Shown here: positions 1-64,000 of the stretch, piece by piece
How positions within the stretch are numbered: the stretch's first letter is position 1
Layout of the letters: each line of letters starts with the position of its first letter
Notes under the pieces: model-generated
Databases searched by the model: none
Told to the model about the DNA's origin: nothing
What the model saw: the letters and a program-made list of their open reading frames with translations, nothing else
Assembly: GCA_031278395.1 (NCBI GenBank)
Contig: JAITKM010000018.1
Location: forward strand, 973-64,972
Direction of reading: 5' to 3'
Length of the DNA stretch: 64,000 bases
Source: Deltaproteobacteria bacterium
Lineage (GTDB): Bacteria; Bdellovibrionota_C; UBA2361; SZUA-149; JAITKM01
Made by a program: the position numbers and the translations under genes

Positions 1-1
1 T

Positions 2-2048
<2,047 letters not shown>

Positions 2049-2082
2049 TTTTTGGAATGTTCTATAAAAATTAGGAAAAACA

Positions 2083-3867
2083 ATGAAAGGAAAAATATTA
2101 TACATTAATGGTAGAGAGGTTGAATTTGATAAAGAGCGCAATATCTTAGAAATCTGTCGGAGGGTAGGAATTGATATTCCAACTTTTTGTTATCAACCTG
2201 AATTGTCAGTTCACGGAGCTTGTCGCTTATGTTTGGTTGAAATTGAAGGGCGCGGCGTGCAAGCTAGTTGTTCAACTCCGCCGGAAGTCGGTTTAAAAGT
2301 TACGACTGAAAGCGAGCAGTTGCAAAAATTAAGAAAAATAAATCTTGAGCTACTTTTGGCAAGTCATCCGCAGGACTGTTTGACTTGTGGAAAAAGCACG
2401 CATTGTAAATTACAAGCATATACTAAGCGTTTTGGCGTGGACAAAATTCGTTATAAAAAAATAGAAAAGTCCTACCCAGATTTAATAAAAAAAAATGTGC
2501 CAGAGTATGCGGCAGCTGGTCAGACAGCTTGTTTGCCGCAGGATTGCTCTAGTCCTGCTTTAGTGCGTGATACTGCAAAGTGTATTTTGTGCGGTTGTTG
2601 TGTGCGTGCTTGTCGTGAGTTGCAGAGTGTGGGGGCTTTGGGTTTTGCTTTTCGTGGTTCTCAGAGTTTTGTGTTGCCAGCTTTTGGTAAAGGCTTGGGT
2701 AAAGGTCAGTGTGTTAATTGTGGGCAGTGTGCAGCGGTTTGTCCGGTCGGGGCTTTAATGCCCAGAAGTCAAGTGCAGGAAGTTTTTAAGGCAGTTTTTG
2801 ATAAATCAAAAGTTTGTGTGGCAGCAATTGCGCCAGCTGTGCGGGTGGCTTTAGGGGATGAATTTGGTGAGTCAGTTGGCGCAATTGTAACAGGTAAGAT
2901 AGTTACGGCGCTAAAAAATATTGGTTTTGATTATGTGTTTGATATTTGTCATGCTGCTGATTTTACTATTCTGGAAGAAGGTTCAGAGTTTATTAAACGT
3001 AAGACTAGCGGTGAAAATTTGCCACAATTTACTTCGTGTTGTCCAGGTTGGGTTAAATTTGTAGAGCAGACCTATCCAGAGTTGAACCACTTGTTAAGTT
3101 CGTGTAAGTCGCCGCAACAAATGTTTGGAGCTTTTGCGCAGGAATATTTACCTCAAATACTAAATCGCAAACGAGAGGAAATAACAATTGTCTCGGTTAT
3201 GCCTTGCACAGCTAAAAAGTTTGAAGCTCAAAGACAAGAGTTTAAACACGCCGGATTGTCAGATATAGATATTGTTATTACCACGCAAGAGTTAGCAACC
3301 ATGATTCGCGAGTCAGGGCAAAATTTTAAACAATTAAAACCTTCAGCCTTTGATAAGCCGTTTGGTGTACAAACAGGCGCTGGTATGATTTTTGGTGTTT
3401 CTGGTGGAGTTACGGAGGCGGCTTTAAGATTTGCCGCAGAGAAATTAACTGGGCAGAAAGCAGAGTTGGAATTTAAGCAAGTGCGTGGTGAAGGAAAAGG
3501 CATTCGGCGCGCGGTCTTGAATGTGGCTGGTGTGGAATTAAAACTAGCGCTGGTTTCAGGTCTGGCGAATGCACGCCAAATACTAGAGGCGGTCAAGTGT
3601 GGCAAGGAGCAGGCGGATTTAATAGAAGTTATGGCTTGTCCCGGGGGTTGTATTAATGGTGGTGGTCAGCCGTATCATCTTGAGGGACGAAGTGTGGTCA
3701 GAAAATTACGTTCTCAAGGGCTTTATAAGGCTGATAAATTAGCCCAGATAAAAAATTCGCAGGATAACCCAGACATGCTTGCTCAATACCAAAACTCTAT
3801 TGGCGAAATAGGTTCACATCACGCGCACGAGTTATTTCACACGCATTATGAGAATCGTAAGGAGTAG
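2083..3867 (+). CDS. hydA: [FeFe]-hydrogenase catalytic subunit (group A3, trimeric)
   Basis: H-cluster motifs FTSCCPGW, MPCTAKKFE and EVMACPGGCINGGGQP are intact. N-terminal NuoG-like Fe-S domains. Confidence 0.95.
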   Translation: MKGKILYINGREVEFDKERNILEICRRVGIDIPTFCYQPELSVHGACRLCLVEIEGRGVQASCSTPPEVGLKVTTESEQLQKLRKINLELLLASHPQDCLTCGKSTHCKLQAYTKRFGVDKIRYKKIEKSYPDLIKKNVPEYAAAGQTACLPQDCSSPALVRDTAKCILCGCCVRACRELQSVGALGFAFRGSQSFVLPAFGKGLGKGQCVNCGQCAAVCPVGALMPRSQVQEVFKAVFDKSKVCVAAIAPAVRVALGDEFGESVGAIVTGKIVTALKNIGFDYVFDICHAADFTILEEGSEFIKRKTSGENLPQFTSCCPGWVKFVEQTYPELNHLLSSCKSPQQMFGAFAQEYLPQILNRKREEITIVSVMPCTAKKFEAQRQEFKHAGLSDIDIVITTQELATMIRESGQNFKQLKPSAFDKPFGVQTGAGMIFGVSGGVTEAALRFAAEKLTGQKAELEFKQVRGEGKGIRRAVLNVAGVELKLALVSGLANARQILEAVKCGKEQADLIEVMACPGGCINGGGQPYHLEGRSVVRKLRSQGLYKADKLAQIKNSQDNPDMLAQYQNSIGEIGSHHAHELFHTHYENRKE

Positions 3868-3982
3868 CCCAGGGCTAAATTCTAAGGGTGTGTATGTAAC
3901 AGTTTAGCCCGCGCCTAATTATTAGGCGTTCTACCGTTCATTAGGATTGCGGAGGGAGTTGCGCAGTCGCAGCAACTTCTAC
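3864..3982. repeat. Cluster of three GTAG-footed REP-like hairpins between convergent genes
   Basis: GTAGCCCAGGGCTA (+, 3864); GTAGAACGCCTAATAATTAGGCG (-, 3912-3934); GTAGAAGTTGC-TGCGACTGC-GCAACTCCC (-, 3954-3982). Confidence 0.5.
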
Positions 3983-3987
3983 TGTTG

Positions 3988-4611
3988 TTATTTAATATTC
4001 CAGTCTACGTAAACCCACTTGCCCGGCAAAATATTGCTTTGATATTCAAAAATGCAAATTGCGCCAGTGGAAACTTTTATATCGTGTTCTTTGGAAAATT
4101 TCTCAAAATCACCTGTAATGTAAGGCGCAAAACGAATGATACCATTACTAGAAACAATCAGCGTGTTTTTGCCACTGCTGCTAATTCTTTCGCTCCACCT
4201 GATCCAGTTTTGAATTATCTCTTCAGGATTAACATTCCAGCCGTCTGGCACAATTGCTTTTTCGCTCCAATCTTGTAGTGCTTTTTCGCCAAGCCGTGCA
4301 AGGACTTCGCTCTCTGGTTTGTTTTCATCTACGCCATAGTCGATTTCAGTAAAATCAGAAAGCGATTCTATCGGCAAGTTGTCTTTACCAAGTGCGCGCA
4401 AAATCCCTTCTGCTGTTTGCATTGTGCGTTTTAGCGGCGCAGCATATACCACTTCGATTTTTATGTTTTTACTTTTTAAAAGTTCGCCAGCTTTTGTTGC
4501 TTGCAAGACGCCGCTTTCTACAAGTGGCAAATCAGTGCGCCCGCCAACTCGTGTTACAATCTCACCCTTATTAAAGGTGTTTCCGTGTCTAACGATTATT
4601 AGTTTTGTCAT
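3988..4611 (-). CDS. Histidine phosphatase (phosphoglycerate mutase-like) family protein
   Basis: N-terminal IVRHGNT motif, plus PLKRTMQTA and EIDYG. The second His motif reads VSSNG. Confidence 0.85.
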   Translation of the reverse strand: MTKLIIVRHGNTFNKGEIVTRVGGRTDLPLVESGVLQATKAGELLKSKNIKIEVVYAAPLKRTMQTAEGILRALGKDNLPIESLSDFTEIDYGVDENKPESEVLARLGEKALQDWSEKAIVPDGWNVNPEEIIQNWIRWSERISSSGKNTLIVSSNGIIRFAPYITGDFEKFSKEHDIKVSTGAICIFEYQSNILPGKWVYVDWNIK

Positions 4612-4614
4612 AAC

Positions 4615-5442
4615 TCAAACCAACTCACCATATTTTTTTATAATTTTTTCCACGCGGTTAATATCTTCTGGCGAATCGACGCCGCTTGTTGTTTCACGTC
4701 CACGATAATCAACAGCGACCATTTTTATTTTTAACCCATTATATAAATAGCGCATCTGCTCAAGCCCTTCGATATAATTTTTTTCGTATTCCGACTCCTC
4801 AAATTCAAAATATTTTTCAAGCGCGTAATACGTGTAAGCATACAAACCAATGTGCCTTCGCACAGGACTAAGCTCCGGATTATTTTTCTTTGCATCTTCA
4901 ATTTTTCTAATTGCAGGCAGTATGCTTTTTGAGAACGCCAGTGCAAAATCGTTTTTGTTCACGAGTACAGTTGTACCAGAATATGGCGTTGTTTTTTTGT
5001 CTGCCAGCAGCTTTGTATATTCATCCCAGCTAAGGCGCACGTAAGGCGTATAAACATCTGCACTGTTGTTTTTGTGCCATGAGTCAATTAAATCTTGCAA
5101 AATCCACGGCGGGCAAAGAGGATTGTCGCCTTGTAAGTTAATTATAAGTTGCGGCGTTTTTGACGCCTGCTGCACAGCAGCAAAGCAACGCTCTGTTCCG
5201 TTCCGGCAAGTCTCTGGGGTCATTGTAACGTTAATGTTGTTTTCGTTACAAAATTTTTCAATGGCAGTGTGGTCGGTTGCAACAACGTAGCTACATGCTT
5301 TGTTGCTTTTGCAAACATATTCGGAGATTGCCGCGACACGTTTAATCATTTCTACGCCTGCAATTTTTTGGAGCGGTTTTGCAGGAAGGCGTGTGCTTGC
5401 ATAACGTGCAGGGATGCAAATTAAAATGTCTTGTGATGTCAT
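4615..5442 (-). CDS. kdsB: 3-deoxy-manno-octulosonate cytidylyltransferase (CMP-Kdo synthetase) family
   Basis: IPARYASTRLPAKPL, NLQGDNP, RHIGLYAY, LEQMRYL, GVDSPED. Start moved to the ATG at 5442 (MTSQDIL). Confidence 0.85.
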   Translation of the reverse strand: MTSQDILICIPARYASTRLPAKPLQKIAGVEMIKRVAAISEYVCKSNKACSYVVATDHTAIEKFCNENNINVTMTPETCRNGTERCFAAVQQASKTPQLIINLQGDNPLCPPWILQDLIDSWHKNNSADVYTPYVRLSWDEYTKLLADKKTTPYSGTTVLVNKNDFALAFSKSILPAIRKIEDAKKNNPELSPVRRHIGLYAYTYYALEKYFEFEESEYEKNYIEGLEQMRYLYNGLKIKMVAVDYRGRETTSGVDSPEDINRVEKIIKKYGELV

Positions 5443-5719
5443 AATAGTTATCGGTAAATAAGGCACGCGTTGCGCCCCTAACATTTGTGACAATAATTTA
5501 CAACTTTGTGATACAAAATATTTTATTTTTTTTATTTACATCAAATTGATTCAAATCTTCTGTTTTATTCAAGGTGAAAAAATATGTAATGGCGTTCCAA
5601 ATTTTGACGTAGTTTAATAAAGAGATTTTTCCTTTTCTAATTCTTTATAATTGTTATGTATTTTATTTTTATAAAAATTGTTGACTTTATAAGCCAAAAA
5701 TGGCAAAAGCCCCGCCACT

Positions 5720-5881
5720 ATGAAAAGAACATATCAACCAAGTAAAATTAAAAAGTTAAGGACTCACGGGTTTTTAGAAAGAATGTCAACCAAAAACGGT
5801 AGATTAGTATTGAAACGTCGTCGCGCCAAAGGTCGCAAGCGTTTGACTGTTGCTATCAATCTTAAAGGCAGAAAAAAGTAA
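5720..5881 (+). CDS. rpmH: 50S ribosomal protein L34 (not in ORF track)
   Basis: Manual translation [53 protein letters not shown]. Confidence 0.97.
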
Positions 5882-5964
5882 GTTGCCAGCCTCCATCCTT
5901 TTACTGTATAGCCGTTTGCTATTTGGCAGTTAAGTAAAACTTTGTCTTGGTTTCCTAAAATATA

Positions 5965-6507
5965 ATGAGTCGCTCTCAAAAAAGAAATATTTTTTATACA
6001 ATAATTATTATTGGCGTTTGGTTTTATTTTGTTTTTTGGCAGCCCGTTCAACAAAAAAACTTGCAATTAGACGAAGAACTAGCCCAAAAACAAACTGAAG
6101 AAAAGGTTTATCAAGCCCAAATTAAAAAAATTGAAGCTGTGATGAAAGCTTTCGGTAACTTGTATCGAGATTATACTTTCGCTTTAAACAACTTTACTAA
6201 TCAGCAAAAATTAGTTCCCGATATTCCAGAGGAAATTTCACGACAAGCACAAACCTCCAAGCTAAATATTGCGGCAATTGAAACTCTACCAGAAGTTAAA
6301 AAAGATGATATTTTTATTGGAGGAGCTAAAGTTTCCGCTACCGGAACTTACGCGCAGGCCTTAAAGTTTGTCAGCGGTATTACTAACTCTGAGCGCTATA
6401 TAAATTTTAATGAATTTAATTTTAATAAATTTCCAGAGGGCACTAAGGAAAATAAAAGCCAAATACTGAAAGTTAATTTTGTGCTGGAATATTACCGAAC
6501 TAAATAG
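5965..6507 (+). CDS. PilO/GspM-like type IV pilus or T2SS assembly protein
   Basis: N-terminal TM helix, coiled coil, then ferredoxin-like region with GTYAQALKFV...SERYINF typical of PilO. Confidence 0.6.
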   Translation: MSRSQKRNIFYTIIIIGVWFYFVFWQPVQQKNLQLDEELAQKQTEEKVYQAQIKKIEAVMKAFGNLYRDYTFALNNFTNQQKLVPDIPEEISRQAQTSKLNIAAIETLPEVKKDDIFIGGAKVSATGTYAQALKFVSGITNSERYINFNEFNFNKFPEGTKENKSQILKVNFVLEYYRTK

Positions 6508-6512
6508 TTTCA

Positions 6513-7397
6513 ATGAATTATAAATTTAAAAATATTTTGAGCGTTTTGCTTTGGCTGGGTAGCCTGACTAGCTGTGCTGAGAATGCTATTTTGCCAATAG
6601 CCAACGAGACAAATAGAGAATCTTTTTTATCTGCTAGAAATCTAGTGGAACAAAATTTAACGCTTAACCCAGAGGATACTAAAGCTCAAGCAGGCTTAGC
6701 TATCATAGCTCAGGTTGATCAACGGGGCGCACTGATACAAAGCGGAACAAATCAAGCCCAAGCGCGTGGCAAAAACGAAATGGAAGTTAATCAGGCAGGA
6801 CGAGCTGGAATTGATAGATTAATTATAGATACCCGTGAAAACAATACCGCCTTTGTTTCAAAGACAGTCAAAGCCTCAGAGCTTAGTCAAGAAAGCATTA
6901 ATCAAGTCCAAGCAAATACTGGTTTAACGCATTTACAACAAAATGCTGACGAAAATTTTATTACCTATCTCTCTAAAACCGTGGGCTTAAATGAAGCCAA
7001 AGAAAGTAACGCTGTTGCTCCAAAGAATAATGTCTATCTTTCTAAAACTACGCAGGCTGCTGAGTCAGCAGTTCAGACTGCCGCTCCAACCAGTAATAAT
7101 ACTACAGAAACTACAACTGCAGTTAATTCTAATGGGTGCTTTACTATCCTTTGGTATACCCCAAGTCAGCCTGTTAAGGAGTATGTTTTGCGCTATGGTT
7201 TTGTCAAAGACCAATTAGATAATACACTTACAATTGAACTTTCCAATTTAACTAAAAAACAAGATGCAAAGCGCGGTTCTTTTTATGAATATCAACTTTT
7301 ATGCGGTAGTTTAAACCGTGAGTTATTTTTTACAATTTCTGCCAAAAATGATTTTGGCAGTTCACAGTCTAGTACAGTAATGACTGTGCAAAAATAA
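6513..7397 (+). CDS. Putative lipoprotein with low-complexity repeats and C-terminal fibronectin-III-like domain
   Basis: Lipobox-like LTSC, T/A/Q-rich linker, and a C-terminal W..P....Y.L.YG...F.ISA.N.FG.S pattern of FN3 folds. Confidence 0.55.
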   Translation: MNYKFKNILSVLLWLGSLTSCAENAILPIANETNRESFLSARNLVEQNLTLNPEDTKAQAGLAIIAQVDQRGALIQSGTNQAQARGKNEMEVNQAGRAGIDRLIIDTRENNTAFVSKTVKASELSQESINQVQANTGLTHLQQNADENFITYLSKTVGLNEAKESNAVAPKNNVYLSKTTQAAESAVQTAAPTSNNTTETTTAVNSNGCFTILWYTPSQPVKEYVLRYGFVKDQLDNTLTIELSNLTKKQDAKRGSFYEYQLLCGSLNRELFFTISAKNDFGSSQSSTVMTVQK

Positions 7398-7450
7398 GAG
7401 AACTTCAGTTGTATTTTTTACAGAAACGCAATTTATGAATTAACATCAGC

Positions 7451-8125
7451 ATGGCACAGAATTTTTTTATATCTTCAATTGGCAAAAAAATATTAATGGC
7501 AATTACAGGAATTATTCTGTTTGGTTTTGTGGTTGGGCATTTGCTGGGTAATTTGCAAATGTTTCAAGCTCCAGAGCGCATTAACTATTATGCTCATTTT
7601 TTGCAGAATTTAGGACCGCTACTTTGGGGGATACGCTTTTTTTTGTTGTTAGTTGTTTTGGTTCATTTAATTGTCGCGATCCTTTTAACTAAAGAAAATT
7701 TTGCAGCTCGCCCAGATAAATATGTTGTGCGCCAGAGTGCTAAATCTAGTTTTGCTGATAATTATATGGGCGTTTTTGGAGCCTTACTTGGAATTTATCT
7801 TGTGTTTCATATTTTGCATTTTACAATTAGAGCTTTTATTTATCCAGAATTTTCTGGCTTGCTAACTCCAACCGGACAGCGCGATGTTTACCAGATGGTG
7901 CTTTTAAGTTTTCAAATTCCGTGGGTTTCAACTTTTTATATTTTTATGATGGCAATCTTAGGTTTTCATCTCTGGCATGGGATTCCTAGTTTTTTTCAAA
8001 CCTTAGGTATTCGCCATAAATATATAACGCCAGTTGTAACTTACGGCGGAAAGTTAGTCTCGATCATCATTGCCTTAGGTTATATGTCAATACCGATTGC
8101 GGTTCTATTAGGAATAATAAAATGA
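7451..8125 (+). CDS. sdhC: Succinate dehydrogenase/fumarate reductase cytochrome b subunit (b558 family)
   Basis: [19 protein letters not shown] and HLWHG heme ligands, 5 TM helices; overlaps the flavoprotein gene. Confidence 0.92.
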
Positions 8126-10035
8126 AACTAGATTCAAAAATACCTGCAGGTTCTTTAGCGGATAAATGGGAGAAATATAAGTTTGAGCTAAAACTTGTCA
8201 ATCCTGCCAATAAGCGAAAATTTAAGATAATTGTAGTTGGTACAGGTTTAGCTGGAGCTTCGGCAGCTGCCAGTTTGGCTGAGCTAGGTTATGAAGTAGA
8301 TTGTTTTTGTTTTCATGATTCGCCACGTCGAGCGCACAGTATTGCTGCACAAGGTGGAATTAACGCAGCTAAGAATTATCAAAATGATGGCGATAGCGTG
8401 CAACGTTTATTTTATGACACAATTAAGGGCGGCGATTTTCGGGCTAGAGAAGCTAATGTCTATCGCTTAGCTCAAGTGAGTAACAATATTATTGACCAGT
8501 GCGTGGCGCAAGGTGTGCCGTTTGCCAGAGAATATGGCGGGCTCTTAGCTAATCGTTCTTTTGGTGGAGCTTTAGTGTCGAGGACCTTTTACGCACGTGG
8601 ACAAACAGGACAACAGTTGTTATTGGGCGCTTATTCTGCACTTTCGCGTCAAATCGGTTTAGGTAAAGTTAAAATGCACACCTATACTGAAATGTTAGAT
8701 TTAGTAGTTATCAACGGTAGGGCTAGCGGTATCACAACGAGAAATTTAAAAACTGGCGAGCTGGAAAGCTGGTCAGCGCACGCAGTAGTTATGGCAACTG
8801 GTGGCTATGCCAACGTGTTTTATCTTTCAACCAATGCACGCGGTTGTAATGTTTCAGCGGCAATGTCAGCGTATAAGAAGGGCGCTTGTTTTGCTAACCC
8901 GTGTTATACTCAAATTCATCCGACAAGTATTCCTGTGAGTAGCGATCATCAAGCCAAGTTAACGCTGATGTCAGAATCTTTGCGTAATGATGGACGGATT
9001 TGGGTGCCCCAAAAACAACATGATACGCGGCGTCCTGAGCAAATTCCTGAAAATGAAAGGGATTATTATTTAGAACGTAAATATCCAAGTTATGGAAACC
9101 TGGCTCCGCGTGATATTTCTTCACGTAGCGCTAAGCAAGTTTGTGATGCGGGCTTAGGTGTGGGACCTAGTGGTTTGGGCGTGTATTTGGATTTTAAAGA
9201 TGCCATTGCCAGACTGGGTCAAGAGACAATTAAAGCTCGTTATGGCAACTTGTTTCAGATGTATGAAAAAATTACAGGTGAAAATCCATATGTTGAGCCA
9301 ATGCGAATTTATCCTGCCCCGCACTACACGATGGGCGGTTTGTGGGTGGATTATAATTTAATGAGCAGTATTCCGGGTTTGTTTGTGTTGGGTGAAGCAA
9401 ACTTTTCCGATCATGGAGCAAACCGTTTAGGGGCGAGCGCCTTAATGCAGGGGTTAGCTGATGGTTATTTTGTCATTCCATATACTATCGGTGGTTATCT
9501 AGTGGGAGATAAGCCGGAACAGCATAGTGCTGAACGCAGTGAGTTTAAGGAATCAAAAGAGGGAGTTAATCAGAGGCTTGAGAAATTGCTGGCGCTTCGG
9601 GGTAAGCGCACTTTTAATTCTTTTCATAAAGAACTGGGCAGTTTGCTTTGGGAATATTGTGGCATGGCAAGAACGGAGGTAGGTTTAAAGAAGGCGTTAG
9701 CTAAAATTCCAGAGCTAAGAGAGGAGTTTTGGCGAAACGTTAATATTTTAGGTGAAAAAAACGATTATAATCAAGCTTTGGAATTAGGTAACCGTGTAGC
9801 TGATTTTATTGATTTTGCAGAGTTGCTTTGCACAGACGCGCTACACCGTACAGAATCTTGCGGCGGACATTTCAGGGAAGAAAGTCAAACAGAGGATGGT
9901 GAAGCTAAGCGCGATGATGAACATTTTAGTTATGTTGGCGCTTGGGAATATCAAGGAGTAGCCAAGGCACCTCTGTTACATAAAGAAGACTTAAAGTTTG
10001 AAAATGTGCAGTTAGGAGTTAGGAGTTATAAGTAA
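8122..10035 (+). CDS. sdhA: Succinate dehydrogenase/fumarate reductase flavoprotein subunit
   Basis: [53 protein letters not shown]. Confidence 0.95.
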
Positions 10036-10087
10036 AAGACTTCTTATTTTTCTTCCAACGGGGAGACTTTTTAACAGATAAAACAAA

Positions 10088-11446
10088 ATGGCGAACAATA
10101 ATGTTAAACGTCTTTGGGACAAAGGCGATACGATTGATTCTTTGATGATTCAACTTACTGTTGGTGATGACCACATTATCGACCGTGAAATGATTGTTTG
10201 GGATTGTATTGGCTCTGCAGCGCACGCCAAAATGTTGCTTTCAATCGGTATGTTGTCGCAAAAAGATGTAAAGAATTTGCTATTAGAACTACATAATATA
10301 TATGTCCGGGCGTCTGAAGGTAAAATTAATATTCCTCTAGAATTAGAAGATGCTCATAATATGATTGAAAATTTACTCGTTGATAAACTAGGCGAGACTG
10401 GAAAACGAATCCATGCTGGACGTGCTAGGAATGATCAGATTCTTGTTACTACTAGGTTATATTTAAGATATGTATTGATCCAGATTTTGCTTAAATTGAT
10501 TGCTTTCACGCATCTTTGTTTTGAACGTTATGCTGAACTTAAAGACATCCCACTTCCTGGTTACACGCATATGCAACTTGCGATGCCGTCGAGCGTAGGC
10601 ATGTGGCTTCACGCCTGGATTGAGCAGAGCGTCGAGATTGTAAAAGAAGGTTTAAATCTACTTGAGATTTTAAATAAAAATCCGCTTGGCGCGAGCGCAG
10701 GTTTTGGCTCGAATATTCCACTAGATAGAAAATTAACAACAAAATTGCTTGGCTTTGGCGAAGTACAGCGTAGTCCGATTGATTGCAACAATAGTCGTGG
10801 TCGTTACGAATTAAAACTTTTGCGTTTGGCAGAAGATATTGCTGGTATGTTTGAAAAAATTGCTTGTGACATTATGCTTTATACAACACGCGAGTTTGGC
10901 TTTTTCAAATTACCAATAGAACTTACGACTGGCTCTAGCATTATGCCGCAAAAACGTAATTCAGATTTGGCAGAGTTGTGCCGCGCACGTGCCTCAAAAG
11001 TACGGGCAACTTCTTTTGAGCTTGCTGGTGTAATTTCAAAACTAATTTCAAGTTACAATCGTGATTTGCAGTATACAAAAGAGCCAGTGTTGCGTGGTGT
11101 ACGCGAATTGAGTGATATGTTTAAAATGGCGGAGTTGTTAGTTGGGCGTTTTGAAGTTCAGTGTGATAGAATTGAAAACGCAATGTTGCCAGAATTATAT
11201 GCGACATATGAAGCAAACAATATGGCGCGCGAGGGAATGCCATATCGTGATGCCTACAAGATTCTAGGTAAAAAAGTTCGCGAGCCAAATTATAGTAAGG
11301 CTGGTTTGGTCGATGAGTTTAAGGTTATTGCAAAACAGACGGATAGCGACGTGCAAGAAGTCCGCGCTGAGTTGGACAAGGTTGAGAAAAAAGTCGAGAT
11401 GTTGGTGGAGAGTTATGCAAATTTGTCTGAGGAAATATTTAAATAG
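10088..11446 (+). CDS. argH: Argininosuccinate lyase
   Basis: IHAGRARNDQ, PGYTHMQLA and the TGSSIMPQKRN signature. Confidence 0.92.
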   Translation: MANNNVKRLWDKGDTIDSLMIQLTVGDDHIIDREMIVWDCIGSAAHAKMLLSIGMLSQKDVKNLLLELHNIYVRASEGKINIPLELEDAHNMIENLLVDKLGETGKRIHAGRARNDQILVTTRLYLRYVLIQILLKLIAFTHLCFERYAELKDIPLPGYTHMQLAMPSSVGMWLHAWIEQSVEIVKEGLNLLEILNKNPLGASAGFGSNIPLDRKLTTKLLGFGEVQRSPIDCNNSRGRYELKLLRLAEDIAGMFEKIACDIMLYTTREFGFFKLPIELTTGSSIMPQKRNSDLAELCRARASKVRATSFELAGVISKLISSYNRDLQYTKEPVLRGVRELSDMFKMAELLVGRFEVQCDRIENAMLPELYATYEANNMAREGMPYRDAYKILGKKVREPNYSKAGLVDEFKVIAKQTDSDVQEVRAELDKVEKKVEMLVESYANLSEEIFK

Positions 11447-11606
11447 TAAAGGGTGTAAAAGGCGTGATAAAATTAAATTATTTCGAACAGGGCTTTTAAT
11501 AATATAAACTTCTTGCGGTTTTAGTGGGTTTATAATAATGTCTGACAATTTTTTAAATTGTGGATTACCAAAAAACTGCAATAATTATTCTTTAAAATAT
11601 AATTTT

Positions 11607-11867
11607 ATGATTAAAAATTTTTTAAAACTATCTCTCTTATTAATTCTACCAGTGTTGTTGTTGGCTTGTTCTTTTAGTGAAATCCCAAAAAACAAAGTTA
11701 AACGAGTTGGTGAATTACCTGAAGACTATTCGGTTCAACAACGTAATTATGACGCACAAAAATACGAGGTCGAATCAACTAAATGGGGACAAGCGGAAAC
11801 AAAGCCTTACGAACAGCGTTATCGTGATCATGAAGACCCGTTCATATATCAAGGAAATATTAAGTAA
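11607..11867 (+). CDS. Small hypothetical lipoprotein
   Basis: Signal peptide with LLAC lipobox from the ATG at 11607; 8 bp upstream of the next gene. Confidence 0.6.
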   Translation: MIKNFLKLSLLLILPVLLLACSFSEIPKNKVKRVGELPEDYSVQQRNYDAQKYEVESTKWGQAETKPYEQRYRDHEDPFIYQGNIK

Positions 11868-11875
11868 ATTAAGTT

Positions 11876-13102
11876 ATGGTTTGGTTAAATGAACTTTTAG
11901 TTGGTGACAATGTCGGACACATAGTTTTTTTGTTTGCTTTAGTTATTGCTTTGGGTATTACGCTAGGGCGTATTAAAATTTTTGGGGTCTCGCTAGGCAT
12001 GACCTTTGTTTTGTTTGTAGGCATTGTGGTAAGCCATTTTGGTATGCAGTATATCGATACAACAAAAACTCAACACTTTATGAATCCAGAGGTTTTGCAT
12101 TTTGTTAGAGAATTTGGCTTGATTCTTTTTGTCTATGCTGTGGGGCTACAGGTTGGTCCTGGATTTTTAGAGACTTTTAAAACTGGCGGGCTAAAGCTTA
12201 ACTTGTTAGCTACTGCAATTGTTTTTCTGGGAGTATTAACGGCAGTTGCGATTCATTATATTACAGGGATTGATATGCCAACTATGGTCGGCATACTTTC
12301 TGGAGCAATTACCAATACACCTGGACTAGGCGCGGCTCAAAATACTTACGCCAACCTAGGCGGTGATCAAAATATTCTTGGAACTGCATATGCTATGAGC
12401 TATCCCTTAGGCGTAACTGGTATTATCCTTTCAATTATTGCAATTAGAATTATTTTTAAAATTGATCTTAACCAAGAAGCCAACCAAAAAGCCGAACTAA
12501 AGTCAGAAGCAACTGCAAACTCTGGAAGTGGGGACGCGGTGACAAAACATACTGACGAGCCACATTTAATTCCAATTTTTGTTGGTATTTTGCTAGGCGT
12601 TATTTTGGGTAGTATTCCTATTTATATTCCAGGCACACCACAACCAGTTAAATTGGGTTTGGCTGGCGGACCGCTAGTCATGGCTATCTTAATGAGCGCG
12701 TTTGGTCCAAAATTTAATTTTCCTACTCGGATTACAAAAAGCGCTGCTTTGATGTTGAGAGAAGTTGGAATTTGTTTGTTTTTAGCTTGTGTTGGGCTTT
12801 CAGCTGGAGAGCGTTTTGTCGAGACGGTTGCGAGTGGTGATGGTCTGCTTTGGATCGGGCTGGGAGTTATTATTACTATCGTGCCGCTGATGTTTGTCGG
12901 AGTTTTAGCTTATAAAGTCTTCAAGGTGGATTATTTTATACTCATGGGAATGATGGCTGGTAGCACCACGGATCCGCCAGCTCTTTCATATTCTGTGGGT
13001 GCCAGTGGCAGTGATAAGCCGTCTATTGGTTATGCCACGGTTTATCCGCTAACCATGTTTTTAAGAATCATGACTGCGCAACTTTTAATTCTTTTGTTTT
13101 GA
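11876..13102 (+). CDS. AspT/YidE/YbjL-family antiporter, short form lacking TrkA-C domains
   Basis: Duplicated halves with [12 protein letters not shown] and [10 protein letters not shown], plus YATVYPL. Only a short hydrophilic linker where TrkA-C domains usually sit. Confidence 0.85.
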
Positions 13103-13138
13103 GTAGGGGGGGGGGAATTCCCTAAGGCATGTTTTAGT

Positions 13139-13182
13139 AATTTTGCTAAGAGATTGCCGAAGACAATGTTCTTAGCAAAATT
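13139..13182 (+). terminator. Inverted repeat, probable terminator
   Basis: AATTTTGCTAAGA...TCTTAGCAAAATT downstream of the transporter stop. Confidence 0.5.
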
Positions 13183-13284
13183 TGTAACAAAAATCACCGT
13201 TGGAAAATTATAGTAAATCGTCGTTTATTGGCAGTGATTTTTGGCTCGTCTCTATGAGTGCTCGGTTATTATTATGTTTAAATT

Positions 13285-14052
13285 ATGAAAACAGACAAAT
13301 TAAAAAAATTGTTATTGTTTTTTGCTATTGCATTTAGCTCTGTGGTTGTGTCTCAAGCTTATGCGGTAGCTGAATTTGTTTGTAAAACCGACGTTAATAC
13401 AGAATATTACGAACCAATTCTTAATAAGGTTAGTCAAGCCAGCGCCAGAATTAAAAGCTTAAAAGCTGATTTTGTGCAGGAGTCTTATCTGTTAGGTTTA
13501 GATAAAATTGAGAATAGTTCGGGCAAGGTTTTGTTTCAAAAAACAGCTAAGATGCGTTGGGATTATCAAGCTCCAGAAAAACAGTTATTTGTTATGGATG
13601 GCAAGTCTGTTTGGTATTATCAGCCGTCACAAAATCAAGTTATGTTGAGCGATTTAAATGCGTCGTTTAAATCCAGTGTGCCAGTCTCGTTTTTACTCGG
13701 CTTAGGGACTTTGACTGATACTTTTATTTTACAAAATGCTTGCCACACCCAAATTGGTATTTTGTTGAACTTAACTCTGAAAGAAAGCGATGACAGTTTA
13801 GATAAATTTTATCTTTTAGTGCGCCAAAAAGATTATACCCCACTTGGGGCTAAAATCGTAGATTTAGGTGGAAATGAAACATCGATTGTATTTAAAAATT
13901 TAGTTCTGAATCAGTCTATCAAAGCCGCTGAATTTTCTTTTGTGCCGCCTCAAGGTTTGGATATTATAGATAATCGTAATCCAGTGGCATTACCTTCAAG
14001 AAATAACCAACTCCAGAGGCAACCTCAACTCCTTGAAGAGGATATTTTATAA
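13285..14052 (+). CDS. lolA: Outer-membrane lipoprotein carrier LolA
   Basis: Signal peptide; SLKADFVQ, MRWDYQAPEKQLFVMDGKSVWYY, FSFVPPQG. Confidence 0.88.
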   Translation: MKTDKLKKLLLFFAIAFSSVVVSQAYAVAEFVCKTDVNTEYYEPILNKVSQASARIKSLKADFVQESYLLGLDKIENSSGKVLFQKTAKMRWDYQAPEKQLFVMDGKSVWYYQPSQNQVMLSDLNASFKSSVPVSFLLGLGTLTDTFILQNACHTQIGILLNLTLKESDDSLDKFYLLVRQKDYTPLGAKIVDLGGNETSIVFKNLVLNQSIKAAEFSFVPPQGLDIIDNRNPVALPSRNNQLQRQPQLLEEDIL

Positions 14053-14069
14053 TAGAGTAAGTAAAAATC

Positions 14070-15464
14070 ATGTCGCATACTGTTTCGATTATTTCATTAG
14101 GTTGCGCTAAAAATCTAGTTGATTCTGAGGTCATGTTGGGGAAGTTGATAGAAAAAGGTTTTGTGGTTGCTCCAGACTTGGAAGCTGCTGAGTTAATTTT
14201 AGTTAATACTTGTGGTTTTTTACAAAGCGCCGTTGAGGAGGCAATAGATAAAATTTTAGCAGCGGCAGAATACAAAAAGACAGGAGTCTGTAAAAAGCTG
14301 GTGGTTGCGGGGTGTCTGGTGGAGCGTTACCGTAAAAAATTAGCCCAAGAACTCCCGGAAGTTGATGCCTTTCTTTCAGTTGATGAGATTTTAAAAATTG
14401 ATTTTGATTTACAAACCTCAAAGGAGGTTTGGGATACTGAGCGCCTAGCCAGTTTTTTATATGATGATGCCATGCCGCGCGTGTTAAGTAGTGGCGGACA
14501 TCTAGCGCATCTTAAGATTGCTGAAGGGTGTAATCGTCCTTGCGCTTTTTGTATTATTCCTAAAATACGAGGCAGGTATCGCTCAAGGGATTTAACTTCT
14601 GTGCTGCGTGAGTTCAACAATTTAATTATGAGTGGCGTTAAAGAAATAGATTTAATTGCCCAAGATACAACTAATTATGGGCGTGATTTAGAGGGAGGAA
14701 AATTTTCCATTCATACCGTCTTTGATGAAATTTCCAAAATTAACGCTAGCCACGATTTTTGGGTGCGCTTAATGTATGCTTATCCGCTGGGTATTGACGA
14801 ACGCTTAATTAAGCAGCTGCGAGATGAACCTAGAATTTGTAATTATCTTGACCTACCACTACAACATATTAGTGATAAACTTTTAAAAAGTATGTGCCGT
14901 CCATTAGGTGCAGCTGGAACTCGTGAGTTGGTAAGTAATATAAAAAGGTGGAATCCGGAATTGGCATTGCGGACTAGTTTGATTGTAGGTTTTCCTGGTG
15001 AAACCCAAGCAGATGTTGATTTGCTTGAAGATTTTATTGCAGAAGGGCATTTTGAGCAGCTTGGGGTATTTGTCTATTCGCCGGAAGAAGAAGCCAAAGC
15101 ATTTAAGTTAGGTAATGATCTTTCAGAGAAAACCAAGCAAGAGCGCTTGAAAAGGCTGATGTTAGCCCAAAAAAAAGTAGTTAAGCAAAAATTGAGCAAT
15201 CGTCTTGGAACTAGACAAAAGGTTTTAGTTGAAGGGATTCATCCAGAAACTAACTTATTGTTAGTTGGACGTAGCGAGTGGCAAGCTCCAGAAGTTGATG
15301 GTGTAGTGTTGATTAATGAAGTGGAAGATGCGGAGCAATCAAGTGTTGTGAGTACTGATAATGTTTTAGATGTTTCAAAATATTATAATCGTTTTGTGGA
15401 AGTCGAAATCACAGAAACTAAAGGCTATGATTTAATTGGCAAAGTTAAACGTATTTTGACCTGA
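14070..15464 (+). CDS. rimO: Ribosomal protein S12 methylthiotransferase
   Basis: SLGCAKNLVDSE, radical-SAM CNRPCAFC, QAPEVDG, C-terminal TRAM domain. Confidence 0.95.
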   Translation: MSHTVSIISLGCAKNLVDSEVMLGKLIEKGFVVAPDLEAAELILVNTCGFLQSAVEEAIDKILAAAEYKKTGVCKKLVVAGCLVERYRKKLAQELPEVDAFLSVDEILKIDFDLQTSKEVWDTERLASFLYDDAMPRVLSSGGHLAHLKIAEGCNRPCAFCIIPKIRGRYRSRDLTSVLREFNNLIMSGVKEIDLIAQDTTNYGRDLEGGKFSIHTVFDEISKINASHDFWVRLMYAYPLGIDERLIKQLRDEPRICNYLDLPLQHISDKLLKSMCRPLGAAGTRELVSNIKRWNPELALRTSLIVGFPGETQADVDLLEDFIAEGHFEQLGVFVYSPEEEAKAFKLGNDLSEKTKQERLKRLMLAQKKVVKQKLSNRLGTRQKVLVEGIHPETNLLLVGRSEWQAPEVDGVVLINEVEDAEQSSVVSTDNVLDVSKYYNRFVEVEITETKGYDLIGKVKRILT

Positions 15465-15675
15465 CTGACTATATTATTTCAAGCTTGCAATATAATAGAA
15501 AAATCAAAATATGTTCGATTATCTGCCCCGATCACTATGAATTTGCTATGAATTAACTATAAAAATATAGATAAAAAGTAGTGATTAAATAAAAATATCC
15601 TGCACACTTAAGTCGTGTATCACGATTTATACTTGTTATTAGTCAACTTAAGTGATACTTCAAGCGACTTGTATT

Positions 15676-15700
15676 GTAGGGGAAACCCTTGTGGTTGTCC
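15676..15700 (+). repeat. GTAG-type REP-like hairpin
   Basis: GTAG-GGGAAACC-CTTGT-GGTTGTCC. It lies in the over-extended 5' part of ORF 15615. Confidence 0.6.
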
Positions 15701-15737
15701 TTCATGGCGTTCAACAGAATTCTTAACAGTAAGTTTC

Positions 15738-17252
15738 ATGAAAGATTTGCAAGATAATATAGCCTTTGGACGAACAAATTTTGCTTATCCGTTTTATTCT
15801 AATTCAACAACAATAATTCATGACCTTAATATAAAGTCTATTTCAAATAATTTTTTACAAAATGGTTTAAACTCGCTAGCCGAACTTGTTGCTGAAGTTA
15901 CTAATTCATATTCCTCTGTTATTTTTTGGGCTAAGCCGGATAAAACCTTACAAATAGCAGCCTTTCATACTCAAAGCGAGGAGTTTATACCTACTGCGCA
16001 AATTAAATTTGGTACGAGTTTAGTGGGCTGGGTCGCTGAAAATAAAACTAAACTCTTAGTTAGTCCCTTTGAGCATTCCGCTAGGTCTTTGCTCTATTAT
16101 TCAGATGATCAAGAATTAAAAAGTTTTTTGGCAATTCCTATTTTAGACGCTGCCCAAAACCTGCTTGGCGTTTTGGTTTGCGATAGTCAAAACGTTGCTA
16201 GCTATACACAAAATACAGAGAAAATCCTCGGCGGAGTTATTCAACAAATCTTAAACTTACATTTAGCGGATGCTGCCTTAGCTCTAAATACGCCGCAAAA
16301 ACAAAGCGACCCAGATGTGCTAACTAAGTTTATCGAAAGTTTAAGGCTACAAATTACAGAAGAAGGTTTATTTAATTTAGCTAGTCGTATTCCCAAAGAA
16401 ATTGCTGATTATGCTGCGTTAGTTGTGGTGAGTTCTGCTGAAAGAGGTGTGGGGGTAGGGAATTTTTACTCGACTTCAAAAGATGAACAATTAAAGCATC
16501 GCTTGTTAGAAACAATCTGTCGACATAAAAGAGTTTTATGTAGCGAAAAAAACGTTAGAATCTTGTCGCAAAACGATGCTGTAGAACAAAAAGCATTTTT
16601 ATCTATTCCGTTTCGCGTCTTAGAAAAAGAAGCTGGTTCTTTAAATTTTACTACTGCGCCAGGCGTAGAGTTTTCAGACAATGAGATTAATAGTTTAGAA
16701 ACTTTAGCTAAAGTTATTGGTCAGACCTTAGAAAATATTCGCCTCAAAGAACGCTTAATCGGACACAATCTTTGGACAACTCTTTCGTGGAAGATTTTTT
16801 TTGCGCAAGCTAATTTGCTTTTGCAACAACGAACTAAAACTAAAGAGGAACTTGGTTTAATGCGGATTGAATTTAGTAATCTCGAAAGCTTGGAAAGAAA
16901 TTTTTCTATTCTTTCAACTTTAGAACTTTTAGAAAGAGCAACCCGACTTGCTGAACAGGTGAAAAGGCAAAATTCGGCTATTTGTAGGATTTATGAAAGC
17001 AAACTTTATATTTTGACTCCTGCAGAAGAAGTGCCGTCTTTTGCTAACAGATTTTGTAAGATGATAGAAAAACTTTACTTAACAGATAGAACTAGTGGTA
17101 TTACTAAACAACAGTGTGAAATGCTACTAAATAGTGTATCTATTCTTTCGGCGATTGCTCCAAATGACGGCGTAACGCTAGAAGAATTAATTTCAAAAAT
17201 ACACAATCTTTCAAATGAATTAACTGCATATAAAAAAAGGGGCATTTCCTAA
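15738..17252 (+). CDS. Tandem GAF-domain protein with degenerate GGDEF-like C-terminus
   Basis: GTSLVGWVAEN...LKSFLAIPI...GVLVCDS GAF motif and a second GAF-like region; C-terminal SAIAPNDGVTLEELI without a GGDEF motif. Start uncertain. Confidence 0.7.
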   Translation: MKDLQDNIAFGRTNFAYPFYSNSTTIIHDLNIKSISNNFLQNGLNSLAELVAEVTNSYSSVIFWAKPDKTLQIAAFHTQSEEFIPTAQIKFGTSLVGWVAENKTKLLVSPFEHSARSLLYYSDDQELKSFLAIPILDAAQNLLGVLVCDSQNVASYTQNTEKILGGVIQQILNLHLADAALALNTPQKQSDPDVLTKFIESLRLQITEEGLFNLASRIPKEIADYAALVVVSSAERGVGVGNFYSTSKDEQLKHRLLETICRHKRVLCSEKNVRILSQNDAVEQKAFLSIPFRVLEKEAGSLNFTTAPGVEFSDNEINSLETLAKVIGQTLENIRLKERLIGHNLWTTLSWKIFFAQANLLLQQRTKTKEELGLMRIEFSNLESLERNFSILSTLELLERATRLAEQVKRQNSAICRIYESKLYILTPAEEVPSFANRFCKMIEKLYLTDRTSGITKQQCEMLLNSVSILSAIAPNDGVTLEELISKIHNLSNELTAYKKRGIS

Positions 17253-17324
17253 AAATAACAGCGACATTTTGGGAAACGCGTTTAAAAAGTTTAATATAAA
17301 AAATTAAGAAGGAGGAATGATATA

Positions 17325-18458
17325 ATGCTGACGGATAGACTAAACCAGAATATCGACACAATAATTCGCAGATCAGACGTGGATTGTGAATGTAGTAATA
17401 TATATGATAAAGAAAGTAACACTCGTTCAAATAGCTGGCTAAATATTTTTAGTGGATTTTTAGGACAAGAGCTAGCCATGGACTTAGGCACAGCTAATAC
17501 TTTGATTTACATGAAGGGTCGGGGAATTGTTTTAAATGAGCCGAGTGTAGTGGCTGTTTATACTGATACTGGTGAGCCGTTTGCTGTTGGACGTGAGGCT
17601 AAAGAAATTTATGGCAAAACTCCTAAAAAAGTTAAGTGTATAAGACCACTCAAAGATGGAGTAATTGCAGATTTTAATATTACGGAGATAATGATTAAAA
17701 ATTTTATTTCTCGAATTTGTAACAAGCTTTGTCTACGTCGTCCGAAAATGATTATTAGTGTTCCATCTGGTGTTACCATGGTTGAAAAACGAGCTGTTCA
17801 GTCAGCAGCCTATCAAAGTGGCGTTGCCACTGTTAAATTAATGGAAGAACCAATGGCGGCAGCAATTGGCTCTGGTATTCCAGTGCATTCAGCATCGGGA
17901 CATATGATTGTTGATATTGGCGGTGGCACGACAGAAGTTGCCGTAACTAGTTTAGGAGGGACAACTTATTCAGAATCAATACGTATTGCTGGCGATGAGA
18001 TGGACGAAGCGATTGAAAATTTTATTAAAAAAGCCTTTAATCTGCAAATTGGTAAATATGAAGCGGAAAAAATAAAACTAACTATCGGTTCTGCTATGCC
18101 TATGACAGAGACTAGAGAAATAAAAATTTTTGGTAGTGATTTAACTACAGGTTCGCCACGAGAGTTAATTATTGATGATGCGATAGTGCGTCATGCTCTG
18201 AAAGAGCCAGTGCAAGCTATTGTGGATGCAGTGGTTAGAGCGTTAGAGAGAACAAGTCCAGAGTTAGCTGAAGATATTATCGAAAATGGAGTATGTATTG
18301 CTGGCGGTGGCGCGTTGTTAAATGGTTTGCCAGAAAGACTTAGTTTAGAAACGGGTTTAAAGTTTTATCGAGCGCAGGATCCGCTAACTGCAATTGTTCG
18401 TGGTGATGGCGCTGTCTTGGAAGCCATGAAAGAGTATGAGCAAGTGTTTATTGCGTAA
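17325..18458 (+). CDS. mreB: Rod shape-determining actin-like protein MreB/Mbl
   Basis: AMDLGTANT, RPLKDGVIADF, EEPMAAAIG, VDIGGGTTEVA, AGGGALL. Strong AGGAGG RBS. Confidence 0.93.
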   Translation: MLTDRLNQNIDTIIRRSDVDCECSNIYDKESNTRSNSWLNIFSGFLGQELAMDLGTANTLIYMKGRGIVLNEPSVVAVYTDTGEPFAVGREAKEIYGKTPKKVKCIRPLKDGVIADFNITEIMIKNFISRICNKLCLRRPKMIISVPSGVTMVEKRAVQSAAYQSGVATVKLMEEPMAAAIGSGIPVHSASGHMIVDIGGGTTEVAVTSLGGTTYSESIRIAGDEMDEAIENFIKKAFNLQIGKYEAEKIKLTIGSAMPMTETREIKIFGSDLTTGSPRELIIDDAIVRHALKEPVQAIVDAVVRALERTSPELAEDIIENGVCIAGGGALLNGLPERLSLETGLKFYRAQDPLTAIVRGDGAVLEAMKEYEQVFIA

Positions 18459-18461
18459 TTT

Positions 18462-18761
18462 ATGTTTAGAGGGGGCTTTAGATATTTTTTTGTTTTTTTA
18501 TTTTTAGTTACTTTGGCAAGTAGTTGTGACCTGGATTTGCAAGGGCAAAATATAAATGATGTTTCAAGAGTTGAAACACAGCCGCAAGATTTAGTTTATT
18601 ATGTTGAAGCTCCTTATGAATCTCTAGCGGAGATTGTTACGCGTTTCACAGCGGATACTAACAACATAGACCCGGTTGCCAGAATTAACGCTGTAGATCC
18701 TAATGCCTTACTTAAACGCGGACAATTAATTCGTATTCCACATTATATGTTAAAAAAGTAA
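18462..18761 (+). CDS. Small LysM-domain lipoprotein
   Basis: Lipobox LASSC; LysM-like ESLAEIV...ARIN...LKRGQLIRIP. Confidence 0.7.
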   Translation: MFRGGFRYFFVFLFLVTLASSCDLDLQGQNINDVSRVETQPQDLVYYVEAPYESLAEIVTRFTADTNNIDPVARINAVDPNALLKRGQLIRIPHYMLKK

Positions 18762-18777
18762 GTTTTGTCTGCCTCCG

Positions 18778-20613
18778 CTACGTTGTTGTCTTTAATGCGA
18801 AAATCTCAATCTCCTGATATGTGCCAAGTTTGTGGTCGATAATGTCTGAAATTTGGGAGTAAAGTTTATGGTGCGCTTTATGAGTAATTAAATATTTTGC
18901 TCCTAAATCTAAAGCTCTTTGTAATTTTTGGCGATCCAAATCCTGATTGGACGGAAAAATAAAACCTTTTTGATCCATTAAATATAAAACTAGATTCGGT
19001 ATCTTGGTATGAATAACGATAACTTTATCTGTTCGCTTCAAACCAATAAATCTTATATATGGAGTGATAGTTTCGTAAGCTTTATCGTATTTACTATAGT
19101 ATTTTTTATTACCTTGAAAATCTTTAAAAAATTTATCGTCTTGAATTAAGCTTAACCCGTTTTGAACAAAAAAATCTTCAGTGTAATATTTAGCCCGATT
19201 AATCAAAGCTGTATCTGCAATCGAAATTAAAAGTAAGGCACAGCCAGCAAAGCGTAAATACTGATTCTTGAAAATTAGAGGATAATTTTGTTTTAAATAA
19301 TCCAAGATAGTTATGAGATTAAACGGCAATAGAGCTAAAACTAAGATAGAATAATATTGATGCGTTTTAAAATAAAAAGGCCAAAGCAAAATATTAGCTA
19401 CACTAACCAACAATACTAAAATACTAATTAGCGCTAGTTGCTGTTTAGCTTTTTGGGAAAAAATTAAGACAAAAGTAACAACAATAGAGGCAATAAAAGT
19501 CCAATAGAAAAAAGAATTATTAAAAATTTGCGGCAATATCTGAGTTGTATATTGCACAAAAGAATGGATGACGTATTTAAAATTAAACAAGACACCGACT
19601 AATACGCCAAGAATAACTAAACAACTAGTTCCTAGTAAAAGTTTATCGAACTTTCTAAAAAGAAAACTTAAAATTATTAAGCCGCTACAACCAATAAGCA
19701 AAGCGGAAAAAATTAAAGGTTGAGCTGCAATTTGTTGTGTTAGTTGATTAGTTTGCTTAATTAAAGAAGCTAGTAAATAGTCCAGATTGATCTGACCGCT
19801 TTGGGTAATTCGATAGTCTAGCTCCAGCATAAATTGTAGGTGTTCTTGTTGTTGCGCAAAATTAAGGCAATATCGAATCCAAAGCCAAGAACTAAAAAAT
19901 ATTAGAGTAATTGCCAGCCAGACTTGTTTAAAATGATGAAATTGAAAGGTCACAGTGTTTTGATATTTTTGCTGCAGCAATAGTTGAGCTATTAAAATAG
20001 CCAACGGAATGCCTAGAAATACCACCTTAATGCAGCCTACGAGCGAAAAGATAACAGTCCAGATTATTAAAGAGCTTAACTTTGGTTGTGAACAGTATTG
20101 ATAATAATAAAATACGCCGCTCCAAACTAAGCCAAAAGCAATCACGTGCGGCACGCAAGACCAGGCATTATAGGCTAAGAGAGGAGAAGTATAAAGAGTT
20201 AGGCTAACAAAAATCGCCCAAAAACTATCGTCCAAAATTTTTGCAGTAAGTCTGAAAAGGTAAAATAAACCTAGCCAAGTAAAAATTAAGGTTGTGCCAT
20301 AAAAAATATATTCACGTGCGCCGAAAATTTTCCAAAGTTGTGCAACTAAATAATAAATCACCGGAAACTCACCTACAGCGTAACCTTCGCCCTTGCCCCA
20401 ACCTTGAAAATGAACTTTAGGTGTCCAGAAACTTAAATTTTCTTGAAAAAAATTGAAAGCTATAGAAAGACTATCCGCTTCCCGCCAAGCATATTCTAAA
20501 AGCATGCGGTTACCATATAAGATATTTAAGTAATAACCATAAATGAAAAAGAGCAGGAGCAGAATAATAAAAAATAGATAGGGCGCTAAAGGTTTCTTGA
20601 GTTCAAAGGTCAT
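18778..20613 (-). CDS. ArnT/PMT-like (GT-C) integral membrane glycosyltransferase
   Basis: WREADS early loop, GEFPVIYYL, about 13 TM helices, C-terminal soluble GAKYLI domain. Confidence 0.7.
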   Translation of the reverse strand: MTFELKKPLAPYLFFIILLLLFFIYGYYLNILYGNRMLLEYAWREADSLSIAFNFFQENLSFWTPKVHFQGWGKGEGYAVGEFPVIYYLVAQLWKIFGAREYIFYGTTLIFTWLGLFYLFRLTAKILDDSFWAIFVSLTLYTSPLLAYNAWSCVPHVIAFGLVWSGVFYYYQYCSQPKLSSLIIWTVIFSLVGCIKVVFLGIPLAILIAQLLLQQKYQNTVTFQFHHFKQVWLAITLIFFSSWLWIRYCLNFAQQQEHLQFMLELDYRITQSGQINLDYLLASLIKQTNQLTQQIAAQPLIFSALLIGCSGLIILSFLFRKFDKLLLGTSCLVILGVLVGVLFNFKYVIHSFVQYTTQILPQIFNNSFFYWTFIASIVVTFVLIFSQKAKQQLALISILVLLVSVANILLWPFYFKTHQYYSILVLALLPFNLITILDYLKQNYPLIFKNQYLRFAGCALLLISIADTALINRAKYYTEDFFVQNGLSLIQDDKFFKDFQGNKKYYSKYDKAYETITPYIRFIGLKRTDKVIVIHTKIPNLVLYLMDQKGFIFPSNQDLDRQKLQRALDLGAKYLITHKAHHKLYSQISDIIDHKLGTYQEIEIFALKTTT

Positions 20614-20697
20614 GGATGATTACGTGTATCTCTGTATAATTAAAACGTAGCGCTAATCCCTAGAGGAAAGTAAAATGGAAGAATTAAAGGAAATATT

Positions 20698-21336
20698 TTA
20701 GTATGTAACTCCTGTTGTATGCTTTTGAATATTCTCAAAAGCTTTAGCGAAGTTAGCAAGTTTCTCTTGCGTAATTGCTAAAAACTCCTCTGGCATCCCC
20801 ATTTGTCGGATGCGTTCAGGATTATATTGCTTTAACAAAGCCTCATATTGAAGTTGAACTTCCGCGAGCGGACTGTTAGGTAGGCAACCTAAAATTTCAT
20901 AGTCCGCATCTAAGGCGGTGCTTTTAATATGAGTATTTTTAATTTGTTTAAACTCGTTTTCGTCAATTTCAAAAATCTTTGCGATTTCAACAATAAATTT
21001 TTCTTCGGCTGGATCAAACTCTTCATTGACCAAAGCCACCTTAAACAAAATATCTAATAGCCAGCGTAAAATTTCTGGCGCATCAACATTATTTTGTTTG
21101 TATTCTTTAGCTAGAGTAGTATAGCCAATAGCTGAATTTTTTTCCTCATTGAAAATTTGGATCGCAATGGCTTTTTGTTTAGGATTGAGTTGTAAAGTGT
21201 GATCTATAAAATCATTAATAATTTGAGCTTCTGATTTACTAACCGAACCATCAATATTAGATAATTTTGCTAGTAAGGCAAAAGTAGTAAAAAAATTTTT
21301 ATTTTGTCTTTCTTTTAAACTTATTTGAATACTCAT
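20698..21336 (-). CDS. TerB + J-like domain protein (DjlA-like, HPD motif degenerate)
   Basis: AKLSNIDGSVSKSE TerB motif; YEILG...YEALLKQYNPER...AFENI J-domain with NPE in place of HPD. Confidence 0.75.
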   Translation of the reverse strand: MSIQISLKERQNKNFFTTFALLAKLSNIDGSVSKSEAQIINDFIDHTLQLNPKQKAIAIQIFNEEKNSAIGYTTLAKEYKQNNVDAPEILRWLLDILFKVALVNEEFDPAEEKFIVEIAKIFEIDENEFKQIKNTHIKSTALDADYEILGCLPNSPLAEVQLQYEALLKQYNPERIRQMGMPEEFLAITQEKLANFAKAFENIQKHTTGVTY

Positions 21337-21343
21337 AATAATA

Positions 21344-22192
21344 TTATCCTATATATAAATTGGTTTGCAGCTCGCTAAGCGTTGCGCCGAGCATTTGCGC
21401 ATCCTTGGCTTCACAAAGTCTTGGCGAAGTTCGGTTAATATAAATTCTAAGAGCCTTTTCAAGCTCAGATTTGATTAAGTCTTTTTTAAGCGGTTTAACT
21501 AAAAAGCCAGTAACACCAGCGTTCAGCGCAGCAACTAAACTCTCCTGCTCTGAATATGCCGTGCAAACTAGCACTGGTAAGTGACTAATACTTGGATTTT
21601 TACGAATTGCAGTAGCTAATTCAATGCCGTTCATGTTGGGCATATTTAAATCCGTTACCACACAAAAAAAATCATTGGGGGTGGCTTTTAATAAATTTAA
21701 AGCAATTTCTCCGTCGGCAACGCCGACAACATTTCCCAGCCCACAAGATTCAATATAACCCGCAATAATCATGCGTGGCGAATCTAAATCTTCGACTAGT
21801 AAAATCTTTTTATTTAAGTGAGAATTTTGTTGGTCTAAATTATCTGGCAGATTTTTAAACAAGTTTTCTATGGATTTATTAAAAACTTCTTTCTCAAAAA
21901 CTTGAACGCCAACTAACAAAAGTTGCCATTTTTGAGCGACTTCGCCGTAAAGATTAAAAACAATAACTGGCGTAGACGGTTGTTTTAACCAACAGAATGA
22001 CGCTAACGCCATAGGTTCACTTTTGTTGTAACGCGAATCGATAAAAAGAGCTGAGACACTGTTGAGGTTGAGCCATTCTTTGGCAGTTTCAATTTGATTA
22101 ATTGCTTTATAGCGAATGTTTAATTTATTTGCCACATTGATGATAACCTGTACCGATTTAGGATCAGCAGTAACAATTAAAATTGAATCCAT
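21344..22192 (-). CDS. Response regulator with degenerate N-terminal and intact C-terminal receiver domains
   Basis: C-terminal ILLVED, VTDLNMPNMNG, CTA, FLVKP. The N-terminal receiver-like fold lacks canonical residues. Confidence 0.8.
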   Translation of the reverse strand: MDSILIVTADPKSVQVIINVANKLNIRYKAINQIETAKEWLNLNSVSALFIDSRYNKSEPMALASFCWLKQPSTPVIVFNLYGEVAQKWQLLLVGVQVFEKEVFNKSIENLFKNLPDNLDQQNSHLNKKILLVEDLDSPRMIIAGYIESCGLGNVVGVADGEIALNLLKATPNDFFCVVTDLNMPNMNGIELATAIRKNPSISHLPVLVCTAYSEQESLVAALNAGVTGFLVKPLKKDLIKSELEKALRIYINRTSPRLCEAKDAQMLGATLSELQTNLYIG

Positions 22193-22267
22193 GATATTGA
22201 TATATTTTATTTCCTTGAATATTAAAATGGTTCTGCACTACAATAATTTGCTTAGTATTTCAATCCT

Positions 22268-22517
22268 AAAAATGTAACGCAGGCTTACCGACTCTGTCAG
22301 CTATTGCCTCTCTTTAAGATGGAGGCTTGTTTGTTCCCCCATGTAGTTAAGTTCTAAGTAACCCTTGAGTATATATTTGATAAAATAGCTGCAAAATTTA
22401 TTTATATAATTTAGAATTTAACAGCCCAACGGAGAGTAGGACGTCAATGCGAAGCATTGACGGTGGTATATTTTAACTCACAAGGGCAAGGGACTAGATT
22501 ACGGGTTGTACATTTTT
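22268..22517 (-). ncRNA. Candidate structured ncRNA (6S-like motifs) containing a REP-like hairpin
   Basis: Terminal inverted repeat AAAAATGTA/TACATTTTT and CCCTTG(TG)AGT/ACTCAAGGG pairing. Minus-strand GTCCC...ATATACC, TCAAGGGTTAC and AGCCTGCG resemble 6S RNA blocks. Confidence 0.3.
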
Positions 22518-22587
22518 TAATTAGAGGCTTTTGCTTTAAGTCTAAATTTGCTAGAGGAAAAATTTATTTAAAATATATTCTCAAGAA

Positions 22588-23223
22588 ATGTTAAAAGAAT
22601 GGTTTAAAAAGAAAAAGTATTTTCCTTTTTGTATTAAAAATACAGATAAAATTTTAATACTTGCCCCACATCCAGACGATGAAGTTTTAGGTTGTGGCGG
22701 ATTTTTGCTTAAATATCCACAACAATGTACTGTCGTTTATTTAACTAACGGATGTCTGGGGGATGCTACCTTAAGCCGCGAAGAAAATATTGCAATTCGT
22801 AAAGCGGAACTAGACAAGGTTATGAATACTGTAGGTATTAAAAACTACCAATATCTCAATATTCCCGATAAACAAATGCGAAGGAATTTAAAGCAACTCA
22901 GGCAATTAAAACTTAGACAATATGATTATGTTTTTGTTCCGAATAAATATGAGACGCACAAAGATCATAAATGCTTATATCGTAGAGTTAAGCTTTTAAC
23001 CCTTTTAGCAAAAACTAAGGTTGCCATGTATGAGGTTTGGGTAACTTTACCTCACGTTTCGCATTATCTTAATATTTCGGATTGTATTGAGCAAAAAAGA
23101 GAATTAATAGGTTTGTATCAATCTCAACTTAAATCCACCGACTACTTTAAAATTATTGCTTTAAATCAATACAGAGGCATGTGGCCCAAAGTCTCGTTTG
23201 CCGAAGCCTTTTGGATAAAATAA
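22588..23223 (+). CDS. PIG-L/LmbE family deacetylase
   Basis: LAPHPDDEVLGCGG, HKDH, YQSQL. Confidence 0.9.
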   Translation: MLKEWFKKKKYFPFCIKNTDKILILAPHPDDEVLGCGGFLLKYPQQCTVVYLTNGCLGDATLSREENIAIRKAELDKVMNTVGIKNYQYLNIPDKQMRRNLKQLRQLKLRQYDYVFVPNKYETHKDHKCLYRRVKLLTLLAKTKVAMYEVWVTLPHVSHYLNISDCIEQKRELIGLYQSQLKSTDYFKIIALNQYRGMWPKVSFAEAFWIK

Positions 23224-24371
23224 TGAAGATCGCTATTGTTGCACATTCAATTAATGGAATGACTGGTGCGGGACGTATTATTGCCGCCCAGACTGAGTTT
23301 TTAGCTAATAAAATGCAAGCCTTGAATAAAAAGGCAGAGCTGACAGTGATTAGTAATCAGATAAAACATCTTGATTTTGTAACTAATCCGTTGATCAAAG
23401 TGCGCCTGACCTTCCTGTGTTTTATACATACTAAGAATCGTCTGTTGCGCTTTAAAAAATTTGCTAACGCTTTAATCCAAACTGAAAAATATGATTTAGT
23501 CATAACTCATAATCAAGGCTCTGGAGATATTGCCTTTATTCATAATTTCTTTTATTTGCCGCCAAATTCTGGTCAGTCTGAACTCCCCAAACCTTTGCCC
23601 AAAAAATCAAGCAATAAAACAAATTCAAAAATTATCGTAGTTCCGTCTGAGCTGACAAAAAAATTATATTTACTAAAAGAAGGTCTTAATCAAGATGTTC
23701 GAGTTTTAATACCGGGAATTGATATTAAAAAATTTAATAAAGAACTCAAGCGCAAGAAAACAGAATTAAGGCGTAAATACGGTATTAGCGACAACTCTGA
23801 AAATCCGCCTTTTGTTATTAGTTTAATTACCTCAGGACAATTAGAAAACCGAGGGATAGAACAATTTTTAGAAGTTATCAAAAGATTGTCTAACGCTATA
23901 GAGAATATCGTGGTCATTGTAGTTGGTAATGTTACTTGGTATGCCAAACCTAAATTAAATTTTTATTTAAAACAGGCGCTGGCGCCCCGGGTTCGTTTTA
24001 AATATTTTAATAAAATTAGAGAAATTGAAGAGATTTATGCCGTAACGGATTTGATGATTTTTCCTTCAAGAAATGAAACATTTGGCATGGTCGTTGCGGA
24101 AGCTTTAGCTTGCAGTGTGCCAGTAATAACTAATCAAAATGTTGGAGCACATCAGATTTTATCTGATGTGCCGGAGTTTATCATGCCTTCCAGTGATAGT
24201 ATTCAAGAAATGTCAGAGTTAGCGCTCAAGTTGTATCAACAGCAGGCGTATTATGCTGGCATTTTTGAAAAACTTGCTGACAAAATAGTCGCCAATTATT
24301 CTTGGGAAAAACATTTGAACGATTTTTATAAAATTGTAGAAGAAGTCTTAATTAAGAAAAATAATATTTGA
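23223..24371 (+). CDS. Glycosyltransferase family 4
   Basis: FPSRNETFGMVVAEALACSVPVI motif and YSW near the C-terminus. ATG overlaps the upstream TAA. Confidence 0.88.
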   Translation: MKIAIVAHSINGMTGAGRIIAAQTEFLANKMQALNKKAELTVISNQIKHLDFVTNPLIKVRLTFLCFIHTKNRLLRFKKFANALIQTEKYDLVITHNQGSGDIAFIHNFFYLPPNSGQSELPKPLPKKSSNKTNSKIIVVPSELTKKLYLLKEGLNQDVRVLIPGIDIKKFNKELKRKKTELRRKYGISDNSENPPFVISLITSGQLENRGIEQFLEVIKRLSNAIENIVVIVVGNVTWYAKPKLNFYLKQALAPRVRFKYFNKIREIEEIYAVTDLMIFPSRNETFGMVVAEALACSVPVITNQNVGAHQILSDVPEFIMPSSDSIQEMSELALKLYQQQAYYAGIFEKLADKIVANYSWEKHLNDFYKIVEEVLIKKNNI

Positions 24372-24433
24372 CCATATAAATACTAATAGTTATAACGCAC
24401 ATTTTAATTTTATTAACTAATCTTAGTAAGAAT

Positions 24434-27400
24434 ATGCGAAAAATTATATTACTATTTTTGAGCTTAGGGTGGATATTTGTGAATGCTACGGCGGAGGCTA
24501 GTAGTGGTGCAACATTTATTACAGAAGAAAAAAAATCTCATAAATTCTTAAAAGAAGATTTGCCTCAGATTATACAAGACTGGGGCAAATGGAGCGTTGA
24601 CGGGAAAACTCCAAATAGTAATTGTGATTTTGCTTATGACGATTTTGAGCGCAAATACTGTTATTATATTGCGCGGTTGGAAGTTGAGGTAAATAAAACA
24701 ACCGTGCACTTCTCTCAAAAAGTTAAGACTTTAACTAAAGGCTATATTTCAGTGCCGGGGTCGGCTGAATTTTTTCCTAAACAGATATTAATTAATGGTA
24801 AAGAAACTAATATTATTTCACGCTCTGGAAATCCATATGTGTATTTGGAGTCAGGAACGTGGACGCTGGAAGGTATAATTAGCTCCAAACAAGATATCCG
24901 ATATTTAGTTATTCCAACTGGTGCTGCAGTGCTGCAAGTAGTAAAGTCTGGTGTAGTTCTTCCTAATCCGACCATCGAAAATGGTATCTTGCGTTTTGAA
25001 ACACAGGCAATTGACGAAACAAATGCAGCGGATAGTTTGAGTGTTTTTGTTTATCGTAAGCTCACCGATGATATACCGCTATTAATGACGGTGCGCTTAA
25101 ATTTAAATGTTACTGGTAAAGGTCGGGTAGAAAATCTAGGTAAAATTATACCTGAGAATTTTTCTCTGTCCGCCATTGATTCCCCAATTTCAGTTTATCT
25201 GCAAAAAGACGGGGCGTTAATTGCCGAAGTTAAAGCCGGCTATTTTCAAATTGATCTCAGCCTGCGCCAAAACACTGAAAGCTTAGATTTTGTTTTAGAT
25301 AATTCTCCAGTTGAACAAGAAATTTGGGTTTTGGAAAACGATAAATCCAGGCGCGTAATTCAAGCCCCCCAGACCTTAACCAGTGTTCAAACTCAAAATA
25401 TTCCAATGCCTGAAAACTGGAAAAAACTTCCGGCATATGAAGTGCGCCAAGGCGATCGGCTAACCTTAAAAGCTATTAATTATAATAATAAAAATCAGGA
25501 CGTCTTAACGCTGGTGCGTAATATTAAGCAGATGTTTGACGGCTCGTTTTATTCTATCGAGGATAAAATTAACGCCAAATTTAAAGAAGATGGCAGACTA
25601 CTACTTACACCAGTTTTAAAGTTTTATTCCTCCGAAATTAATGGGCTAGCGCAGGCTGTAACTTATACTTCAGTGCAGCCAGAGGCTGGCATTGAAGTGC
25701 GTTCGGGGTTAGCCAACATCACTAATGTTTTGCGCTCAAATAGTAGCGGAGATATTCCAGTAGCGGGATATAATCGCGAGTTTAGCAATGTCCTTTGGAA
25801 TTTAGCGTTAGCTCCGGGTTATCAACTGTTATTTGCTGCTGGGGCGGATACTGTCTCAAATTCGTGGATTACGGATTGGGATTTATTGGATGTATTTATC
25901 GTGGCGCTACTAACAATATGTTTTTATTATTTGTTTGGGGCTAAAAAAGCAGCTTGTGGGTTAGTATTATTTATTTTGTTGCATGCAGTCTTTTGGCAAT
26001 TTATTATCTTGTCTTTTGTTTTATGTGGCTTATTGTTTTTGCAAGACAAAATTAAATCTGATTTGGCAATTTATAAGGTAATTCTTTTTGTTCGTTATTC
26101 CTTGTTTAGCCTGCTTTTAATTGTGTCCTTTACGTTTGCCGTGGGGCATCTTCGAAGTGCAATCTACCCAACTTTAAGTAATAACCTGGCAAATTATATT
26201 TGGCTAATAGAAGGTGGTTTTCTAAGCTTTTTTTATCTGTGTTTTCTGCTGGCGTATTTTATATATCGCATATTTTCTAAGGAGCAACAGAATTTCTGGG
26301 AAAAACTTTTTAGAACGTCGGTAATATTATTGGTAGCTGCTTTGTTGATTTTTATTACAATTTTGCTAGTCGGCGATGGGTCAAGGTATAGTTCTAAAAA
26401 CGAACTTTCAAAATATAAAAAGAGAGAGGCTGCCGTCTCGGCTGCGTACGATGAAGTTTTTTACGAGCAAGGAGCTGCTAGAAGAAGCAATAACCTCTCT
26501 AATAAGGATAACTTGCAATATCAAAGTTTAAATGTAGTAAAAAATGTAGCCCAAACAGGAGTTGGTTTTCCGACTTGGAGTTTAGGAGGCACAATTCAGC
26601 TTGAGCTTAAAGGTCCAGTTAGTGAAAGTGATAATTTTAAACTTTACCTTTTAACGCCAACCCAGAATATAATTCTAGCGTTTATTTGTGTGATACTGGA
26701 GATTTTTGTGTTGTGTTGGTTGTTTAATTTTTCTAAATTCAAAGCTAGTTTAGGTAAAAATGGAAAAGAGGCGCTGCAACGGTTATTTATGATGGCTTTT
26801 GGGGGCTTAATGTTGTTAGCTCCAGTTACTGCTGTTCAAGCTGAGGGAGTTATTCCAACAAATACGATACTTGAGGAGATGGGCGCAAAACTTACGAGAG
26901 AGTCTGTGCCATCCTGCCTGCCAGAGTGTGTTTCAATTCCAACTGGAGTTGTGCAGAATGTAGGTAACGACTTAACATTAATTATTGATTTTCACAGTAA
27001 TGCCCAATTAGTCGCGCCACTGCCAACACTTAGAACTGATGGTGCGGGATTGGTGCAACTAAAATCTATTTTGATTAATGGCGAACCTGCTTTGAATATT
27101 TTGCAAGAGACTAGTGGTGTTTTTGCTTTGCTTAATAAGGGGATTAATCAAGTCGAGATGCATTATAGTTTAGCTCAGAATGTTACGAATTTTATTTTAT
27201 TATCTCAGGTCAAATTAAATTCTCTTGAAAATAAGTTAGTAGGATTCACGCTAGATGAAAATAGTTCGGATAATCAAACTTTTCGGATTAATCGGGTTGA
27301 AAAGCTGACTGCCGCAGAAAAAATGGAGTTTGAAAAAAGCTCTGAACTATCGCGAATGAACATTGAAACTTTTTTTGTGGTGGAGCGTAATTTTGATATT

Positions 27401-28669
27401 CAGGCTCTTTGGAAAGTCGTAACTAGAGTAGTGCGAACTAATAATTTATCTTCTGCAGCCACACTTGAAATTCCGCTACTGGTAGGCGAACAGGTAATAG
27501 CTACTACCGGCACGTTGTCCAAAGATAAGCTTAAAATTTCTTTTGCTCCAACTGAGGAGGTCAAAGTTTTTGAATCGTTACTGCCAGTGGAGCAGGATAT
27601 TAGTTTGTTCTCTCCGGTTGTAATTGAGAATTATAAAGAAGAGTGGAGTTTTAATGTTGATTATGCGTGGAGTTTTAAATATTCAGGTTTAAATCCAATA
27701 AATTCTGCTGACAATAAGCTTAGATTTAAACCTAATGCAGGCGAAGCCTTAGAGTTTAAAATTTTTAGACCAACCAATATTGAAGGTTATGTAATAACCT
27801 TTGATAAGGTGGACTATAATGTTTCATATGGGCGGGGAGTAGTTACAGGGGATTTGAGGTTTGAGTTAAGGTCTGCGGATGCGGGAACTCATGAGATAAG
27901 AATTCCAAGCTTGGCTGAAATTAAAGATTTGAGGGTCAATGGACAGCCGTACCCAGTAACTCTGGTGGAAGATAAATTAACAATTCCAGTTGTGCAGGGG
28001 ACGAATCAGGTAGCCTTTAAGGTTGAGATGAAGAGCCAAATGAAAACAGTGATGGAGTTTCCACAGTTTGATCTTGGCGCTCCAGCGGTTAATATTACAC
28101 AGAATGCGTCGATGCCGTTTAGTCGATGGGTGTTGTTTGTTTCTGGTCCGTTAAAGGGTCCGGTGGTTTTGTTTTGGAGTATGTTACCAGCTTGGTTAAT
28201 TGTGGCTTTTGTTTTAAGTCGTTTTAAAGCGATACCTGTATCATTTAGCCAGTGGTTTATTTTGTTATTAGGTTTAACTCAAAGTAGTGTGAGTTTAGTA
28301 ATGGTAATTATTTTATGGTTTGTGGTGTTGGGAGTGCGGGATAAATTTTTCACTCAACCAAAATTTAATAAATTATTTCAAATAGGAATCCCACTTTTAA
28401 CCTTGTTGTTTATTGGTAGTTTATTTGAAGGAATCTATAATGGATTACTTGGAACGTGGAACATGGAAATTATCGGCAATGTTTATAAATATAGTTCATA
28501 TTTGCAGTTGCAATGGTATCAAGATGCTGTCTTAGGCAACTTGCCGTCTATAAAAATTATCTCTTTTCCAGTTTGGGTTTACAGGATGTTGATGGTTGTT
28601 TGGTCAATGTGGTTAGCTATTTATTTTGTAAAATGGATAAATTGGGGAAGTAAGATTTATTTTAAGTAA
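24434..28669 (+). CDS. Large (1411 aa) uncharacterised integral membrane protein with two beta-rich extracytoplasmic modules
   Basis: Signal peptide, about 470-aa beta-rich region, TM bundle, second related beta-rich region, C-terminal TM bundle. Confidence 0.8.
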   Translation: MRKIILLFLSLGWIFVNATAEASSGATFITEEKKSHKFLKEDLPQIIQDWGKWSVDGKTPNSNCDFAYDDFERKYCYYIARLEVEVNKTTVHFSQKVKTLTKGYISVPGSAEFFPKQILINGKETNIISRSGNPYVYLESGTWTLEGIISSKQDIRYLVIPTGAAVLQVVKSGVVLPNPTIENGILRFETQAIDETNAADSLSVFVYRKLTDDIPLLMTVRLNLNVTGKGRVENLGKIIPENFSLSAIDSPISVYLQKDGALIAEVKAGYFQIDLSLRQNTESLDFVLDNSPVEQEIWVLENDKSRRVIQAPQTLTSVQTQNIPMPENWKKLPAYEVRQGDRLTLKAINYNNKNQDVLTLVRNIKQMFDGSFYSIEDKINAKFKEDGRLLLTPVLKFYSSEINGLAQAVTYTSVQPEAGIEVRSGLANITNVLRSNSSGDIPVAGYNREFSNVLWNLALAPGYQLLFAAGADTVSNSWITDWDLLDVFIVALLTICFYYLFGAKKAACGLVLFILLHAVFWQFIILSFVLCGLLFLQDKIKSDLAIYKVILFVRYSLFSLLLIVSFTFAVGHLRSAIYPTLSNNLANYIWLIEGGFLSFFYLCFLLAYFIYRIFSKEQQNFWEKLFRTSVILLVAALLIFITILLVGDGSRYSSKNELSKYKKREAAVSAAYDEVFYEQGAARRSNNLSNKDNLQYQSLNVVKNVAQTGVGFPTWSLGGTIQLELKGPVSESDNFKLYLLTPTQNIILAFICVILEIFVLCWLFNFSKFKASLGKNGKEALQRLFMMAFGGLMLLAPVTAVQAEGVIPTNTILEEMGAKLTRESVPSCLPECVSIPTGVVQNVGNDLTLIIDFHSNAQLVAPLPTLRTDGAGLVQLKSILINGEPALNILQETSGVFALLNKGINQVEMHYSLAQNVTNFILLSQVKLNSLENKLVGFTLDENSSDNQTFRINRVEKLTAAEKMEFEKSSELSRMNIETFFVVERNFDIQALWKVVTRVVRTNNLSSAATLEIPLLVGEQVIATTGTLSKDKLKISFAPTEEVKVFESLLPVEQDISLFSPVVIENYKEEWSFNVDYAWSFKYSGLNPINSADNKLRFKPNAGEALEFKIFRPTNIEGYVITFDKVDYNVSYGRGVVTGDLRFELRSADAGTHEIRIPSLAEIKDLRVNGQPYPVTLVEDKLTIPVVQGTNQVAFKVEMKSQMKTVMEFPQFDLGAPAVNITQNASMPFSRWVLFVSGPLKGPVVLFWSMLPAWLIVAFVLSRFKAIPVSFSQWFILLLGLTQSSVSLVMVIILWFVVLGVRDKFFTQPKFNKLFQIGIPLLTLLFIGSLFEGIYNGLLGTWNMEIIGNVYKYSSYLQLQWYQDAVLGNLPSIKIISFPVWVYRMLMVVWSMWLAIYFVKWINWGSKIYFK

Positions 28670-28709
28670 CGCAGCACAGGTAGCGCAAGCAATCAAGAGT
28701 AACTTTAGT

Positions 28710-29021
28710 GGAGCCTGGAAGTGGGTGATAGATAAGGAGTTTATTGATGATCAATTGCCTAACGGTGGTGGCTTTTTGGTAGGCGAGATAACTTCAACTT
28801 TAAATTGCACGGATTATCAATCAAGGCGGCTCAACATAAAATACCAATTAAAAGACACTAGCAAGACAGAATACGTATATATGTTAAACGGAACAGCCTT
28901 TGCTGTGTCGAGAACACTGCTTTTAATTCTTGAAAACTATCAGCAAGAAGATGGTAGTATTAGCCTTCCAAAAGTTTTACAACCATATTTAGGATTTGAT
29001 GTAATAAAATGGAAAAGCTAA
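28710..29021 (+). pseudogene. serS: Chimeric fragment: unknown GxW-motif gene piece fused in frame to the C-terminal ~80 aa of seryl-tRNA synthetase
   Basis: GEITSTLNCTDYQSRRLNIKY...LNGTAFAVSRTLLLILENYQQEDGSI.LPKVLQPY matches SerS motif 3 and C-terminus. 28710-28781 aligns with 50439-50510. Confidence 0.8.
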
Positions 29022-29078
29022 ATTTTTAATTTTTCAATGTTGTTTAATAAGTATGGCGAAGAATAAAAAGGATTATAC

Positions 29079-29888
29079 CTAAACATTCAAGACCTCAGGC
29101 ACAGAATAAAGACCGGGTGTTTTAATAGTTAAGAGGTTTTCAGCCAGACGTAATGCTCCATTAGCAAAAATTCTGCGGCTGGTCGCAACATGTCGTATTT
29201 CAAGGCGCTCATCTTCTCCAAGGAAATATACGGTATGCTCACCAGCCACATTACCCCCGCGAATAGCTTGGATACCTAATTCACCCGGACAGCGAGTTGT
29301 GGCATTGCCAGTTCTGCCAATTTTTTTTCTTGAATCAAAATCTTGCTTTGTAGTAGCTTTGGCATTTAGTGCCTCGACAATCGTCTTACCCAAAGCTAGC
29401 GCAGTCCCGCTTGGAGCATCTTTTTTTCGATTATGATGAATTTCAGAAATTTCAATATCAAAACTTTCATCCAATATTTCACAACTTAGTTTTAATAACT
29501 TATGCATGACCGCAATCCCTAAACTTGTATTGTTAGCTTGTAACACCGGCACAACCGAACTTGCCCCAGCCAAGTATTCATCTATACTTGCATCCAACCC
29601 CGTAGAACAAATTAAGGCAGGGATTTTTTGTTCTGCCGCAATACTTAAAGCTACTTTCGCCCCAGCCAACGACGAGAAATCAACAATCACATTCGCCGCG
29701 CTATATTGTTTGTTCCACTTATCAGTTAGCGGAAACTCTATGCCAGCAATCTGAGTATGCAGCGCCAAATCTTCCGCCGCTATAATGCCGCCAATTATTT
29801 TATGCTTTCCTGAATGCTTCACCGCTGCAATCACTTCGTGACCCATCCCTCCGGTTGCTCCAACTAATAATAGATTTAAGTTTGCCAT
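29079..29888 (-). CDS. dapB: 4-hydroxy-tetrahydrodipicolinate reductase
   Basis: GATGGMG, EIHHNRKKDAPSGTA, RGGNVAGEHTV, FANGAL. Confidence 0.95.
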   Translation of the reverse strand: MANLNLLLVGATGGMGHEVIAAVKHSGKHKIIGGIIAAEDLALHTQIAGIEFPLTDKWNKQYSAANVIVDFSSLAGAKVALSIAAEQKIPALICSTGLDASIDEYLAGASSVVPVLQANNTSLGIAVMHKLLKLSCEILDESFDIEISEIHHNRKKDAPSGTALALGKTIVEALNAKATTKQDFDSRKKIGRTGNATTRCPGELGIQAIRGGNVAGEHTVYFLGEDERLEIRHVATSRRIFANGALRLAENLLTIKTPGLYSVPEVLNV

Positions 29889-29889
29889 T

Positions 29890-30780
29890 TTAGATTTTCC
29901 CCAATTGTGACATTTCAAATTTTACTTTGGCGTAGTTTTCGACACTTAAAGAAACCAAAGGTAATCGCAAAGTTTGCCTACATAGACCTAACATAGATAA
30001 TGCCGCCTTGAGCGGGGCAGGGTTAGTTTCTACAAACAAAACGTTAATCAAGTCCATAAGTTTATAATGGATTTTTAAAGCGGCTTGAAAATCATTCTGG
30101 CTAACATAATCAAACATTGCTCGATATTCTTTGCCTAAAATATGAGCTGTCGCAGAAATTGCGCCGTCTCCACCCAAAACTAAATTAGTATAAGTATAAA
30201 GATCATCTCCAGTCCAAACGTAAAAATATTTTGAGTTTTTTCGCACTGCCCTAATAATCTGCATAGTTTGTTTTAAATCGCCGCAACAATCTTTTAAACC
30301 AATAATATTTTCAATCTTGGCAAGCTCGACTATGGTTTCTGGCGTGATATTAATTCCTGTTCGTCCTGGAATATTATAAATAATCAGCGGGAGTTTGGTG
30401 TTTTTAGCCAGTTCTTCGTAGTGTTTTAAAATGCCGCGCATATTCGGTTTGTTGTAATAAGGCGCCACCACTAAAGCTCCAGCTATTTCTAAAGCTTCAC
30501 ACTCTTGAAGTAGCTCGATAGTTTTAGCCGTTGAGTTAGTTCCAGCTCCAGCAATAATTGGTACCCGTTCGTTAGCTTCTTGCTTAACAATTTTTATAAC
30601 TTTGAAAAATTCTTCTGGTGTCAAGGTAGGTGATTCTCCAGTTGTGCCGCAAGGAACCAATGCTGTAGCAAGTTGTTCTGCTATACAATAATTAGTCAGT
30701 TTGCGTAGGCTTGCCTCGTCAATTGAATAGTCGTCAGCAAACGGTGTAATAATTGGAATATGAAAACCACGAAGTTGCAT
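29890..30780 (-). CDS. dapA: 4-hydroxy-tetrahydrodipicolinate synthase
   Basis: GTTGESPTL, PYYNKP, YNIPGRTG, GLKD, ETNPAPLK. Confidence 0.95.
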   Translation of the reverse strand: MQLRGFHIPIITPFADDYSIDEASLRKLTNYCIAEQLATALVPCGTTGESPTLTPEEFFKVIKIVKQEANERVPIIAGAGTNSTAKTIELLQECEALEIAGALVVAPYYNKPNMRGILKHYEELAKNTKLPLIIYNIPGRTGINITPETIVELAKIENIIGLKDCCGDLKQTMQIIRAVRKNSKYFYVWTGDDLYTYTNLVLGGDGAISATAHILGKEYRAMFDYVSQNDFQAALKIHYKLMDLINVLFVETNPAPLKAALSMLGLCRQTLRLPLVSLSVENYAKVKFEMSQLGKI

Positions 30781-31120
30781 ATATTTTGAGTTATTTAAGT
30801 AATAATAAGATAGCTACCTGCTGCGCTTTTTAACGTAAAAAATTAATTAAAAATTAATGAAGAAGCTAAAAAAAACACGCATTTTGTATAAAAATTTCTA
30901 TGAAAATGCAACAAGTTTAGTTTAAACGATAAAAAAGGTGGCTGTATTTTTAGATAAATAAAATCGTTCTTATGGCTTCATGCTCGGCAATAAGCATATT
31001 TTTAAAACTTAGGTATAGAAAAAAAATTTTTTTTTCGCTATGAGCTCTCCGCTTGTTAATTCTTTCTATACAAGAAATTTTTAATACTAACTATCTTATC
31101 AAATATAAGGAGATGTTTTT

Positions 31121-33859
31121 ATGGCAAATGCAAAACGATGGGTTTATTTATTTACTGATGTCAAAGAAGCTGAAAGCTATGTGAACGAAGATTGGGAAAA
31201 AGTTCGAGGATTACTTGGTGGTAAGGGCGCTAATTTGGCTGAGATGACGCGTCTGGGACTGCCAGTGCCTCCCGGCTTTACAGTTACAACCGAAGGTTGC
31301 AATGCCTACTCGGCTGCGGGCGCATTTCCTGAAGGTATGTGGGAGCAAATGTTAGAAGCTTTGGGCGTGCTTACTCAACAAACAGGCGGAAAAAAACTTG
31401 GCGATCCTAAAAACCCGCTATTAGTTTCCTGTCGTTCGGGCGCAAAATTTTCTATGCCCGGCATGATGGACACGGTGCTTAATGTTGGTCTTAATGACGA
31501 AACCGCAGAAGGCATGGTGCAGCTTACGAAAAATCCGCGCTTTGTCTATGATTCATATCGTCGTTTAGTCGAAATGTTCGGAACTGTAGTTTTTGAAATA
31601 CCAGATGAAGCTTTTCACGACTATTTAAAAGAATATAAAGGTCAAAAGGGCTACAAATCAGATACTGAAATGTCCGCCGACGATTGGAAAGTTATTTTAG
31701 CCTACTACAAAGATGTAGTTAAAAAACATAAAAATTTTGATTTTCCTCAAGATCCGTATCAACAAGTTAAATTAGTTTCTGAGGCAGTGTTTAAATCTTG
31801 GAACGGAAAACGGGCGATCGACTACCGCCGCGCAACAAATATTCCTGACGATTTAGGAACAGCGGTGAATATCGTAACTATGGTGTTTGGAAATATGGGC
31901 GACGATTCTGGAACTGGCGTAGTGTTCACTCGAAATCCCGCAACTGGCGAAAACGTCTTGTATGGCGATTATTTACTTAACGCCCAAGGCGAGGATGTTG
32001 TAGCCGGAATTCGCAATACTTCGAAAATTGCCAACCTAATTAAAGAATTGCCAGAATCTGCCAAACAACTTGATGAGATTATCAAAAAGCTTGAAAAACA
32101 TTTCAAGGATATGCAGGATGTTGAGTTCACAATTGAACGTAACCGGCTTTACATGCTGCAAACTCGAAACGGCAAGCGCACCTCGCAAGCCGCAGTGCGC
32201 GTGGCTGTGGATATGGTAGACGAAGGTTTAATTAGCAAGGAAGAGGCACTTAGACGCGTGCGTCCTGAAGATATCGACGCGCTGTTACATCCACAGTTTG
32301 ATCTTGAGGAAAAGAAAAAAGCTCAAGCTAACGGATCGCTGCTAGCAAAGGGCGTGAATGCTTCGCCAGGTGCCGCGGTGGGGCAGATTTATTTTTCAGC
32401 TGACAAAGCCGAGCAAATGGCAAAAGAGCATAAGCAAAAAGTTATCATGGTGCGTCCATTTACCAAGCCTGATGATGTGCATGGTATGTTGGCTGCAGAA
32501 GGTGTGTTGACTAGTGAAGGCGGGGCTACTAGCCATGCTGCGGTAGTTGCCAGACAATTTGGCGTTTGTTGTGTTGTGGGCGCAGAGGCGATTAAGATTG
32601 ATTTGGAAAAGAAAACTATGACCGCAGGTGGAAAAACTTTAAAGGAAGGAGATTGGATTTCAGTTGATGGTAATACTGGCGAAGTATTTGTCAGACCAAT
32701 TCCAACTAAAGTGCCAGACTTTGACAAGCAAGGTGATTTATTAACACTGCTTAACTGGGCTGATGAAATTTCAGCAAGCAACGTGCGTTCTGGAGAAAAT
32801 AATACGCCTAAGTGTGGTTTAATGGTTTGGGCAAATGCAGATTCTCCGCTGGACGCCAAACGCGCTAGAGCATATGGAGCAAAGGGGATTGGCTTGTGTC
32901 GAACAGAGCATATGTTTTTTGCTCCCGAAAGGCTGCCAATTGTGCAGAAAATGATTTTAGCCAAAACTTCTGCTGAGCGAATAGCCGCTTTGGATGAGTT
33001 GTTGCCATTCCAGCGTAATGATTTTACTGGGTTGTTTGAAGAGATGGACGGTTTGGCTGTTATTATCCGCTTGATTGATCCGCCGTTACACGAGTTCTTA
33101 CCACATTTAGAGAAATTAATTGAAGAGGTAGCAACTTTAAAAGCTAAGGGTGAAACCAAAGGCTTAATCGAAAAAGAAGCTATGCTGGCTAATGCGAAGC
33201 GCTTGCATGAACAAAATCCAATGATGGGGCTGCGTGGCGTCCGTTTAAGTATTGTCATGCCAGAAATAGTTCAGATGCAGGTCAAGGCGATTTTTGAAGC
33301 TGCTGCAGATTGTGCGAAGAAAGGCATTAAAGTTTTTCCTGAAATAATGATTCCGCTAACTGGGCATGTTAATGAGTTAAAGGTAATTCAACCTAAACTT
33401 GAGGATATAGCTAGTGCAGTCATGAAAACTAAGGGAGTTAAGTTCGCTTATAAATTTGGCAGTATGATTGAGATTCCTCGTGCGGCGCTGACCGCTGGAG
33501 AAATTGCCTCGTTAGCTGAGTTCTTCTCTTTTGGAACAAACGATTTAACCCAGATGACTTTTGGTTATAGTCGTGATGACGCTGAGGCTAGTTTCTTACT
33601 TGAATATGTAGAGAGAGGAATTTTGCCTAAGAATCCGTTCCAAACTTTGGATAATGATGGTGTTGGACGCTTAATTCGTCTGGCAGCAGTAGAGGGACAT
33701 AAAGTTCGTCCAGAGTTGGAGGTTGGAATTTGTGGCGAGCATGGTGGTGATCCAGAGTCTATTAAGCTGTGTTTTGATGCAGGCTTGAACTATGTAAGTT
33801 GTTCGCCATTTCGTGTGCCAGTAGCTCGGCTAGCTGCCGCGCACGCCGCATTGAAATAG
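31121..33859 (+). CDS. ppdK: Pyruvate, phosphate dikinase
   Basis: LLGGKGANLAEM, SMPGMMDT, GGATSHAAVVAR, FSFGTNDLTQ, GICGEHGG. Confidence 0.97.
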   Translation: MANAKRWVYLFTDVKEAESYVNEDWEKVRGLLGGKGANLAEMTRLGLPVPPGFTVTTEGCNAYSAAGAFPEGMWEQMLEALGVLTQQTGGKKLGDPKNPLLVSCRSGAKFSMPGMMDTVLNVGLNDETAEGMVQLTKNPRFVYDSYRRLVEMFGTVVFEIPDEAFHDYLKEYKGQKGYKSDTEMSADDWKVILAYYKDVVKKHKNFDFPQDPYQQVKLVSEAVFKSWNGKRAIDYRRATNIPDDLGTAVNIVTMVFGNMGDDSGTGVVFTRNPATGENVLYGDYLLNAQGEDVVAGIRNTSKIANLIKELPESAKQLDEIIKKLEKHFKDMQDVEFTIERNRLYMLQTRNGKRTSQAAVRVAVDMVDEGLISKEEALRRVRPEDIDALLHPQFDLEEKKKAQANGSLLAKGVNASPGAAVGQIYFSADKAEQMAKEHKQKVIMVRPFTKPDDVHGMLAAEGVLTSEGGATSHAAVVARQFGVCCVVGAEAIKIDLEKKTMTAGGKTLKEGDWISVDGNTGEVFVRPIPTKVPDFDKQGDLLTLLNWADEISASNVRSGENNTPKCGLMVWANADSPLDAKRARAYGAKGIGLCRTEHMFFAPERLPIVQKMILAKTSAERIAALDELLPFQRNDFTGLFEEMDGLAVIIRLIDPPLHEFLPHLEKLIEEVATLKAKGETKGLIEKEAMLANAKRLHEQNPMMGLRGVRLSIVMPEIVQMQVKAIFEAAADCAKKGIKVFPEIMIPLTGHVNELKVIQPKLEDIASAVMKTKGVKFAYKFGSMIEIPRAALTAGEIASLAEFFSFGTNDLTQMTFGYSRDDAEASFLLEYVERGILPKNPFQTLDNDGVGRLIRLAAVEGHKVRPELEVGICGEHGGDPESIKLCFDAGLNYVSCSPFRVPVARLAAAHAALK

Positions 33860-34182
33860 TCCGCCTACGATAAGCGCGGCTATCTTAGCTGTGTCTGCAA
33901 AGGGAGATATATTGAAATATTGGAACATATCAAGGGGTAAAGAATTAAATATCATGGTGCCAGAGTAGTGCTCCGAATGATAAGTGCTTTAAACTTTTGA
34001 TAAAAATATTTTTGCATTTACTCTTGTAATTAGTTGCAAGTTTTGCTATATCCCCGCATCTTTTTGGACAGCTAAGAAAAAAAATAACAAAAACACTCAC
34101 TTAAATAGTTTGTTCTTAATTGATAATTGTCAAGACAAAATATTTACGACAAAAGAAAAAACTCCAAAATCTATAATTTATT

Positions 34183-34635
34183 ATGGCAGAAGCTAAAAAA
34201 TCATCGAAAAAGAAAATTACAGGTCAGATAAAATTACAAATTCCAGCCGGACAAGCAAACCCTTCTCCTCCAGTAGGTCCCGCACTTGGACAACATGGCG
34301 TAAACATCATGGAGTTTTGTAAAGCCTTTAATGCTAAAACTCAAACTCAAACAGGAACTATCTTGCCCGTCATTATTACAGTTTATTCAGATCGATCTTT
34401 TGACTTTATTTTGAAAAGCCCACCAGCTTCATTCTTAATCAAAAAATTTGCTAAGCTCAAAAGCGGTTCTGGAAAACCAAATAAAGAAAAAGTAGGCGAA
34501 CTCTCAAACGCCGATTTAGAAGAAATTGTAAAAATTAAAATGGAAGATTTAAATGCTTATGATCTTGAGGAAGCAAAAAAAATTATTGCTGGTTCAGCAC
34601 GTAGTATGGGCGTAAAAACCCCTTATTTTTCTTGA
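34183..34635 (+). CDS. rplK: 50S ribosomal protein L11
   Basis: [33 protein letters not shown]. Confidence 0.97.
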
Positions 34636-34746
34636 TTTTTAACTTAAATATACACAGCCAAGATTAGGGCTCTGTGTCACTTCTCTGAAGACGACCTCAA
34701 TTCAGTGAATGTGTTTGTAAATAATGAGGGAGCTATAGGAATTAAA

Positions 34747-35445
34747 ATGGCGAAACTAAATAAAAGATTAGCGCAAGCGTATCAGCTAGTCGATAAAAAT
34801 AAATTCTATCAACTTGACGAAGCTCTAAACATACTTTGTCAAACTTCAAAAATAAAATTTGATGAAACAGTCGATTTAGCTGTCAGGCTTGGTTTAGATC
34901 CTCGTAAAGCGGAGGAAAATATTCGTGGCACAGTTGCCCTCCCACACGGCACAGGTAAAAAAGTTAGAGTTTTGGCATTTTGCAAAATTGAAAAGCAAAA
35001 CGAAGCTAAAGCCGCCGGTGCTGATTACGTTGGTGCTGAAGATTTAATTGAAAAAATTCAAAACGGCTGGTTTGAATTTGAATCAGTTATCGCTACTCCA
35101 GATATGATGGCACAAGTTGGTAAGATTGGTAAAATTCTTGGTCCACGTGGTTTAATGCCCAATCCTAAAGTTGGAACTGTTACTCAAGATATTGGTAAGA
35201 CAATTGAAGCTATTAAATCTGGACGAATTGAATACAGAATTGAAAAGGCCGGTATCGTGCACGTCGGAGCTGGAAAAATTTCCTTTGGACAGCAAAAATT
35301 AAAGGAAAATTTAGTAACGTTAATTGAAACTCTGGTTAAAGCTAAACCTAAAACCTCAAAAGGTATTTATCTTAAAACGATTAGCTTATCTTCAACTATG
35401 GGACCAGGTTTAAAGATCGACGTAGCGCCATTTAGGAATGCTTAA
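34747..35445 (+). CDS. rplA: 50S ribosomal protein L1
   Basis: [36 protein letters not shown]. Confidence 0.97.
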
Positions 35446-35505
35446 TTTTTAATACGTAAAAATAGGCTAAATTAATTACAAACAAACGAATTTTTAAATA
35501 TAAAT

Positions 35506-36033
35506 ATGGCAACAATCGAAAAAGAACAAACAGTGCAAAAACTAGCAGGAAGTTTAAGCAAAGCACAGGCGACTTATATTATTAACTATCAAGGTTGTTC
35601 TTGTGCCGATATAACTCGCTTGAAAAGACAATTAAAACCAATCGGAGCTAGTTTGGCAGTAGTTAAAAATACCTTAGTCAGACGCTCTATTAAAGGAACA
35701 AAAGTCGAAGGGCTTAGTGATTTGTTGGTCGGACCAACAGCCGTAGTTCTAGCAAATGACGACATTGTTACTCCTGCTAAAGCTTTAAAAGAGTTCGCTA
35801 AAGATCGTGAAAATTTCTCAATTAAGGGTGGATTTGTTGATGGCGCAGTTGTGGATACAAATGCAATTAATGCTTTGGCAGAATTGCCAAGCAAAGAAGA
35901 ATTGTTTGCAACCTTGTTGGCTCTTATCAACGCGCCAGCTACCAGATTATTGCAAACTATTAATGCGCCAGCCAGCAATTTGGCGTGTTTGCTAAAAGCA
36001 TATGAGGGAAAAATTGCTGAAGGGCAGCAATAA
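35506..36033 (+). CDS. rplJ: 50S ribosomal protein L10
   Basis: VVKNTL, LVGPTA, KGGFVDG, LAELPSKEEL. Confidence 0.95.
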   Translation: MATIEKEQTVQKLAGSLSKAQATYIINYQGCSCADITRLKRQLKPIGASLAVVKNTLVRRSIKGTKVEGLSDLLVGPTAVVLANDDIVTPAKALKEFAKDRENFSIKGGFVDGAVVDTNAINALAELPSKEELFATLLALINAPATRLLQTINAPASNLACLLKAYEGKIAEGQQ

Positions 36034-36045
36034 CTTCTGACCATC

Positions 36046-36090
36046 TTGTATTTTTTGCAGGGGCAAAATGTTTCCCTACAAAAAATGCAA
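36046..36090. repeat. Long hairpin with REP-like core between rplJ and rplL (possible terminator)
   Basis: TTGTATTTTTTGCAGGG...CCCTACAAAAAATGCAA. Minus-strand core GTAGGGAAACATTTTGCCCCTGC. Confidence 0.55.
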
Positions 36091-36297
36091 AGGACATTTA
36101 ATTAGTAATTAGCGAATTCCTCTGCGTTTTTATTTTAATACCACTGAGGTGGTGTTAAACCTACAAATAGGGAAGAGAGTGGAGGAAGTGGTAAAAAATT
36201 GAGAAACAGAAATTGAAACTTTGTATCTGACGCTTCTTAAAGATCTTGTTCAATTTTTAAAATATTAACTATGATAATTTAATCCAGAGGGAATAAA

Positions 36298-36675
36298 ATG
36301 AGTGAATTAACTTTAGAACAAGTAAAAGAATTTATTAAAAACTTAACTTTAATAGATGCCGCTAAGCTGGTTAAAGACTTAGAAGAAGAACTTGGTGTTA
36401 GCGCTGCCGCTCCAGTAGCTGTAGCTGTTGGAGTAGGTGCAGGAGCTGCTTCAGTAGAAGAAAAAACTGAATTTGATGTTGTGTTAGCTGCTGTAACTGG
36501 CGACAAAATTAAAGTTATTAAGGTTGTGCGCGAGCTGACATCTTTAGGTTTAAAAGAAGCTAAAGAATTAGTTGAATCTGCTCCTAAAACAGTCAAAGAA
36601 GCAGTTTCTAAAGAAGAAGCCGCTGATATGAAGAAGAAGCTTGAAGAGGCTGGAGCTAAGGTTGATGTTAAGTAA
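36298..36675 (+). CDS. rplL: 50S ribosomal protein L7/L12
   Basis: [34 protein letters not shown]. Confidence 0.97.
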
Positions 36676-36702
36676 TAAATAGATAACTTTTGCTAATAAA
36701 AC

Positions 36703-36776
36703 AAAGCTATACATATACAGAATTTTCTTGTTGGTTTTTATAGCCAAGGAGTGTTTTTGTATATGTGGCTTTTTTT
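36703..36776 (+). terminator. Hairpin plus U-tract between rplL and rpoB (terminator/attenuator)
   Basis: ACATATACAGA...TTTGTATATGT followed by GGCTTTTTTT. Confidence 0.55.
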
Positions 36777-36963
36777 GCGTTTGTGGTTTGATAGTTGGCG
36801 TTGTTGCGTAAAAGATAAATGTTCTACGCCCTGAATTTTGTGGAGTTTTAACTTTTTATGCGCCGCGTCGTGGTGGTTAATAGTTTTTCTGACAATACAA
36901 AATTAAAATAGCAACCTGACAAAAATTATCTGTTGGGTTGTCAAATACATAAGGGCTTCATAG

Positions 36964-39900
36964 ATGGGAAGTAATATAACTAAACGTTTAAGAGTGCGTC
37001 ATGATTATTCAAGATTTGAAAAAATTCATGAAGTGCCAAATCTGATAAAAACTCAATGTCGTTCATACCAACAATTATTACAAAAGGATGTCGCACCAGA
37101 AGCGCGTGAAAATGTTGGTCTACAGGCAATCTTTAAGTCAGTGTTTCCAATCCATGATTATAACGGAGTGGCTTCTCTTGAATTTGTTTCATATGAAATC
37201 GGAGAAACCAAGTATACCGAAATAGAATGTCGCGAACGCGGTATGACTTGGTCTTCACCAATCAAAGTTACAGTTCAACTCGTGCTTTGGGATACCATGG
37301 CTGAAGGAAGTAAACAAATTCGGGATATTAAAGAACAAGAAATTTATTTTGGCGAAATCCCGCTCATGACTCGTTTTGGAACTTTCATTATCAACGGCAC
37401 AGAACGTGTTATCGTGAGTCAATTGCACCGCTCGCCGGGCGTGTTCTTTGATCATGATAAAGGTAAAAGTCACGCCTCTGGCAAATTATTGTTTAGCGCT
37501 AGAGTAATTCCATATCGCGGTTCATGGTTAGACTTTGAATTTGATGTCAAAGATATTTTACATGTGCGCATTGATCGTCGTCGCAAACAACCTGCTACTT
37601 TATTACTTCGGGCTTTGGGTATGAGTAGCGAGGAAATTCTACTTAAATTTTATAAAACCGATAATTACACCATAGACGATAAAAAAATCGTTAAAGAGTT
37701 TAAACCAAATCAGGTCGAAGGACAGAGAGTCTTTACTGATATTTTGGGCAGAGATAAAAAGGTTATTGCTAAAACCGGACAGAAGTTTAACCGTGCGGTT
37801 GTTAGAAAACTAACCGAAGCTGGAATTTCAACAATCGAAATTGACCCTAAAACAGTTAGTAATTTAGTCGCAGCTAAAACTATCTTAGTGGCTAAAGAAG
37901 ATATTCATAATCCTAATAACAATCGGACCTTAGTTAAATCTGGAACTATTTTAATCGGCTGGGACGAAATCAGTAAGGTCTTTCCAGCTAGTTTTAAGGG
38001 AGCTGACGAGTTAGTTTTAAAAGAGTTGTTTGCCAAATTTGAAATTGTGCTCGCTGCAGGTGAGCAATTTTTAGAAGATGTTTATGATACTAAAGGCAGA
38101 CTTAAACAAACCGGCACAATTGCACGACTTAAAGATTTAGGGATTCAAAACTTTGAAGTTCTTTACACCAGAGATAATCATATTGGTGAAGCTTTATTAA
38201 AAACTCTACACAGCGACGGCTTAGAACCAGAAAAAGACGACTTACTTTCACATTATTTAAATACCCCAAGTAATAATGCCTTGCTGGAGATTTATCGTCG
38301 TTTACGCCCTGGTGAGCCTCCAAGACTTGAAATCGCTACCACAAATTTTAATAATTTGTTCTTTAACCCAGAACGCTATGACTTATCTGCTGTCGGACGT
38401 TTAAAGTTAAATTATAAATTACATAATGCCGACCGCTTTAGCTTAAATAAAAAAGTTGGTAAGAAAAAAGATTTAGTTTCTGGTTCAGAGTTCACCGAAG
38501 GCGGAGTGCTGACAAAAGAAGATATTATTGAAACTGTCCGCTATTTGCTAGAGTTAAGATCTTCAAGTGATCCAGTCAAATATTCTATTGATGATATTGA
38601 CCATTTAGGCAATCGCCGGGTGCGTTCAGTTGGCGAACTAGTTGAAAATCAATATCGTATTGGTTTAGTGCGCATGGAGCGCGCAGTTAAAGAAAGGATG
38701 AGTATTCAAGATATTGAAACTTTGATGCCGCAGGAATTGATTAACTATAAACCAGTGTCAGCAGCTTTAAAGGAATTTTTTGGTTCATCTCAACTTAGCC
38801 AATTTATGGATCAAACCAATCCACTGAGCGAGATAACCCATAAGCGCCGCCTGAGCGCTTTAGGACCCGGAGGTTTAACTAGAGAACGAGCTGGTTTTGA
38901 AGTGCGCGATGTGCATCCAACTCACTATGGACGCGTTTGTCCAATTGAAACTCCTGAAGGTCCAAATATTGGATTAATTTCGTCTTTAGCAACATATGCT
39001 AGAGTTAATGGATATGGATTTGTTGAGTCTCCTTATCGGGTTGTGGTCAAAGGTAAAGTGACCGATAAAATCGTGTATCTAACAGCTATGGAAGAGTCCC
39101 ATGAAGTTATTGCCCATGCTACGGCTTTTGACAAAGATGGTATGTTGCAGGGGGAGATGATTGTGGCTCGTAAAAATAGTGAATCAACTTTTGTTACCAA
39201 AGACGAAGTAACAATGATGGATGTTAGTCCAAATCAATTAGTTTCGGTCGCTGCTTCTTTAATTCCATTCCTTGAAAATGATGACGCTAACCGAGCTTTG
39301 ATGGGATCAAACATGCAACGTCAAGCCGTGCCTTTATTAAAGCCAGCTGCGCCGCTAGTTGGAACTGGTATTGAAAGAATTGTTGCTAAGGATTCTGGTG
39401 CCGCAGTAGTTGCCGAGCGTGGAGGTGTGGTTGAGTCTGTAGATGCAACACGAATTGTTATTAAAGCCGATGAGTTAAAATTGAATCTTTTAGATACTGG
39501 GGTTGATATTTATCGTTTGGCTAAATACCAGCGTTCAAATCAAAACAGTTGCATTAACCAACGTCCAATTGTTGAAGCTGGAGATGTTGTGCAAGCTGGA
39601 GAAATTATTGCCGACGGACCTTCAACTGATACTGGCGAGTTAGCTTTGGGGCAAAATATCTTAGTGGCTTTCACTCCTTGGGGCGGATACAATTATGAAG
39701 ATTCAATTTTAATCAGTGAACGCTTGGTTCAAGACGATGTTTTTACTTCAGTGCATATTGAAGAATTTGAATGTGTTGCCCGCGATACCAAACTAGGTAA
39801 CGAAGAAATTACTAAAGATATTCCAAATGTTGGCGAAGAGTCGCTAACTCATTTGGATGAGTCGGGAATTATTCGGATTGGAGCTAAAGTCAAAGAAGGT

Positions 39901-41520
39901 GATATTTTAGTTGGTAAAATTACCCCAAAAACTGAAACCCAACTTGCGCCAGAAGAAAAACTTTTAAGGGCTATTTTTGGAGAAAAAGCTAGCGAAGTGC
40001 GGGATACTAGCTTACGTTTGCCAACTGGTGTTGAAGGCACCGTGATTGGCGCGCATGTCTTTTCGCGTAAAGGTACTTCAAAAGATGAGCGAATGTTATC
40101 AATTGAAGAGCAAGAAATTGCTAACCTAGAACAAGAACAACGTTATGAAATTCGGGTCTTGCGTGAGGCTGCTATTAAACAGTTGTTCTCACTTTTAGGT
40201 GGTAAGAAGACAACAGCTAAACTAGTTGATGAAGATCGCAAACAGTTAATCGCTAAAGATGTAGCAATAACTAAAGACCTCTTAGAGGCAATACCATTTG
40301 AGTATTTAAGAGATATTCAAATAGGTAATGTGAAAATTGAGGAAGAAGTTAATCATATTGTAGTTGGCACGGGGCAGCTCATTAACAACAAACGAACTGC
40401 AATTTCGGAAAGAATTAAACGTTTAAAGAACGGCGATGATTTGCCACCAGGTGTAATTAAACTGGTAAAAATTTCTGTGGCTGTTAAAAGACGTTTGTCG
40501 GTTGGGGATAAGATGGCAGGGCGGCATGGAAATAAGGGTGTGCTTTCCAGGGTTTTACCAGTTGAAGATATGCCGTATCTCCCAGATGGAACGCCAATTG
40601 ATATGGTGCTAAATCCACTTGGCGTGCCTTCACGTATGAATGTCGGGCAAATTTTAGAGACGCACTTAGGGTGGGCTTGTCGGGAAATTGGTCGAAAGTT
40701 AAGAGAGATTATTGAATCTGTAACTGAAGATCCAGGCATTAAAATTGAGAAGACTTTAAAAGGCAAAGAAAATTCTCCAGAAGTTAAAAAAGCGGCTAAA
40801 GCGGCTAAGGAATATTTAAATAATTCTTTGTGCGATCCGAAGAGCGCTAAACAAATTGCTGAAATGAATGATCTTGAAATTTTGGCTTTTACACAAAAAC
40901 AAATGAATGGTGTATTGGTAGCAGCACCAGTTTTTGAAGGTCCAAAAGAGGAAGAAATTCGGCGTTTAATTGCTCTAGCTGGTTTGCCTCTGAGTTGTCA
41001 GACTAGGTTATTTGATGGGCGCACAGGCGAGGCTTTTGCTGAGCCGGTAACTGTTGGCGTAATGTATATGTTAAAACTGCATCACTTAGTCGATGAAAAG
41101 ATTCACGCTCGTTCGACTGGAACATATTCGTTAGTAACTCAACAACCACTAGGTGGTAAGGCTCAATTTGGTGGTCAGAGGCTTGGTGAAATGGAGGTCT
41201 GGGCCTTAGAGGCATATGGCGCGGCTTTTGCACTGCAGGAATTTTTAACAGTTAAGTCGGATGATATTACTGGTAGAAATGAGGCGTATAAAGCTATTGT
41301 CAGCGGTGAACATATTTTAAAACCAGGCTTACCTGAATCATTTAACGTAATGTGTAAGGAGTTAATGTCCTTAGGGTTAAATGTTGAGCTGATTGAAAAA
41401 GAATCACCAGATGGTCCAGATATTGTCGTTGATGGTAGTTTTTACAAACGACATAGCAAGCTACCGGAGTTACCAATCTTAGCGACATCTAAGATGGCAA
41501 AGGAAGCGCAAAATATTTAG
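36964..41520 (+). CDS. rpoB: DNA-directed RNA polymerase beta subunit
   Basis: [52 protein letters not shown]. Confidence 0.99.
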
Positions 41521-41556
41521 CTTTTTTATTTTTTTTATTATTTAGAGGGGTCTTAA

Positions 41557-44500
41557 ATGAGTGAAATTTCTTTTAATGCTAACAGCTTGAGTATACATGA
41601 TAAACCGAATGACCCGGCTTTAATTACAGCTATGCGCGTGTCAATTTCTAGTCCAGAGCAAATTAAGTCTTGGTCTTTTGGACAAGTAAAAAAGCACGAA
41701 ACAATCAATTACCGAACATTCAAGCCGGAACGAGATGGATTATTTTGCGGTAAGATTTTCGGACCTGTTAAAAATTATGAATGTGTTTGTGGCAAGTATA
41801 AAAGAAAGAGACACGAAGGCGTAGTTTGCGAAAAATGTGGCGTGGAAGTTACTGTTTCTGATGTGCGTCGTGAACGTATGGGGCATATCGAGCTAGCAAC
41901 GCCAGTCGCGCATATCTGGTTTTTAAAAAGCTTACCCAGCCGTATTGGTAATATGTTGGATTTGTCTTTGCGGGATTTGGAGAAAGTTTTGTATTTCGAA
42001 AGCTATATTATAACTGATCCAGGCAAGACAGATTTAGAAGAAAGACAACTACTGACAGATAAGGAATATCGTGAAGCCTTAACGACTTACGGCACTGCTT
42101 TTAAAGCTGCGATGGGTGCAGAAGCTATTAAAGAACTACTTGCCAAAATTGATGTTAAGGTTTTGGCTAACCAGTTACTTAAAGATTTACAAACTACAAG
42201 TAGCGATGCCAAAAGAAAAAAAATCTCTAAACGTTTAAAAGTTGTTTATGCAATGTTGGATTCTGGTAATCGTCCTGAGTGGATGATTCTAGATGTGATA
42301 CCAGTTTTGCCGCCAGACTTGAGACCGCTCGTGCCTCTAGACGTAGGTCGTATGGCGTCTAGTGATTTGAACGATTTGTATCGTAGGGTTTTAAATCGTA
42401 ATAATCGTTTAAAAAGACTTTTAGATATTAGCGCTCCTGATATTATTATTCGTAACGAAAAAAGAATGTTACAGGAAGCTGTAGATGCGCTTTTTGATAA
42501 TGGTCGAAGGGGACGTATTATTCAAGGAGCTAATAAGCGACCGCTTAAGTCTTTAAGCGATATGTTAAAAGGTAAGACCGGGCGTTTTAGACAAAATTTA
42601 TTAGGTAAACGTGTAGACTATTCAGGACGTTCTGTAATTACAGTTGGTCCAGATTTAAGACTGCATCAATGCGGTCTACCAAAGCAGATGGCTTTGGAAT
42701 TATTTAAGCCTTTCATCTATAACCGACTTATCGATAAAGGCTTTACTCCAACAGTGAAGGGGGCAAAAAAAATGGTTGACAGCGAGAGCGCTCCAGTTTG
42801 GGACGCTTTAGCTGAAGTCGTTTTAGAACATCCAGTTATGCTAAACCGTGCGCCAACCCTGCATAGGCTCGGTATTCAAGCCTTTGAACCAGTTCTAATT
42901 GAAGGTAAAGCTTTGCGCCTGCATCCTTTAGTTTGCGCAGCATTTAACGCAGACTTTGATGGTGACCAAATGGCGGTGCATGTTCCGCTTTCAATTGAAT
43001 CGCAAGTTGAAGCTCGTGTCTTGATGATGTCAACTAATAACATTTTAAGTCCAGCTAGTGGTAAGCCAATTATTAATCCTTCTCAGGATATGGTTTTAGG
43101 GTTGTATTACATGACGCGTGAAAGACCATTTGCTAAAGGTGAAGGCAAGGTATTTTCAAATCGTCGTGAAGTTATGTTGGCGGTTGAGGAGCAAAAGATT
43201 GACTTACAAGCCAAAATTAAAGTTCGAATTGCTGGAAAATTATGGAATACCACACCGGGTCGAGTAATTCTTTATGATATTTTCCCAAGAGATTTAAACT
43301 TTGAGTATGCTAATAAAGTTTTTACTAAAAAGGAAATTTCTAAGTTAATCGATATTTGCTTTAGGGAGTTTGGTAACAAAGCAACCGTGCTGTTGGCTGA
43401 CCGTTTGAAAGATACTGGTTATATGTTCGCTACTCGTGCTGGTATTTCAATTGCGATGGTCAATATGGTTATTCCAGAATCCAAGACAGTTTTATTAAAA
43501 GAAGCTGAAGATCGAATTGCATCTGTCGAAGGGCAGTATCAGGAGGGATTAATTACTGCCGGCGAGCGCTACAATAAAGTAGTTGATATTTGGGCGGATA
43601 GTATGGAACGTGTTGCCAAAGATATGATGGTTGGTATTTCAACTCAAGTTTTTAAAGGGCAAAACGGCGAAAAAGTTACAGGTGCTAGCTTTAATTCAAT
43701 CTTTATGATGGCTGATTCAGGAGCGCGAGGTTCAAGTCAGCAAATTAGGCAGTTAGCTGGAATGCGTGGTTTGATGGCACGCCCAGATGGTTCAATTATT
43801 GAAACGCCAATTAAAGCTAACTTTCGCGAAGGCTTGACAGTGGCTGAATACTTTATCTCTACGCATGGCGCTAGAAAAGGTTTAGCCGATACAGCCTTGA
43901 AGACAGCTAGTTCAGGACACTTAACGCGTCGTTTAGTTGATGTGGCTCAAGATTGCGTTATAACAGGTTATGACTGCTGCACGCTAAATGGTGTGGAGAT
44001 TACCGCCTTAATTGAAGGCGGAGAAGAAATTGAGTCTTTGCAAGATCGTATTTTAGGACGCGTATCTTTAGATGATATTTTAGATCCAATTAGCAAAGAA
44101 GTGTTAGTTAAGGCTAACGCTGAAATTACGGAAGAACTTGCTAAAAAAATTGTTGACGCGGGTATTGATTCGGTCATGACCCGCTCGGTTTTAACTTGTG
44201 AAATGCGACATGGAGTTTGCGCTTTATGTTATGGGCGTGATTTGGCTCGCGGGCATTTAGTGAGTATCGGCGAAGCGGTTGGAGTTATTGCAGCTCAATC
44301 TATTGGGGAGCCGGGAACGCAGTTGACGATGAGAACTTTTCATGTTGGTGGAACTGCAACAGGTAAAGCAGAGCAAACTAATTTGCTAGCTCGTTATGCT
44401 GGAACACTCCAATATATCGAAGCTAACTTAGTTAAATCGCCACGCGGCTGGGTAGTCATGGGACGTAAAGCCGAGGTTGTGGTAGTCGACCAAAAAGACG

Positions 44501-45756
44501 GACGCGAGCGTGAACGTCATGCCTTGGTTTATGGCGCTGTAGTGAAAGTTACTAATGGCGCCCTAGTCAAGGCAGGGGATTTGATAGCTGAATGGGATCC
44601 GTTCTCTATTCCTCTATTAACTGAACACGGTGGTCGTGTTCAGTGGAACGATATTAATGAGCAGACTGTTGAAGAGAAAACTGACGAACGAACTGGATTT
44701 GTCGTAAGACAAATTAAGGAAGTGAGCGAAAGGGGTTCGGATTTGCGTCCATCGATTATTATTAAATCTAAAGGGCGTGAAGATTCAGTGTTCTTTTTAC
44801 CAGTGGGGATTAAGGTTGTAGTTGATAACGGAACAGAAGTCTTTCCAGGCGATATCTTAGCTAAGCGTGAACGTGAAACTACTAAGACTAAAGATATTAC
44901 GGGTGGGTTACCGCGGGTAGCTGAATTGTTTGAAGCTCGTAAACCAAAAAATCCAGCTGATATTAGTGATATTGATGGAATTATTAGTTTCGGTGAAGAT
45001 TCGCGTGGTAAGCGGCGAGTAATTGTTACGCCAGAAGTTGGTGAAACGGCTGAATACTTAATTTCTAAGAATAAGCATTTGCTGGTGCATGAAGGGGATA
45101 AGATTCGAGCCGGTGAGCCAATAACCAGCGGCGCTGAAAACCCACACGACATTTTAAAAATTCAAGGCTTGCATGCGCTAGTTAGGTATTTGGTCAATGA
45201 AGTTCAGGAAGTTTATAAACTGCAAGGCGTGCGAATTGATGATAAGCATATTGAAGTTATTGTGCGACAAATGTTGGGCAAAGTTCAGATTGTTGAATCC
45301 GGCAAAACTCGCTTTTTAGCTGGAGAAACAGTTGATAGATTTACCTTTAATACAGAGAATGAGCGGGTATTAAAAGCTGGTTTAGAGCCGGCTACATATG
45401 AACCTGTGCTTTTAGGAATTACTAAAGCTGCGTTGACAAATGAAAGTTTTATTTCTGCCGCTAGTTTCCAAGAAACAACTAAAGTGCTGACTGACGCCGC
45501 AATTGGCGCTAAGACTGATTATTTGCGTGGTTTAAAAGAAAACGTTATTATGGGGCGTTTAATTCCAGCAGGCACTGGTTTTATTAAACGCGCTAGACCA
45601 AATACTGCGGTTGAGGTTGAAGGACAGATTGATGAACCAGTACAACAACCCAACCAAGCGTCAAAGATTAGTTTAGCTTCTGCCGTAAAGCAGAATGTTG
45701 TAGTCAACGAATCTCCAGACGCCTTAACTAAAGCGTTACAGTCTTTAGGCTTGTAA
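41557..45756 (+). CDS. rpoC: DNA-directed RNA polymerase beta' subunit
   Basis: NADFDGD catalytic motif, zinc-binding Cys clusters, [28 protein letters not shown]. Confidence 0.99.
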
Positions 45757-45768
45757 TTAAAACTCTAT

Positions 45769-46206
45769 ATGTTGACAGTTAAGGTTAACAATAAATCTAA
45801 GCATCCTTTGCCGCAGCACGAGACGGAGCATGCGGCAGGAGCAGATCTGCGAGCAAATCTTAAGCAACCAATTACCCTAAAGCCGTTAGAGCGTTATGCT
45901 GTCCCGACTGGCTTATTTCTTGAAATTCCTGTTGGTTATGAAGCGCAAATTCGTCCACGTAGTGGGTTAGCTTACAAAAAAGGTTTAACTATACTGAATG
46001 CGCCCGGAACTATTGATGCTGACTATCGTGGAGAAGTTCATGTTTTGTTGATTAATTTATCTCAAGTGGAGGTTGTGATTGAGGATGGCGAGCGCATTGC
46101 TCAGATGGTTATTGCCCAACATGAACGTGTGCAGTTTGGAGAGGTGGACAAGCTTAGTGATACATTGCGTGGCAGTGGTGGTTTTGGCTCAACAGGTAGC
46201 CTGTAA
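45769..46206 (+). CDS. dut: dUTP diphosphatase
   Basis: [36 protein letters not shown]. Confidence 0.96.
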
Positions 46207-46213
46207 AGAAATT

Positions 46214-47347
46214 ATGAATAATATTCTGAAAATAATATGTAGGTTGCTAACTTATTTAGCGATTCTTCATGTAATGATCTTCTTATTACTTAGTAAGGAT
46301 GATATACCTCTTGGTATTATTACGTCCTTTCTGATGATACTATTGCTTCTGGTAATTGTTTTTTATATTTCTAATAAATCTAAAATATATATCAGGCGGC
46401 AGATTTTTCTACGTGCAGCTTTTGGTATTTTTGCCAAATTAGCAATGGTGGATGGTCAGTTGACTAAATTGGAAGTGCAGGTTGTGGAGCGTATTGCTGA
46501 TCAGAATCTTAAATTAAACGAAAAAGAACGGGCAGAGATGATTAAGTTGTTTAATGAAACTATTGCCACGGAACCAGAAGATTTTAATAGGTTATATCCG
46601 CGGAACCAAGCGCCTAAATCTATTTCAGAGCATTTGCGGTGTTTTACTAAAACGTTTGATATTTATGGGGCGGATAAGGGGATGTGTGTTTTATTTTTGA
46701 GGTTAATTTTTATGTTGGCAAGTGCGGATAAGATTTTGCATCCGCAGGAGGAGTTTATTTTAAAAAATGTAGCAGTTATTTTAGGCATTTTGCCAAGTCA
46801 TTATAATATGTTGTTTAATGAGTATTTTGTTCGGCAGACGACAGATAGCTTTGGAGAAAAAATGAATCAAGGTTATGGTTATACAGGTTTTAGTAGTCGT
46901 GAAGAGTTTAAAAAGACCGATTTTAATCAAAGAAGTTGGGAAGCCGAGCAAAATCAACAGCATGAATGGATGAATGAAGATTGGTTTAAGAGTAAGTGGG
47001 GGAGTGCTAGTTCGCAATGGAAATCTAGCAGAAGAAGAGGGCAACAACAATTTGATCAGCAGGCTAACTCGCAAGATTGGTTTAAGAAGCAGTCGCAGTG
47101 GCAAACTGAGAATAAAAGATATTATCAAACTGACCCCTTAAAGAAATATTATGATCTTTTAGGTTGCCCAGTAGGCTGTAGTGAAGCAGAGTTAAAAAAA
47201 GTCTATCGTAAACAAGCCTTAGAGAATCATCCTGATCGTCTGTTAAGCCGTGGCTTGCCTAAACAAACCATGAAACTCGCCAATGACCGCTTTTTAGCTA
47301 TCAAGCACGCATATGAAGAAATCTGTAACAAACGCGGGATAAAGTGA
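46214..47347 (+). CDS. djlA: DjlA-like co-chaperone (2 TM, TerB domain, low-complexity linker, J-domain)
   Basis: AKLAMVDG and ASADKILHPQE TerB motifs; YYDLLG...YRKQALENHPDRL intact HPD. Start moved to ATG 46214. Confidence 0.75.
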   Translation: MNNILKIICRLLTYLAILHVMIFLLLSKDDIPLGIITSFLMILLLLVIVFYISNKSKIYIRRQIFLRAAFGIFAKLAMVDGQLTKLEVQVVERIADQNLKLNEKERAEMIKLFNETIATEPEDFNRLYPRNQAPKSISEHLRCFTKTFDIYGADKGMCVLFLRLIFMLASADKILHPQEEFILKNVAVILGILPSHYNMLFNEYFVRQTTDSFGEKMNQGYGYTGFSSREEFKKTDFNQRSWEAEQNQQHEWMNEDWFKSKWGSASSQWKSSRRRGQQQFDQQANSQDWFKKQSQWQTENKRYYQTDPLKKYYDLLGCPVGCSEAELKKVYRKQALENHPDRLLSRGLPKQTMKLANDRFLAIKHAYEEICNKRGIK

Positions 47348-47428
47348 TCCCTATTCCGATTTTCGAAAAGAAACATTGGATGAACAATGTTCCCTTATAT
47401 ATTATCGAAGATAATTTTTAACTAAAAG

Positions 47429-49393
47429 TTAAAAAAAACAATCTAAACCTATAGCCACAGCCGGGAAGTTTTCTTGAAATTCTTTAGACTGAGAAAATTT
47501 AATTTTTAAAGCGAGGTTTTTGTTGAGTGTGAATCTGTTATCTAGCGCTATTTCATAGCTCTGATGGTTGTCTCCCCAAAAGTAGTTAGTGCCAGTTAAG
47601 TAAAAATTAGTTGCCCAAATATCCGTCCAATATAACAGAAATCCACTTTTAGCGCCGCCCCCAATTGCATAATCCTGAGCATAGTGGCGACTAGTTGTTG
47701 AGTTTAGTAGTAGCAGGTTATAGAACAGACTATTTTGTTTTAGTCCCCAAGTTAATCCAAGTCCGCCTCCCAGAGAATAAACACTGTGATTTTCTTTTTT
47801 ATCAAAGGCTAGTCTTTGCATATCAAGCTTAAATTCCCAAGAAATTGGGGTAAACATTGGGGTGATTGGTGAATATGATTTTAATTGTAACGGAACAAAT
47901 GCATTAAGTTTAAAATTTTCATGTTGTTGGTAACTAATTATTGTTTTAAAAAATAAAAGTTCCGAGCCAATTTTGAACCCTCCTTGAGGATCTAATAATT
48001 CATGATAGGCAAAATTAAACTGCAAATTGTAAAAGAACTGGCTGTTATAATAGCTGCTAGTTAGATTAAATTTGCTGCTTTCATGTCCTTCATCTGGTCT
48101 AATACTTGGCGTTTCTATGCTAATAGGTTTTGAAATGACATCAATTTGGCTACGTTTATTAAGTAAACCCACAGTATGTTCACGATAAGTATCAAAACCT
48201 AAATATTTATCGGGTAAAGTATAGGAAAGATAATCAATAGCTAAATCCAAAATCTTAGCTTTTTCTGTAGGAGTTAAAGCCAATTGGTCAAGGTAATTAA
48301 GGTTGGTGTCAGCGTCAGCCATTTTTTTAGCTAAGCTAATTTCTTTAGTGTTTGCCAGTTGCGCTGACTTAGAAAGTTTAGTTTGTAAAGCAGGACGAAA
48401 ACGAATTTCGCCTATTAAGCCGTTAATTTTTGTAAGTTCTTTGATTGAATCAATGGGTGTAATCCAAGTTTGAAACTTTTCAGTTAGGCGCAGTTCGGGA
48501 CGACCAGCTTCCAGTAATGCCAATAAAATGTAGGCGCAATTGTCGTCAAAATAGTAGTAGTTAATATTGCTTTCTCTAAGCTCCCACAAATTAGCGACTA
48601 ACATTTCAGCTTCTGCCTTAGTAAAATTTAAATCGTATTCCCAGATGTCACGGTTTTCGCTGTCGCCATACATGTTAACTCGGTCATAGTAGTTATTGAT
48701 AATAAAGTAACCATGATACGCCCCTAATAAACCTTTAAGAGCGTAAAGTAGAGCGCTGTCTTGAGCGTTGGTTTGGGCTGAGTAGCTAGCAGTGTAGTAA
48801 AGTAGTTCGTCTTGATTATGCTGAGGGTTTTGGTTAATCCGAATTAATGTATGCCCAAAAGCCGAAGCAGGGCTATTAATATAAGCTGAAGGGAAGATGA
48901 GAGTTAGGCTTTCTGGGGCAATTGCTGAAAACCATTCTTGAAAACGTTTGCAATTAGGTTTAGTGATTTTGGAATAATCAAAATGTAGTTGTTTAGCTAG
49001 CCAAGCATAGCGTGCAGGGAAGCGGCATTGCGGGTTAGTATCTGAAACATCAGTCGTGTTTAAAGCGAAAATGGTTGCTAGCAGTTCAGCTTGAGCTGAA
49101 TATTTTCCGTCTTCTGCAAGAAAAAATTGTGGATCGTCAATAAGGCTTTTGGTAATTGTGCTGGATTGCTTAGCGTTACAAGCAGTCTCGGCTAAAGTCC
49201 CAAGCCAACCAGTTTTATGTTGTAGCAGAGCAAGCCATTGTAAATTTTGGTGCAGTTTATTTTCAACAGCTGTTTGGGCAAGAGTATTTAAGTATTGAGT
49301 TAGTTCGTTGTGACTTGCAAAGGCAGTGTTCTGAGAGCTGGAAAGCGCTAGCAAAAGATATAAGTATAAAGATATGGAGAGTAAGTTTTTCAA
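47429..49393 (-). CDS. DUF4105/Lnb-N-domain exported protein with C-terminal beta-barrel
   Basis: CRFPARYAWL, SPASAFGHTLIR, ENRDIWEYDL, YYYFDDNCAY; C-terminal aromatic beta-strands ending in F. Confidence 0.8.
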   Translation of the reverse strand: MKNLLSISLYLYLLLALSSSQNTAFASHNELTQYLNTLAQTAVENKLHQNLQWLALLQHKTGWLGTLAETACNAKQSSTITKSLIDDPQFFLAEDGKYSAQAELLATIFALNTTDVSDTNPQCRFPARYAWLAKQLHFDYSKITKPNCKRFQEWFSAIAPESLTLIFPSAYINSPASAFGHTLIRINQNPQHNQDELLYYTASYSAQTNAQDSALLYALKGLLGAYHGYFIINNYYDRVNMYGDSENRDIWEYDLNFTKAEAEMLVANLWELRESNINYYYFDDNCAYILLALLEAGRPELRLTEKFQTWITPIDSIKELTKINGLIGEIRFRPALQTKLSKSAQLANTKEISLAKKMADADTNLNYLDQLALTPTEKAKILDLAIDYLSYTLPDKYLGFDTYREHTVGLLNKRSQIDVISKPISIETPSIRPDEGHESSKFNLTSSYYNSQFFYNLQFNFAYHELLDPQGGFKIGSELLFFKTIISYQQHENFKLNAFVPLQLKSYSPITPMFTPISWEFKLDMQRLAFDKKENHSVYSLGGGLGLTWGLKQNSLFYNLLLLNSTTSRHYAQDYAIGGGAKSGFLLYWTDIWATNFYLTGTNYFWGDNHQSYEIALDNRFTLNKNLALKIKFSQSKEFQENFPAVAIGLDCFF

Positions 49394-49523
49394 AGGTTTG
49401 TTTAGTAAAATTTGTAATACGTATTAATATTTTGTGGAAAAGCTAGCTATCTATTAAATAATATGTTAGAGCAAGGCGTTTTTTTTGTGTGTTAATAAGT
49501 ATTTTTAAAATCAAAGTTAATAT

Positions 49524-49937
49524 ATGAAGATAAAATTTTTTTATTTTGGGTTAATAGCGTCATTGATTTTTACTGGATGTAATGCCATTCAGGAGAGTTC
49601 GTCAAAAGCTTTTGATAACGCTAATGAGGTGATACGTTATTATTCAGGGGCTAAAGGACGCAATACTATTGCAGTAAACTCGTCGAATAATAAAGCGCAA
49701 AGCAATTATTATAGTAAAAAAAGTGATATTTTGAACGATAATTCAATAATTTGGAAAGCGACTAACCGTCCAGACATAAAAGAAGAGGATATTATAACCA
49801 ATCAAAATAACTTAGCCGCTAAGTTAGAGACGAAAAATTCGAATGATAACTCAAAATACGGCACGATTAACGCTCAGGTTGTTGAGCAAGAGCTTAACAA
49901 GTCGCAAACAACTGATGAAATTTTTGAAGGATTATAA
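49524..49937 (+). CDS. Hypothetical lipoprotein
   Basis: Lipobox FTGC after a hydrophobic signal; N/K-rich mature part. Confidence 0.65.
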   Translation: MKIKFFYFGLIASLIFTGCNAIQESSSKAFDNANEVIRYYSGAKGRNTIAVNSSNNKAQSNYYSKKSDILNDNSIIWKATNRPDIKEEDIITNQNNLAAKLETKNSNDNSKYGTINAQVVEQELNKSQTTDEIFEGL

Positions 49938-49969
49938 TAATAGCGGGGTGGTAGATAATTTTTCTTAAG

Positions 49970-50324
49970 GGGGGTGTTCTGGTTTCGACGTGGATTATGA
50001 ATCTTTATGTGGCGTGTCTCAGAGCCGTTGGCTGAGTTAACAAACGGCAAAAATGTAATCGCAAATACTGACGATTATGCAGAAATCGCTTTAGTAGCTT
50101 AATACTTTGGCGTCTTTTAGCTAGGTAGCTTGCGCTTGGTTAAAAGTTAATTTAGCAAACTAGGAAAATGTTGCTGCTTTGACGGCATAACTGAAAATTA
50201 TTCAAAGCTAGTTATAAAGTTCCTGTCTGAGGGAGGCGTTATGATGAAATTCAAACTTAGGCTACACACGTAGAGGCATTTAGAAACAAATTCGCGGACG
50301 GGGGTTCAATTCCCCCCACCTCCA
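49970..50324 (+). ncRNA. ssrA: tmRNA; tag peptide (A)ANTDDYAEIALVA encoded at 50061-50102
   Basis: 5' GGGGGTGTTCTGGTTTCGAC and 3' GACGGGGGTTCAATTCCCCCCACCTCCA. 7-bp acceptor stem with G.U; resume codon GCA; CCA not encoded. Confidence 0.96.
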
Positions 50325-50429
50325 TTTTTGGTTTTTCCCTATACATATATTTATATCGTGAACTAACTATAGCGCACAGCTTCCTGCTAGCGCTTTTTAC
50401 ATTTAACTTTATTTAGCTTAAATAATTAA

Positions 50430-50828
50430 ATCTCTACAGGAGTTTGGAAGTGGGTGATGGATAGTGAATTTATTGATAGTGAAGTATTAAACGCTAGCGG
50501 TGTTTTGGTGATTAATGACCGTAATGAAAAAGTCTATGGAGATTCGTATGTTTCACTTGCGCTAAAAAAGAATAAAGAAGGCGCCAAGACAGGTGTTAAG
50601 GTTATTCCTTTTGCGGACAGTTATAAATATATGTCAGAGAATGGCACGAAAAAAGTTGAGTTCTTGCTAGATCAGGAAGGGCAAAAAACAGTTAGCACCA
50701 TTGAGTTTAGTAGTGATGGTAAAACTCTTAACGGTGTCTCACGTGTCTCTGGTAAAGACCCAGTGAGCGGCAAGAGTTATACTGCGCATTATACTTGGAA
50801 AGCCCGACGAGTTAATAAGAAAGGGTAA
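50430..50828 (+). pseudogene. Probably 5'-truncated beta-rich hypothetical protein (GxWKW motif), paralog of the 28710 fragment
   Basis: The frame is open from 50430 (ISTGVWKWVMDSEFID...), upstream of the first start codon. The first 39 nt from 50439 share 33 identities with 28710-28748. Confidence 0.55.
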
Positions 50829-50902
50829 AACGTGGTAATTGCAAAAGGGGCGCGACTGGAGACGGTTGCGGAGTCCGCCACTAAATAGTTACTAAAAAGC
50901 AC

Positions 50903-50923
50903 GCCCAGGATTGCCTGGGCTAC
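50903..50923 (-). repeat. GTAG-type REP-like hairpin
   Basis: Minus strand GTAGCCCAGGCAATCCTGGGC. Confidence 0.55.
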
Positions 50924-50986
50924 ACAAAATCTTATTTTTCTCTCTTTTATTTTTTTGCCACTTCTGCTATAGGGCAGCGACTTCAT

Positions 50987-51008
50987 GCCTGGGTGGTGGA
51001 ATTGGTAG
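50987..51008 (+). tRNA. 5' fragment of tRNA-Leu truncated at the D-loop; probable prophage attL core
   Basis: GCCTGGGTGGTGGAATTGGTAG is the acceptor 5' strand plus D-arm of a type II (Leu-like) tRNA. No anticodon or T arm follows, and the sequence becomes AT-rich phage DNA. Confidence 0.75.
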
Positions 51009-51182
51009 TTGTGAAGAGGTGTTACTATGTTAGTCTACATATTCTATTTAGTTTTATAATTTCCTATACATAAGAATGTTGTTATATTAAGTATTTCTAT
51101 GTGTTTTTGCTATGTCTAGTTGTGTTTTTATTTGTTCTAAGTGAAAATGTGCTGCAAAAAATAAAGCTAATATAATGGCAGA

Positions 51183-51212
51183 TTAACAAGCTGGATTTAT
51201 CCGGCTTGTTAA
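51183..51212 (-). terminator. Hairpin ending the leftward early operon
   Basis: TTAACAAGCTGGAT-TT-ATCCGGCTTGTTAA. Confidence 0.6.
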
Positions 51213-51272
51213 AAGAGATATTGTACTATTATATTTTTTTGTATTAAGAAATTGTTGCAGTATACTACCTGA

Positions 51273-51470
51273 TTATAGTCCACTCTTCACGTTACTTTCC
51301 CATTTGATTACATCTTCCATTGGATAAAGTTTTTTGCCTTTTTTTAGCCCACTTGGGTTAAATGCTGGCGGCAGTTTTCCCTCCGACTGAAGTCGGTAAG
51401 CCACATTAATATCTATTCGCCAACGTTCGGCTAACTCTTTTATAGTTAAGAATTTTTTTTCCATAATCAC
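51273..51470 (-). CDS. Excisionase / AlpA-like helix-turn-helix protein
   Basis: FLTIKELAERWRI...YRL...GKLPP...LYPMEDVIKWE. Last gene before attL. Confidence 0.8.
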   Translation of the reverse strand: MIMEKKFLTIKELAERWRIDINVAYRLQSEGKLPPAFNPSGLKKGKKLYPMEDVIKWESNVKSGL

Positions 51471-51473
51471 CTC

Positions 51474-51746
51474 TTAAAACGGAATATCATCATTGTCAAA
51501 ACTTGTTCCAGTGTTACCCAGAGCCTGTTGTTTATTATCTTGCGTATTATTTTTCCCTTGTTGCTTTGGAGCAAAAGAAAAACTAAAATATTTCTTTTCA
51601 TCTTTTTCCTTAATCCAGCCAGAAATCCAATACTCAATATTATTAATTGTGCAGCTGCCAGTATAGTCTGGATGATTAGCTTGTTGCTTGCGTTCGTTTT
51701 TAAATAATACTCCTCGATTATTGTTGTTATATTGTTGTTGCGTCAT
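51474..51746 (-). CDS. Phage single-stranded DNA-binding-like protein
   Basis: GVLFKN...HPDYTG...YWISGW small beta domain with an SSB-type acidic tail DNDDIPF. Confidence 0.7.
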   Translation of the reverse strand: MTQQQYNNNNRGVLFKNERKQQANHPDYTGSCTINNIEYWISGWIKEKDEKKYFSFSFAPKQQGKNNTQDNKQQALGNTGTSFDNDDIPF

Positions 51747-51754
51747 AATTATCC

Positions 51755-51946
51755 TTAATATATTTCCTCTTCAAAAACTAAAAGCTGCTTTAGTTCTTGA
51801 ACTTGATTGTTAATATTTTTAGTCTGATTTAAAATTTTATTCCCTCGCTCATTCACGCTAAGTGCAAGCGGAGTGCCAACTAAAATAATTCCAAAAATAA
51901 AATAAATTACAATTCTATCAAACATTGTAAATTTGCATGTATTCAT
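51755..51946 (-). CDS. Small phage membrane protein (1 TM plus coiled coil)
   Basis: GGAGGAG RBS before ATG 51946; hydrophobic IVIYFIFGIILVGTPLAL. Confidence 0.6.
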   Translation of the reverse strand: MNTCKFTMFDRIVIYFIFGIILVGTPLALSVNERGNKILNQTKNINNQVQELKQLLVFEEEIY

Positions 51947-53601
51947 ACTAACTCCTCCTTTATCTGTTTGCTTACGCCTTTTTCTATCCAATAAACGTTA
52001 CCTAAACCCATCTTTTCTAGTTTGGGAGCTTTAACAGGAAGATTAACCATCATCCCAACAAAGGATTTAAACTTCATTACACTAAGCGCGCTTAATAATC
52101 CTTTGCGCCCGTTAGCGTCTAGCAGCTCTGCTCCGTCTATAACTACAGCGTCTGAGTTATCTAATATCGCTGCGGCTATCTGTAAGGTTACACGCACGCG
52201 AAATTGCTCAGAGGCTGACAGGATAGGGTAAGGACGCCCTGCGAAATAAATAGTTAAATCACGATTAATAGATACTGTTGCCCAGTTAGCTTTTTGACAG
52301 ATTTCTTTAAGTGATAAATTAAATTCATCTAAACCTCGCTCCATTGCCTGCCTACGGATACCGTTTTCGTCTAATGCATCAACTATGACCTGATTAGTAA
52401 TTATATTATTATGTAAACGTTGTGATTCTGTGTATTTCTTAAAGGCTTGCAGCTGCAACTCTATCATACATAGTGCTTCACGCTTAGCATTAATTATATG
52501 TGTACCGATTGTTGCGCTGCTTATTGTTTTTAGTTGTTGCACCGCCTCTTGAGCAGATTTTAGTTTTTGTTCGCTCTTATTAAGAGCAGATTGTCTAAAT
52601 TCTAGTACCTGTAAAGCTTTTGTCATCTCATCTGATATTTTATCTATCTGTTGTTTTAATGCTGCTACTTCATCCTTAGACATCGAAGAAGTTTTTTTGA
52701 GATATAGACCATGTATAATAACATTTTCTCCACAATATGGGCATGGAACACCTTTCTCCGGCAACGGTGGTAAAGTTTTAGCTTTAAACTCCAAGCTATC
52801 GACATTCTGTTTTGCTGATTGATATAATTTTTTAGATTTCAGCAGTGCTGATTGCAACTCGGTAATACTATTAGCTTCCTCTGTTAGTTTAGCTCGGACA
52901 TCGTCTGAGACTGCTTGCTTGCCTATCATATCTTCTAATTCTGAATTTAATAGAGTAATTTGCCCTTGCAATGCCTCCTGTGAACTAGTCTGTAATGATG
53001 CGTCCCAACCAAATTCCGGTGTCCAAATCTCACCTTTTTTAGAGCCGTATTGTTCGCCTGTTACATAAGCCCATTGTGATTTGAAGGATTTACCTTTTTC
53101 CTTTGCGGTGTTTAGTTGCGCTTCCCAACCATTTATCTCTATTTGTTTCCATAGAGTATCTATCAATTCCTGTTTAATTCCCTTTTTTAATAATTCGTTT
53201 TTAAAATCATCTTTAGTGGGTAGACAGTTTAGAAGTTTTCTTAAATACTCAACCCTTCTTTTTTCATCCATATCAATTATGGATTCTAACCCAGCCGCAA
53301 CCGTCGAGGCTTTGGGGGGATTAGTTCCGTTAGTGCGTAATTCTGCTTTAGGGTAATTAATTTCTGCCGCGCCTTCGTCACCTGAAAGTATTACGTTCGC
53401 TTCTATTGAGCCAAGCTTAACAAGTAATCCTGCATCTTGTTTTTTTAACCCTAGCGGCATTGTAAGTCCACTCAGAGTAGCGGAGATTGGACGCAGTGCA
53501 GAAGATTTTCCCTGGTGATTTTGCCCTGTTAATAGGGCAATAGGGGCAGCTTTTATTGATATATTTTCCGCCCCCATAAAGTTAGTTATTGTTGCTTTCA
53601 T
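51943..53601 (-). CDS. Rad50/SbcC-like ABC ATPase with zinc hook
   Basis: Walker A GQNHQGKSS, coiled coils around CPYCG, signature LSASE, Walker B VVIDG. Confidence 0.8.
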   Translation of the reverse strand: MKATITNFMGAENISIKAAPIALLTGQNHQGKSSALRPISATLSGLTMPLGLKKQDAGLLVKLGSIEANVILSGDEGAAEINYPKAELRTNGTNPPKASTVAAGLESIIDMDEKRRVEYLRKLLNCLPTKDDFKNELLKKGIKQELIDTLWKQIEINGWEAQLNTAKEKGKSFKSQWAYVTGEQYGSKKGEIWTPEFGWDASLQTSSQEALQGQITLLNSELEDMIGKQAVSDDVRAKLTEEANSITELQSALLKSKKLYQSAKQNVDSLEFKAKTLPPLPEKGVPCPYCGENVIIHGLYLKKTSSMSKDEVAALKQQIDKISDEMTKALQVLEFRQSALNKSEQKLKSAQEAVQQLKTISSATIGTHIINAKREALCMIELQLQAFKKYTESQRLHNNIITNQVIVDALDENGIRRQAMERGLDEFNLSLKEICQKANWATVSINRDLTIYFAGRPYPILSASEQFRVRVTLQIAAAILDNSDAVVIDGAELLDANGRKGLLSALSVMKFKSFVGMMVNLPVKAPKLEKMGLGNVYWIEKGVSKQIKEELV

Positions 53602-53603
53602 TT

Positions 53604-54467
53604 TTATTCCTCCCCCCAGTCACTATTATCTCCCTGTTCTGGTTTTGCTTCTGTTTTAGACTCAGGCTCTATAAACTTAGGGATTGACGATGTCGTTTCA
53701 TTCGCCTTCGAGGGGCGACCACGTTTTTTTATTGTGATAGCTACTTTATTTTTTTCTAACTCCGCTTCTGCTGTCGTCTCTGGCTCGGCGACTTGCGCCA
53801 TTTGTAACACTGGAGTTTCTAGTTTGGGTATTTCAGTTTCTTTTACTTCTATTATATCTATAATTTCTTCATGAGATTGTAACCCGTTTAAAATTTCAGC
53901 AACATATCGTTTCCCAAAAAAACTCGCTGCACGATAGGTAAGCATTAATTCAGGCATTGTTTTCCATTTACTGCCTTCTTTATCATACCAGCCTTCTTTA
54001 ACTGCCATTTCGATTGTTACGGTTGGTGATTTTAGGGTTTCGCCTGTAGCTTTTTCTTTACAATACGCAAAACAAGAAAAATCATGTATTTTAAATGATA
54101 CTTTCTCATATTTTCCTGTCTGATAATTTTTATAATTATATTCGACCGTTTTTTCTCCTAAGTCTTTTAGGTCAAAGTTTAAGTGAGTAAATCTCCCGCA
54201 GGAATTTATAACTGAAATAATATACTGCGAACTCCAGCAAGGACGTCCTTTAATTATAAAAAGATTTTGCATTACCATCAAAGGCGAAATGTTTTGACGC
54301 ATTGCGATATCAAGAGCGATCATCATATCGCCCTTATTCTTTTTATAAGTCTCTGGTATAATACTGCTGCCAGAAAGGATGTTTATAATTTCATTAATAC
54401 TTCCAAACTTGCTAAAAATACCAAGTGCTTTATTGTTATTTACTACTGTGGATATTTCGTTTTCCAT
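53604..54467 (-). CDS. RecT/Red-beta-like single-strand annealing protein
   Basis: IPETY...DMMIALDIA...SPLMVMQNLFIIKGRP.WS, GSKWKTMPELMLTYRAA; acidic tail. Confidence 0.75.
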   Translation of the reverse strand: MENEISTVVNNNKALGIFSKFGSINEIINILSGSSIIPETYKKNKGDMMIALDIAMRQNISPLMVMQNLFIIKGRPCWSSQYIISVINSCGRFTHLNFDLKDLGEKTVEYNYKNYQTGKYEKVSFKIHDFSCFAYCKEKATGETLKSPTVTIEMAVKEGWYDKEGSKWKTMPELMLTYRAASFFGKRYVAEILNGLQSHEEIIDIIEVKETEIPKLETPVLQMAQVAEPETTAEAELEKNKVAITIKKRGRPSKANETTSSIPKFIEPESKTEAKPEQGDNSDWGEE

Positions 54468-54468
54468 T

Positions 54469-55311
54469 TTAAATCTCCTTATTAAGATTATTAAAATTAA
54501 TTTTTTTGTGTGATTTACAAAAATCTGTGCCCCAAGCCGGGCAATAATCTGGCGTGCACATCATGGAGTTAGGGTTAGGTAACCACGCCCAGATATCGCC
54601 GTTTTGGCGGAATTTTTGTAAATCTGATTTTATTTTTTGAATTATTTGGTAAGCGATAAGTTCCGCTTCTTTGACGCTATATTCAACTATTATAGGCTCT
54701 GGCTGAGGCTTAATTATACCAACCCGTTTTATGTAAATCTCGCCTATTTTATTTATTCCTATTCCGTTAGAACGGCATAGAAGCGAGTAGCATCCATACT
54801 GCGCCTGATTAGCACGATGTACTGTGCCAGTTTTTAAATCCCAAATTTCTCCTTCGGAGCGGATATCAATGTGTCCTGAAATTATAAAATTATCACCAAA
54901 ATCTGCTGTGTATTCTTCCTCTATTTTTACAGCAGTTAAAAACGATATAGCACCTAAAACAGCATGCGCCATCCTGACAGCTTGATTTATTGCATCGTCC
55001 TTTTTTCTCGTTGTATCGTCCCAGATTACGCCGTAAGCGATACTCTGCTCAATCGATTCGGCGGCTGTCTCACGCATCGGCTGGATATAGTCACAGCCGT
55101 CTTTAATTAATAATAAAGCAGTCTCTAAAGACTTATGCGTTGCTGTTCCGACAGCCGCTCCGATTGAAATTTGTAATTTATTTATTTTAAATCCGTATTG
55201 CGCCAGCTCTTTAAAAAACATTTTAGCCGCAGCACGTCGTGTGCAGTCTGTATAATGAGGTAGGCTCGATGCCCGTATTATCGTTGTTTTTGGATTATTT
55301 TCGTTTCCCAT
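54469..55311 (-). CDS. Cas4/AddB-like PD-(D/E)XK exonuclease with 4-Cys Fe-S staple
   Basis: RASSL...DC, GTATH, GHID...WDLKTG...QYGCY, C-terminal CTPDYC...FC. Confidence 0.8.
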   Translation of the reverse strand: MGNENNPKTTIIRASSLPHYTDCTRRAAAKMFFKELAQYGFKINKLQISIGAAVGTATHKSLETALLLIKDGCDYIQPMRETAAESIEQSIAYGVIWDDTTRKKDDAINQAVRMAHAVLGAISFLTAVKIEEEYTADFGDNFIISGHIDIRSEGEIWDLKTGTVHRANQAQYGCYSLLCRSNGIGINKIGEIYIKRVGIIKPQPEPIIVEYSVKEAELIAYQIIQKIKSDLQKFRQNGDIWAWLPNPNSMMCTPDYCPAWGTDFCKSHKKINFNNLNKEI

Positions 55312-55326
55312 GTTTGTCCCGTTAGC

Positions 55327-55380
55327 GTTATAATTAGAACATTATACTATAATTGGTAACATTACAATACAAAATGTAAC
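55327..55380 (-). promoter_or_regulatory. Leftward early promoter with three putative repressor operators (OL-like)
   Basis: Three related boxes ending in AAC at 55340, 55360 and 55380 (20-bp period). A related box GTTACAAAATAGAAC lies at 58032-58046. Confidence 0.55.
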
Positions 55381-55451
55381 AAAACGAGAAATAATATTTA
55401 TTATTTAATTATTATAGTTAGTTATATATTACAAAAAATAAAAATAATTTA

Positions 55452-55480
55452 TTGACTAATTGTATCTTATAGGATACAAC
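55452..55480 (+). promoter_or_regulatory. TA promoter with palindromic autoregulatory operator
   Basis: TTGACT-17bp-TACAAC overlapping the palindrome TTGTATCTTATAGGATACAA (55460-55479). Confidence 0.7.
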
Positions 55481-55487
55481 TACAAAT

Positions 55488-55787
55488 ATGATAATTGAGA
55501 AAACAGAAATTTTTGAGAAATGGTTAAAAAGGTTAAAAGATGAGCAGGCTAAAGGTTGTATTAATATTAAAATAAAAAGAATAGAAACAGAAAATTATTT
55601 CGGAGATTGTAGGTCAGTTGGTGATGGAATTTTTGAGTTACGTATTTTTGTAGGTCCTGGATATAGAATATATTTTTACTACAAAGACGAAAGGGTTATA
55701 ATGCTGCTTTGTGGTGGCAATAAAAAAACTCAAAAAAGAGATATTAAAACGGCAAAACAAATATTAAAAGGAGAATATAAATTATGA
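55488..55787 (+). CDS. RelE/HigB-family addiction module killer toxin
   Basis: FEKWLKRLKD...FGDCRSVGDGIFELRIFVGPGYRIYF...LLCGGNKKTQKRDI. Confidence 0.9.
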   Translation: MIIEKTEIFEKWLKRLKDEQAKGCINIKIKRIETENYFGDCRSVGDGIFELRIFVGPGYRIYFYYKDERVIMLLCGGNKKTQKRDIKTAKQILKGEYKL

Positions 55788-56086
55788 AAAAACTAAAAAC
55801 AACAAAATGGGATATATTAGATTATCTTGATAACGAAAAGGCAATTGCTGCTTATCTTTCTGCTGCAATTGCCGAAAATAATTTACCAACTTTTATTACC
55901 GCAATAGGTGATGTTGTTCGCGCACGTGGAGTAAACGACATGGCTAAAAAAATGAAAGTCGGCAGGGAAAGCCTTTATAAAAGCTTTTCTGGAAAAACCA
56001 AACCAAATTTTGAGACAGTCATAAAGGCACTTGATATATTAGGGGTTAAAATCAATGTTCTTCCTAAAACAAAATCGTGTAGATAA
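55784..56086 (+). CDS. Addiction module antidote protein (HTH antitoxin)
   Basis: WDILDYL...IAAYL...GDVVRARGVNDMAKK...RESLYKSFS...PNFETV. ATGA overlap with the toxin. Confidence 0.9.
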   Translation: MKKLKTTKWDILDYLDNEKAIAAYLSAAIAENNLPTFITAIGDVVRARGVNDMAKKMKVGRESLYKSFSGKTKPNFETVIKALDILGVKINVLPKTKSCR

Positions 56087-56088
56087 AA

Positions 56089-56862
56089 TTATGCGGCTAA
56101 TAGTTCTTTAGATGCTTCTTTTTGAGACCATAAAATAGTATTAATATCATATACTTTAAGGGCTTCAGTTGCTTCGTTTGATATATTTTTATCCTCGTCG
56201 TTAGCTATAACATAGGCTACTGACTTATCCGTACGCATATCTTTAGTATCAAGCCAATCCATAATAAACATACTAGTTGAAGTTTTATTAGGATAATTAA
56301 TAGCTCTTATTATTCTTTCTGGTGAGTTGGTTGATCTAGGAATTACGTAATCAAAACGCCTAGAGAATCCAGTTTTACCGGATAATAAAACATCAGGAGT
56401 ATATCTTATATTAGAATTTTTTAGCCAATTTCCAACATTTTCTAAAAATAAGTTTGTAGAATGCGGAGATGCAAGATAATACAAATCATTAATAGAAATA
56501 ATAGCTTGTAGTAGGCAGTGTTTTTTATAGGGAAAATCTTTGATTGTGGCAGCCGTAGTTAGTTCGTTGTTTTTACCTAATTTTATACCAAAACCATTTA
56601 AGACAATTTTTAAATAGTCTTTATTTTTTAAGGTTTCAAGGGATAGTCCAGACGATAATAAATCATTTATTGTTTCCCCGCCGTCATTAAGAATAAAATT
56701 TTCTTTTTCCTCGTTCTTAAAGTAGATTTGAATCGCATCGTTATGTCTGTCTAGATATGGGGTAGTTATTTCAGACCAGCCGTTTCCAACATCCTCAAAG
56801 GTTGTTTGGTCTCTTAACCAAATATAATAGTTATCAATCATTTTTTGTAATTCTATTTTCAT
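56089..56862 (-). CDS. DUF1828/DUF1829 protein (C-terminal restriction-endonuclease-like domain)
   Basis: ITTPYLDRHNDAIQIY, LNDGGETI.DL, GKTGFSRRFDYVIP, DWLDT. Confidence 0.8.
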   Translation of the reverse strand: MKIELQKMIDNYYIWLRDQTTFEDVGNGWSEITTPYLDRHNDAIQIYFKNEEKENFILNDGGETINDLLSSGLSLETLKNKDYLKIVLNGFGIKLGKNNELTTAATIKDFPYKKHCLLQAIISINDLYYLASPHSTNLFLENVGNWLKNSNIRYTPDVLLSGKTGFSRRFDYVIPRSTNSPERIIRAINYPNKTSTSMFIMDWLDTKDMRTDKSVAYVIANDEDKNISNEATEALKVYDINTILWSQKEASKELLAA

Positions 56863-57312
56863 ATATGGAAGTTCCTGATTTGCAGTATATTTGGAGGTTT
56901 CACTATATGACAGAATTTCATAAAATCCTCAAATGTTTTATAGAAATCAGATAAATCTGTAAATATTTCCTTAGGTATTTCTATTGCGAATTTATCTAAA
57001 AAATTCTCTTTATAAATATGTAAATGATTACTACTAAGTTTTTGTCCATCTGGATTTGTATGTGGCGCACTATTAATATCTAGTCTCGCTAAAATAATTA
57101 CTTTTCGACTTCTTAGGTTATTAGATATTTTATTTAGTTTAAATTGATTTTTTGTATAATCAATTATAAATTCCTCTTTTTTATTCTCAGAAATAAAATT
57201 TAATGATAATTTACCACCACCTAAATCAGGTAAAGATATTTTTTTCGTTCTTATAATACTTATTTATTGCTAGTAAATTATCTGCTTCTTTTTGCGACAT
57301 ATTGGCGTTCAT
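56859..57312 (-). pseudogene. DUF6978-like prophage protein interrupted by a frameshift in an A7 run (not in ORF track)
   Basis: Frame 1 reads MNANMSQKEADNLLAINKYYKNEK, then stops. Removing one A (57239-57245) gives ISLPDLGGG...ARLDINSAPHTNPDG...HLHIYKE...FMKFCHI, ending in an ATGA overlap with the DUF1828 gene. Confidence 0.75.
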
Positions 57313-57322
57313 ATATTATATA

Positions 57323-57898
57323 CTAAAAATAATTAACAAATGACCCAATAACACGCCCTAATATTTTTACATCTTTAATTTTCATTTCTGTTTTTATCGT
57401 ATATTTTTCATTATCGCATTTTATCAGTGCTTTTTCAGCGATTAAATCAACTTCCACACGCCGAAAACCGTAGTTATCACCTATTGTAGGAATTACGTAG
57501 ATTCCAGATTTATCAATTTTATTAATACCAAAATCCACGAGCACAGAATCATCCGGCTTAAATGTTGGATACATTTCGTCGCCTGTTAGTTTAACCCATT
57601 TTGGGATTATTGCGTTGGGAGCTATATTAATATTAGTAATAATTTTTTCTTCAGAATCTAAAAGTTCCCCAGCGGGAATCTGAAGAGCATTTGCTAATTT
57701 AATTACATGTTCATGCTTTGGGTATTTAACATGCCCAGTCATTATTTTTCTTAATATCTCGTAAGATACACCAGATTTTTGTGCAAGATCTGCCAGAAGG
57801 TCAAATCCTCTCTTTTTCATGTATAGTTTTAAATTTTTAATTAGTGCTTCTGTTTCTGTTGGTACAGTTTCTTTTTTTAATATTTTTTCCCGTTTCAT
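57323..57898 (-). CDS. CI/LexA-like phage repressor (HTH plus degenerate S24 domain)
   Basis: XRE HTH LADLAQKSGVS...KLANALQI; S24 fold GDEMYPT...DSVLVD...FRRV...DNEKY...ILGRVI. Confidence 0.88.
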   Translation of the reverse strand: MKREKILKKETVPTETEALIKNLKLYMKKRGFDLLADLAQKSGVSYEILRKIMTGHVKYPKHEHVIKLANALQIPAGELLDSEEKIITNINIAPNAIIPKWVKLTGDEMYPTFKPDDSVLVDFGINKIDKSGIYVIPTIGDNYGFRRVEVDLIAEKALIKCDNEKYTIKTEMKIKDVKILGRVIGSFVNYF

Positions 57899-58025
57899 AG
57901 CCTTCCCGAAGATTTTTCTGATTAAATATACGTATATTAACTATCTTTGTAAATAATATCGCCTCTTTTTTAGGATAATTTAAAATTTTTTGTTCACTTT
58001 TATAAACAAAAGGGAATAATTATAC

Positions 58026-58052
58026 TTGACTGTTACAAAATAGAACTATAAG
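58026..58052 (+). promoter_or_regulatory. Rightward early promoter with putative operator (OR-like)
   Basis: TTGACT directly followed by GTTACAAAATAGAAC and TATAAG. The -35/-10 spacing is non-ideal. Confidence 0.5.
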
Positions 58053-58060
58053 GGAATATT

Positions 58061-58127
58061 AATCACGGCGGCTCAATGGTAGCTCCTTTGAGTGCAAGAT
58101 TTTCCCGATCTTTGTCCGTGATTTTTT
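58061..58127 (+). ncRNA. Candidate double-stem-loop regulatory RNA in the cro position
   Basis: Closing stem AATCACGG/CCGTGATT enclosing GCTCAA/TTGAGT and AAGAT/ATCTT hairpins, followed by a T-run. Confidence 0.5.
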
Positions 58128-58151
58128 AAGGGATAAAATCGAGGGAATGGA

Positions 58152-59588
58152 ATGCAACTTAGAGATTATCAAATAAAAGCAATCGACGACATCAAGCAAG
58201 CATTCGCTTCAGGGTTTAGGGCACCGTTATTTCAGATGATGTGCGGTGGAGGTAAGACGGCAATTCTCTCTCATATCACAAAGGGTGCAGCGCAAAAACA
58301 AAATCACGTATGTATCGTTGTTCATCGGCAAGAACTAGTAACACAAACATCAGTAGCTCTCGCGCGTACAGGCGTGTGGCATAACATTTGTGCAACTAAT
58401 AACGTTGTACAGTCTGCTATCAAATCTCAAATAAAATCTACTGGTAGGTCTTATTATCAGTATGAATCATTTGTAACAGTAGCGTCTATTCAGACGTTAA
58501 TTCGTCGTATGCACGAATATCCAAGTTTTAATTTTCTACTACTAGATGAGGCAGCGCATGCCTGCGCTGCAACGTGGACTAAACTAATCTCATATTATCC
58601 AAAAGCTAAAATTCTAGGTGTTACTGCAACTCCACAGCGCCTTGATGGCAGAGGTTTAGGTGTCGAATCTGGAGGTGTGTTTGACACGCTTATAAATGGA
58701 CCAAGTGTCAAACACCTTATTGAACAAGGCTGGTTGTCAGACTATAAAGTTTACGCTCCGCCAAACGATTTAAATTTAGATGGAATAAAAAAAATCGCCG
58801 GCGACTACGCTAAAAACGAACTTGTAAAACTTGTCGATAAAAATAAAATTACAGGCGATGTAATCGAGCATTATAAAAAAATATGTAACGGTGTCCCATC
58901 CATTGCGTTCTGTGTATCGATAGAACATGCAAAACATGTAGCGGAGCAATTTAAAGCCGCAGGTTATCGTGCGGCTTGCATTGACGGCAAGTTAGACGAT
59001 TATACGCGTCGTTCTTACATTGATGCGCTTGGTTGTGGTGGTTTAAATGTTTTAACCTCCTGTGAGATTATTTCAGAAGGCACAGATATACCTATCGTGG
59101 GTGCAGTGATTCTTTTACGCCCGACGCACTCTTTATCATTGCATTTGCAACAAATCGGCAGAGGGTTACGTCTATACCAAGATAAAGAATATGTAATAAT
59201 TTTAGACCACGTAGGAAATATAGCTCGACATGGATTTCCAGATGACGCCCGTGAGTGGACATTAGAGGGAAGGTCTTTTAAAAATAAAAAAATATCAGAT
59301 AAAATTCTATCAATTCGTCAGTGCCTAAACTGTTACGCAATATATCCAGCAAATTTAAACATCTGTCCGCAGTGTAAAACACCGCTACAAAAATCAACAC
59401 GAGAGATTCAGCAAGAAGAAGGACAATTAATAGAAATTCAGCGCCTACAGGAACGTAGGCAAGCACGAATCGAACAAGGTAGAGCGCAGGCATTAAAAGA
59501 CTTAATAGAACTAGGAAAGCGCAAGGGATACAAAAATCCTTACGCGTGGGCAAAGTATGTTTTTAACGCAAGGATAAAAACGGCATGA
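58152..59588 (+). CDS. Phage superfamily 2 DEAD/DEAH helicase with C-terminal zinc ribbon
   Basis: LRDYQ, CGGGKT, DEAAH, TATP, SEGTD, QQIGRGLR, CLNC...CPQC. Confidence 0.9.
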   Translation: MQLRDYQIKAIDDIKQAFASGFRAPLFQMMCGGGKTAILSHITKGAAQKQNHVCIVVHRQELVTQTSVALARTGVWHNICATNNVVQSAIKSQIKSTGRSYYQYESFVTVASIQTLIRRMHEYPSFNFLLLDEAAHACAATWTKLISYYPKAKILGVTATPQRLDGRGLGVESGGVFDTLINGPSVKHLIEQGWLSDYKVYAPPNDLNLDGIKKIAGDYAKNELVKLVDKNKITGDVIEHYKKICNGVPSIAFCVSIEHAKHVAEQFKAAGYRAACIDGKLDDYTRRSYIDALGCGGLNVLTSCEIISEGTDIPIVGAVILLRPTHSLSLHLQQIGRGLRLYQDKEYVIILDHVGNIARHGFPDDAREWTLEGRSFKNKKISDKILSIRQCLNCYAIYPANLNICPQCKTPLQKSTREIQQEEGQLIEIQRLQERRQARIEQGRAQALKDLIELGKRKGYKNPYAWAKYVFNARIKTA

Positions 59589-59995
59589 GATATAGACATA
59601 AAAAACGGGCTCAAAACAACTTAGCCATAAAATTCTCCGATACACCAGAGGTTAATCTCTTAATAGCGATTATAAAACAAAGTTGGGTTGATGAACTACT
59701 ACCGACTTACGGCATTTCCCGAAAAAGCTCAGGTATTAGAAGTAGAAATGATAAAATATCGGCGCATGATTTTTTTTATCACGGCGATTATTTCGGTGAA
59801 ATCTGTAATGTAATTAATCTCAATCAAGAGCAATTTATATATTATTTAGAAAAGGTAAAAATAATTTTAAATAACAATAAAAAACTAAGACAGCCGCAAA
59901 AAGTTTTAGAAATTTTTAGATTAGTTATAAAAAAAATGATTCGTACCCAAAACGATGAAGATAATTATAATTTCCATTTATGCAAGAATCATTAA
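59585..59995 (+). CDS. Hypothetical phage protein
   Basis: Translationally coupled between the helicase and VRR-NUC genes. Confidence 0.65.
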   Translation: MRYRHKKRAQNNLAIKFSDTPEVNLLIAIIKQSWVDELLPTYGISRKSSGIRSRNDKISAHDFFYHGDYFGEICNVINLNQEQFIYYLEKVKIILNNNKKLRQPQKVLEIFRLVIKKMIRTQNDEDNYNFHLCKNH

Positions 59996-60360
59996 TTTTA
60001 AAAAAAATAATGTTAGCATTAGGGCAGCTTAAAACTCTCCGTATTTGGCGTAATAATACAGGCGTTTTATGGAGCGGAACAGATATTAAAAAACTAGGTA
60101 AGGATATTTATATTAAAAACGCTTATCCTGTCAGGTTCGGATTAGAAGGCTCGGCGGACATTTTAGGAATTATTGCGCCGGATGGAAAATTTTTAGCAAT
60201 AGAAGTTAAACAACAAAGAGGTAGGCAGTCAGAGAAGCAAAAGAATTTTGAGAATATGATTAAATCCTTGGGGGGAGTTTATATTTTAGCACACTCTCCT
60301 GAGGAAGCTTTAGAAAAATTAAAAGTTGTTATTAACGTTAATAAAACAGAAATAATATGA
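59980..60360 (+). CDS. VRR-NUC domain nuclease
   Basis: ES.I...WRNNTG, GSADILG...FLAIEVK...QSEKQ..F...GGVY. Confidence 0.88.
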   Translation: MQESLILKKIMLALGQLKTLRIWRNNTGVLWSGTDIKKLGKDIYIKNAYPVRFGLEGSADILGIIAPDGKFLAIEVKQQRGRQSEKQKNFENMIKSLGGVYILAHSPEEALEKLKVVINVNKTEII

Positions 60361-62828
60361 GCAAAAAACTAGATTTCGATAATATAAATATTAACGCTTT
60401 AAATCGTTTACCAACGCTACTTAGGGAATGGTTACCTGAAGGAGTACAACAAGGAAACGAATATGTATGTGGCTCATGGAACGGAGAGAAAGGGACATCG
60501 TTATCTATTAATATTAACACTGGTAAAGGTGGAGATTTTGCCTCTAACGATTTAGTTGGTGATCCTATAGGAATTTATGCAAAACGGTTTAATATAGATA
60601 GGGTTCAAGCAGCTAGAGAATTAGATAAAATAGTTAACAATACACCTGAGGTTATATCCAAGCCTAAAAAAGTAGATTCCGAAGTAGAAAAGATAAAAAA
60701 ATTAAATAAAATTCTTTCAGAGTCTGTTTCGTTGCTTAAAACACCTGCTCAAAAATATCTCCAAAATAGAGGATTAACTTCTTGTAATACTAATATTTTT
60801 AAATATCGTCCTCATAAATCCGGCGGTGGTTCTCTAGTCTGTATAGCGTTTAATGAAAATAATGAGGTTAAGGCTGTTCAACAAGTTTTTATAACTGCTG
60901 AAGGTAAAAAGAATACAATTGTAAAGAATATAAAAATAACAAACGGGTTTCCGTCTGGTAATCCAATAAGAATACCAAGGCGTCCAAGTGTTTCAGAAAA
61001 TACACCTATAATTGTCTGCGAAGGACCAGAAGATGCGATAACCTTATCTAATGCTACAGGGTTTGAAGTCTGGGGAACATGTGGACTTAGTTTTATGGAT
61101 AAGATTCCTTTTATTCCTGAACGCCAGTATTTAATTGTTCGAGACAATGACCCTATAGGCTCTGAAGCAGATGTAAAAATTAACAAAATTATCTCAACGT
61201 TAATAGACCGAGGTTTAAACAATCTGTTATGCACACGTCCGCCGGATGGAGTTAAGGATTCAAATGAATTATTGAAGACTACTGGAATTAAAGCTGTTGA
61301 AGAAATGATTAATAACGCCCAGCCGGTGCATGATTTTAGGAATTTAACCGAGGAAGACACCCAAAAATCTCAAGCCTTAGAAAATGAAGTATGCGAAAAT
61401 AATGAAGTAAATAAATTTTTAACTAAAGAAGGGTTAAAAATAAAAAACTGTTCGAAATATGAATATAACGACACTGGAAATTCTGAACGCATTGTTGAGC
61501 ATTGGGGGGATAAAGTTAAATATATAGACGAATTAAGTTGGGCTATATATAAAAAAGGAAGATGGGAGCTGGCATCTGATAAAAGAGCGCTTAATATGGT
61601 TATGGATGTTATTAAAAAAATAAAAAAAGAAAGAAATTACATCACAGAGATTAGAAAAGAGGCTTTAGAAAAGTGGTATTGGAAATCAAGAAGCGAACAT
61701 TGTACTAGGGCATCTCTTAATCTAGCAAAAGCAAAACTTCTTATTGAAGCAGAAAAATTTAATCAGTATCCATATTATTTAAATTGCAATAACGGTGTTT
61801 TGGATCTTAAAACTGGGAAGCTTTTACCACATAACCCGGAATATTACTTAACTAAAAAGATAGATACTAATTATGACCCATCGGCAAAGTGCCCCCAATG
61901 GGATAAGTTTCTAAATGAAATTTTCTCTGGCAATATAGATTTAATTAATTATATTCAAAGATGTGTTGGATATAGTTTAACAGGCGATACATGTGAACAG
62001 TGTATGTTTATTTTTTTAGGGCATGGTTCTGATGGGAAGTCTCTATTTTTTGATGTATTAAAGAATTTACTACGGGATTATCATTGCAATATTCCTGTTT
62101 CTACTTTTGAGCTAAAAAAACAGGAGAATGAAGCACAACCGTTTATAGCTCAATTACAAAATATTCGTTTCGTTGTGTCAGCAGAAAGTAATACAGATGT
62201 TTATTTTAATGAAGCATTAATAAAATCACTAACAGGAGAAAGAGAGATTGTGACTAGGGGACTATATTCTGCCCCAATAAATATGAAAATAGAGTTTAAA
62301 ATTTGGTTATCTACTAATTATAAGTTAAAACTTAAAAATACTGAAAGAGGAATAAAAAGGCGTTTAAAATTAATTCCTTTAAACGAATATTTTTATGAAG
62401 ATGGCGATAATTCAGAAGAGGCGAAAAAAGGAAGATTAAAGGATAAAAAATTATATGAAAAACTTTCAACGGAAAAAGAAGGTATTCTTGCTTGGGCAAT
62501 TAGGGGATGTTTAGAGTGGCAAAAACTAGGTGGATTACATGAGGTAGACATAGTTAAGGATACAACAGAAAACTATTTTAAAGAAATGGATACTATTGGA
62601 AATTTTTTAGAAGAGTGTTGCGAAAAAAATCCTTGCTATTCTATAGAGGCAAGAGATTTGTATCAATCTTATAGAAAATGGTGTGAAAAAACGGGACATA
62701 TAGCATTTGCAGACAATGGTTTTTATAGAAAATTATCGGAAAAAAATATCGAAAGAAGACACACACGATGTGGAAATAGATATTTTGGAATAGTATTAAA
62801 AAATTGGAATAATAATTTTGTTAATTAG
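60357..62828 (+). CDS. Phage primase-helicase (Toprim + D5-N + P4-family SF3 helicase)
   Basis: YLQNRG, VCEGPEDA, RDND, KDSNE Toprim motifs; DTGNSER, LNCNNGVLDL; Walker A GHGSDGKS; IKSLTG, RRLKLIP. Confidence 0.9.
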   Translation: MSKKLDFDNININALNRLPTLLREWLPEGVQQGNEYVCGSWNGEKGTSLSININTGKGGDFASNDLVGDPIGIYAKRFNIDRVQAARELDKIVNNTPEVISKPKKVDSEVEKIKKLNKILSESVSLLKTPAQKYLQNRGLTSCNTNIFKYRPHKSGGGSLVCIAFNENNEVKAVQQVFITAEGKKNTIVKNIKITNGFPSGNPIRIPRRPSVSENTPIIVCEGPEDAITLSNATGFEVWGTCGLSFMDKIPFIPERQYLIVRDNDPIGSEADVKINKIISTLIDRGLNNLLCTRPPDGVKDSNELLKTTGIKAVEEMINNAQPVHDFRNLTEEDTQKSQALENEVCENNEVNKFLTKEGLKIKNCSKYEYNDTGNSERIVEHWGDKVKYIDELSWAIYKKGRWELASDKRALNMVMDVIKKIKKERNYITEIRKEALEKWYWKSRSEHCTRASLNLAKAKLLIEAEKFNQYPYYLNCNNGVLDLKTGKLLPHNPEYYLTKKIDTNYDPSAKCPQWDKFLNEIFSGNIDLINYIQRCVGYSLTGDTCEQCMFIFLGHGSDGKSLFFDVLKNLLRDYHCNIPVSTFELKKQENEAQPFIAQLQNIRFVVSAESNTDVYFNEALIKSLTGEREIVTRGLYSAPINMKIEFKIWLSTNYKLKLKNTERGIKRRLKLIPLNEYFYEDGDNSEEAKKGRLKDKKLYEKLSTEKEGILAWAIRGCLEWQKLGGLHEVDIVKDTTENYFKEMDTIGNFLEECCEKNPCYSIEARDLYQSYRKWCEKTGHIAFADNGFYRKLSEKNIERRHTRCGNRYFGIVLKNWNNNFVN

Positions 62829-62837
62829 GGAAAATTT

Positions 62838-63350
62838 ATGTATTACGATGTATTAAAAGAGTTAAATGAAGCCGATAAATATATTGAGGCAAATTCAAAT
62901 AACTTGTGTAAAAAATTTAAAACAATAAAAGAATATAATATGCTTAAAAAATGGATAGATGATAAAAAAAATTCCAATTATAGAAAAAAAATACCGCCAG
63001 TCGTAGGCTTTTATTGTTTTTTAATTCACTCTCGTGAATATATTAAAGGAGAACATATTTTAGGTAATATTTATAAACATTATAAATATTTCTGTTGTTA
63101 TAATCATTTTAAACACTATTACTGGGGGCAATTTTGTTTTAAATTATCTGAGGTTAATTTTTTAACGAGCAATAATAAATATACAAGATATTCGTTAGTT
63201 AAAGGTAGTTGGTGTTGTTTTACGTATATGACATATTATAAAGAGCAGAAAGCTCACAACTATTGTGGTGTTCCATTTTTTATACACCAGCTGAATAGTA
63301 ACGTATTAGATAGAGAGCTAACGAAGCACAAGATAGAAAAAAAAACATAA
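62838..63350 (+). CDS. Hypothetical phage protein (Tyr/Cys-rich; possible winged-helix relic)
   Basis: ORF 9 bp after the primase with a GGGAA RBS. Confidence 0.55.
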   Translation: MYYDVLKELNEADKYIEANSNNLCKKFKTIKEYNMLKKWIDDKKNSNYRKKIPPVVGFYCFLIHSREYIKGEHILGNIYKHYKYFCCYNHFKHYYWGQFCFKLSEVNFLTSNNKYTRYSLVKGSWCCFTYMTYYKEQKAHNYCGVPFFIHQLNSNVLDRELTKHKIEKKT

Positions 63351-63424
63351 ACGGACGGAGTGGGTATATAGTAATGTTGCTTTAATAACTTGATTAATTA
63401 TTAAAATTAATTTATTTATTAGCC

Positions 63425-63490
63425 ATGGGGTCAAAAACTCTATACATACCGGTCGACCACTCCCGTAAGTTTAGTGGATTTTTTATGTCT
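63425..63490 (+). ncRNA. Candidate C4/CI-like antisense RNA element
   Basis: Hairpins ATGGGGT-CAAAA-ACTCTAT and CCACT...AGTGG followed by a T-run. CCACTCC is complementary to upstream GGAGTGG (63357-63363). Confidence 0.4.
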
Positions 63491-63612
63491 AAAATTTGAT
63501 TTAAGTGCGAGATTTACAGAGTTATAATTAACCTCCTTGAAAGAAAAGGTTTTACATGCTATGCGCAACACAGTTATTTTGTAAATAACCTAAAAAAAAC
63601 TCGCGAGGAAAC

Positions 63613-64000
63613 ATGGGGAACGTATTCAATATTGCTAAAAAATTATGTGAAGCAAACGGCTGGGGAGCCTCTAATTTAAAATTACAAAAAACTCTTTATC
63701 TTTCTCAGTTATTATCTATAGGAAAACGCCAAAAACCTTTATTTGACGCCGGATTTGAAGCTTGGATGTATGGTCCTGTATGCCCACCAGTTTATAATGA
63801 ATTTAAAATGTTTGGCTCTAAGCCAGTAGAAGAATGGGCATTTCCTAATATTAAAAACATAACCGATTTGGAAGAAGAAAACGAGTTTATTAAATGGGTA
63901 GTTAGCCTTTTAAGAGAAAAAACATCCTTTAATTTAGTTGCATTAACTCACCGAAAAGGCACAGCATGGGATAAAAGGTTTGTTCCAGGATTAAGAAACT
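63613..64000 (+). CDS. Panacea-domain (DUF4065/SocA/GepA-like) antitoxin, truncated by window end (not in ORF track)
   Basis: Manual translation MGNVFNIAKKL...SNLKLQKTLYLSQ...PLFDAGFEAWMYGPVCPPVYNEFK...LVALTH...W; GAGG RBS. Confidence 0.88.
   Translation, partial: MGNVFNIAKKLCEANGWGASNLKLQKTLYLSQLLSIGKRQKPLFDAGFEAWMYGPVCPPVYNEFKMFGSKPVEEWAFPNIKNITDLEEENEFIKWVVSLLREKTSFNLVALTHRKGTAWDKRFVPGLRN

Follow-up and report, generated by a model that had tools for sequence, protein, structure and literature searches.

A PDC-M24 gene pair in a prophage immunity region whose first gene carries a one-base frameshift, most likely a recent loss

Introduction

Do two small genes lying directly behind a cI-like prophage repressor form an anti-phage system, and what is to be made of the single extra A that breaks the first of them? 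The question is raised by a locus in a 64,000-nucleotide stretch of a bacterial contig (JAITKM010000018.1), the whole of which was analysed and is called the window below. In phage lambda, the slot directly downstream of the repressor is occupied by rexAB, which are expressed with it in the lysogen. A preliminary description of the window placed the two genes in a rexAB-like slot and regarded them as a lysogen-expressed candidate anti-phage system made of a His-motif protein and a nuclease-like partner. Three options were offered for the break, namely slippage in the A run, +1 frameshifting and recent inactivation. The analysis reported here leads to the view that the locus is probably a copy of the candidate system PDC-M24 carried as cargo of the prophage immunity region, and that it is most likely recently inactivated rather than under the control of a regulated switch.

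Layout of the immunity region

The prophage begins past the tmRNA gene (49970-50324) and extends beyond the end of the contig, which lies 249 nt beyond the window. The assembly was searched for a duplicate of the tmRNA 3' end that would mark the other attachment site, and none was found. The leftward operon encodes an exonuclease, RecT, a 552-aa protein, an SSB-like protein and an excisionase-like ORF, and the rightward operon encodes a helicase, a VRR-NUC nuclease and a D5-type primase. The DNA around the module has a G+C content of about 29%, and a DNA search of the phage collection with positions 55300-58150 gave no match. The elements that frame the two genes of interest are the following:

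55312-55487, no strand: divergent intergenic region between the exonuclease/RecT operon (minus strand) and the toxin-antitoxin pair (plus strand), from the ORF map; the "OL-like" region of the preliminary description
55488-55787, plus strand: Gp49/HigB-like toxin (Pfam Gp49, E 3.4e-09; PHROG "toxin", E 1.1e-31 for the toxin-antitoxin pair)
55784-56086, plus strand: HI1420/HigA-like antidote (Pfam dnstrm_HI1420, E 1.8e-26)
57323-57898, minus strand: cI-like prophage repressor, 191 aa (Pfam Peptidase_S24, E 3.6e-07; HTH_26, E 2.2e-06; HTH_3, E 4.8e-06)
57899-58151, no strand: divergent intergenic region, flanked by the repressor operon on one side and the replication operon (helicase/primase) on the other, from the ORF map

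The repressor gene, whose product combines an HTH domain with an S24-like domain, is assigned by PHROG to the transcriptional repressor / CI-like repressor class. Its stop codon is followed after 10 nt by the ATG of the first gene of the pair (gene A) at 57312, both genes being on the minus strand, and a scan of the sequence found no terminator-like site between them. The pair therefore does sit in a rexAB-like slot, and genes A and B are likely to be co-transcribed with cI. The likeness to lambda RexA/RexB consists in accessory genes directly downstream of a repressor, with expression in the lysogen being presumed here. It does not extend to sequence, as PADLOC at E <=0.1 lists only PDC-M24 models for A and B, nor to the nature of the proteins, since those of the window are made of soluble domains (a nuclease, a chaperone-like domain and one domain without a match).

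The intergenic region at 57899-58151 is presumed to hold the repressor-maintenance and early-right promoters; it contains a promoter-like site on the minus strand (57953-57925), of a kind that is no commoner than in shuffled sequence. On the other side, the module had been placed between cI and OL-like operators. The first half of this statement is right, whereas the second needs correction, because the convergent toxin-antitoxin pair (55488-56086) separates the module from 55312-55487. A 23-nt stretch of that region (55368-55390) has a weak likeness, of 74% identity, to 58034-58056 in the other intergenic region (repeat family D5). The HigB/HigA-like pair on the plus strand points towards the end of gene B and belongs to the context of PDC-M24, outside the module itself.

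Gene A is split between two reading frames

The module itself comprises an intact gene and, upstream of it, a gene in two pieces:

57226-57312, minus strand: 5' piece of the DUF6978 gene (PDC-M24A), frame A, with an ATG, 28 codons and a premature TGA (translation; the residues fit the conserved N-terminus)
57239-57245, minus strand: A7 run (T7 on the plus strand) at the junction of frames A and B (sequence)
56859-57242, minus strand: 3' piece of the DUF6978 gene (PDC-M24A), frame B, its TGA overlapping the next ATG (Pfam DUF6978, E 7.5e-37; PADLOC PDC-M24A, E 2.9e-41)
56089-56862, minus strand: intact PDC-M24B gene, 257 aa, DUF1828 + DUF1829 (Pfam; PADLOC PDC-M24B, E 2.1e-92)

Frame A starts at the ATG at 57312, reads MNANMSQKEADNLLAINKYYKNEKNIFT and stops at 57228-57226. 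Frame B, in the +1 register relative to frame A, runs without a stop for 134 codons (57263 to 56862) and has no ATG, GTG or TTG at its head. In the ORF listing, no minus-strand ORF of at least 30 aa is found between 56863 and 57312. The DUF6978 match of frame B covers profile positions 17-133 of 133, and the missing N-terminal part of the profile lies in frame A, where the start shared by the homologues (LTQxEADxLxxxxK) fits MSQKEADNLLAINK. With one A fewer in the run, a protein of 150 aa is obtained, while relatives mostly measure 145-151 aa. The frame B piece retains all the invariant residues of the family (R, PHxNPDG and HLH), and the invariant columns in the alignment of homologues are R60, H68, N70, P71, H80 and H82. 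An open frame of 134 codons at about 29% G+C, together with a family match of the order of 1e-37, places this gene remnant far beyond chance. Finally, the TGA of frame B (56861-56859) overlaps the ATG of gene B (56862-56860) in an ATGA. Every coordinate given in the preliminary description for this unannotated gene behind the cI stop, for its A7 break and for its coupling to the intact DUF1828/DUF1829 gene was correct.

Translation of the 3' piece from an internal start was also considered. It was rejected, as no ATG, GTG or TTG occurs before the last 21 codons, and it is further disfavoured by the fact that the missing N-terminus carries two nearly invariant residues.

The pair is a copy of PDC-M24

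Both proteins match a candidate system that is already catalogued in PADLOC (2024), which supports the view of the pair as a candidate anti-phage system. The frame B piece is recognised by the PDC-M24A model PDLC04538 and the gene B product by the PDC-M24B model PDLC04539, over residues 5-257. The two models and the adjacency of A before B on one strand are thus all present in the window, and the exception to a regular PDC-M24 locus is that the two genes are not both intact. By sequence, the locus adds to the catalogue one copy with a broken gene A. According to the source, the PDC systems are 145 "phage defence candidates" taken from genes embedded in known defence loci, and all 145 are there called untested (Payne, Hughes, Fineran & Jackson 2024, bioRxiv 10.1101/2024.01.29.577857). 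The name PDC-M24 was not found in the main texts of the literature searched.

Gene B is intact. Its product contains DUF1828 (E 1.6e-21) and DUF1829 (E 2.1e-28) with all invariant residues present, and its AF2 model has a pLDDT of 93.3. The C-terminal part (residues 130-257, DUF1829) is predicted to adopt a PD-(D/E)XK fold, with the alpha-beta-beta-beta-alpha-beta core of that superfamily. Its closest likeness in VIA is to AF1548 (1y88; Z 12.2, rmsd 3.0, 111 aligned residues; Foldseek E 1.4e-4), followed by Can2 (7bdv, Z 11.3) and PspGI (Z 11.2). The notion of a nuclease-like partner is therefore upheld at the level of the predicted fold. E141, D142, D171, E182 and R183 are conserved or invariant in this domain, and the alignment of conserved residues shows no evident canonical (D/E)xK lysine at the expected place, so that catalysis by B is not assured. 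The fold is shared with AF1548, with the effector domains of Can2/Card1 and with PspGI/Ecl18kI/EcoRII, but sequence identity to these PD-(D/E)XK nucleases is only 7-16%. The N-terminal part of B (residues 12-133, DUF1828) is not a CARF domain. Its predicted fold is like that of type III secretion chaperones and related small sensors, with likenesses to 3cxj (Z 9.3, rmsd 2.8, 109 aligned residues), PA14_16140 (Z 9.0) and SycN/YscB (Z 9.0).

For gene A, the fold was modelled on an intact homologue (P0125) that is 44% identical to the piece in the window (pLDDT 92.5, pTM 0.86). No structural neighbour of this DUF6978 model was found in the PDB, the best values being a Foldseek E of 0.17 and, among 48,161 chains, a VIA Z of 2.7; the fold is apparently new, a missing match being no proof of novelty. 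In the same way, PDB sequence searches with the profiles of A and of B gave 0 matches each, and for A the ESM Atlas returned one unnamed cluster at 0.88, which is under the level of evidence.

Among validated defence systems, the only context for DUF1829 found in the literature search was DS-6B, the second protein of HipAD / DS-6 (PMC13092281; DefensePredictor, Science 2026). As described there, DUF1829 is combined with DUF3037 in DS-6B, which acts together with a HipA-like kinase, whereas the DUF1829 of the window is fused to DUF1828 and is partnered by DUF6978, without a kinase.

The predicted complex of A and B

The complex of the two proteins was predicted on an intact natural pair from an Endomicrobiaceae MAG (L033), whose proteins are 49-50% identical to those of the window. 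The predicted complex scores 0.79, while the best of three controls scores 0.00; of 157 solved complexes, 116 attain this mark, as do 2 of 215 mismatched pairs. Between runs, at least 63% of the contacts agree, and the pLDDT of the partner is at least 83. The confident contacts join residues 79-90, 97, 101 and 108-112 of A, that is the PHxNPD, HLH and DKWA segments, with residues 29-43 and 58-70 of B, which form the invariant TPYLDRHND region of DUF1828.

In this model, the His motif of A may be an interface with the partner or part of a composite site rather than a stand-alone active site. The arrangement suggests that A would dock on the sensor-like domain of B, the nuclease domain of B being the probable effector.

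Relatives, their neighbours and the fate of gene A

The A family comprises 698 cluster representatives at E <=1e-3 in an exhaustive search, against 3 matches returned by a word-indexed search with the A piece. For B, 964 matches at E <=1e-5 were retained among 1,481 candidates. In species-representative genomes, a scan with the single B protein gave 40 pattern matches of which none was confirmed, whereas an alignment query succeeded: 558 of its 599 pattern matches were found to encode B relatives, and they come from many phyla. DUF6978 was looked for in 60 relatives of the host genome, some of them incomplete, and was found only in the window's own genome.

Neighbours were examined in the best 80 of the 558 genome loci, chosen by their match to B. 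The upstream neighbour matches a PADLOC model at E <=1e-5 in 39 of 78 cases, 23 of these being type I specificity subunits (HsdS), and the downstream neighbour does so in 21 of the 62 scanned, of which 8 encode type I restriction subunits. No HTH or S24 protein occurs among the remaining 39 upstream neighbours, which consist of housekeeping genes, a ParE toxin, a Mu-F-like protein, a transposase and unknowns. In parallel, 20 loci with a full-length B were collected from viral contigs and, owing to five siblings, represent 16 distinct loci, 3 of which lie behind repressors. In L005, a cI gene (HTH + S24) is directly upstream, followed by A and then B; in L019, an HTH repressor precedes A and B, which are followed by HicAB; in L004, an HTH protein is upstream. 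As for the other viral loci, L003 lies in a type I restriction-modification operon, L010 and L018 by Mrr-type nucleases and L022 by Abi_alpha, and others are beside lysis genes or near integrases. The association of relatives with defence genes is clear from their sequenced neighbourhoods, and the position in a repressor operon is a phage-specific minority arrangement to which the window also belongs.

The pair of the window shares its gene order, strand and ATGA overlap with most relatives (a stop/start overlap of 4 nt occurs in 56 of 76 intact same-strand pairs). It differs in the frameshift of gene A and in its place in a prophage repressor operon, the commonest context being between hsdS and hsdR. 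Loss of gene A is itself not confined to the window. Of the best 80 genome loci, 62 have an intact A, 5 a split one, 4 a partial one and 9 none at all; for the 20 viral loci, the corresponding counts are 15 intact, 4 split (with one break shared) and 1 without A. As the loci were chosen by B, the comparison is skewed towards finding more breaks in A than in B. Some of the breaks may also be indel errors in the records.

A possible addiction module or restriction-modification accessory

The same features may be read in another way, in which PDC-M24 is not directed against phages but is selfish, an addiction (toxin-antitoxin-like) module, or else assists restriction-modification loci, and has a maintenance role in the prophage. 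In a type II toxin-antitoxin module, two small genes are coupled and encode proteins that bind to one another; this is found here in the ATGA coupling and, by prediction, in the complex: a small upstream gene overlaps a nuclease-fold gene by 4 nt in most intact pairs, and the proteins of L033 are predicted to bind. Moreover, hsdS and hsdR frequently flank the module, which both in the window and in L019 adjoins a bona fide toxin-antitoxin pair. The DUF1829-containing DS-6B has also been proposed as the antitoxin-like partner in HipAD (PMC13092281). Against this, 18 of the 80 genome loci, which were chosen by B, keep an intact B although their A is split, partial or missing. An A that is so often broken or absent next to an intact B is hardly an essential antitoxin for a constitutively toxic B. 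In addition, this alternative overlaps with a role in defence, since toxin-antitoxin-like modules often act in defence. A purely selfish or accessory role is considered unlikely.

Is the extra A real?

Another possibility is that the organism has an A6 run and an intact, working PDC-M24 pair, the frameshift being an error of sequencing or consensus. Homopolymers are the commonest place for indel errors, the genome is a metagenome-assembled draft of 63 contigs with a local depth of about 16, and the rest of both genes is intact. The site was compared with a second assembly, a k-mer contig of 8,094 nt (mean word depth 15.9) built from run X1, a termite gut metagenome that is probably the source sample. 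Over positions 56000-58000, this contig has 0 differences and 0 gaps, A7 included, at a contig level at which A6/A7 mixtures or a consensus error common to both assemblers would be invisible. X1 was the one public run in which the stretch was found; of two further runs from its study, X2 yielded no contig matching the stretch and X3 gave two 18-nt pieces of a single unrelated contig, results that bear on neither presence nor absence. Moreover, 67 other A/T runs of at least 7, five of them in rpoB/rpoC, lie inside the 51 long ORFs of the window (57,885 nt) and leave their frames unbroken. A genome-wide count of homopolymer-linked frame changes (262, 102 and 59 at three stringencies) was dropped, as frameshifts could not be separated from gene junctions. 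The identical re-assembly and the 67 runs in frame make an assembler-specific error or a general homopolymer problem unlikely, so that A7 is unlikely to be an assembler artefact; a sequencing or consensus error that would leave the organism with a working pair is accordingly judged quite unlikely.

A switch or a lost gene

If the extra A is real, it might still be put to use. The run could work as a switch through replication slippage (phase variation), transcriptional slippage or +1 frameshifting on GAA-AAA-AAU, in which case gene A, and hence the system, would be active in a fraction of the cells or at a low constant level. The break falls exactly in a homopolymer and is the sole defect of a gene that retains every invariant residue, a state that would also suit a gene still used via slippage. 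It is known that tRNA-Lys slips on A runs and RNA polymerase on A/T runs, and the genome is A/T-rich, with 1654 A7/T7 runs.

However, efficient transcriptional slippage is usually reported for runs of about 9 or more, and seven bases are short for it. For frameshifting, the A site holds neither a stop nor a rare codon, and a reading of the sequence near the run reveals no stimulator of +1 frameshifting, such as an upstream Shine-Dalgarno-like element. A phase-variable gene is expected to have a repeat tract inside its reading frame, which is present here, and to retain the tract in relatives, which is not the case. Among the 77 intact relatives of A in the fetched loci, 7 contain runs of at least 7 (at codons 17, 58-60, 68, 87 and 125) and no homopolymer is conserved at the site of the window's A7. 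Other broken copies of A are interrupted at different, unrelated, non-homopolymer places, one of them by a nonsense codon. The single contig over the site also shows no length variant, a weak point since contigs drop rare variants. A working switch, whether it acts in a fraction of the cells or at a low level, is thus very improbable, and the switch that the preliminary description had offered first finds no support in the tract, its relatives or its surroundings. Still less credible is the full picture of a new two-protein nuclease type of lysogen-expressed exclusion system, toggled on and off by slippage at A7, in which a novel-fold His-loop DUF6978 protein and the chaperone-like domain of a PD-(D/E)XK nuclease would build a composite site; were the toggling true, only part of the lysogen population would bear the cost of the system.

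Recent inactivation, the last of the three options, fits best. The loss of gene A by a one-base insertion is most likely and is the simplest reading, one case of a recurrent fate; it is called recent because both genes keep every invariant residue. Trace rescue of A by slippage is possible, and no result speaks for it.

Significance

According to the reading preferred here, that of an inactivated copy of PDC-M24, the module would be cargo of a prophage immunity region, the prophage being inserted beside the tmRNA gene of a termite-gut bacterium, and its two genes would presumably be transcribed with the cI-like repressor in lysogens, like rexAB in lambda. In an intact system, A would bind through its PHxNPDG, HLH and DKWA loops to the TPYLDRHND motif in the N-terminal chaperone-like domain of B, and the C-terminal PD-(D/E)XK domain of B would be the likely effector nuclease. 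In the window, the extra A of the A7 run shifts gene A out of frame after codon 24, and full-length A would be lost, save for traces that slippage of the polymerase or the ribosome might provide.

For the family as a whole, the analysis adds a DUF6978 fold without a match in the PDB, a predicted interface and the repeated loss of A. The pair recurs behind phage repressors, as in the window, L005 and L019, and in restriction-modification operons, which is what would be expected of a portable defence or exclusion module. The best-conserved residues of A and B are predicted to lie face to face and provide clear targets for mutation. Finally, the repeated and independent loss of A with B kept may be a clue to a partner that is costly or dispensable.

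Alleles and arrangements of the gene pair

PDC-M24, a phage defence candidate of PADLOC, consists of the DUF6978 gene (gene A, PDC-M24A) and the DUF1828/DUF1829 gene (gene B, PDC-M24B). Among related viral contigs, one gene A frameshift is common to four sibling phages (L012, L013, L015 and L016), whereas gene A is intact in the fifth sibling, L014. These contigs are a natural pair of broken and intact PDC-M24A alleles within a single phage lineage.

Other arrangements were also observed. In L022 (1397-3654), gene A lies downstream of gene B and on the opposite strand, not upstream and on the same strand; this locus adjoins an Abi_alpha gene and an integrase. In L032 (4120-5756), two PDC-M24B-type genes, each matching a different M24B model, stand in tandem and are followed by a PDC-M02A-type gene, and gene A is absent from the locus.

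Adjoining toxin-antitoxin genes

In the window, gene B is convergent with a toxin-antidote pair, and only 2 nt separate their stop codons. The toxin and antidote genes themselves overlap by 4 nt.

55488-56086, plus strand: Gp49/HigB-like toxin and HI1420/HigA-like antidote

A perfect inverted repeat, TTGTATC-N6-GATACAA (55460-55479), is found immediately upstream of the pair and could be the operator of the antitoxin. The gene layout of L019 (2494-5535) parallels that of the window, with divergent HTH genes, the longer of which is followed by A-B and then by a toxin-antitoxin pair, which in L019 is HicA/HicB.

Repressor and prophage left end

The cI-like repressor that precedes the gene pair was compared, in its S24-like domain, with the cI-type repressor directly upstream of A-B in the viral contig L005. 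The window protein has G-D-E-M in place of G-D-S-M, and R-R in place of K-R.

57575-57577, minus strand: repressor residue 108, at the G-D-E-M site of the comparison with the L005 repressor

We take the serine and the lysine of these L005 motifs to be the self-cleavage dyad. On this assignment, the window repressor may be non-cleavable, and the prophage may lack the usual kind of SOS induction.

ORF and family searches of 50325-51470, from the tmRNA gene to an excisionase-like ORF, found no integrase-length ORF; the sole ORF between the two encodes 124 aa and has no family match.

51273-51470, minus strand: excisionase-like ORF

In the whole assembly, the tmRNA 3' end occurs only once. This prophage is possibly a remnant; alternatively, its integrase may be located past the contig end.

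The DUF1828 half

In six phage loci from viral contigs (L023-L028), short proteins match only the DUF1828 half of gene B and no DUF6978 gene is found nearby, which suggests that this chaperone-like domain also occurs as a stand-alone protein in phages.

Follow-up and report, generated by a model that had tools for sequence, protein, structure and literature searches.

The prophage locus analysed here, from a termite-gut bacterium, contains repressor and replication genes without a cro gene between them. In this region, a Y-shaped RNA element is predicted on the plus strand (58061 to 58123; all positions refer to the window, that is, the whole stretch of 64,000 nucleotides analysed). The helicase operon has no other plausible 5' leader than the one that contains this terminator-like element, which quite possibly acts as a promoter-proximal attenuator of the replication operon and as a brake on its translation. 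The original prediction had offered two roles for an RNA made from the first lytic transcript, namely silencing of cI translation in the place of Cro and/or attenuation of the replication operon. The second role fits best, given the leader position, the terminator-like structure and the predicted pairing with the helicase Shine-Dalgarno (SD) sequence, and a silencing of cI is less probable.

A gene for a cI-like repressor of 191 amino acids, with HTH_3/HTH_26 and Peptidase_S24 domains (Pfam and PHROGs matches), lies on the minus strand (57323 to 57898). As in lambda-type switches, this HTH and S24 repressor (Pfam; PHROG CI-like repressor) is divergent from the lytic operon. The rightward replication operon starts with a superfamily-2 (SF2) helicase gene (ResIII and Helicase_C by Pfam and PHROGs; 58152 to 59588, plus strand), followed downstream by a VRR-NUC gene (59980 to 60360) and then a D5_N primase gene (60357 to 62828). 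Forty-five ORFs of at least 25 aa were listed for positions 55000 to 62000, and only two of them touch the interval 57899 to 58151: one antisense to the cI start (57819 to 57956, plus strand) and one with a TTG start (58059 to 58199, minus strand). Neither is cro-like, which agrees, for ORFs of this size, with the earlier claim that no cro-like ORF separates cI from the helicase start at 58152. Moreover, no plus-strand ORF of at least 25 aa lies wholly inside this interval, so that no cro was found as the first gene of the rightward operon. Three DNA runs compared at the locus gave one identical contig, in X1, and zero variants.

The "Cro-less" premise is nevertheless weaker than it sounds, given the layouts found in the helicase relatives. 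In six of them, the helicase gene comes right after a divergent promoter facing an exonuclease operon, without cI and without a detected HTH ORF, and in the relative L043 the helicase leader is only about 25 nt long. An HTH gene occupies exactly the cro position, before the helicase, in the isolate Pseudomonas phage ZRG1. Like the Cro of lambdoid phages and this ZRG1 gene, the element comes first in a rightward operon that faces a leftward recombination operon. However, Cro and the ZRG1 HTH product are proteins acting on DNA, whereas no ORF of at least 25 aa occupies this place here.

The fold described in the original prediction, a closing stem with two hairpins followed by a U-run, was recovered in both the MFE and the centroid structures. 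The closing stem has 8 bp (58061-58068 with 58116-58123; CACGG/CCGUG core), hairpin 1 covers 58071 to 58093 with the loop UGGUAGCUCCU, and hairpin 2 covers 58096 to 58112 with the loop UUUCCCG. The element forms a GC island (0.48, against 0.20-0.25 in its flanks). Alone, it folds at -19.8 kcal/mol (z -2.57), a value reached by 4 of 200 shuffles; with its flanks the z-score weakens to -1.75 (11 of 200 shuffles). The minus strand gives a less stable fold (-16.0, z -1.95), which speaks for transcription of an RNA from the plus strand. The statistical weight of the element is moderate (z -1.75 to -2.7). A tRNA-like origin was rejected, ARAGORN in bacterial mode being negative at both the default and the 80% thresholds; calls from its very lax metazoan-mitochondrial mode were disregarded.

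The putative termination point is a run of six T's (58122 to 58127, plus strand), the first two of which pair in the closing stem. As in intrinsic terminators, a stable G+C-containing stem directly precedes the U-run, and an enclosed structure of -19 kcal/mol or lower precedes only 0.88% of 6000 T6 runs sampled from the 7016 in the genome. Instead of the single short-loop hairpin of an intrinsic terminator, the stem encloses a branched interior of 47 nt; a scan for simple-hairpin terminators (loop of 3 to 8) gave no site at the element, and the full closing stem leaves only four unpaired U's after it.

The candidate early-right promoter, TTGACT-15 nt-TATAAG (58026 to 58052, plus strand), was recognized by eye, as its spacer is outside the range of the promoter scan. 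From it we infer a transcription start near 58059-61; the closing stem would be lost if transcription began at 58067 or farther downstream. The scan gave weaker, overlapping candidates at 57993-58020 and 57999-58026. Another promoter-like sequence, at 58112-58139, was rejected as the helicase promoter, since it would start transcription within the SD. As no further promoter-like site besides these precedes the helicase, the operon mRNA should carry the element. The upstream part of the region (57988 to 58067, plus strand) consists of two imperfect 40-nt tandem units (repeat family D1), possible operator or promoter repeats, which align at 22 of 34 positions by eye. Each unit ends in AAGGGAATA (at 58010 and 58050).

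In the proposed mechanism, the element would be the 5' leader of the early-right operon and would act as a double brake in cis. A promoter under cI control immediately upstream, for which 58026-58052 is the best candidate, would drive transcription in which the 63-nt Y-shaped fold forms first. Some polymerases would then halt at the U-run and release an RNA of 65-70 nt; a fraction is expected to stop there because the G+C-rich closing stem abuts the U-run. Transcripts that read through would refold, the hairpin-2 segment UUUCCCGAUCUUUGUCC pairing with GGGAUAAAAUCGAGGGAA and covering the helicase SD, while the 3' half of hairpin 1 would pair with the helicase start-codon region. With the SD and the start-codon region paired, translation of the helicase should be low unless the leader is kept open.

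The claimed cis match between the loop of hairpin 2 and the helicase ribosome-binding site (RBS) was confirmed in the sequence, and it is longer than had been described. In the predicted fold of the read-through leader (58059-58181; MFE -32.6, z -2.14) the Y-shape is gone. It is replaced by a helix between 58101-58117 and 58131-58147, which includes the helicase SD (58101 to 58147, plus strand), and by an additional pairing of 58086-96 with 58153-64 in the start-codon region. The mean pair probability in this RNA is 0.88 for the anti-SD/SD helix against 0.00 for the closing stem, and enforcing the Y-shape on it gives -26.3, which is 6.3 kcal/mol worse than the refolded leader. The MFE of the region from -93 to +30 of the helicase is the 23rd lowest of 1406 gene starts. 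The unpaired probability of the helicase SD is 0.37 (rank 282 of 1406), so its occlusion is not unusual, and 51 of 1000 shuffles equalled the anti-SD duplex.

The closest parallel to such a leader may be IsrK of the Salmonella prophage Gifsy-1, for which a short terminated isoform and a translationally silent read-through isoform are described (PMC4825925). Shared with IsrK, as far as that source describes it, are a promoter-proximal terminator, short and read-through isoforms, alternative structures and an upstream ORF, all of which are predicted here. A silent read-through isoform of this type agrees with the helix probability of 0.88, but the SD occlusion ranks only 282nd of 1406. In the same account, the short IsrK isoform acts in trans as an activator of the long one, and an anti-Q gene is under its control, whereas the short RNA of the element could only repress in trans because it carries the anti-SD segment. 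In addition, the operon here is a replication operon, and no sequence or Rfam relation to IsrK was found. A second parallel is found in phage transcripts that are terminated close to their promoter, among them the PR'-tR' 6S RNA of lambda, a short transcript before the late genes whose terminator is overridden by Q. The RNA predicted here would likewise end shortly after its phage promoter, with a long operon following. However, this operon is an early replication operon and no antiterminator was identified. The 6S RNA has been named as a late-operon sRNA (bioRxiv 10.1101/2024.10.31.621285).

Against the attenuator and brake stand the relatives, which manage without such a leader, the branched structure, which is non-canonical for a terminator, and the 15-nt spacer of the best promoter candidate. 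The lack of such a leader in the relatives also favours the somewhat unlikely explanation that the fold and the matches are incidental in an ordinary 5' UTR that holds promoter and operator sequences and has no dedicated function. All the statistics are moderate, UUCCC-containing RNAs look complementary to several gene starts because of GGGAA-type SD sequences, and the element comes without homologue, Rfam family or covariation. On the other hand, chance would have to bring together several independent features, namely the GC island, a rank in the top 0.9% of T-run structures and a leader MFE rank of 23 out of 1406, at a site directly after the best promoter candidate; furthermore, two mutually exclusive stable folds share one segment.

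No homologue of the element was found in any collection searched. A covariance model found only the element itself in its own genome (next match at E 1.6). Its matches in 94 loci from relatives of the helicase (one, E 6.7) and in 31 genomes from the order (E 0.65 and 0.95) were not credible. The exact hairpin-1 22-mer had 0 matches in viral contigs, and blastn of 57300-58200 against phages gave no match. With cmscan against Rfam (E <= 10; 57000-59000 and 58030-58160), neither a C4 match nor any other family match was obtained, the only overlapping rows being BtsR1, Cobalamin and RSV_RNA with E-values of 2.3-8.2, far under the gathering scores. The element is an orphan prediction: neither Rfam nor any collection searched contained a relative of it. 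Its neighbours also have few relatives. The helicase query gave three loci in viral contigs (24-40%), four in metagenome contigs (36-40%) and 0 relatives among 82 pattern matches in genome contigs; the best match in 61 related genomes, self (G000) excluded, was 29-31% identical, and the closest helicases were 54-58% identical. The primase query gave one locus (31%). For cI, 0 relatives were found in viral contigs and 0 in genome contigs, and in a set of 5.8 billion proteins it recovered only itself among 166 candidates.

The other role in the original prediction concerns the start of the repressor gene. The best consensus match of this region to a promoter is TTTACA-17-TATATT (10 of 12 positions; 57925 to 57953, minus strand), a candidate cI promoter which would imply a transcript start near 57918 and a 5' UTR of about 20 nt. 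The perfect 14-nt palindrome AATATACGTATATT (57925 to 57938) covers its -10 box and is an operator candidate; no other copy with fewer than three mismatches occurs in the window. A search for an operator common to the switch region and to the promoter region of the exonuclease gave only 14-mers with three mismatches, such as TTTTGTTCACTTTT / TTTTGTTACATTTT, which are suggestive and unproven. The cI translation-initiation region (57885 to 57922, minus strand) is unstructured (-0.5 kcal/mol) and contains three stretches complementary to hairpin 2. Two of them, UCGGGAA (57904-10, 7 of 7) and CGGGAAAA (57885-92, 8 of 8), are the sites that had been reported as complementary to 58100-58108, and both were verified; the third lies at 57909-22 (12 of 14).

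These matches would allow the terminated RNA of about 65-70 nt to act as a surrogate for Cro in trans, preventing further synthesis of the repressor as soon as the lytic promoter is active. The loop of hairpin 2 and, on opening, also its 3' half and the U-tail would pair with the cI RBS and with codons 3-5. We consider such an action quite unlikely. Two separate complements of at least 7 nt to the loop-2 12-mer occur in only 2 of 1409 gene starts, cI included, and in 3 of 5000 random windows, and the double complement recurs in 22 of 20000 shuffled loops and 132 of 20000 random 12-mers. The hairpin-2/cI duplex energy (-13.3) ranks 12th of 1409 and the cofold with the cI start (ddG -10.9) ranks 4th of 1409, with the pairing bracketing the AUG of an open start region. 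However, 183 of 500 shuffled sRNAs did as well as the native one in the cofold. As a target the cI start is sticky and readily pairs with most U-rich RNAs: among shuffled RNAs it has a median rank of about 17 of 150, and 2 of 16 shuffles place it at rank 2 or better, as the native RNA does. The loop-target complementarity is unusual by k-mer tests and ordinary by structure-aware controls.

Several other points also weigh against a surrogate for Cro. The longest hairpin-2 match (11 nt) lies inside another phage gene, at 53502, and a reverse-complement copy is present at 56530. Loop 1 has no complement of at least 6 nt in the cI start region and none of at least 8 nt at gene starts within 50300-64000. 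The target was picked after the match had been seen, there are no homologues in which co-variation could appear, and no Hfq was found in the host genome (92.4% complete). Moreover, complementarity of divergent transcripts amounts to direct repeats in the DNA, which may have other causes. The catalytic positions of the S24 domain also appear to be substituted: GDSM of the host LexA aligns with GDEM, and its Lys region aligns with a gap and FRRV. The lack of the Ser and Lys needed for RecA-stimulated self-cleavage is provisional, since it comes from a single pairwise alignment at 25% identity. No PDB relative of cI was found by phmmer. As the repressor seems to be without self-cleavage residues, blocking its synthesis would leave the existing molecules in place.

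The two-loop Y-shape of the element resembles the P1 c4 RNA, which counts in favour of an action in trans. P1 c4, P4 CI and N15 CA RNAs all have a closing stem with two hairpins; in the C4 family both loops are complementary to paired target boxes in the regulated mRNA, and the 5' end is made by RNase P. Like c4 of P1 and P7, the element would be a small RNA encoded where a phage operon begins, and its loop is proposed to pair at an RBS. In P1, the c4 RNA is described as acting by pairing at the ant RBS (PMC12197685). The likeness to C4, CI and CA that had been put forward proved to be architectural only, with no Rfam family match, and only one loop of the element has a candidate target (loop 2, two sites of at least 7 nt). 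c4, CI and CA also maintain immunity, whereas the RNA of the element would oppose a repressor, and, in contrast to those systems, a protein repressor is present here.

The two roles could also be combined in one dual-function RNA of 65-70 nt from the first lytic promoter, which in cis would attenuate the replication operon and occlude the helicase RBS and, in trans, would clamp the cI start codon between two helices by means of its anti-SD loop; this combination is improbable. Very improbable is control by a leader peptide. A 17-codon ATG mini-ORF, found by eye (58076 to 58129, plus strand), extends precisely across hairpin 2, the closing stem's 3' strand and the T-run, with its stop 22 nt ahead of the helicase AUG. 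Ribosomes on it would cover the closing-stem 3' strand and the anti-SD segment, prevent termination and free the helicase SD, thereby coupling operon expression to translation. Unfolding by an upstream ORF is described at the isrK locus (PMC4825925) and ribosome-controlled termination is reported for mccA (PMC4231749). However, the ORF has a weak GGCGG SD at a 4-nt spacing and an AUG buried in hairpin 1, there are no relatives in which the peptide could be seen to be conserved, and ORFs this short are common by chance. Finally, it is hardly to be expected that the 8-bp inverted repeat and the direct repeats serve as protein-binding DNA sites, either operators or an origin by the replication genes: TTYCCCG is present three times, AAGGGAATA twice at 40-nt spacing and nowhere else as an exact 9-mer in the 64 kb, and the region is AT-rich (20-25% GC), but TTTTCCCG is near expectation in the window (4 occurrences against 3.1), the minus strand folds less well, and no P4-alpha-type iteron cluster was found (TGTTMAC, 11 matches against 17.3 expected).

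The lineage of the host is poorly known, its RecA being nearest to those of Bdellovibrionota/Oligoflexia MAGs, and the locus is well defined and lends itself to inexpensive tests by reporter fusions and by termination assays in vitro. No description of an RNA replacing Cro was found in the literature, including the available text of the review PMC12197685, in a search that was not exhaustive. If the action in trans were true, an RNA would stand in for Cro and shut off repressor synthesis without a protein, and if the dual function were true, the job of Cro would be done in a phage whose repressor seems unable to cleave itself. A leader that works as the proposed attenuator and brake would be another case of a phage early operon regulated through RNA at its start.

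The intergenic gap 57899-58151, between the leftward cI-like repressor gene (57323-57898) and the rightward superfamily-2 helicase gene (58152-59588), holds no complete plus-strand ORF of at least 25 aa, in agreement with the original prediction that a cro-like ORF is missing here. Both the minimum free energy (MFE) and the centroid folds of 58061-58123 are identical to the Y-shaped structure that had been described, namely an 8-bp closing stem (58061-58068/58116-58123) and two hairpins (58071-58093 and 58096-58112) whose loops are UGGUAGCUCCU and UUUCCCG, the latter shrinking to UUCCC if a sixth U-G pair forms; six T's follow at 58122-58127. The exact element folds at -19.8 kcal/mol, a stability reached by 4 of 200 dinucleotide shuffles (z -2.57), and z is -2.71 with the T-run included (4/200) but only -1.75 with arbitrary flanks (11/200). 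The opposite strand folds more weakly (-16.0, z -1.95). With a GC fraction of 0.48 vs 0.20-0.25 in the remaining intergenic DNA, the element stands out as a GC island. Of the 7016 T6 runs in the genome 6000 were sampled, and only 0.88% of these follow an enclosed structure at least as stable as -19 kcal/mol. Among 1406 gene starts, the helicase ranks 23rd for lowest folding energy of the -93 to +30 region. Taken together, and with no single figure compelling, these comparisons make a structured RNA credible.

The source genome bin (1.71 Mb, 36% GC, 63 contigs; the window is bases 973-64972 of contig C15) comes from a termite-gut metagenome. MAGs of the Bdellovibrionota, Oligoflexia and 'Deltaproteobacteria' supply the named relatives of the host RecA, which makes it reasonable to assume, though no more than assume, that sigma-70 promoters and Shine-Dalgarno (SD) rules apply. 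The best rightward promoter hexamers, read by eye, are TTGACT (58026-58031) and TATAAG (58047-58052), with a short 15-nt spacer, and they imply a start at about 58059-58061, the first base of the fold. The promoter scan gave two weaker, overlapping rightward candidates starting further upstream. Past the element there is only one candidate, 58112-58139, and transcription from it would begin within the helicase SD; the element should therefore belong to the leader of the helicase operon, whose start site is predicted. A 40-nt unit is repeated imperfectly in tandem at 57988-58067, and both copies end in the 9-mer AAGGGAATA, which has no other exact copy within the 64 kb; related TGTTAC-containing sequences lie beside the hexamers of the exonuclease promoter region (55340-55385). 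On the other side, the best predicted cI promoter is TTTACA-17-TATATT at 57953-57925. A perfect 14-nt palindrome, AATATACGTATATT (57925-57938), lies exactly over its -10 box and is an operator candidate; it is unique in the window, all other copies having at least 3 mismatches.

When the leader was extended to helicase position +30 (58059-58181), a different MFE structure was obtained (-32.6 kcal/mol, z -2.14, 3/200 shuffles). In this structure 58131-58147, which includes the helicase SD, pairs with 58101-58117 (the hairpin-2 loop, its 3' half and the linker), and the start-codon region 58153-58164 pairs with 58086-58096. In the equilibrium ensemble, mean pair probability is 0.88 for the anti-SD/SD helix against 0.00 for the closing stem, and enforcing the Y-shape costs 6.3 kcal/mol (-26.3 vs -32.6). 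The Y-shape is thus predicted only for nascent or terminated RNA, while the read-through mRNA would hide its own ribosome-binding site. These values call for caution, as the SD has an unpaired probability of 0.37, ranking only 282 among 1406, and the anti-SD duplex (-17.6) is equalled by 51 of 1000 shuffles. We tentatively favour, at a little short of an even chance, a cis-acting leader. Termination near the promoter would attenuate the operon, leaving a short RNA as by-product, whether or not this acts in trans, and the read-through transcript would occlude its own SD. The attenuation half of the original prediction is thereby retained as the preferred reading, and its cI-silencing half, in which the RNA replaces Cro, becomes the less favoured one.

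That the element has no function is rather unlikely, yet this is the strongest of the other readings. No homologue was detectable in its own genome, 94 loci around helicase relatives, 31 same-order genomes or Rfam. The covariance model found only itself in the own genome (next match E 1.6), a single match of E 6.7 in the 94 loci (543,390 bases), and matches of E 0.65 and 0.95 in the 31 genomes; on the element's strand, Rfam (E ≤ 10) returned nothing beyond a truncated, sub-threshold Cobalamin row.

The nearest helicases share 58% identity. In locus L043 (52%), the exonuclease-RecT operon is directly divergent from the helicase; the gap holds one small minus-strand ORF (76 aa, 2147-2377) plus 120 nt, and a near-consensus promoter, read by eye, leaves a helicase leader of about 25 nt. 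Five further loci (L046, L050, L053, L060 and L068) carry a PDDEXK/DUF3799 gene just upstream on the opposite strand. Bordetella phage PBb002 (44.5%) has three small hypothetical genes before the helicase. In Pseudomonas phage ZRG1 (43%) the gene directly before the helicase (2696-3001), which overlaps its start, is annotated as an HTH regulator. Eighteen viral loci yielded 170 upstream ORFs, and a Pfam scan (E ≤ 1e-4) of the 63 closest to the helicase matched none to an HTH or S24 family, although small Cro-like proteins can escape such a scan. The slot is thus variable: it may be empty, carry small ORFs or an HTH gene, or hold a structured leader as here. From these varied arrangements, 'helicase first' is common in this module, and in this prophage the cI-DUF6978-DUF1828/9-HigBA block has the look of an insertion.

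The prophage-like region adjoins the tmRNA gene (49970-50324; tag ANTDDYAEIALVA), which stands at its border. The ORFs scanned beside that gene included no recognisable integrase, and the neighbouring 50454-50828 had no Pfam or PHROG match. The contig ends about 250 bases past the window, so that the prophage is incomplete here. PD-(D/E)XK exonuclease, RecT, SSB-like and DUF1828/1829 genes run leftward, and an unknown ORF, VRR-NUC and D5_N primase-helicase genes follow the helicase rightward. The Gp49/HigB-like and HI1420/HigA-like pair (55488-56086, plus strand), embedded against the leftward operon, and a SocA/Panacea-domain ORF at the window end (63613-63999, plus strand) are likely to be carried by the prophage for addiction or defence. 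The minus-strand DUF6978 gene (56864-57312), which lies between cI and the DUF1828/1829 gene, is split into a 28-aa ATG ORF (57226-57312) and 120 residues in another frame that match its profile from position 28 to 133 of 133 (E 9e-35). Either a frameshift or an assembly error could explain the break, which is close to an A7 run.

Silencing of cI translation in trans by an RNA standing in for Cro is improbable. The complementarity behind it is real: the cI mRNA has UCGGGAA in its RBS and CGGGAAAA at codons 3-5, both complementary to 58100-58108 and, given the predicted cI promoter, both inside the transcript; a third stretch (57909-57922) matches hairpin 2 at 12 of 14 positions. The hairpin-2 duplex with the cI start ranks 12 among 1409 gene starts. 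The loop-2 12-mer has two separate complements of at least 7 nt at 2 of 1409 starts (one of them cI) and within 3 of 5000 windows drawn at random from the genome. When the loop was varied instead, the cI start offered such a double match to 22 of 20000 shuffled loops and to 132 of 20000 random 12-mers. The structure-aware cofold (-10.9 kcal/mol, helices on either side of the AUG) ranks 4/1409. However, shuffled sRNAs equal this cofold in 183 of 500 cases. The cI start is nearly unstructured and therefore a 'sticky' target, ranking 1 to 63 (median about 17) among 150 sampled targets for 16 shuffled RNAs; the native RNA ranks it 2, equalled by 2 of the 16. Loop 1 has no match there, and the 8-mer TTTTCCCG occurs 4 times in the window vs 3.1 expected. 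The longest hairpin-2 match (11 nt; core AAGATTTTCCC, without AAGATTTTCCCC) is an exact same-strand copy within another gene, of 552 aa (53502-53512), and its reverse complement lies in the DUF1828/1829 gene (56530-56540), so that 14 kb contain three copies. The host genome, 92.4% complete, yielded no Hfq gene, although a loop-loop mechanism would not require Hfq. The complementarity is somewhat beyond chance, of order 0.01 once the choice of loop and target is taken into account, and far from proof. A leader-peptide variant using the 17-codon ORF 58076-58129 is very improbable, and DNA-level sites are marginally more so.

The P4 and N15 RNAs have an architecture like that of the element. So does the c4 RNA of P1 and P7 (mechanism in PMC12197685), but the element falls outside the c4 family on two features, the covariance model and pairing by a second loop. 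For the cis-acting leader, the closest working analogue found is Gifsy-1 IsrK (PMC4825925), which has a short isoform that terminates and a read-through isoform that is silent. Among the lysogeny-control RNAs in the available part of the review PMC12197685 (VpdS, PreS, 24B_1, sar, OOP, aQ and c4), none represses cI translation from the cro position, and a non-exhaustive literature search found nothing closer to such an RNA.

A word-level search of 5.8 billion proteins found no relative of the cI protein, and the PDB gave no homologue. In one alignment with the host LexA, at only 25% identity, GDEM stands opposite GDSM and FRRV, with a gap, opposite the LexA Lys region, leaving no Lys at the catalytic position. 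The S24 catalytic dyad is thus apparently absent, and the repressor is probably neither RecA-cleavable nor self-cleaving. If so, the prophage would have to be induced by another route, and the effect of an RNA stopping only new repressor synthesis would be slow.
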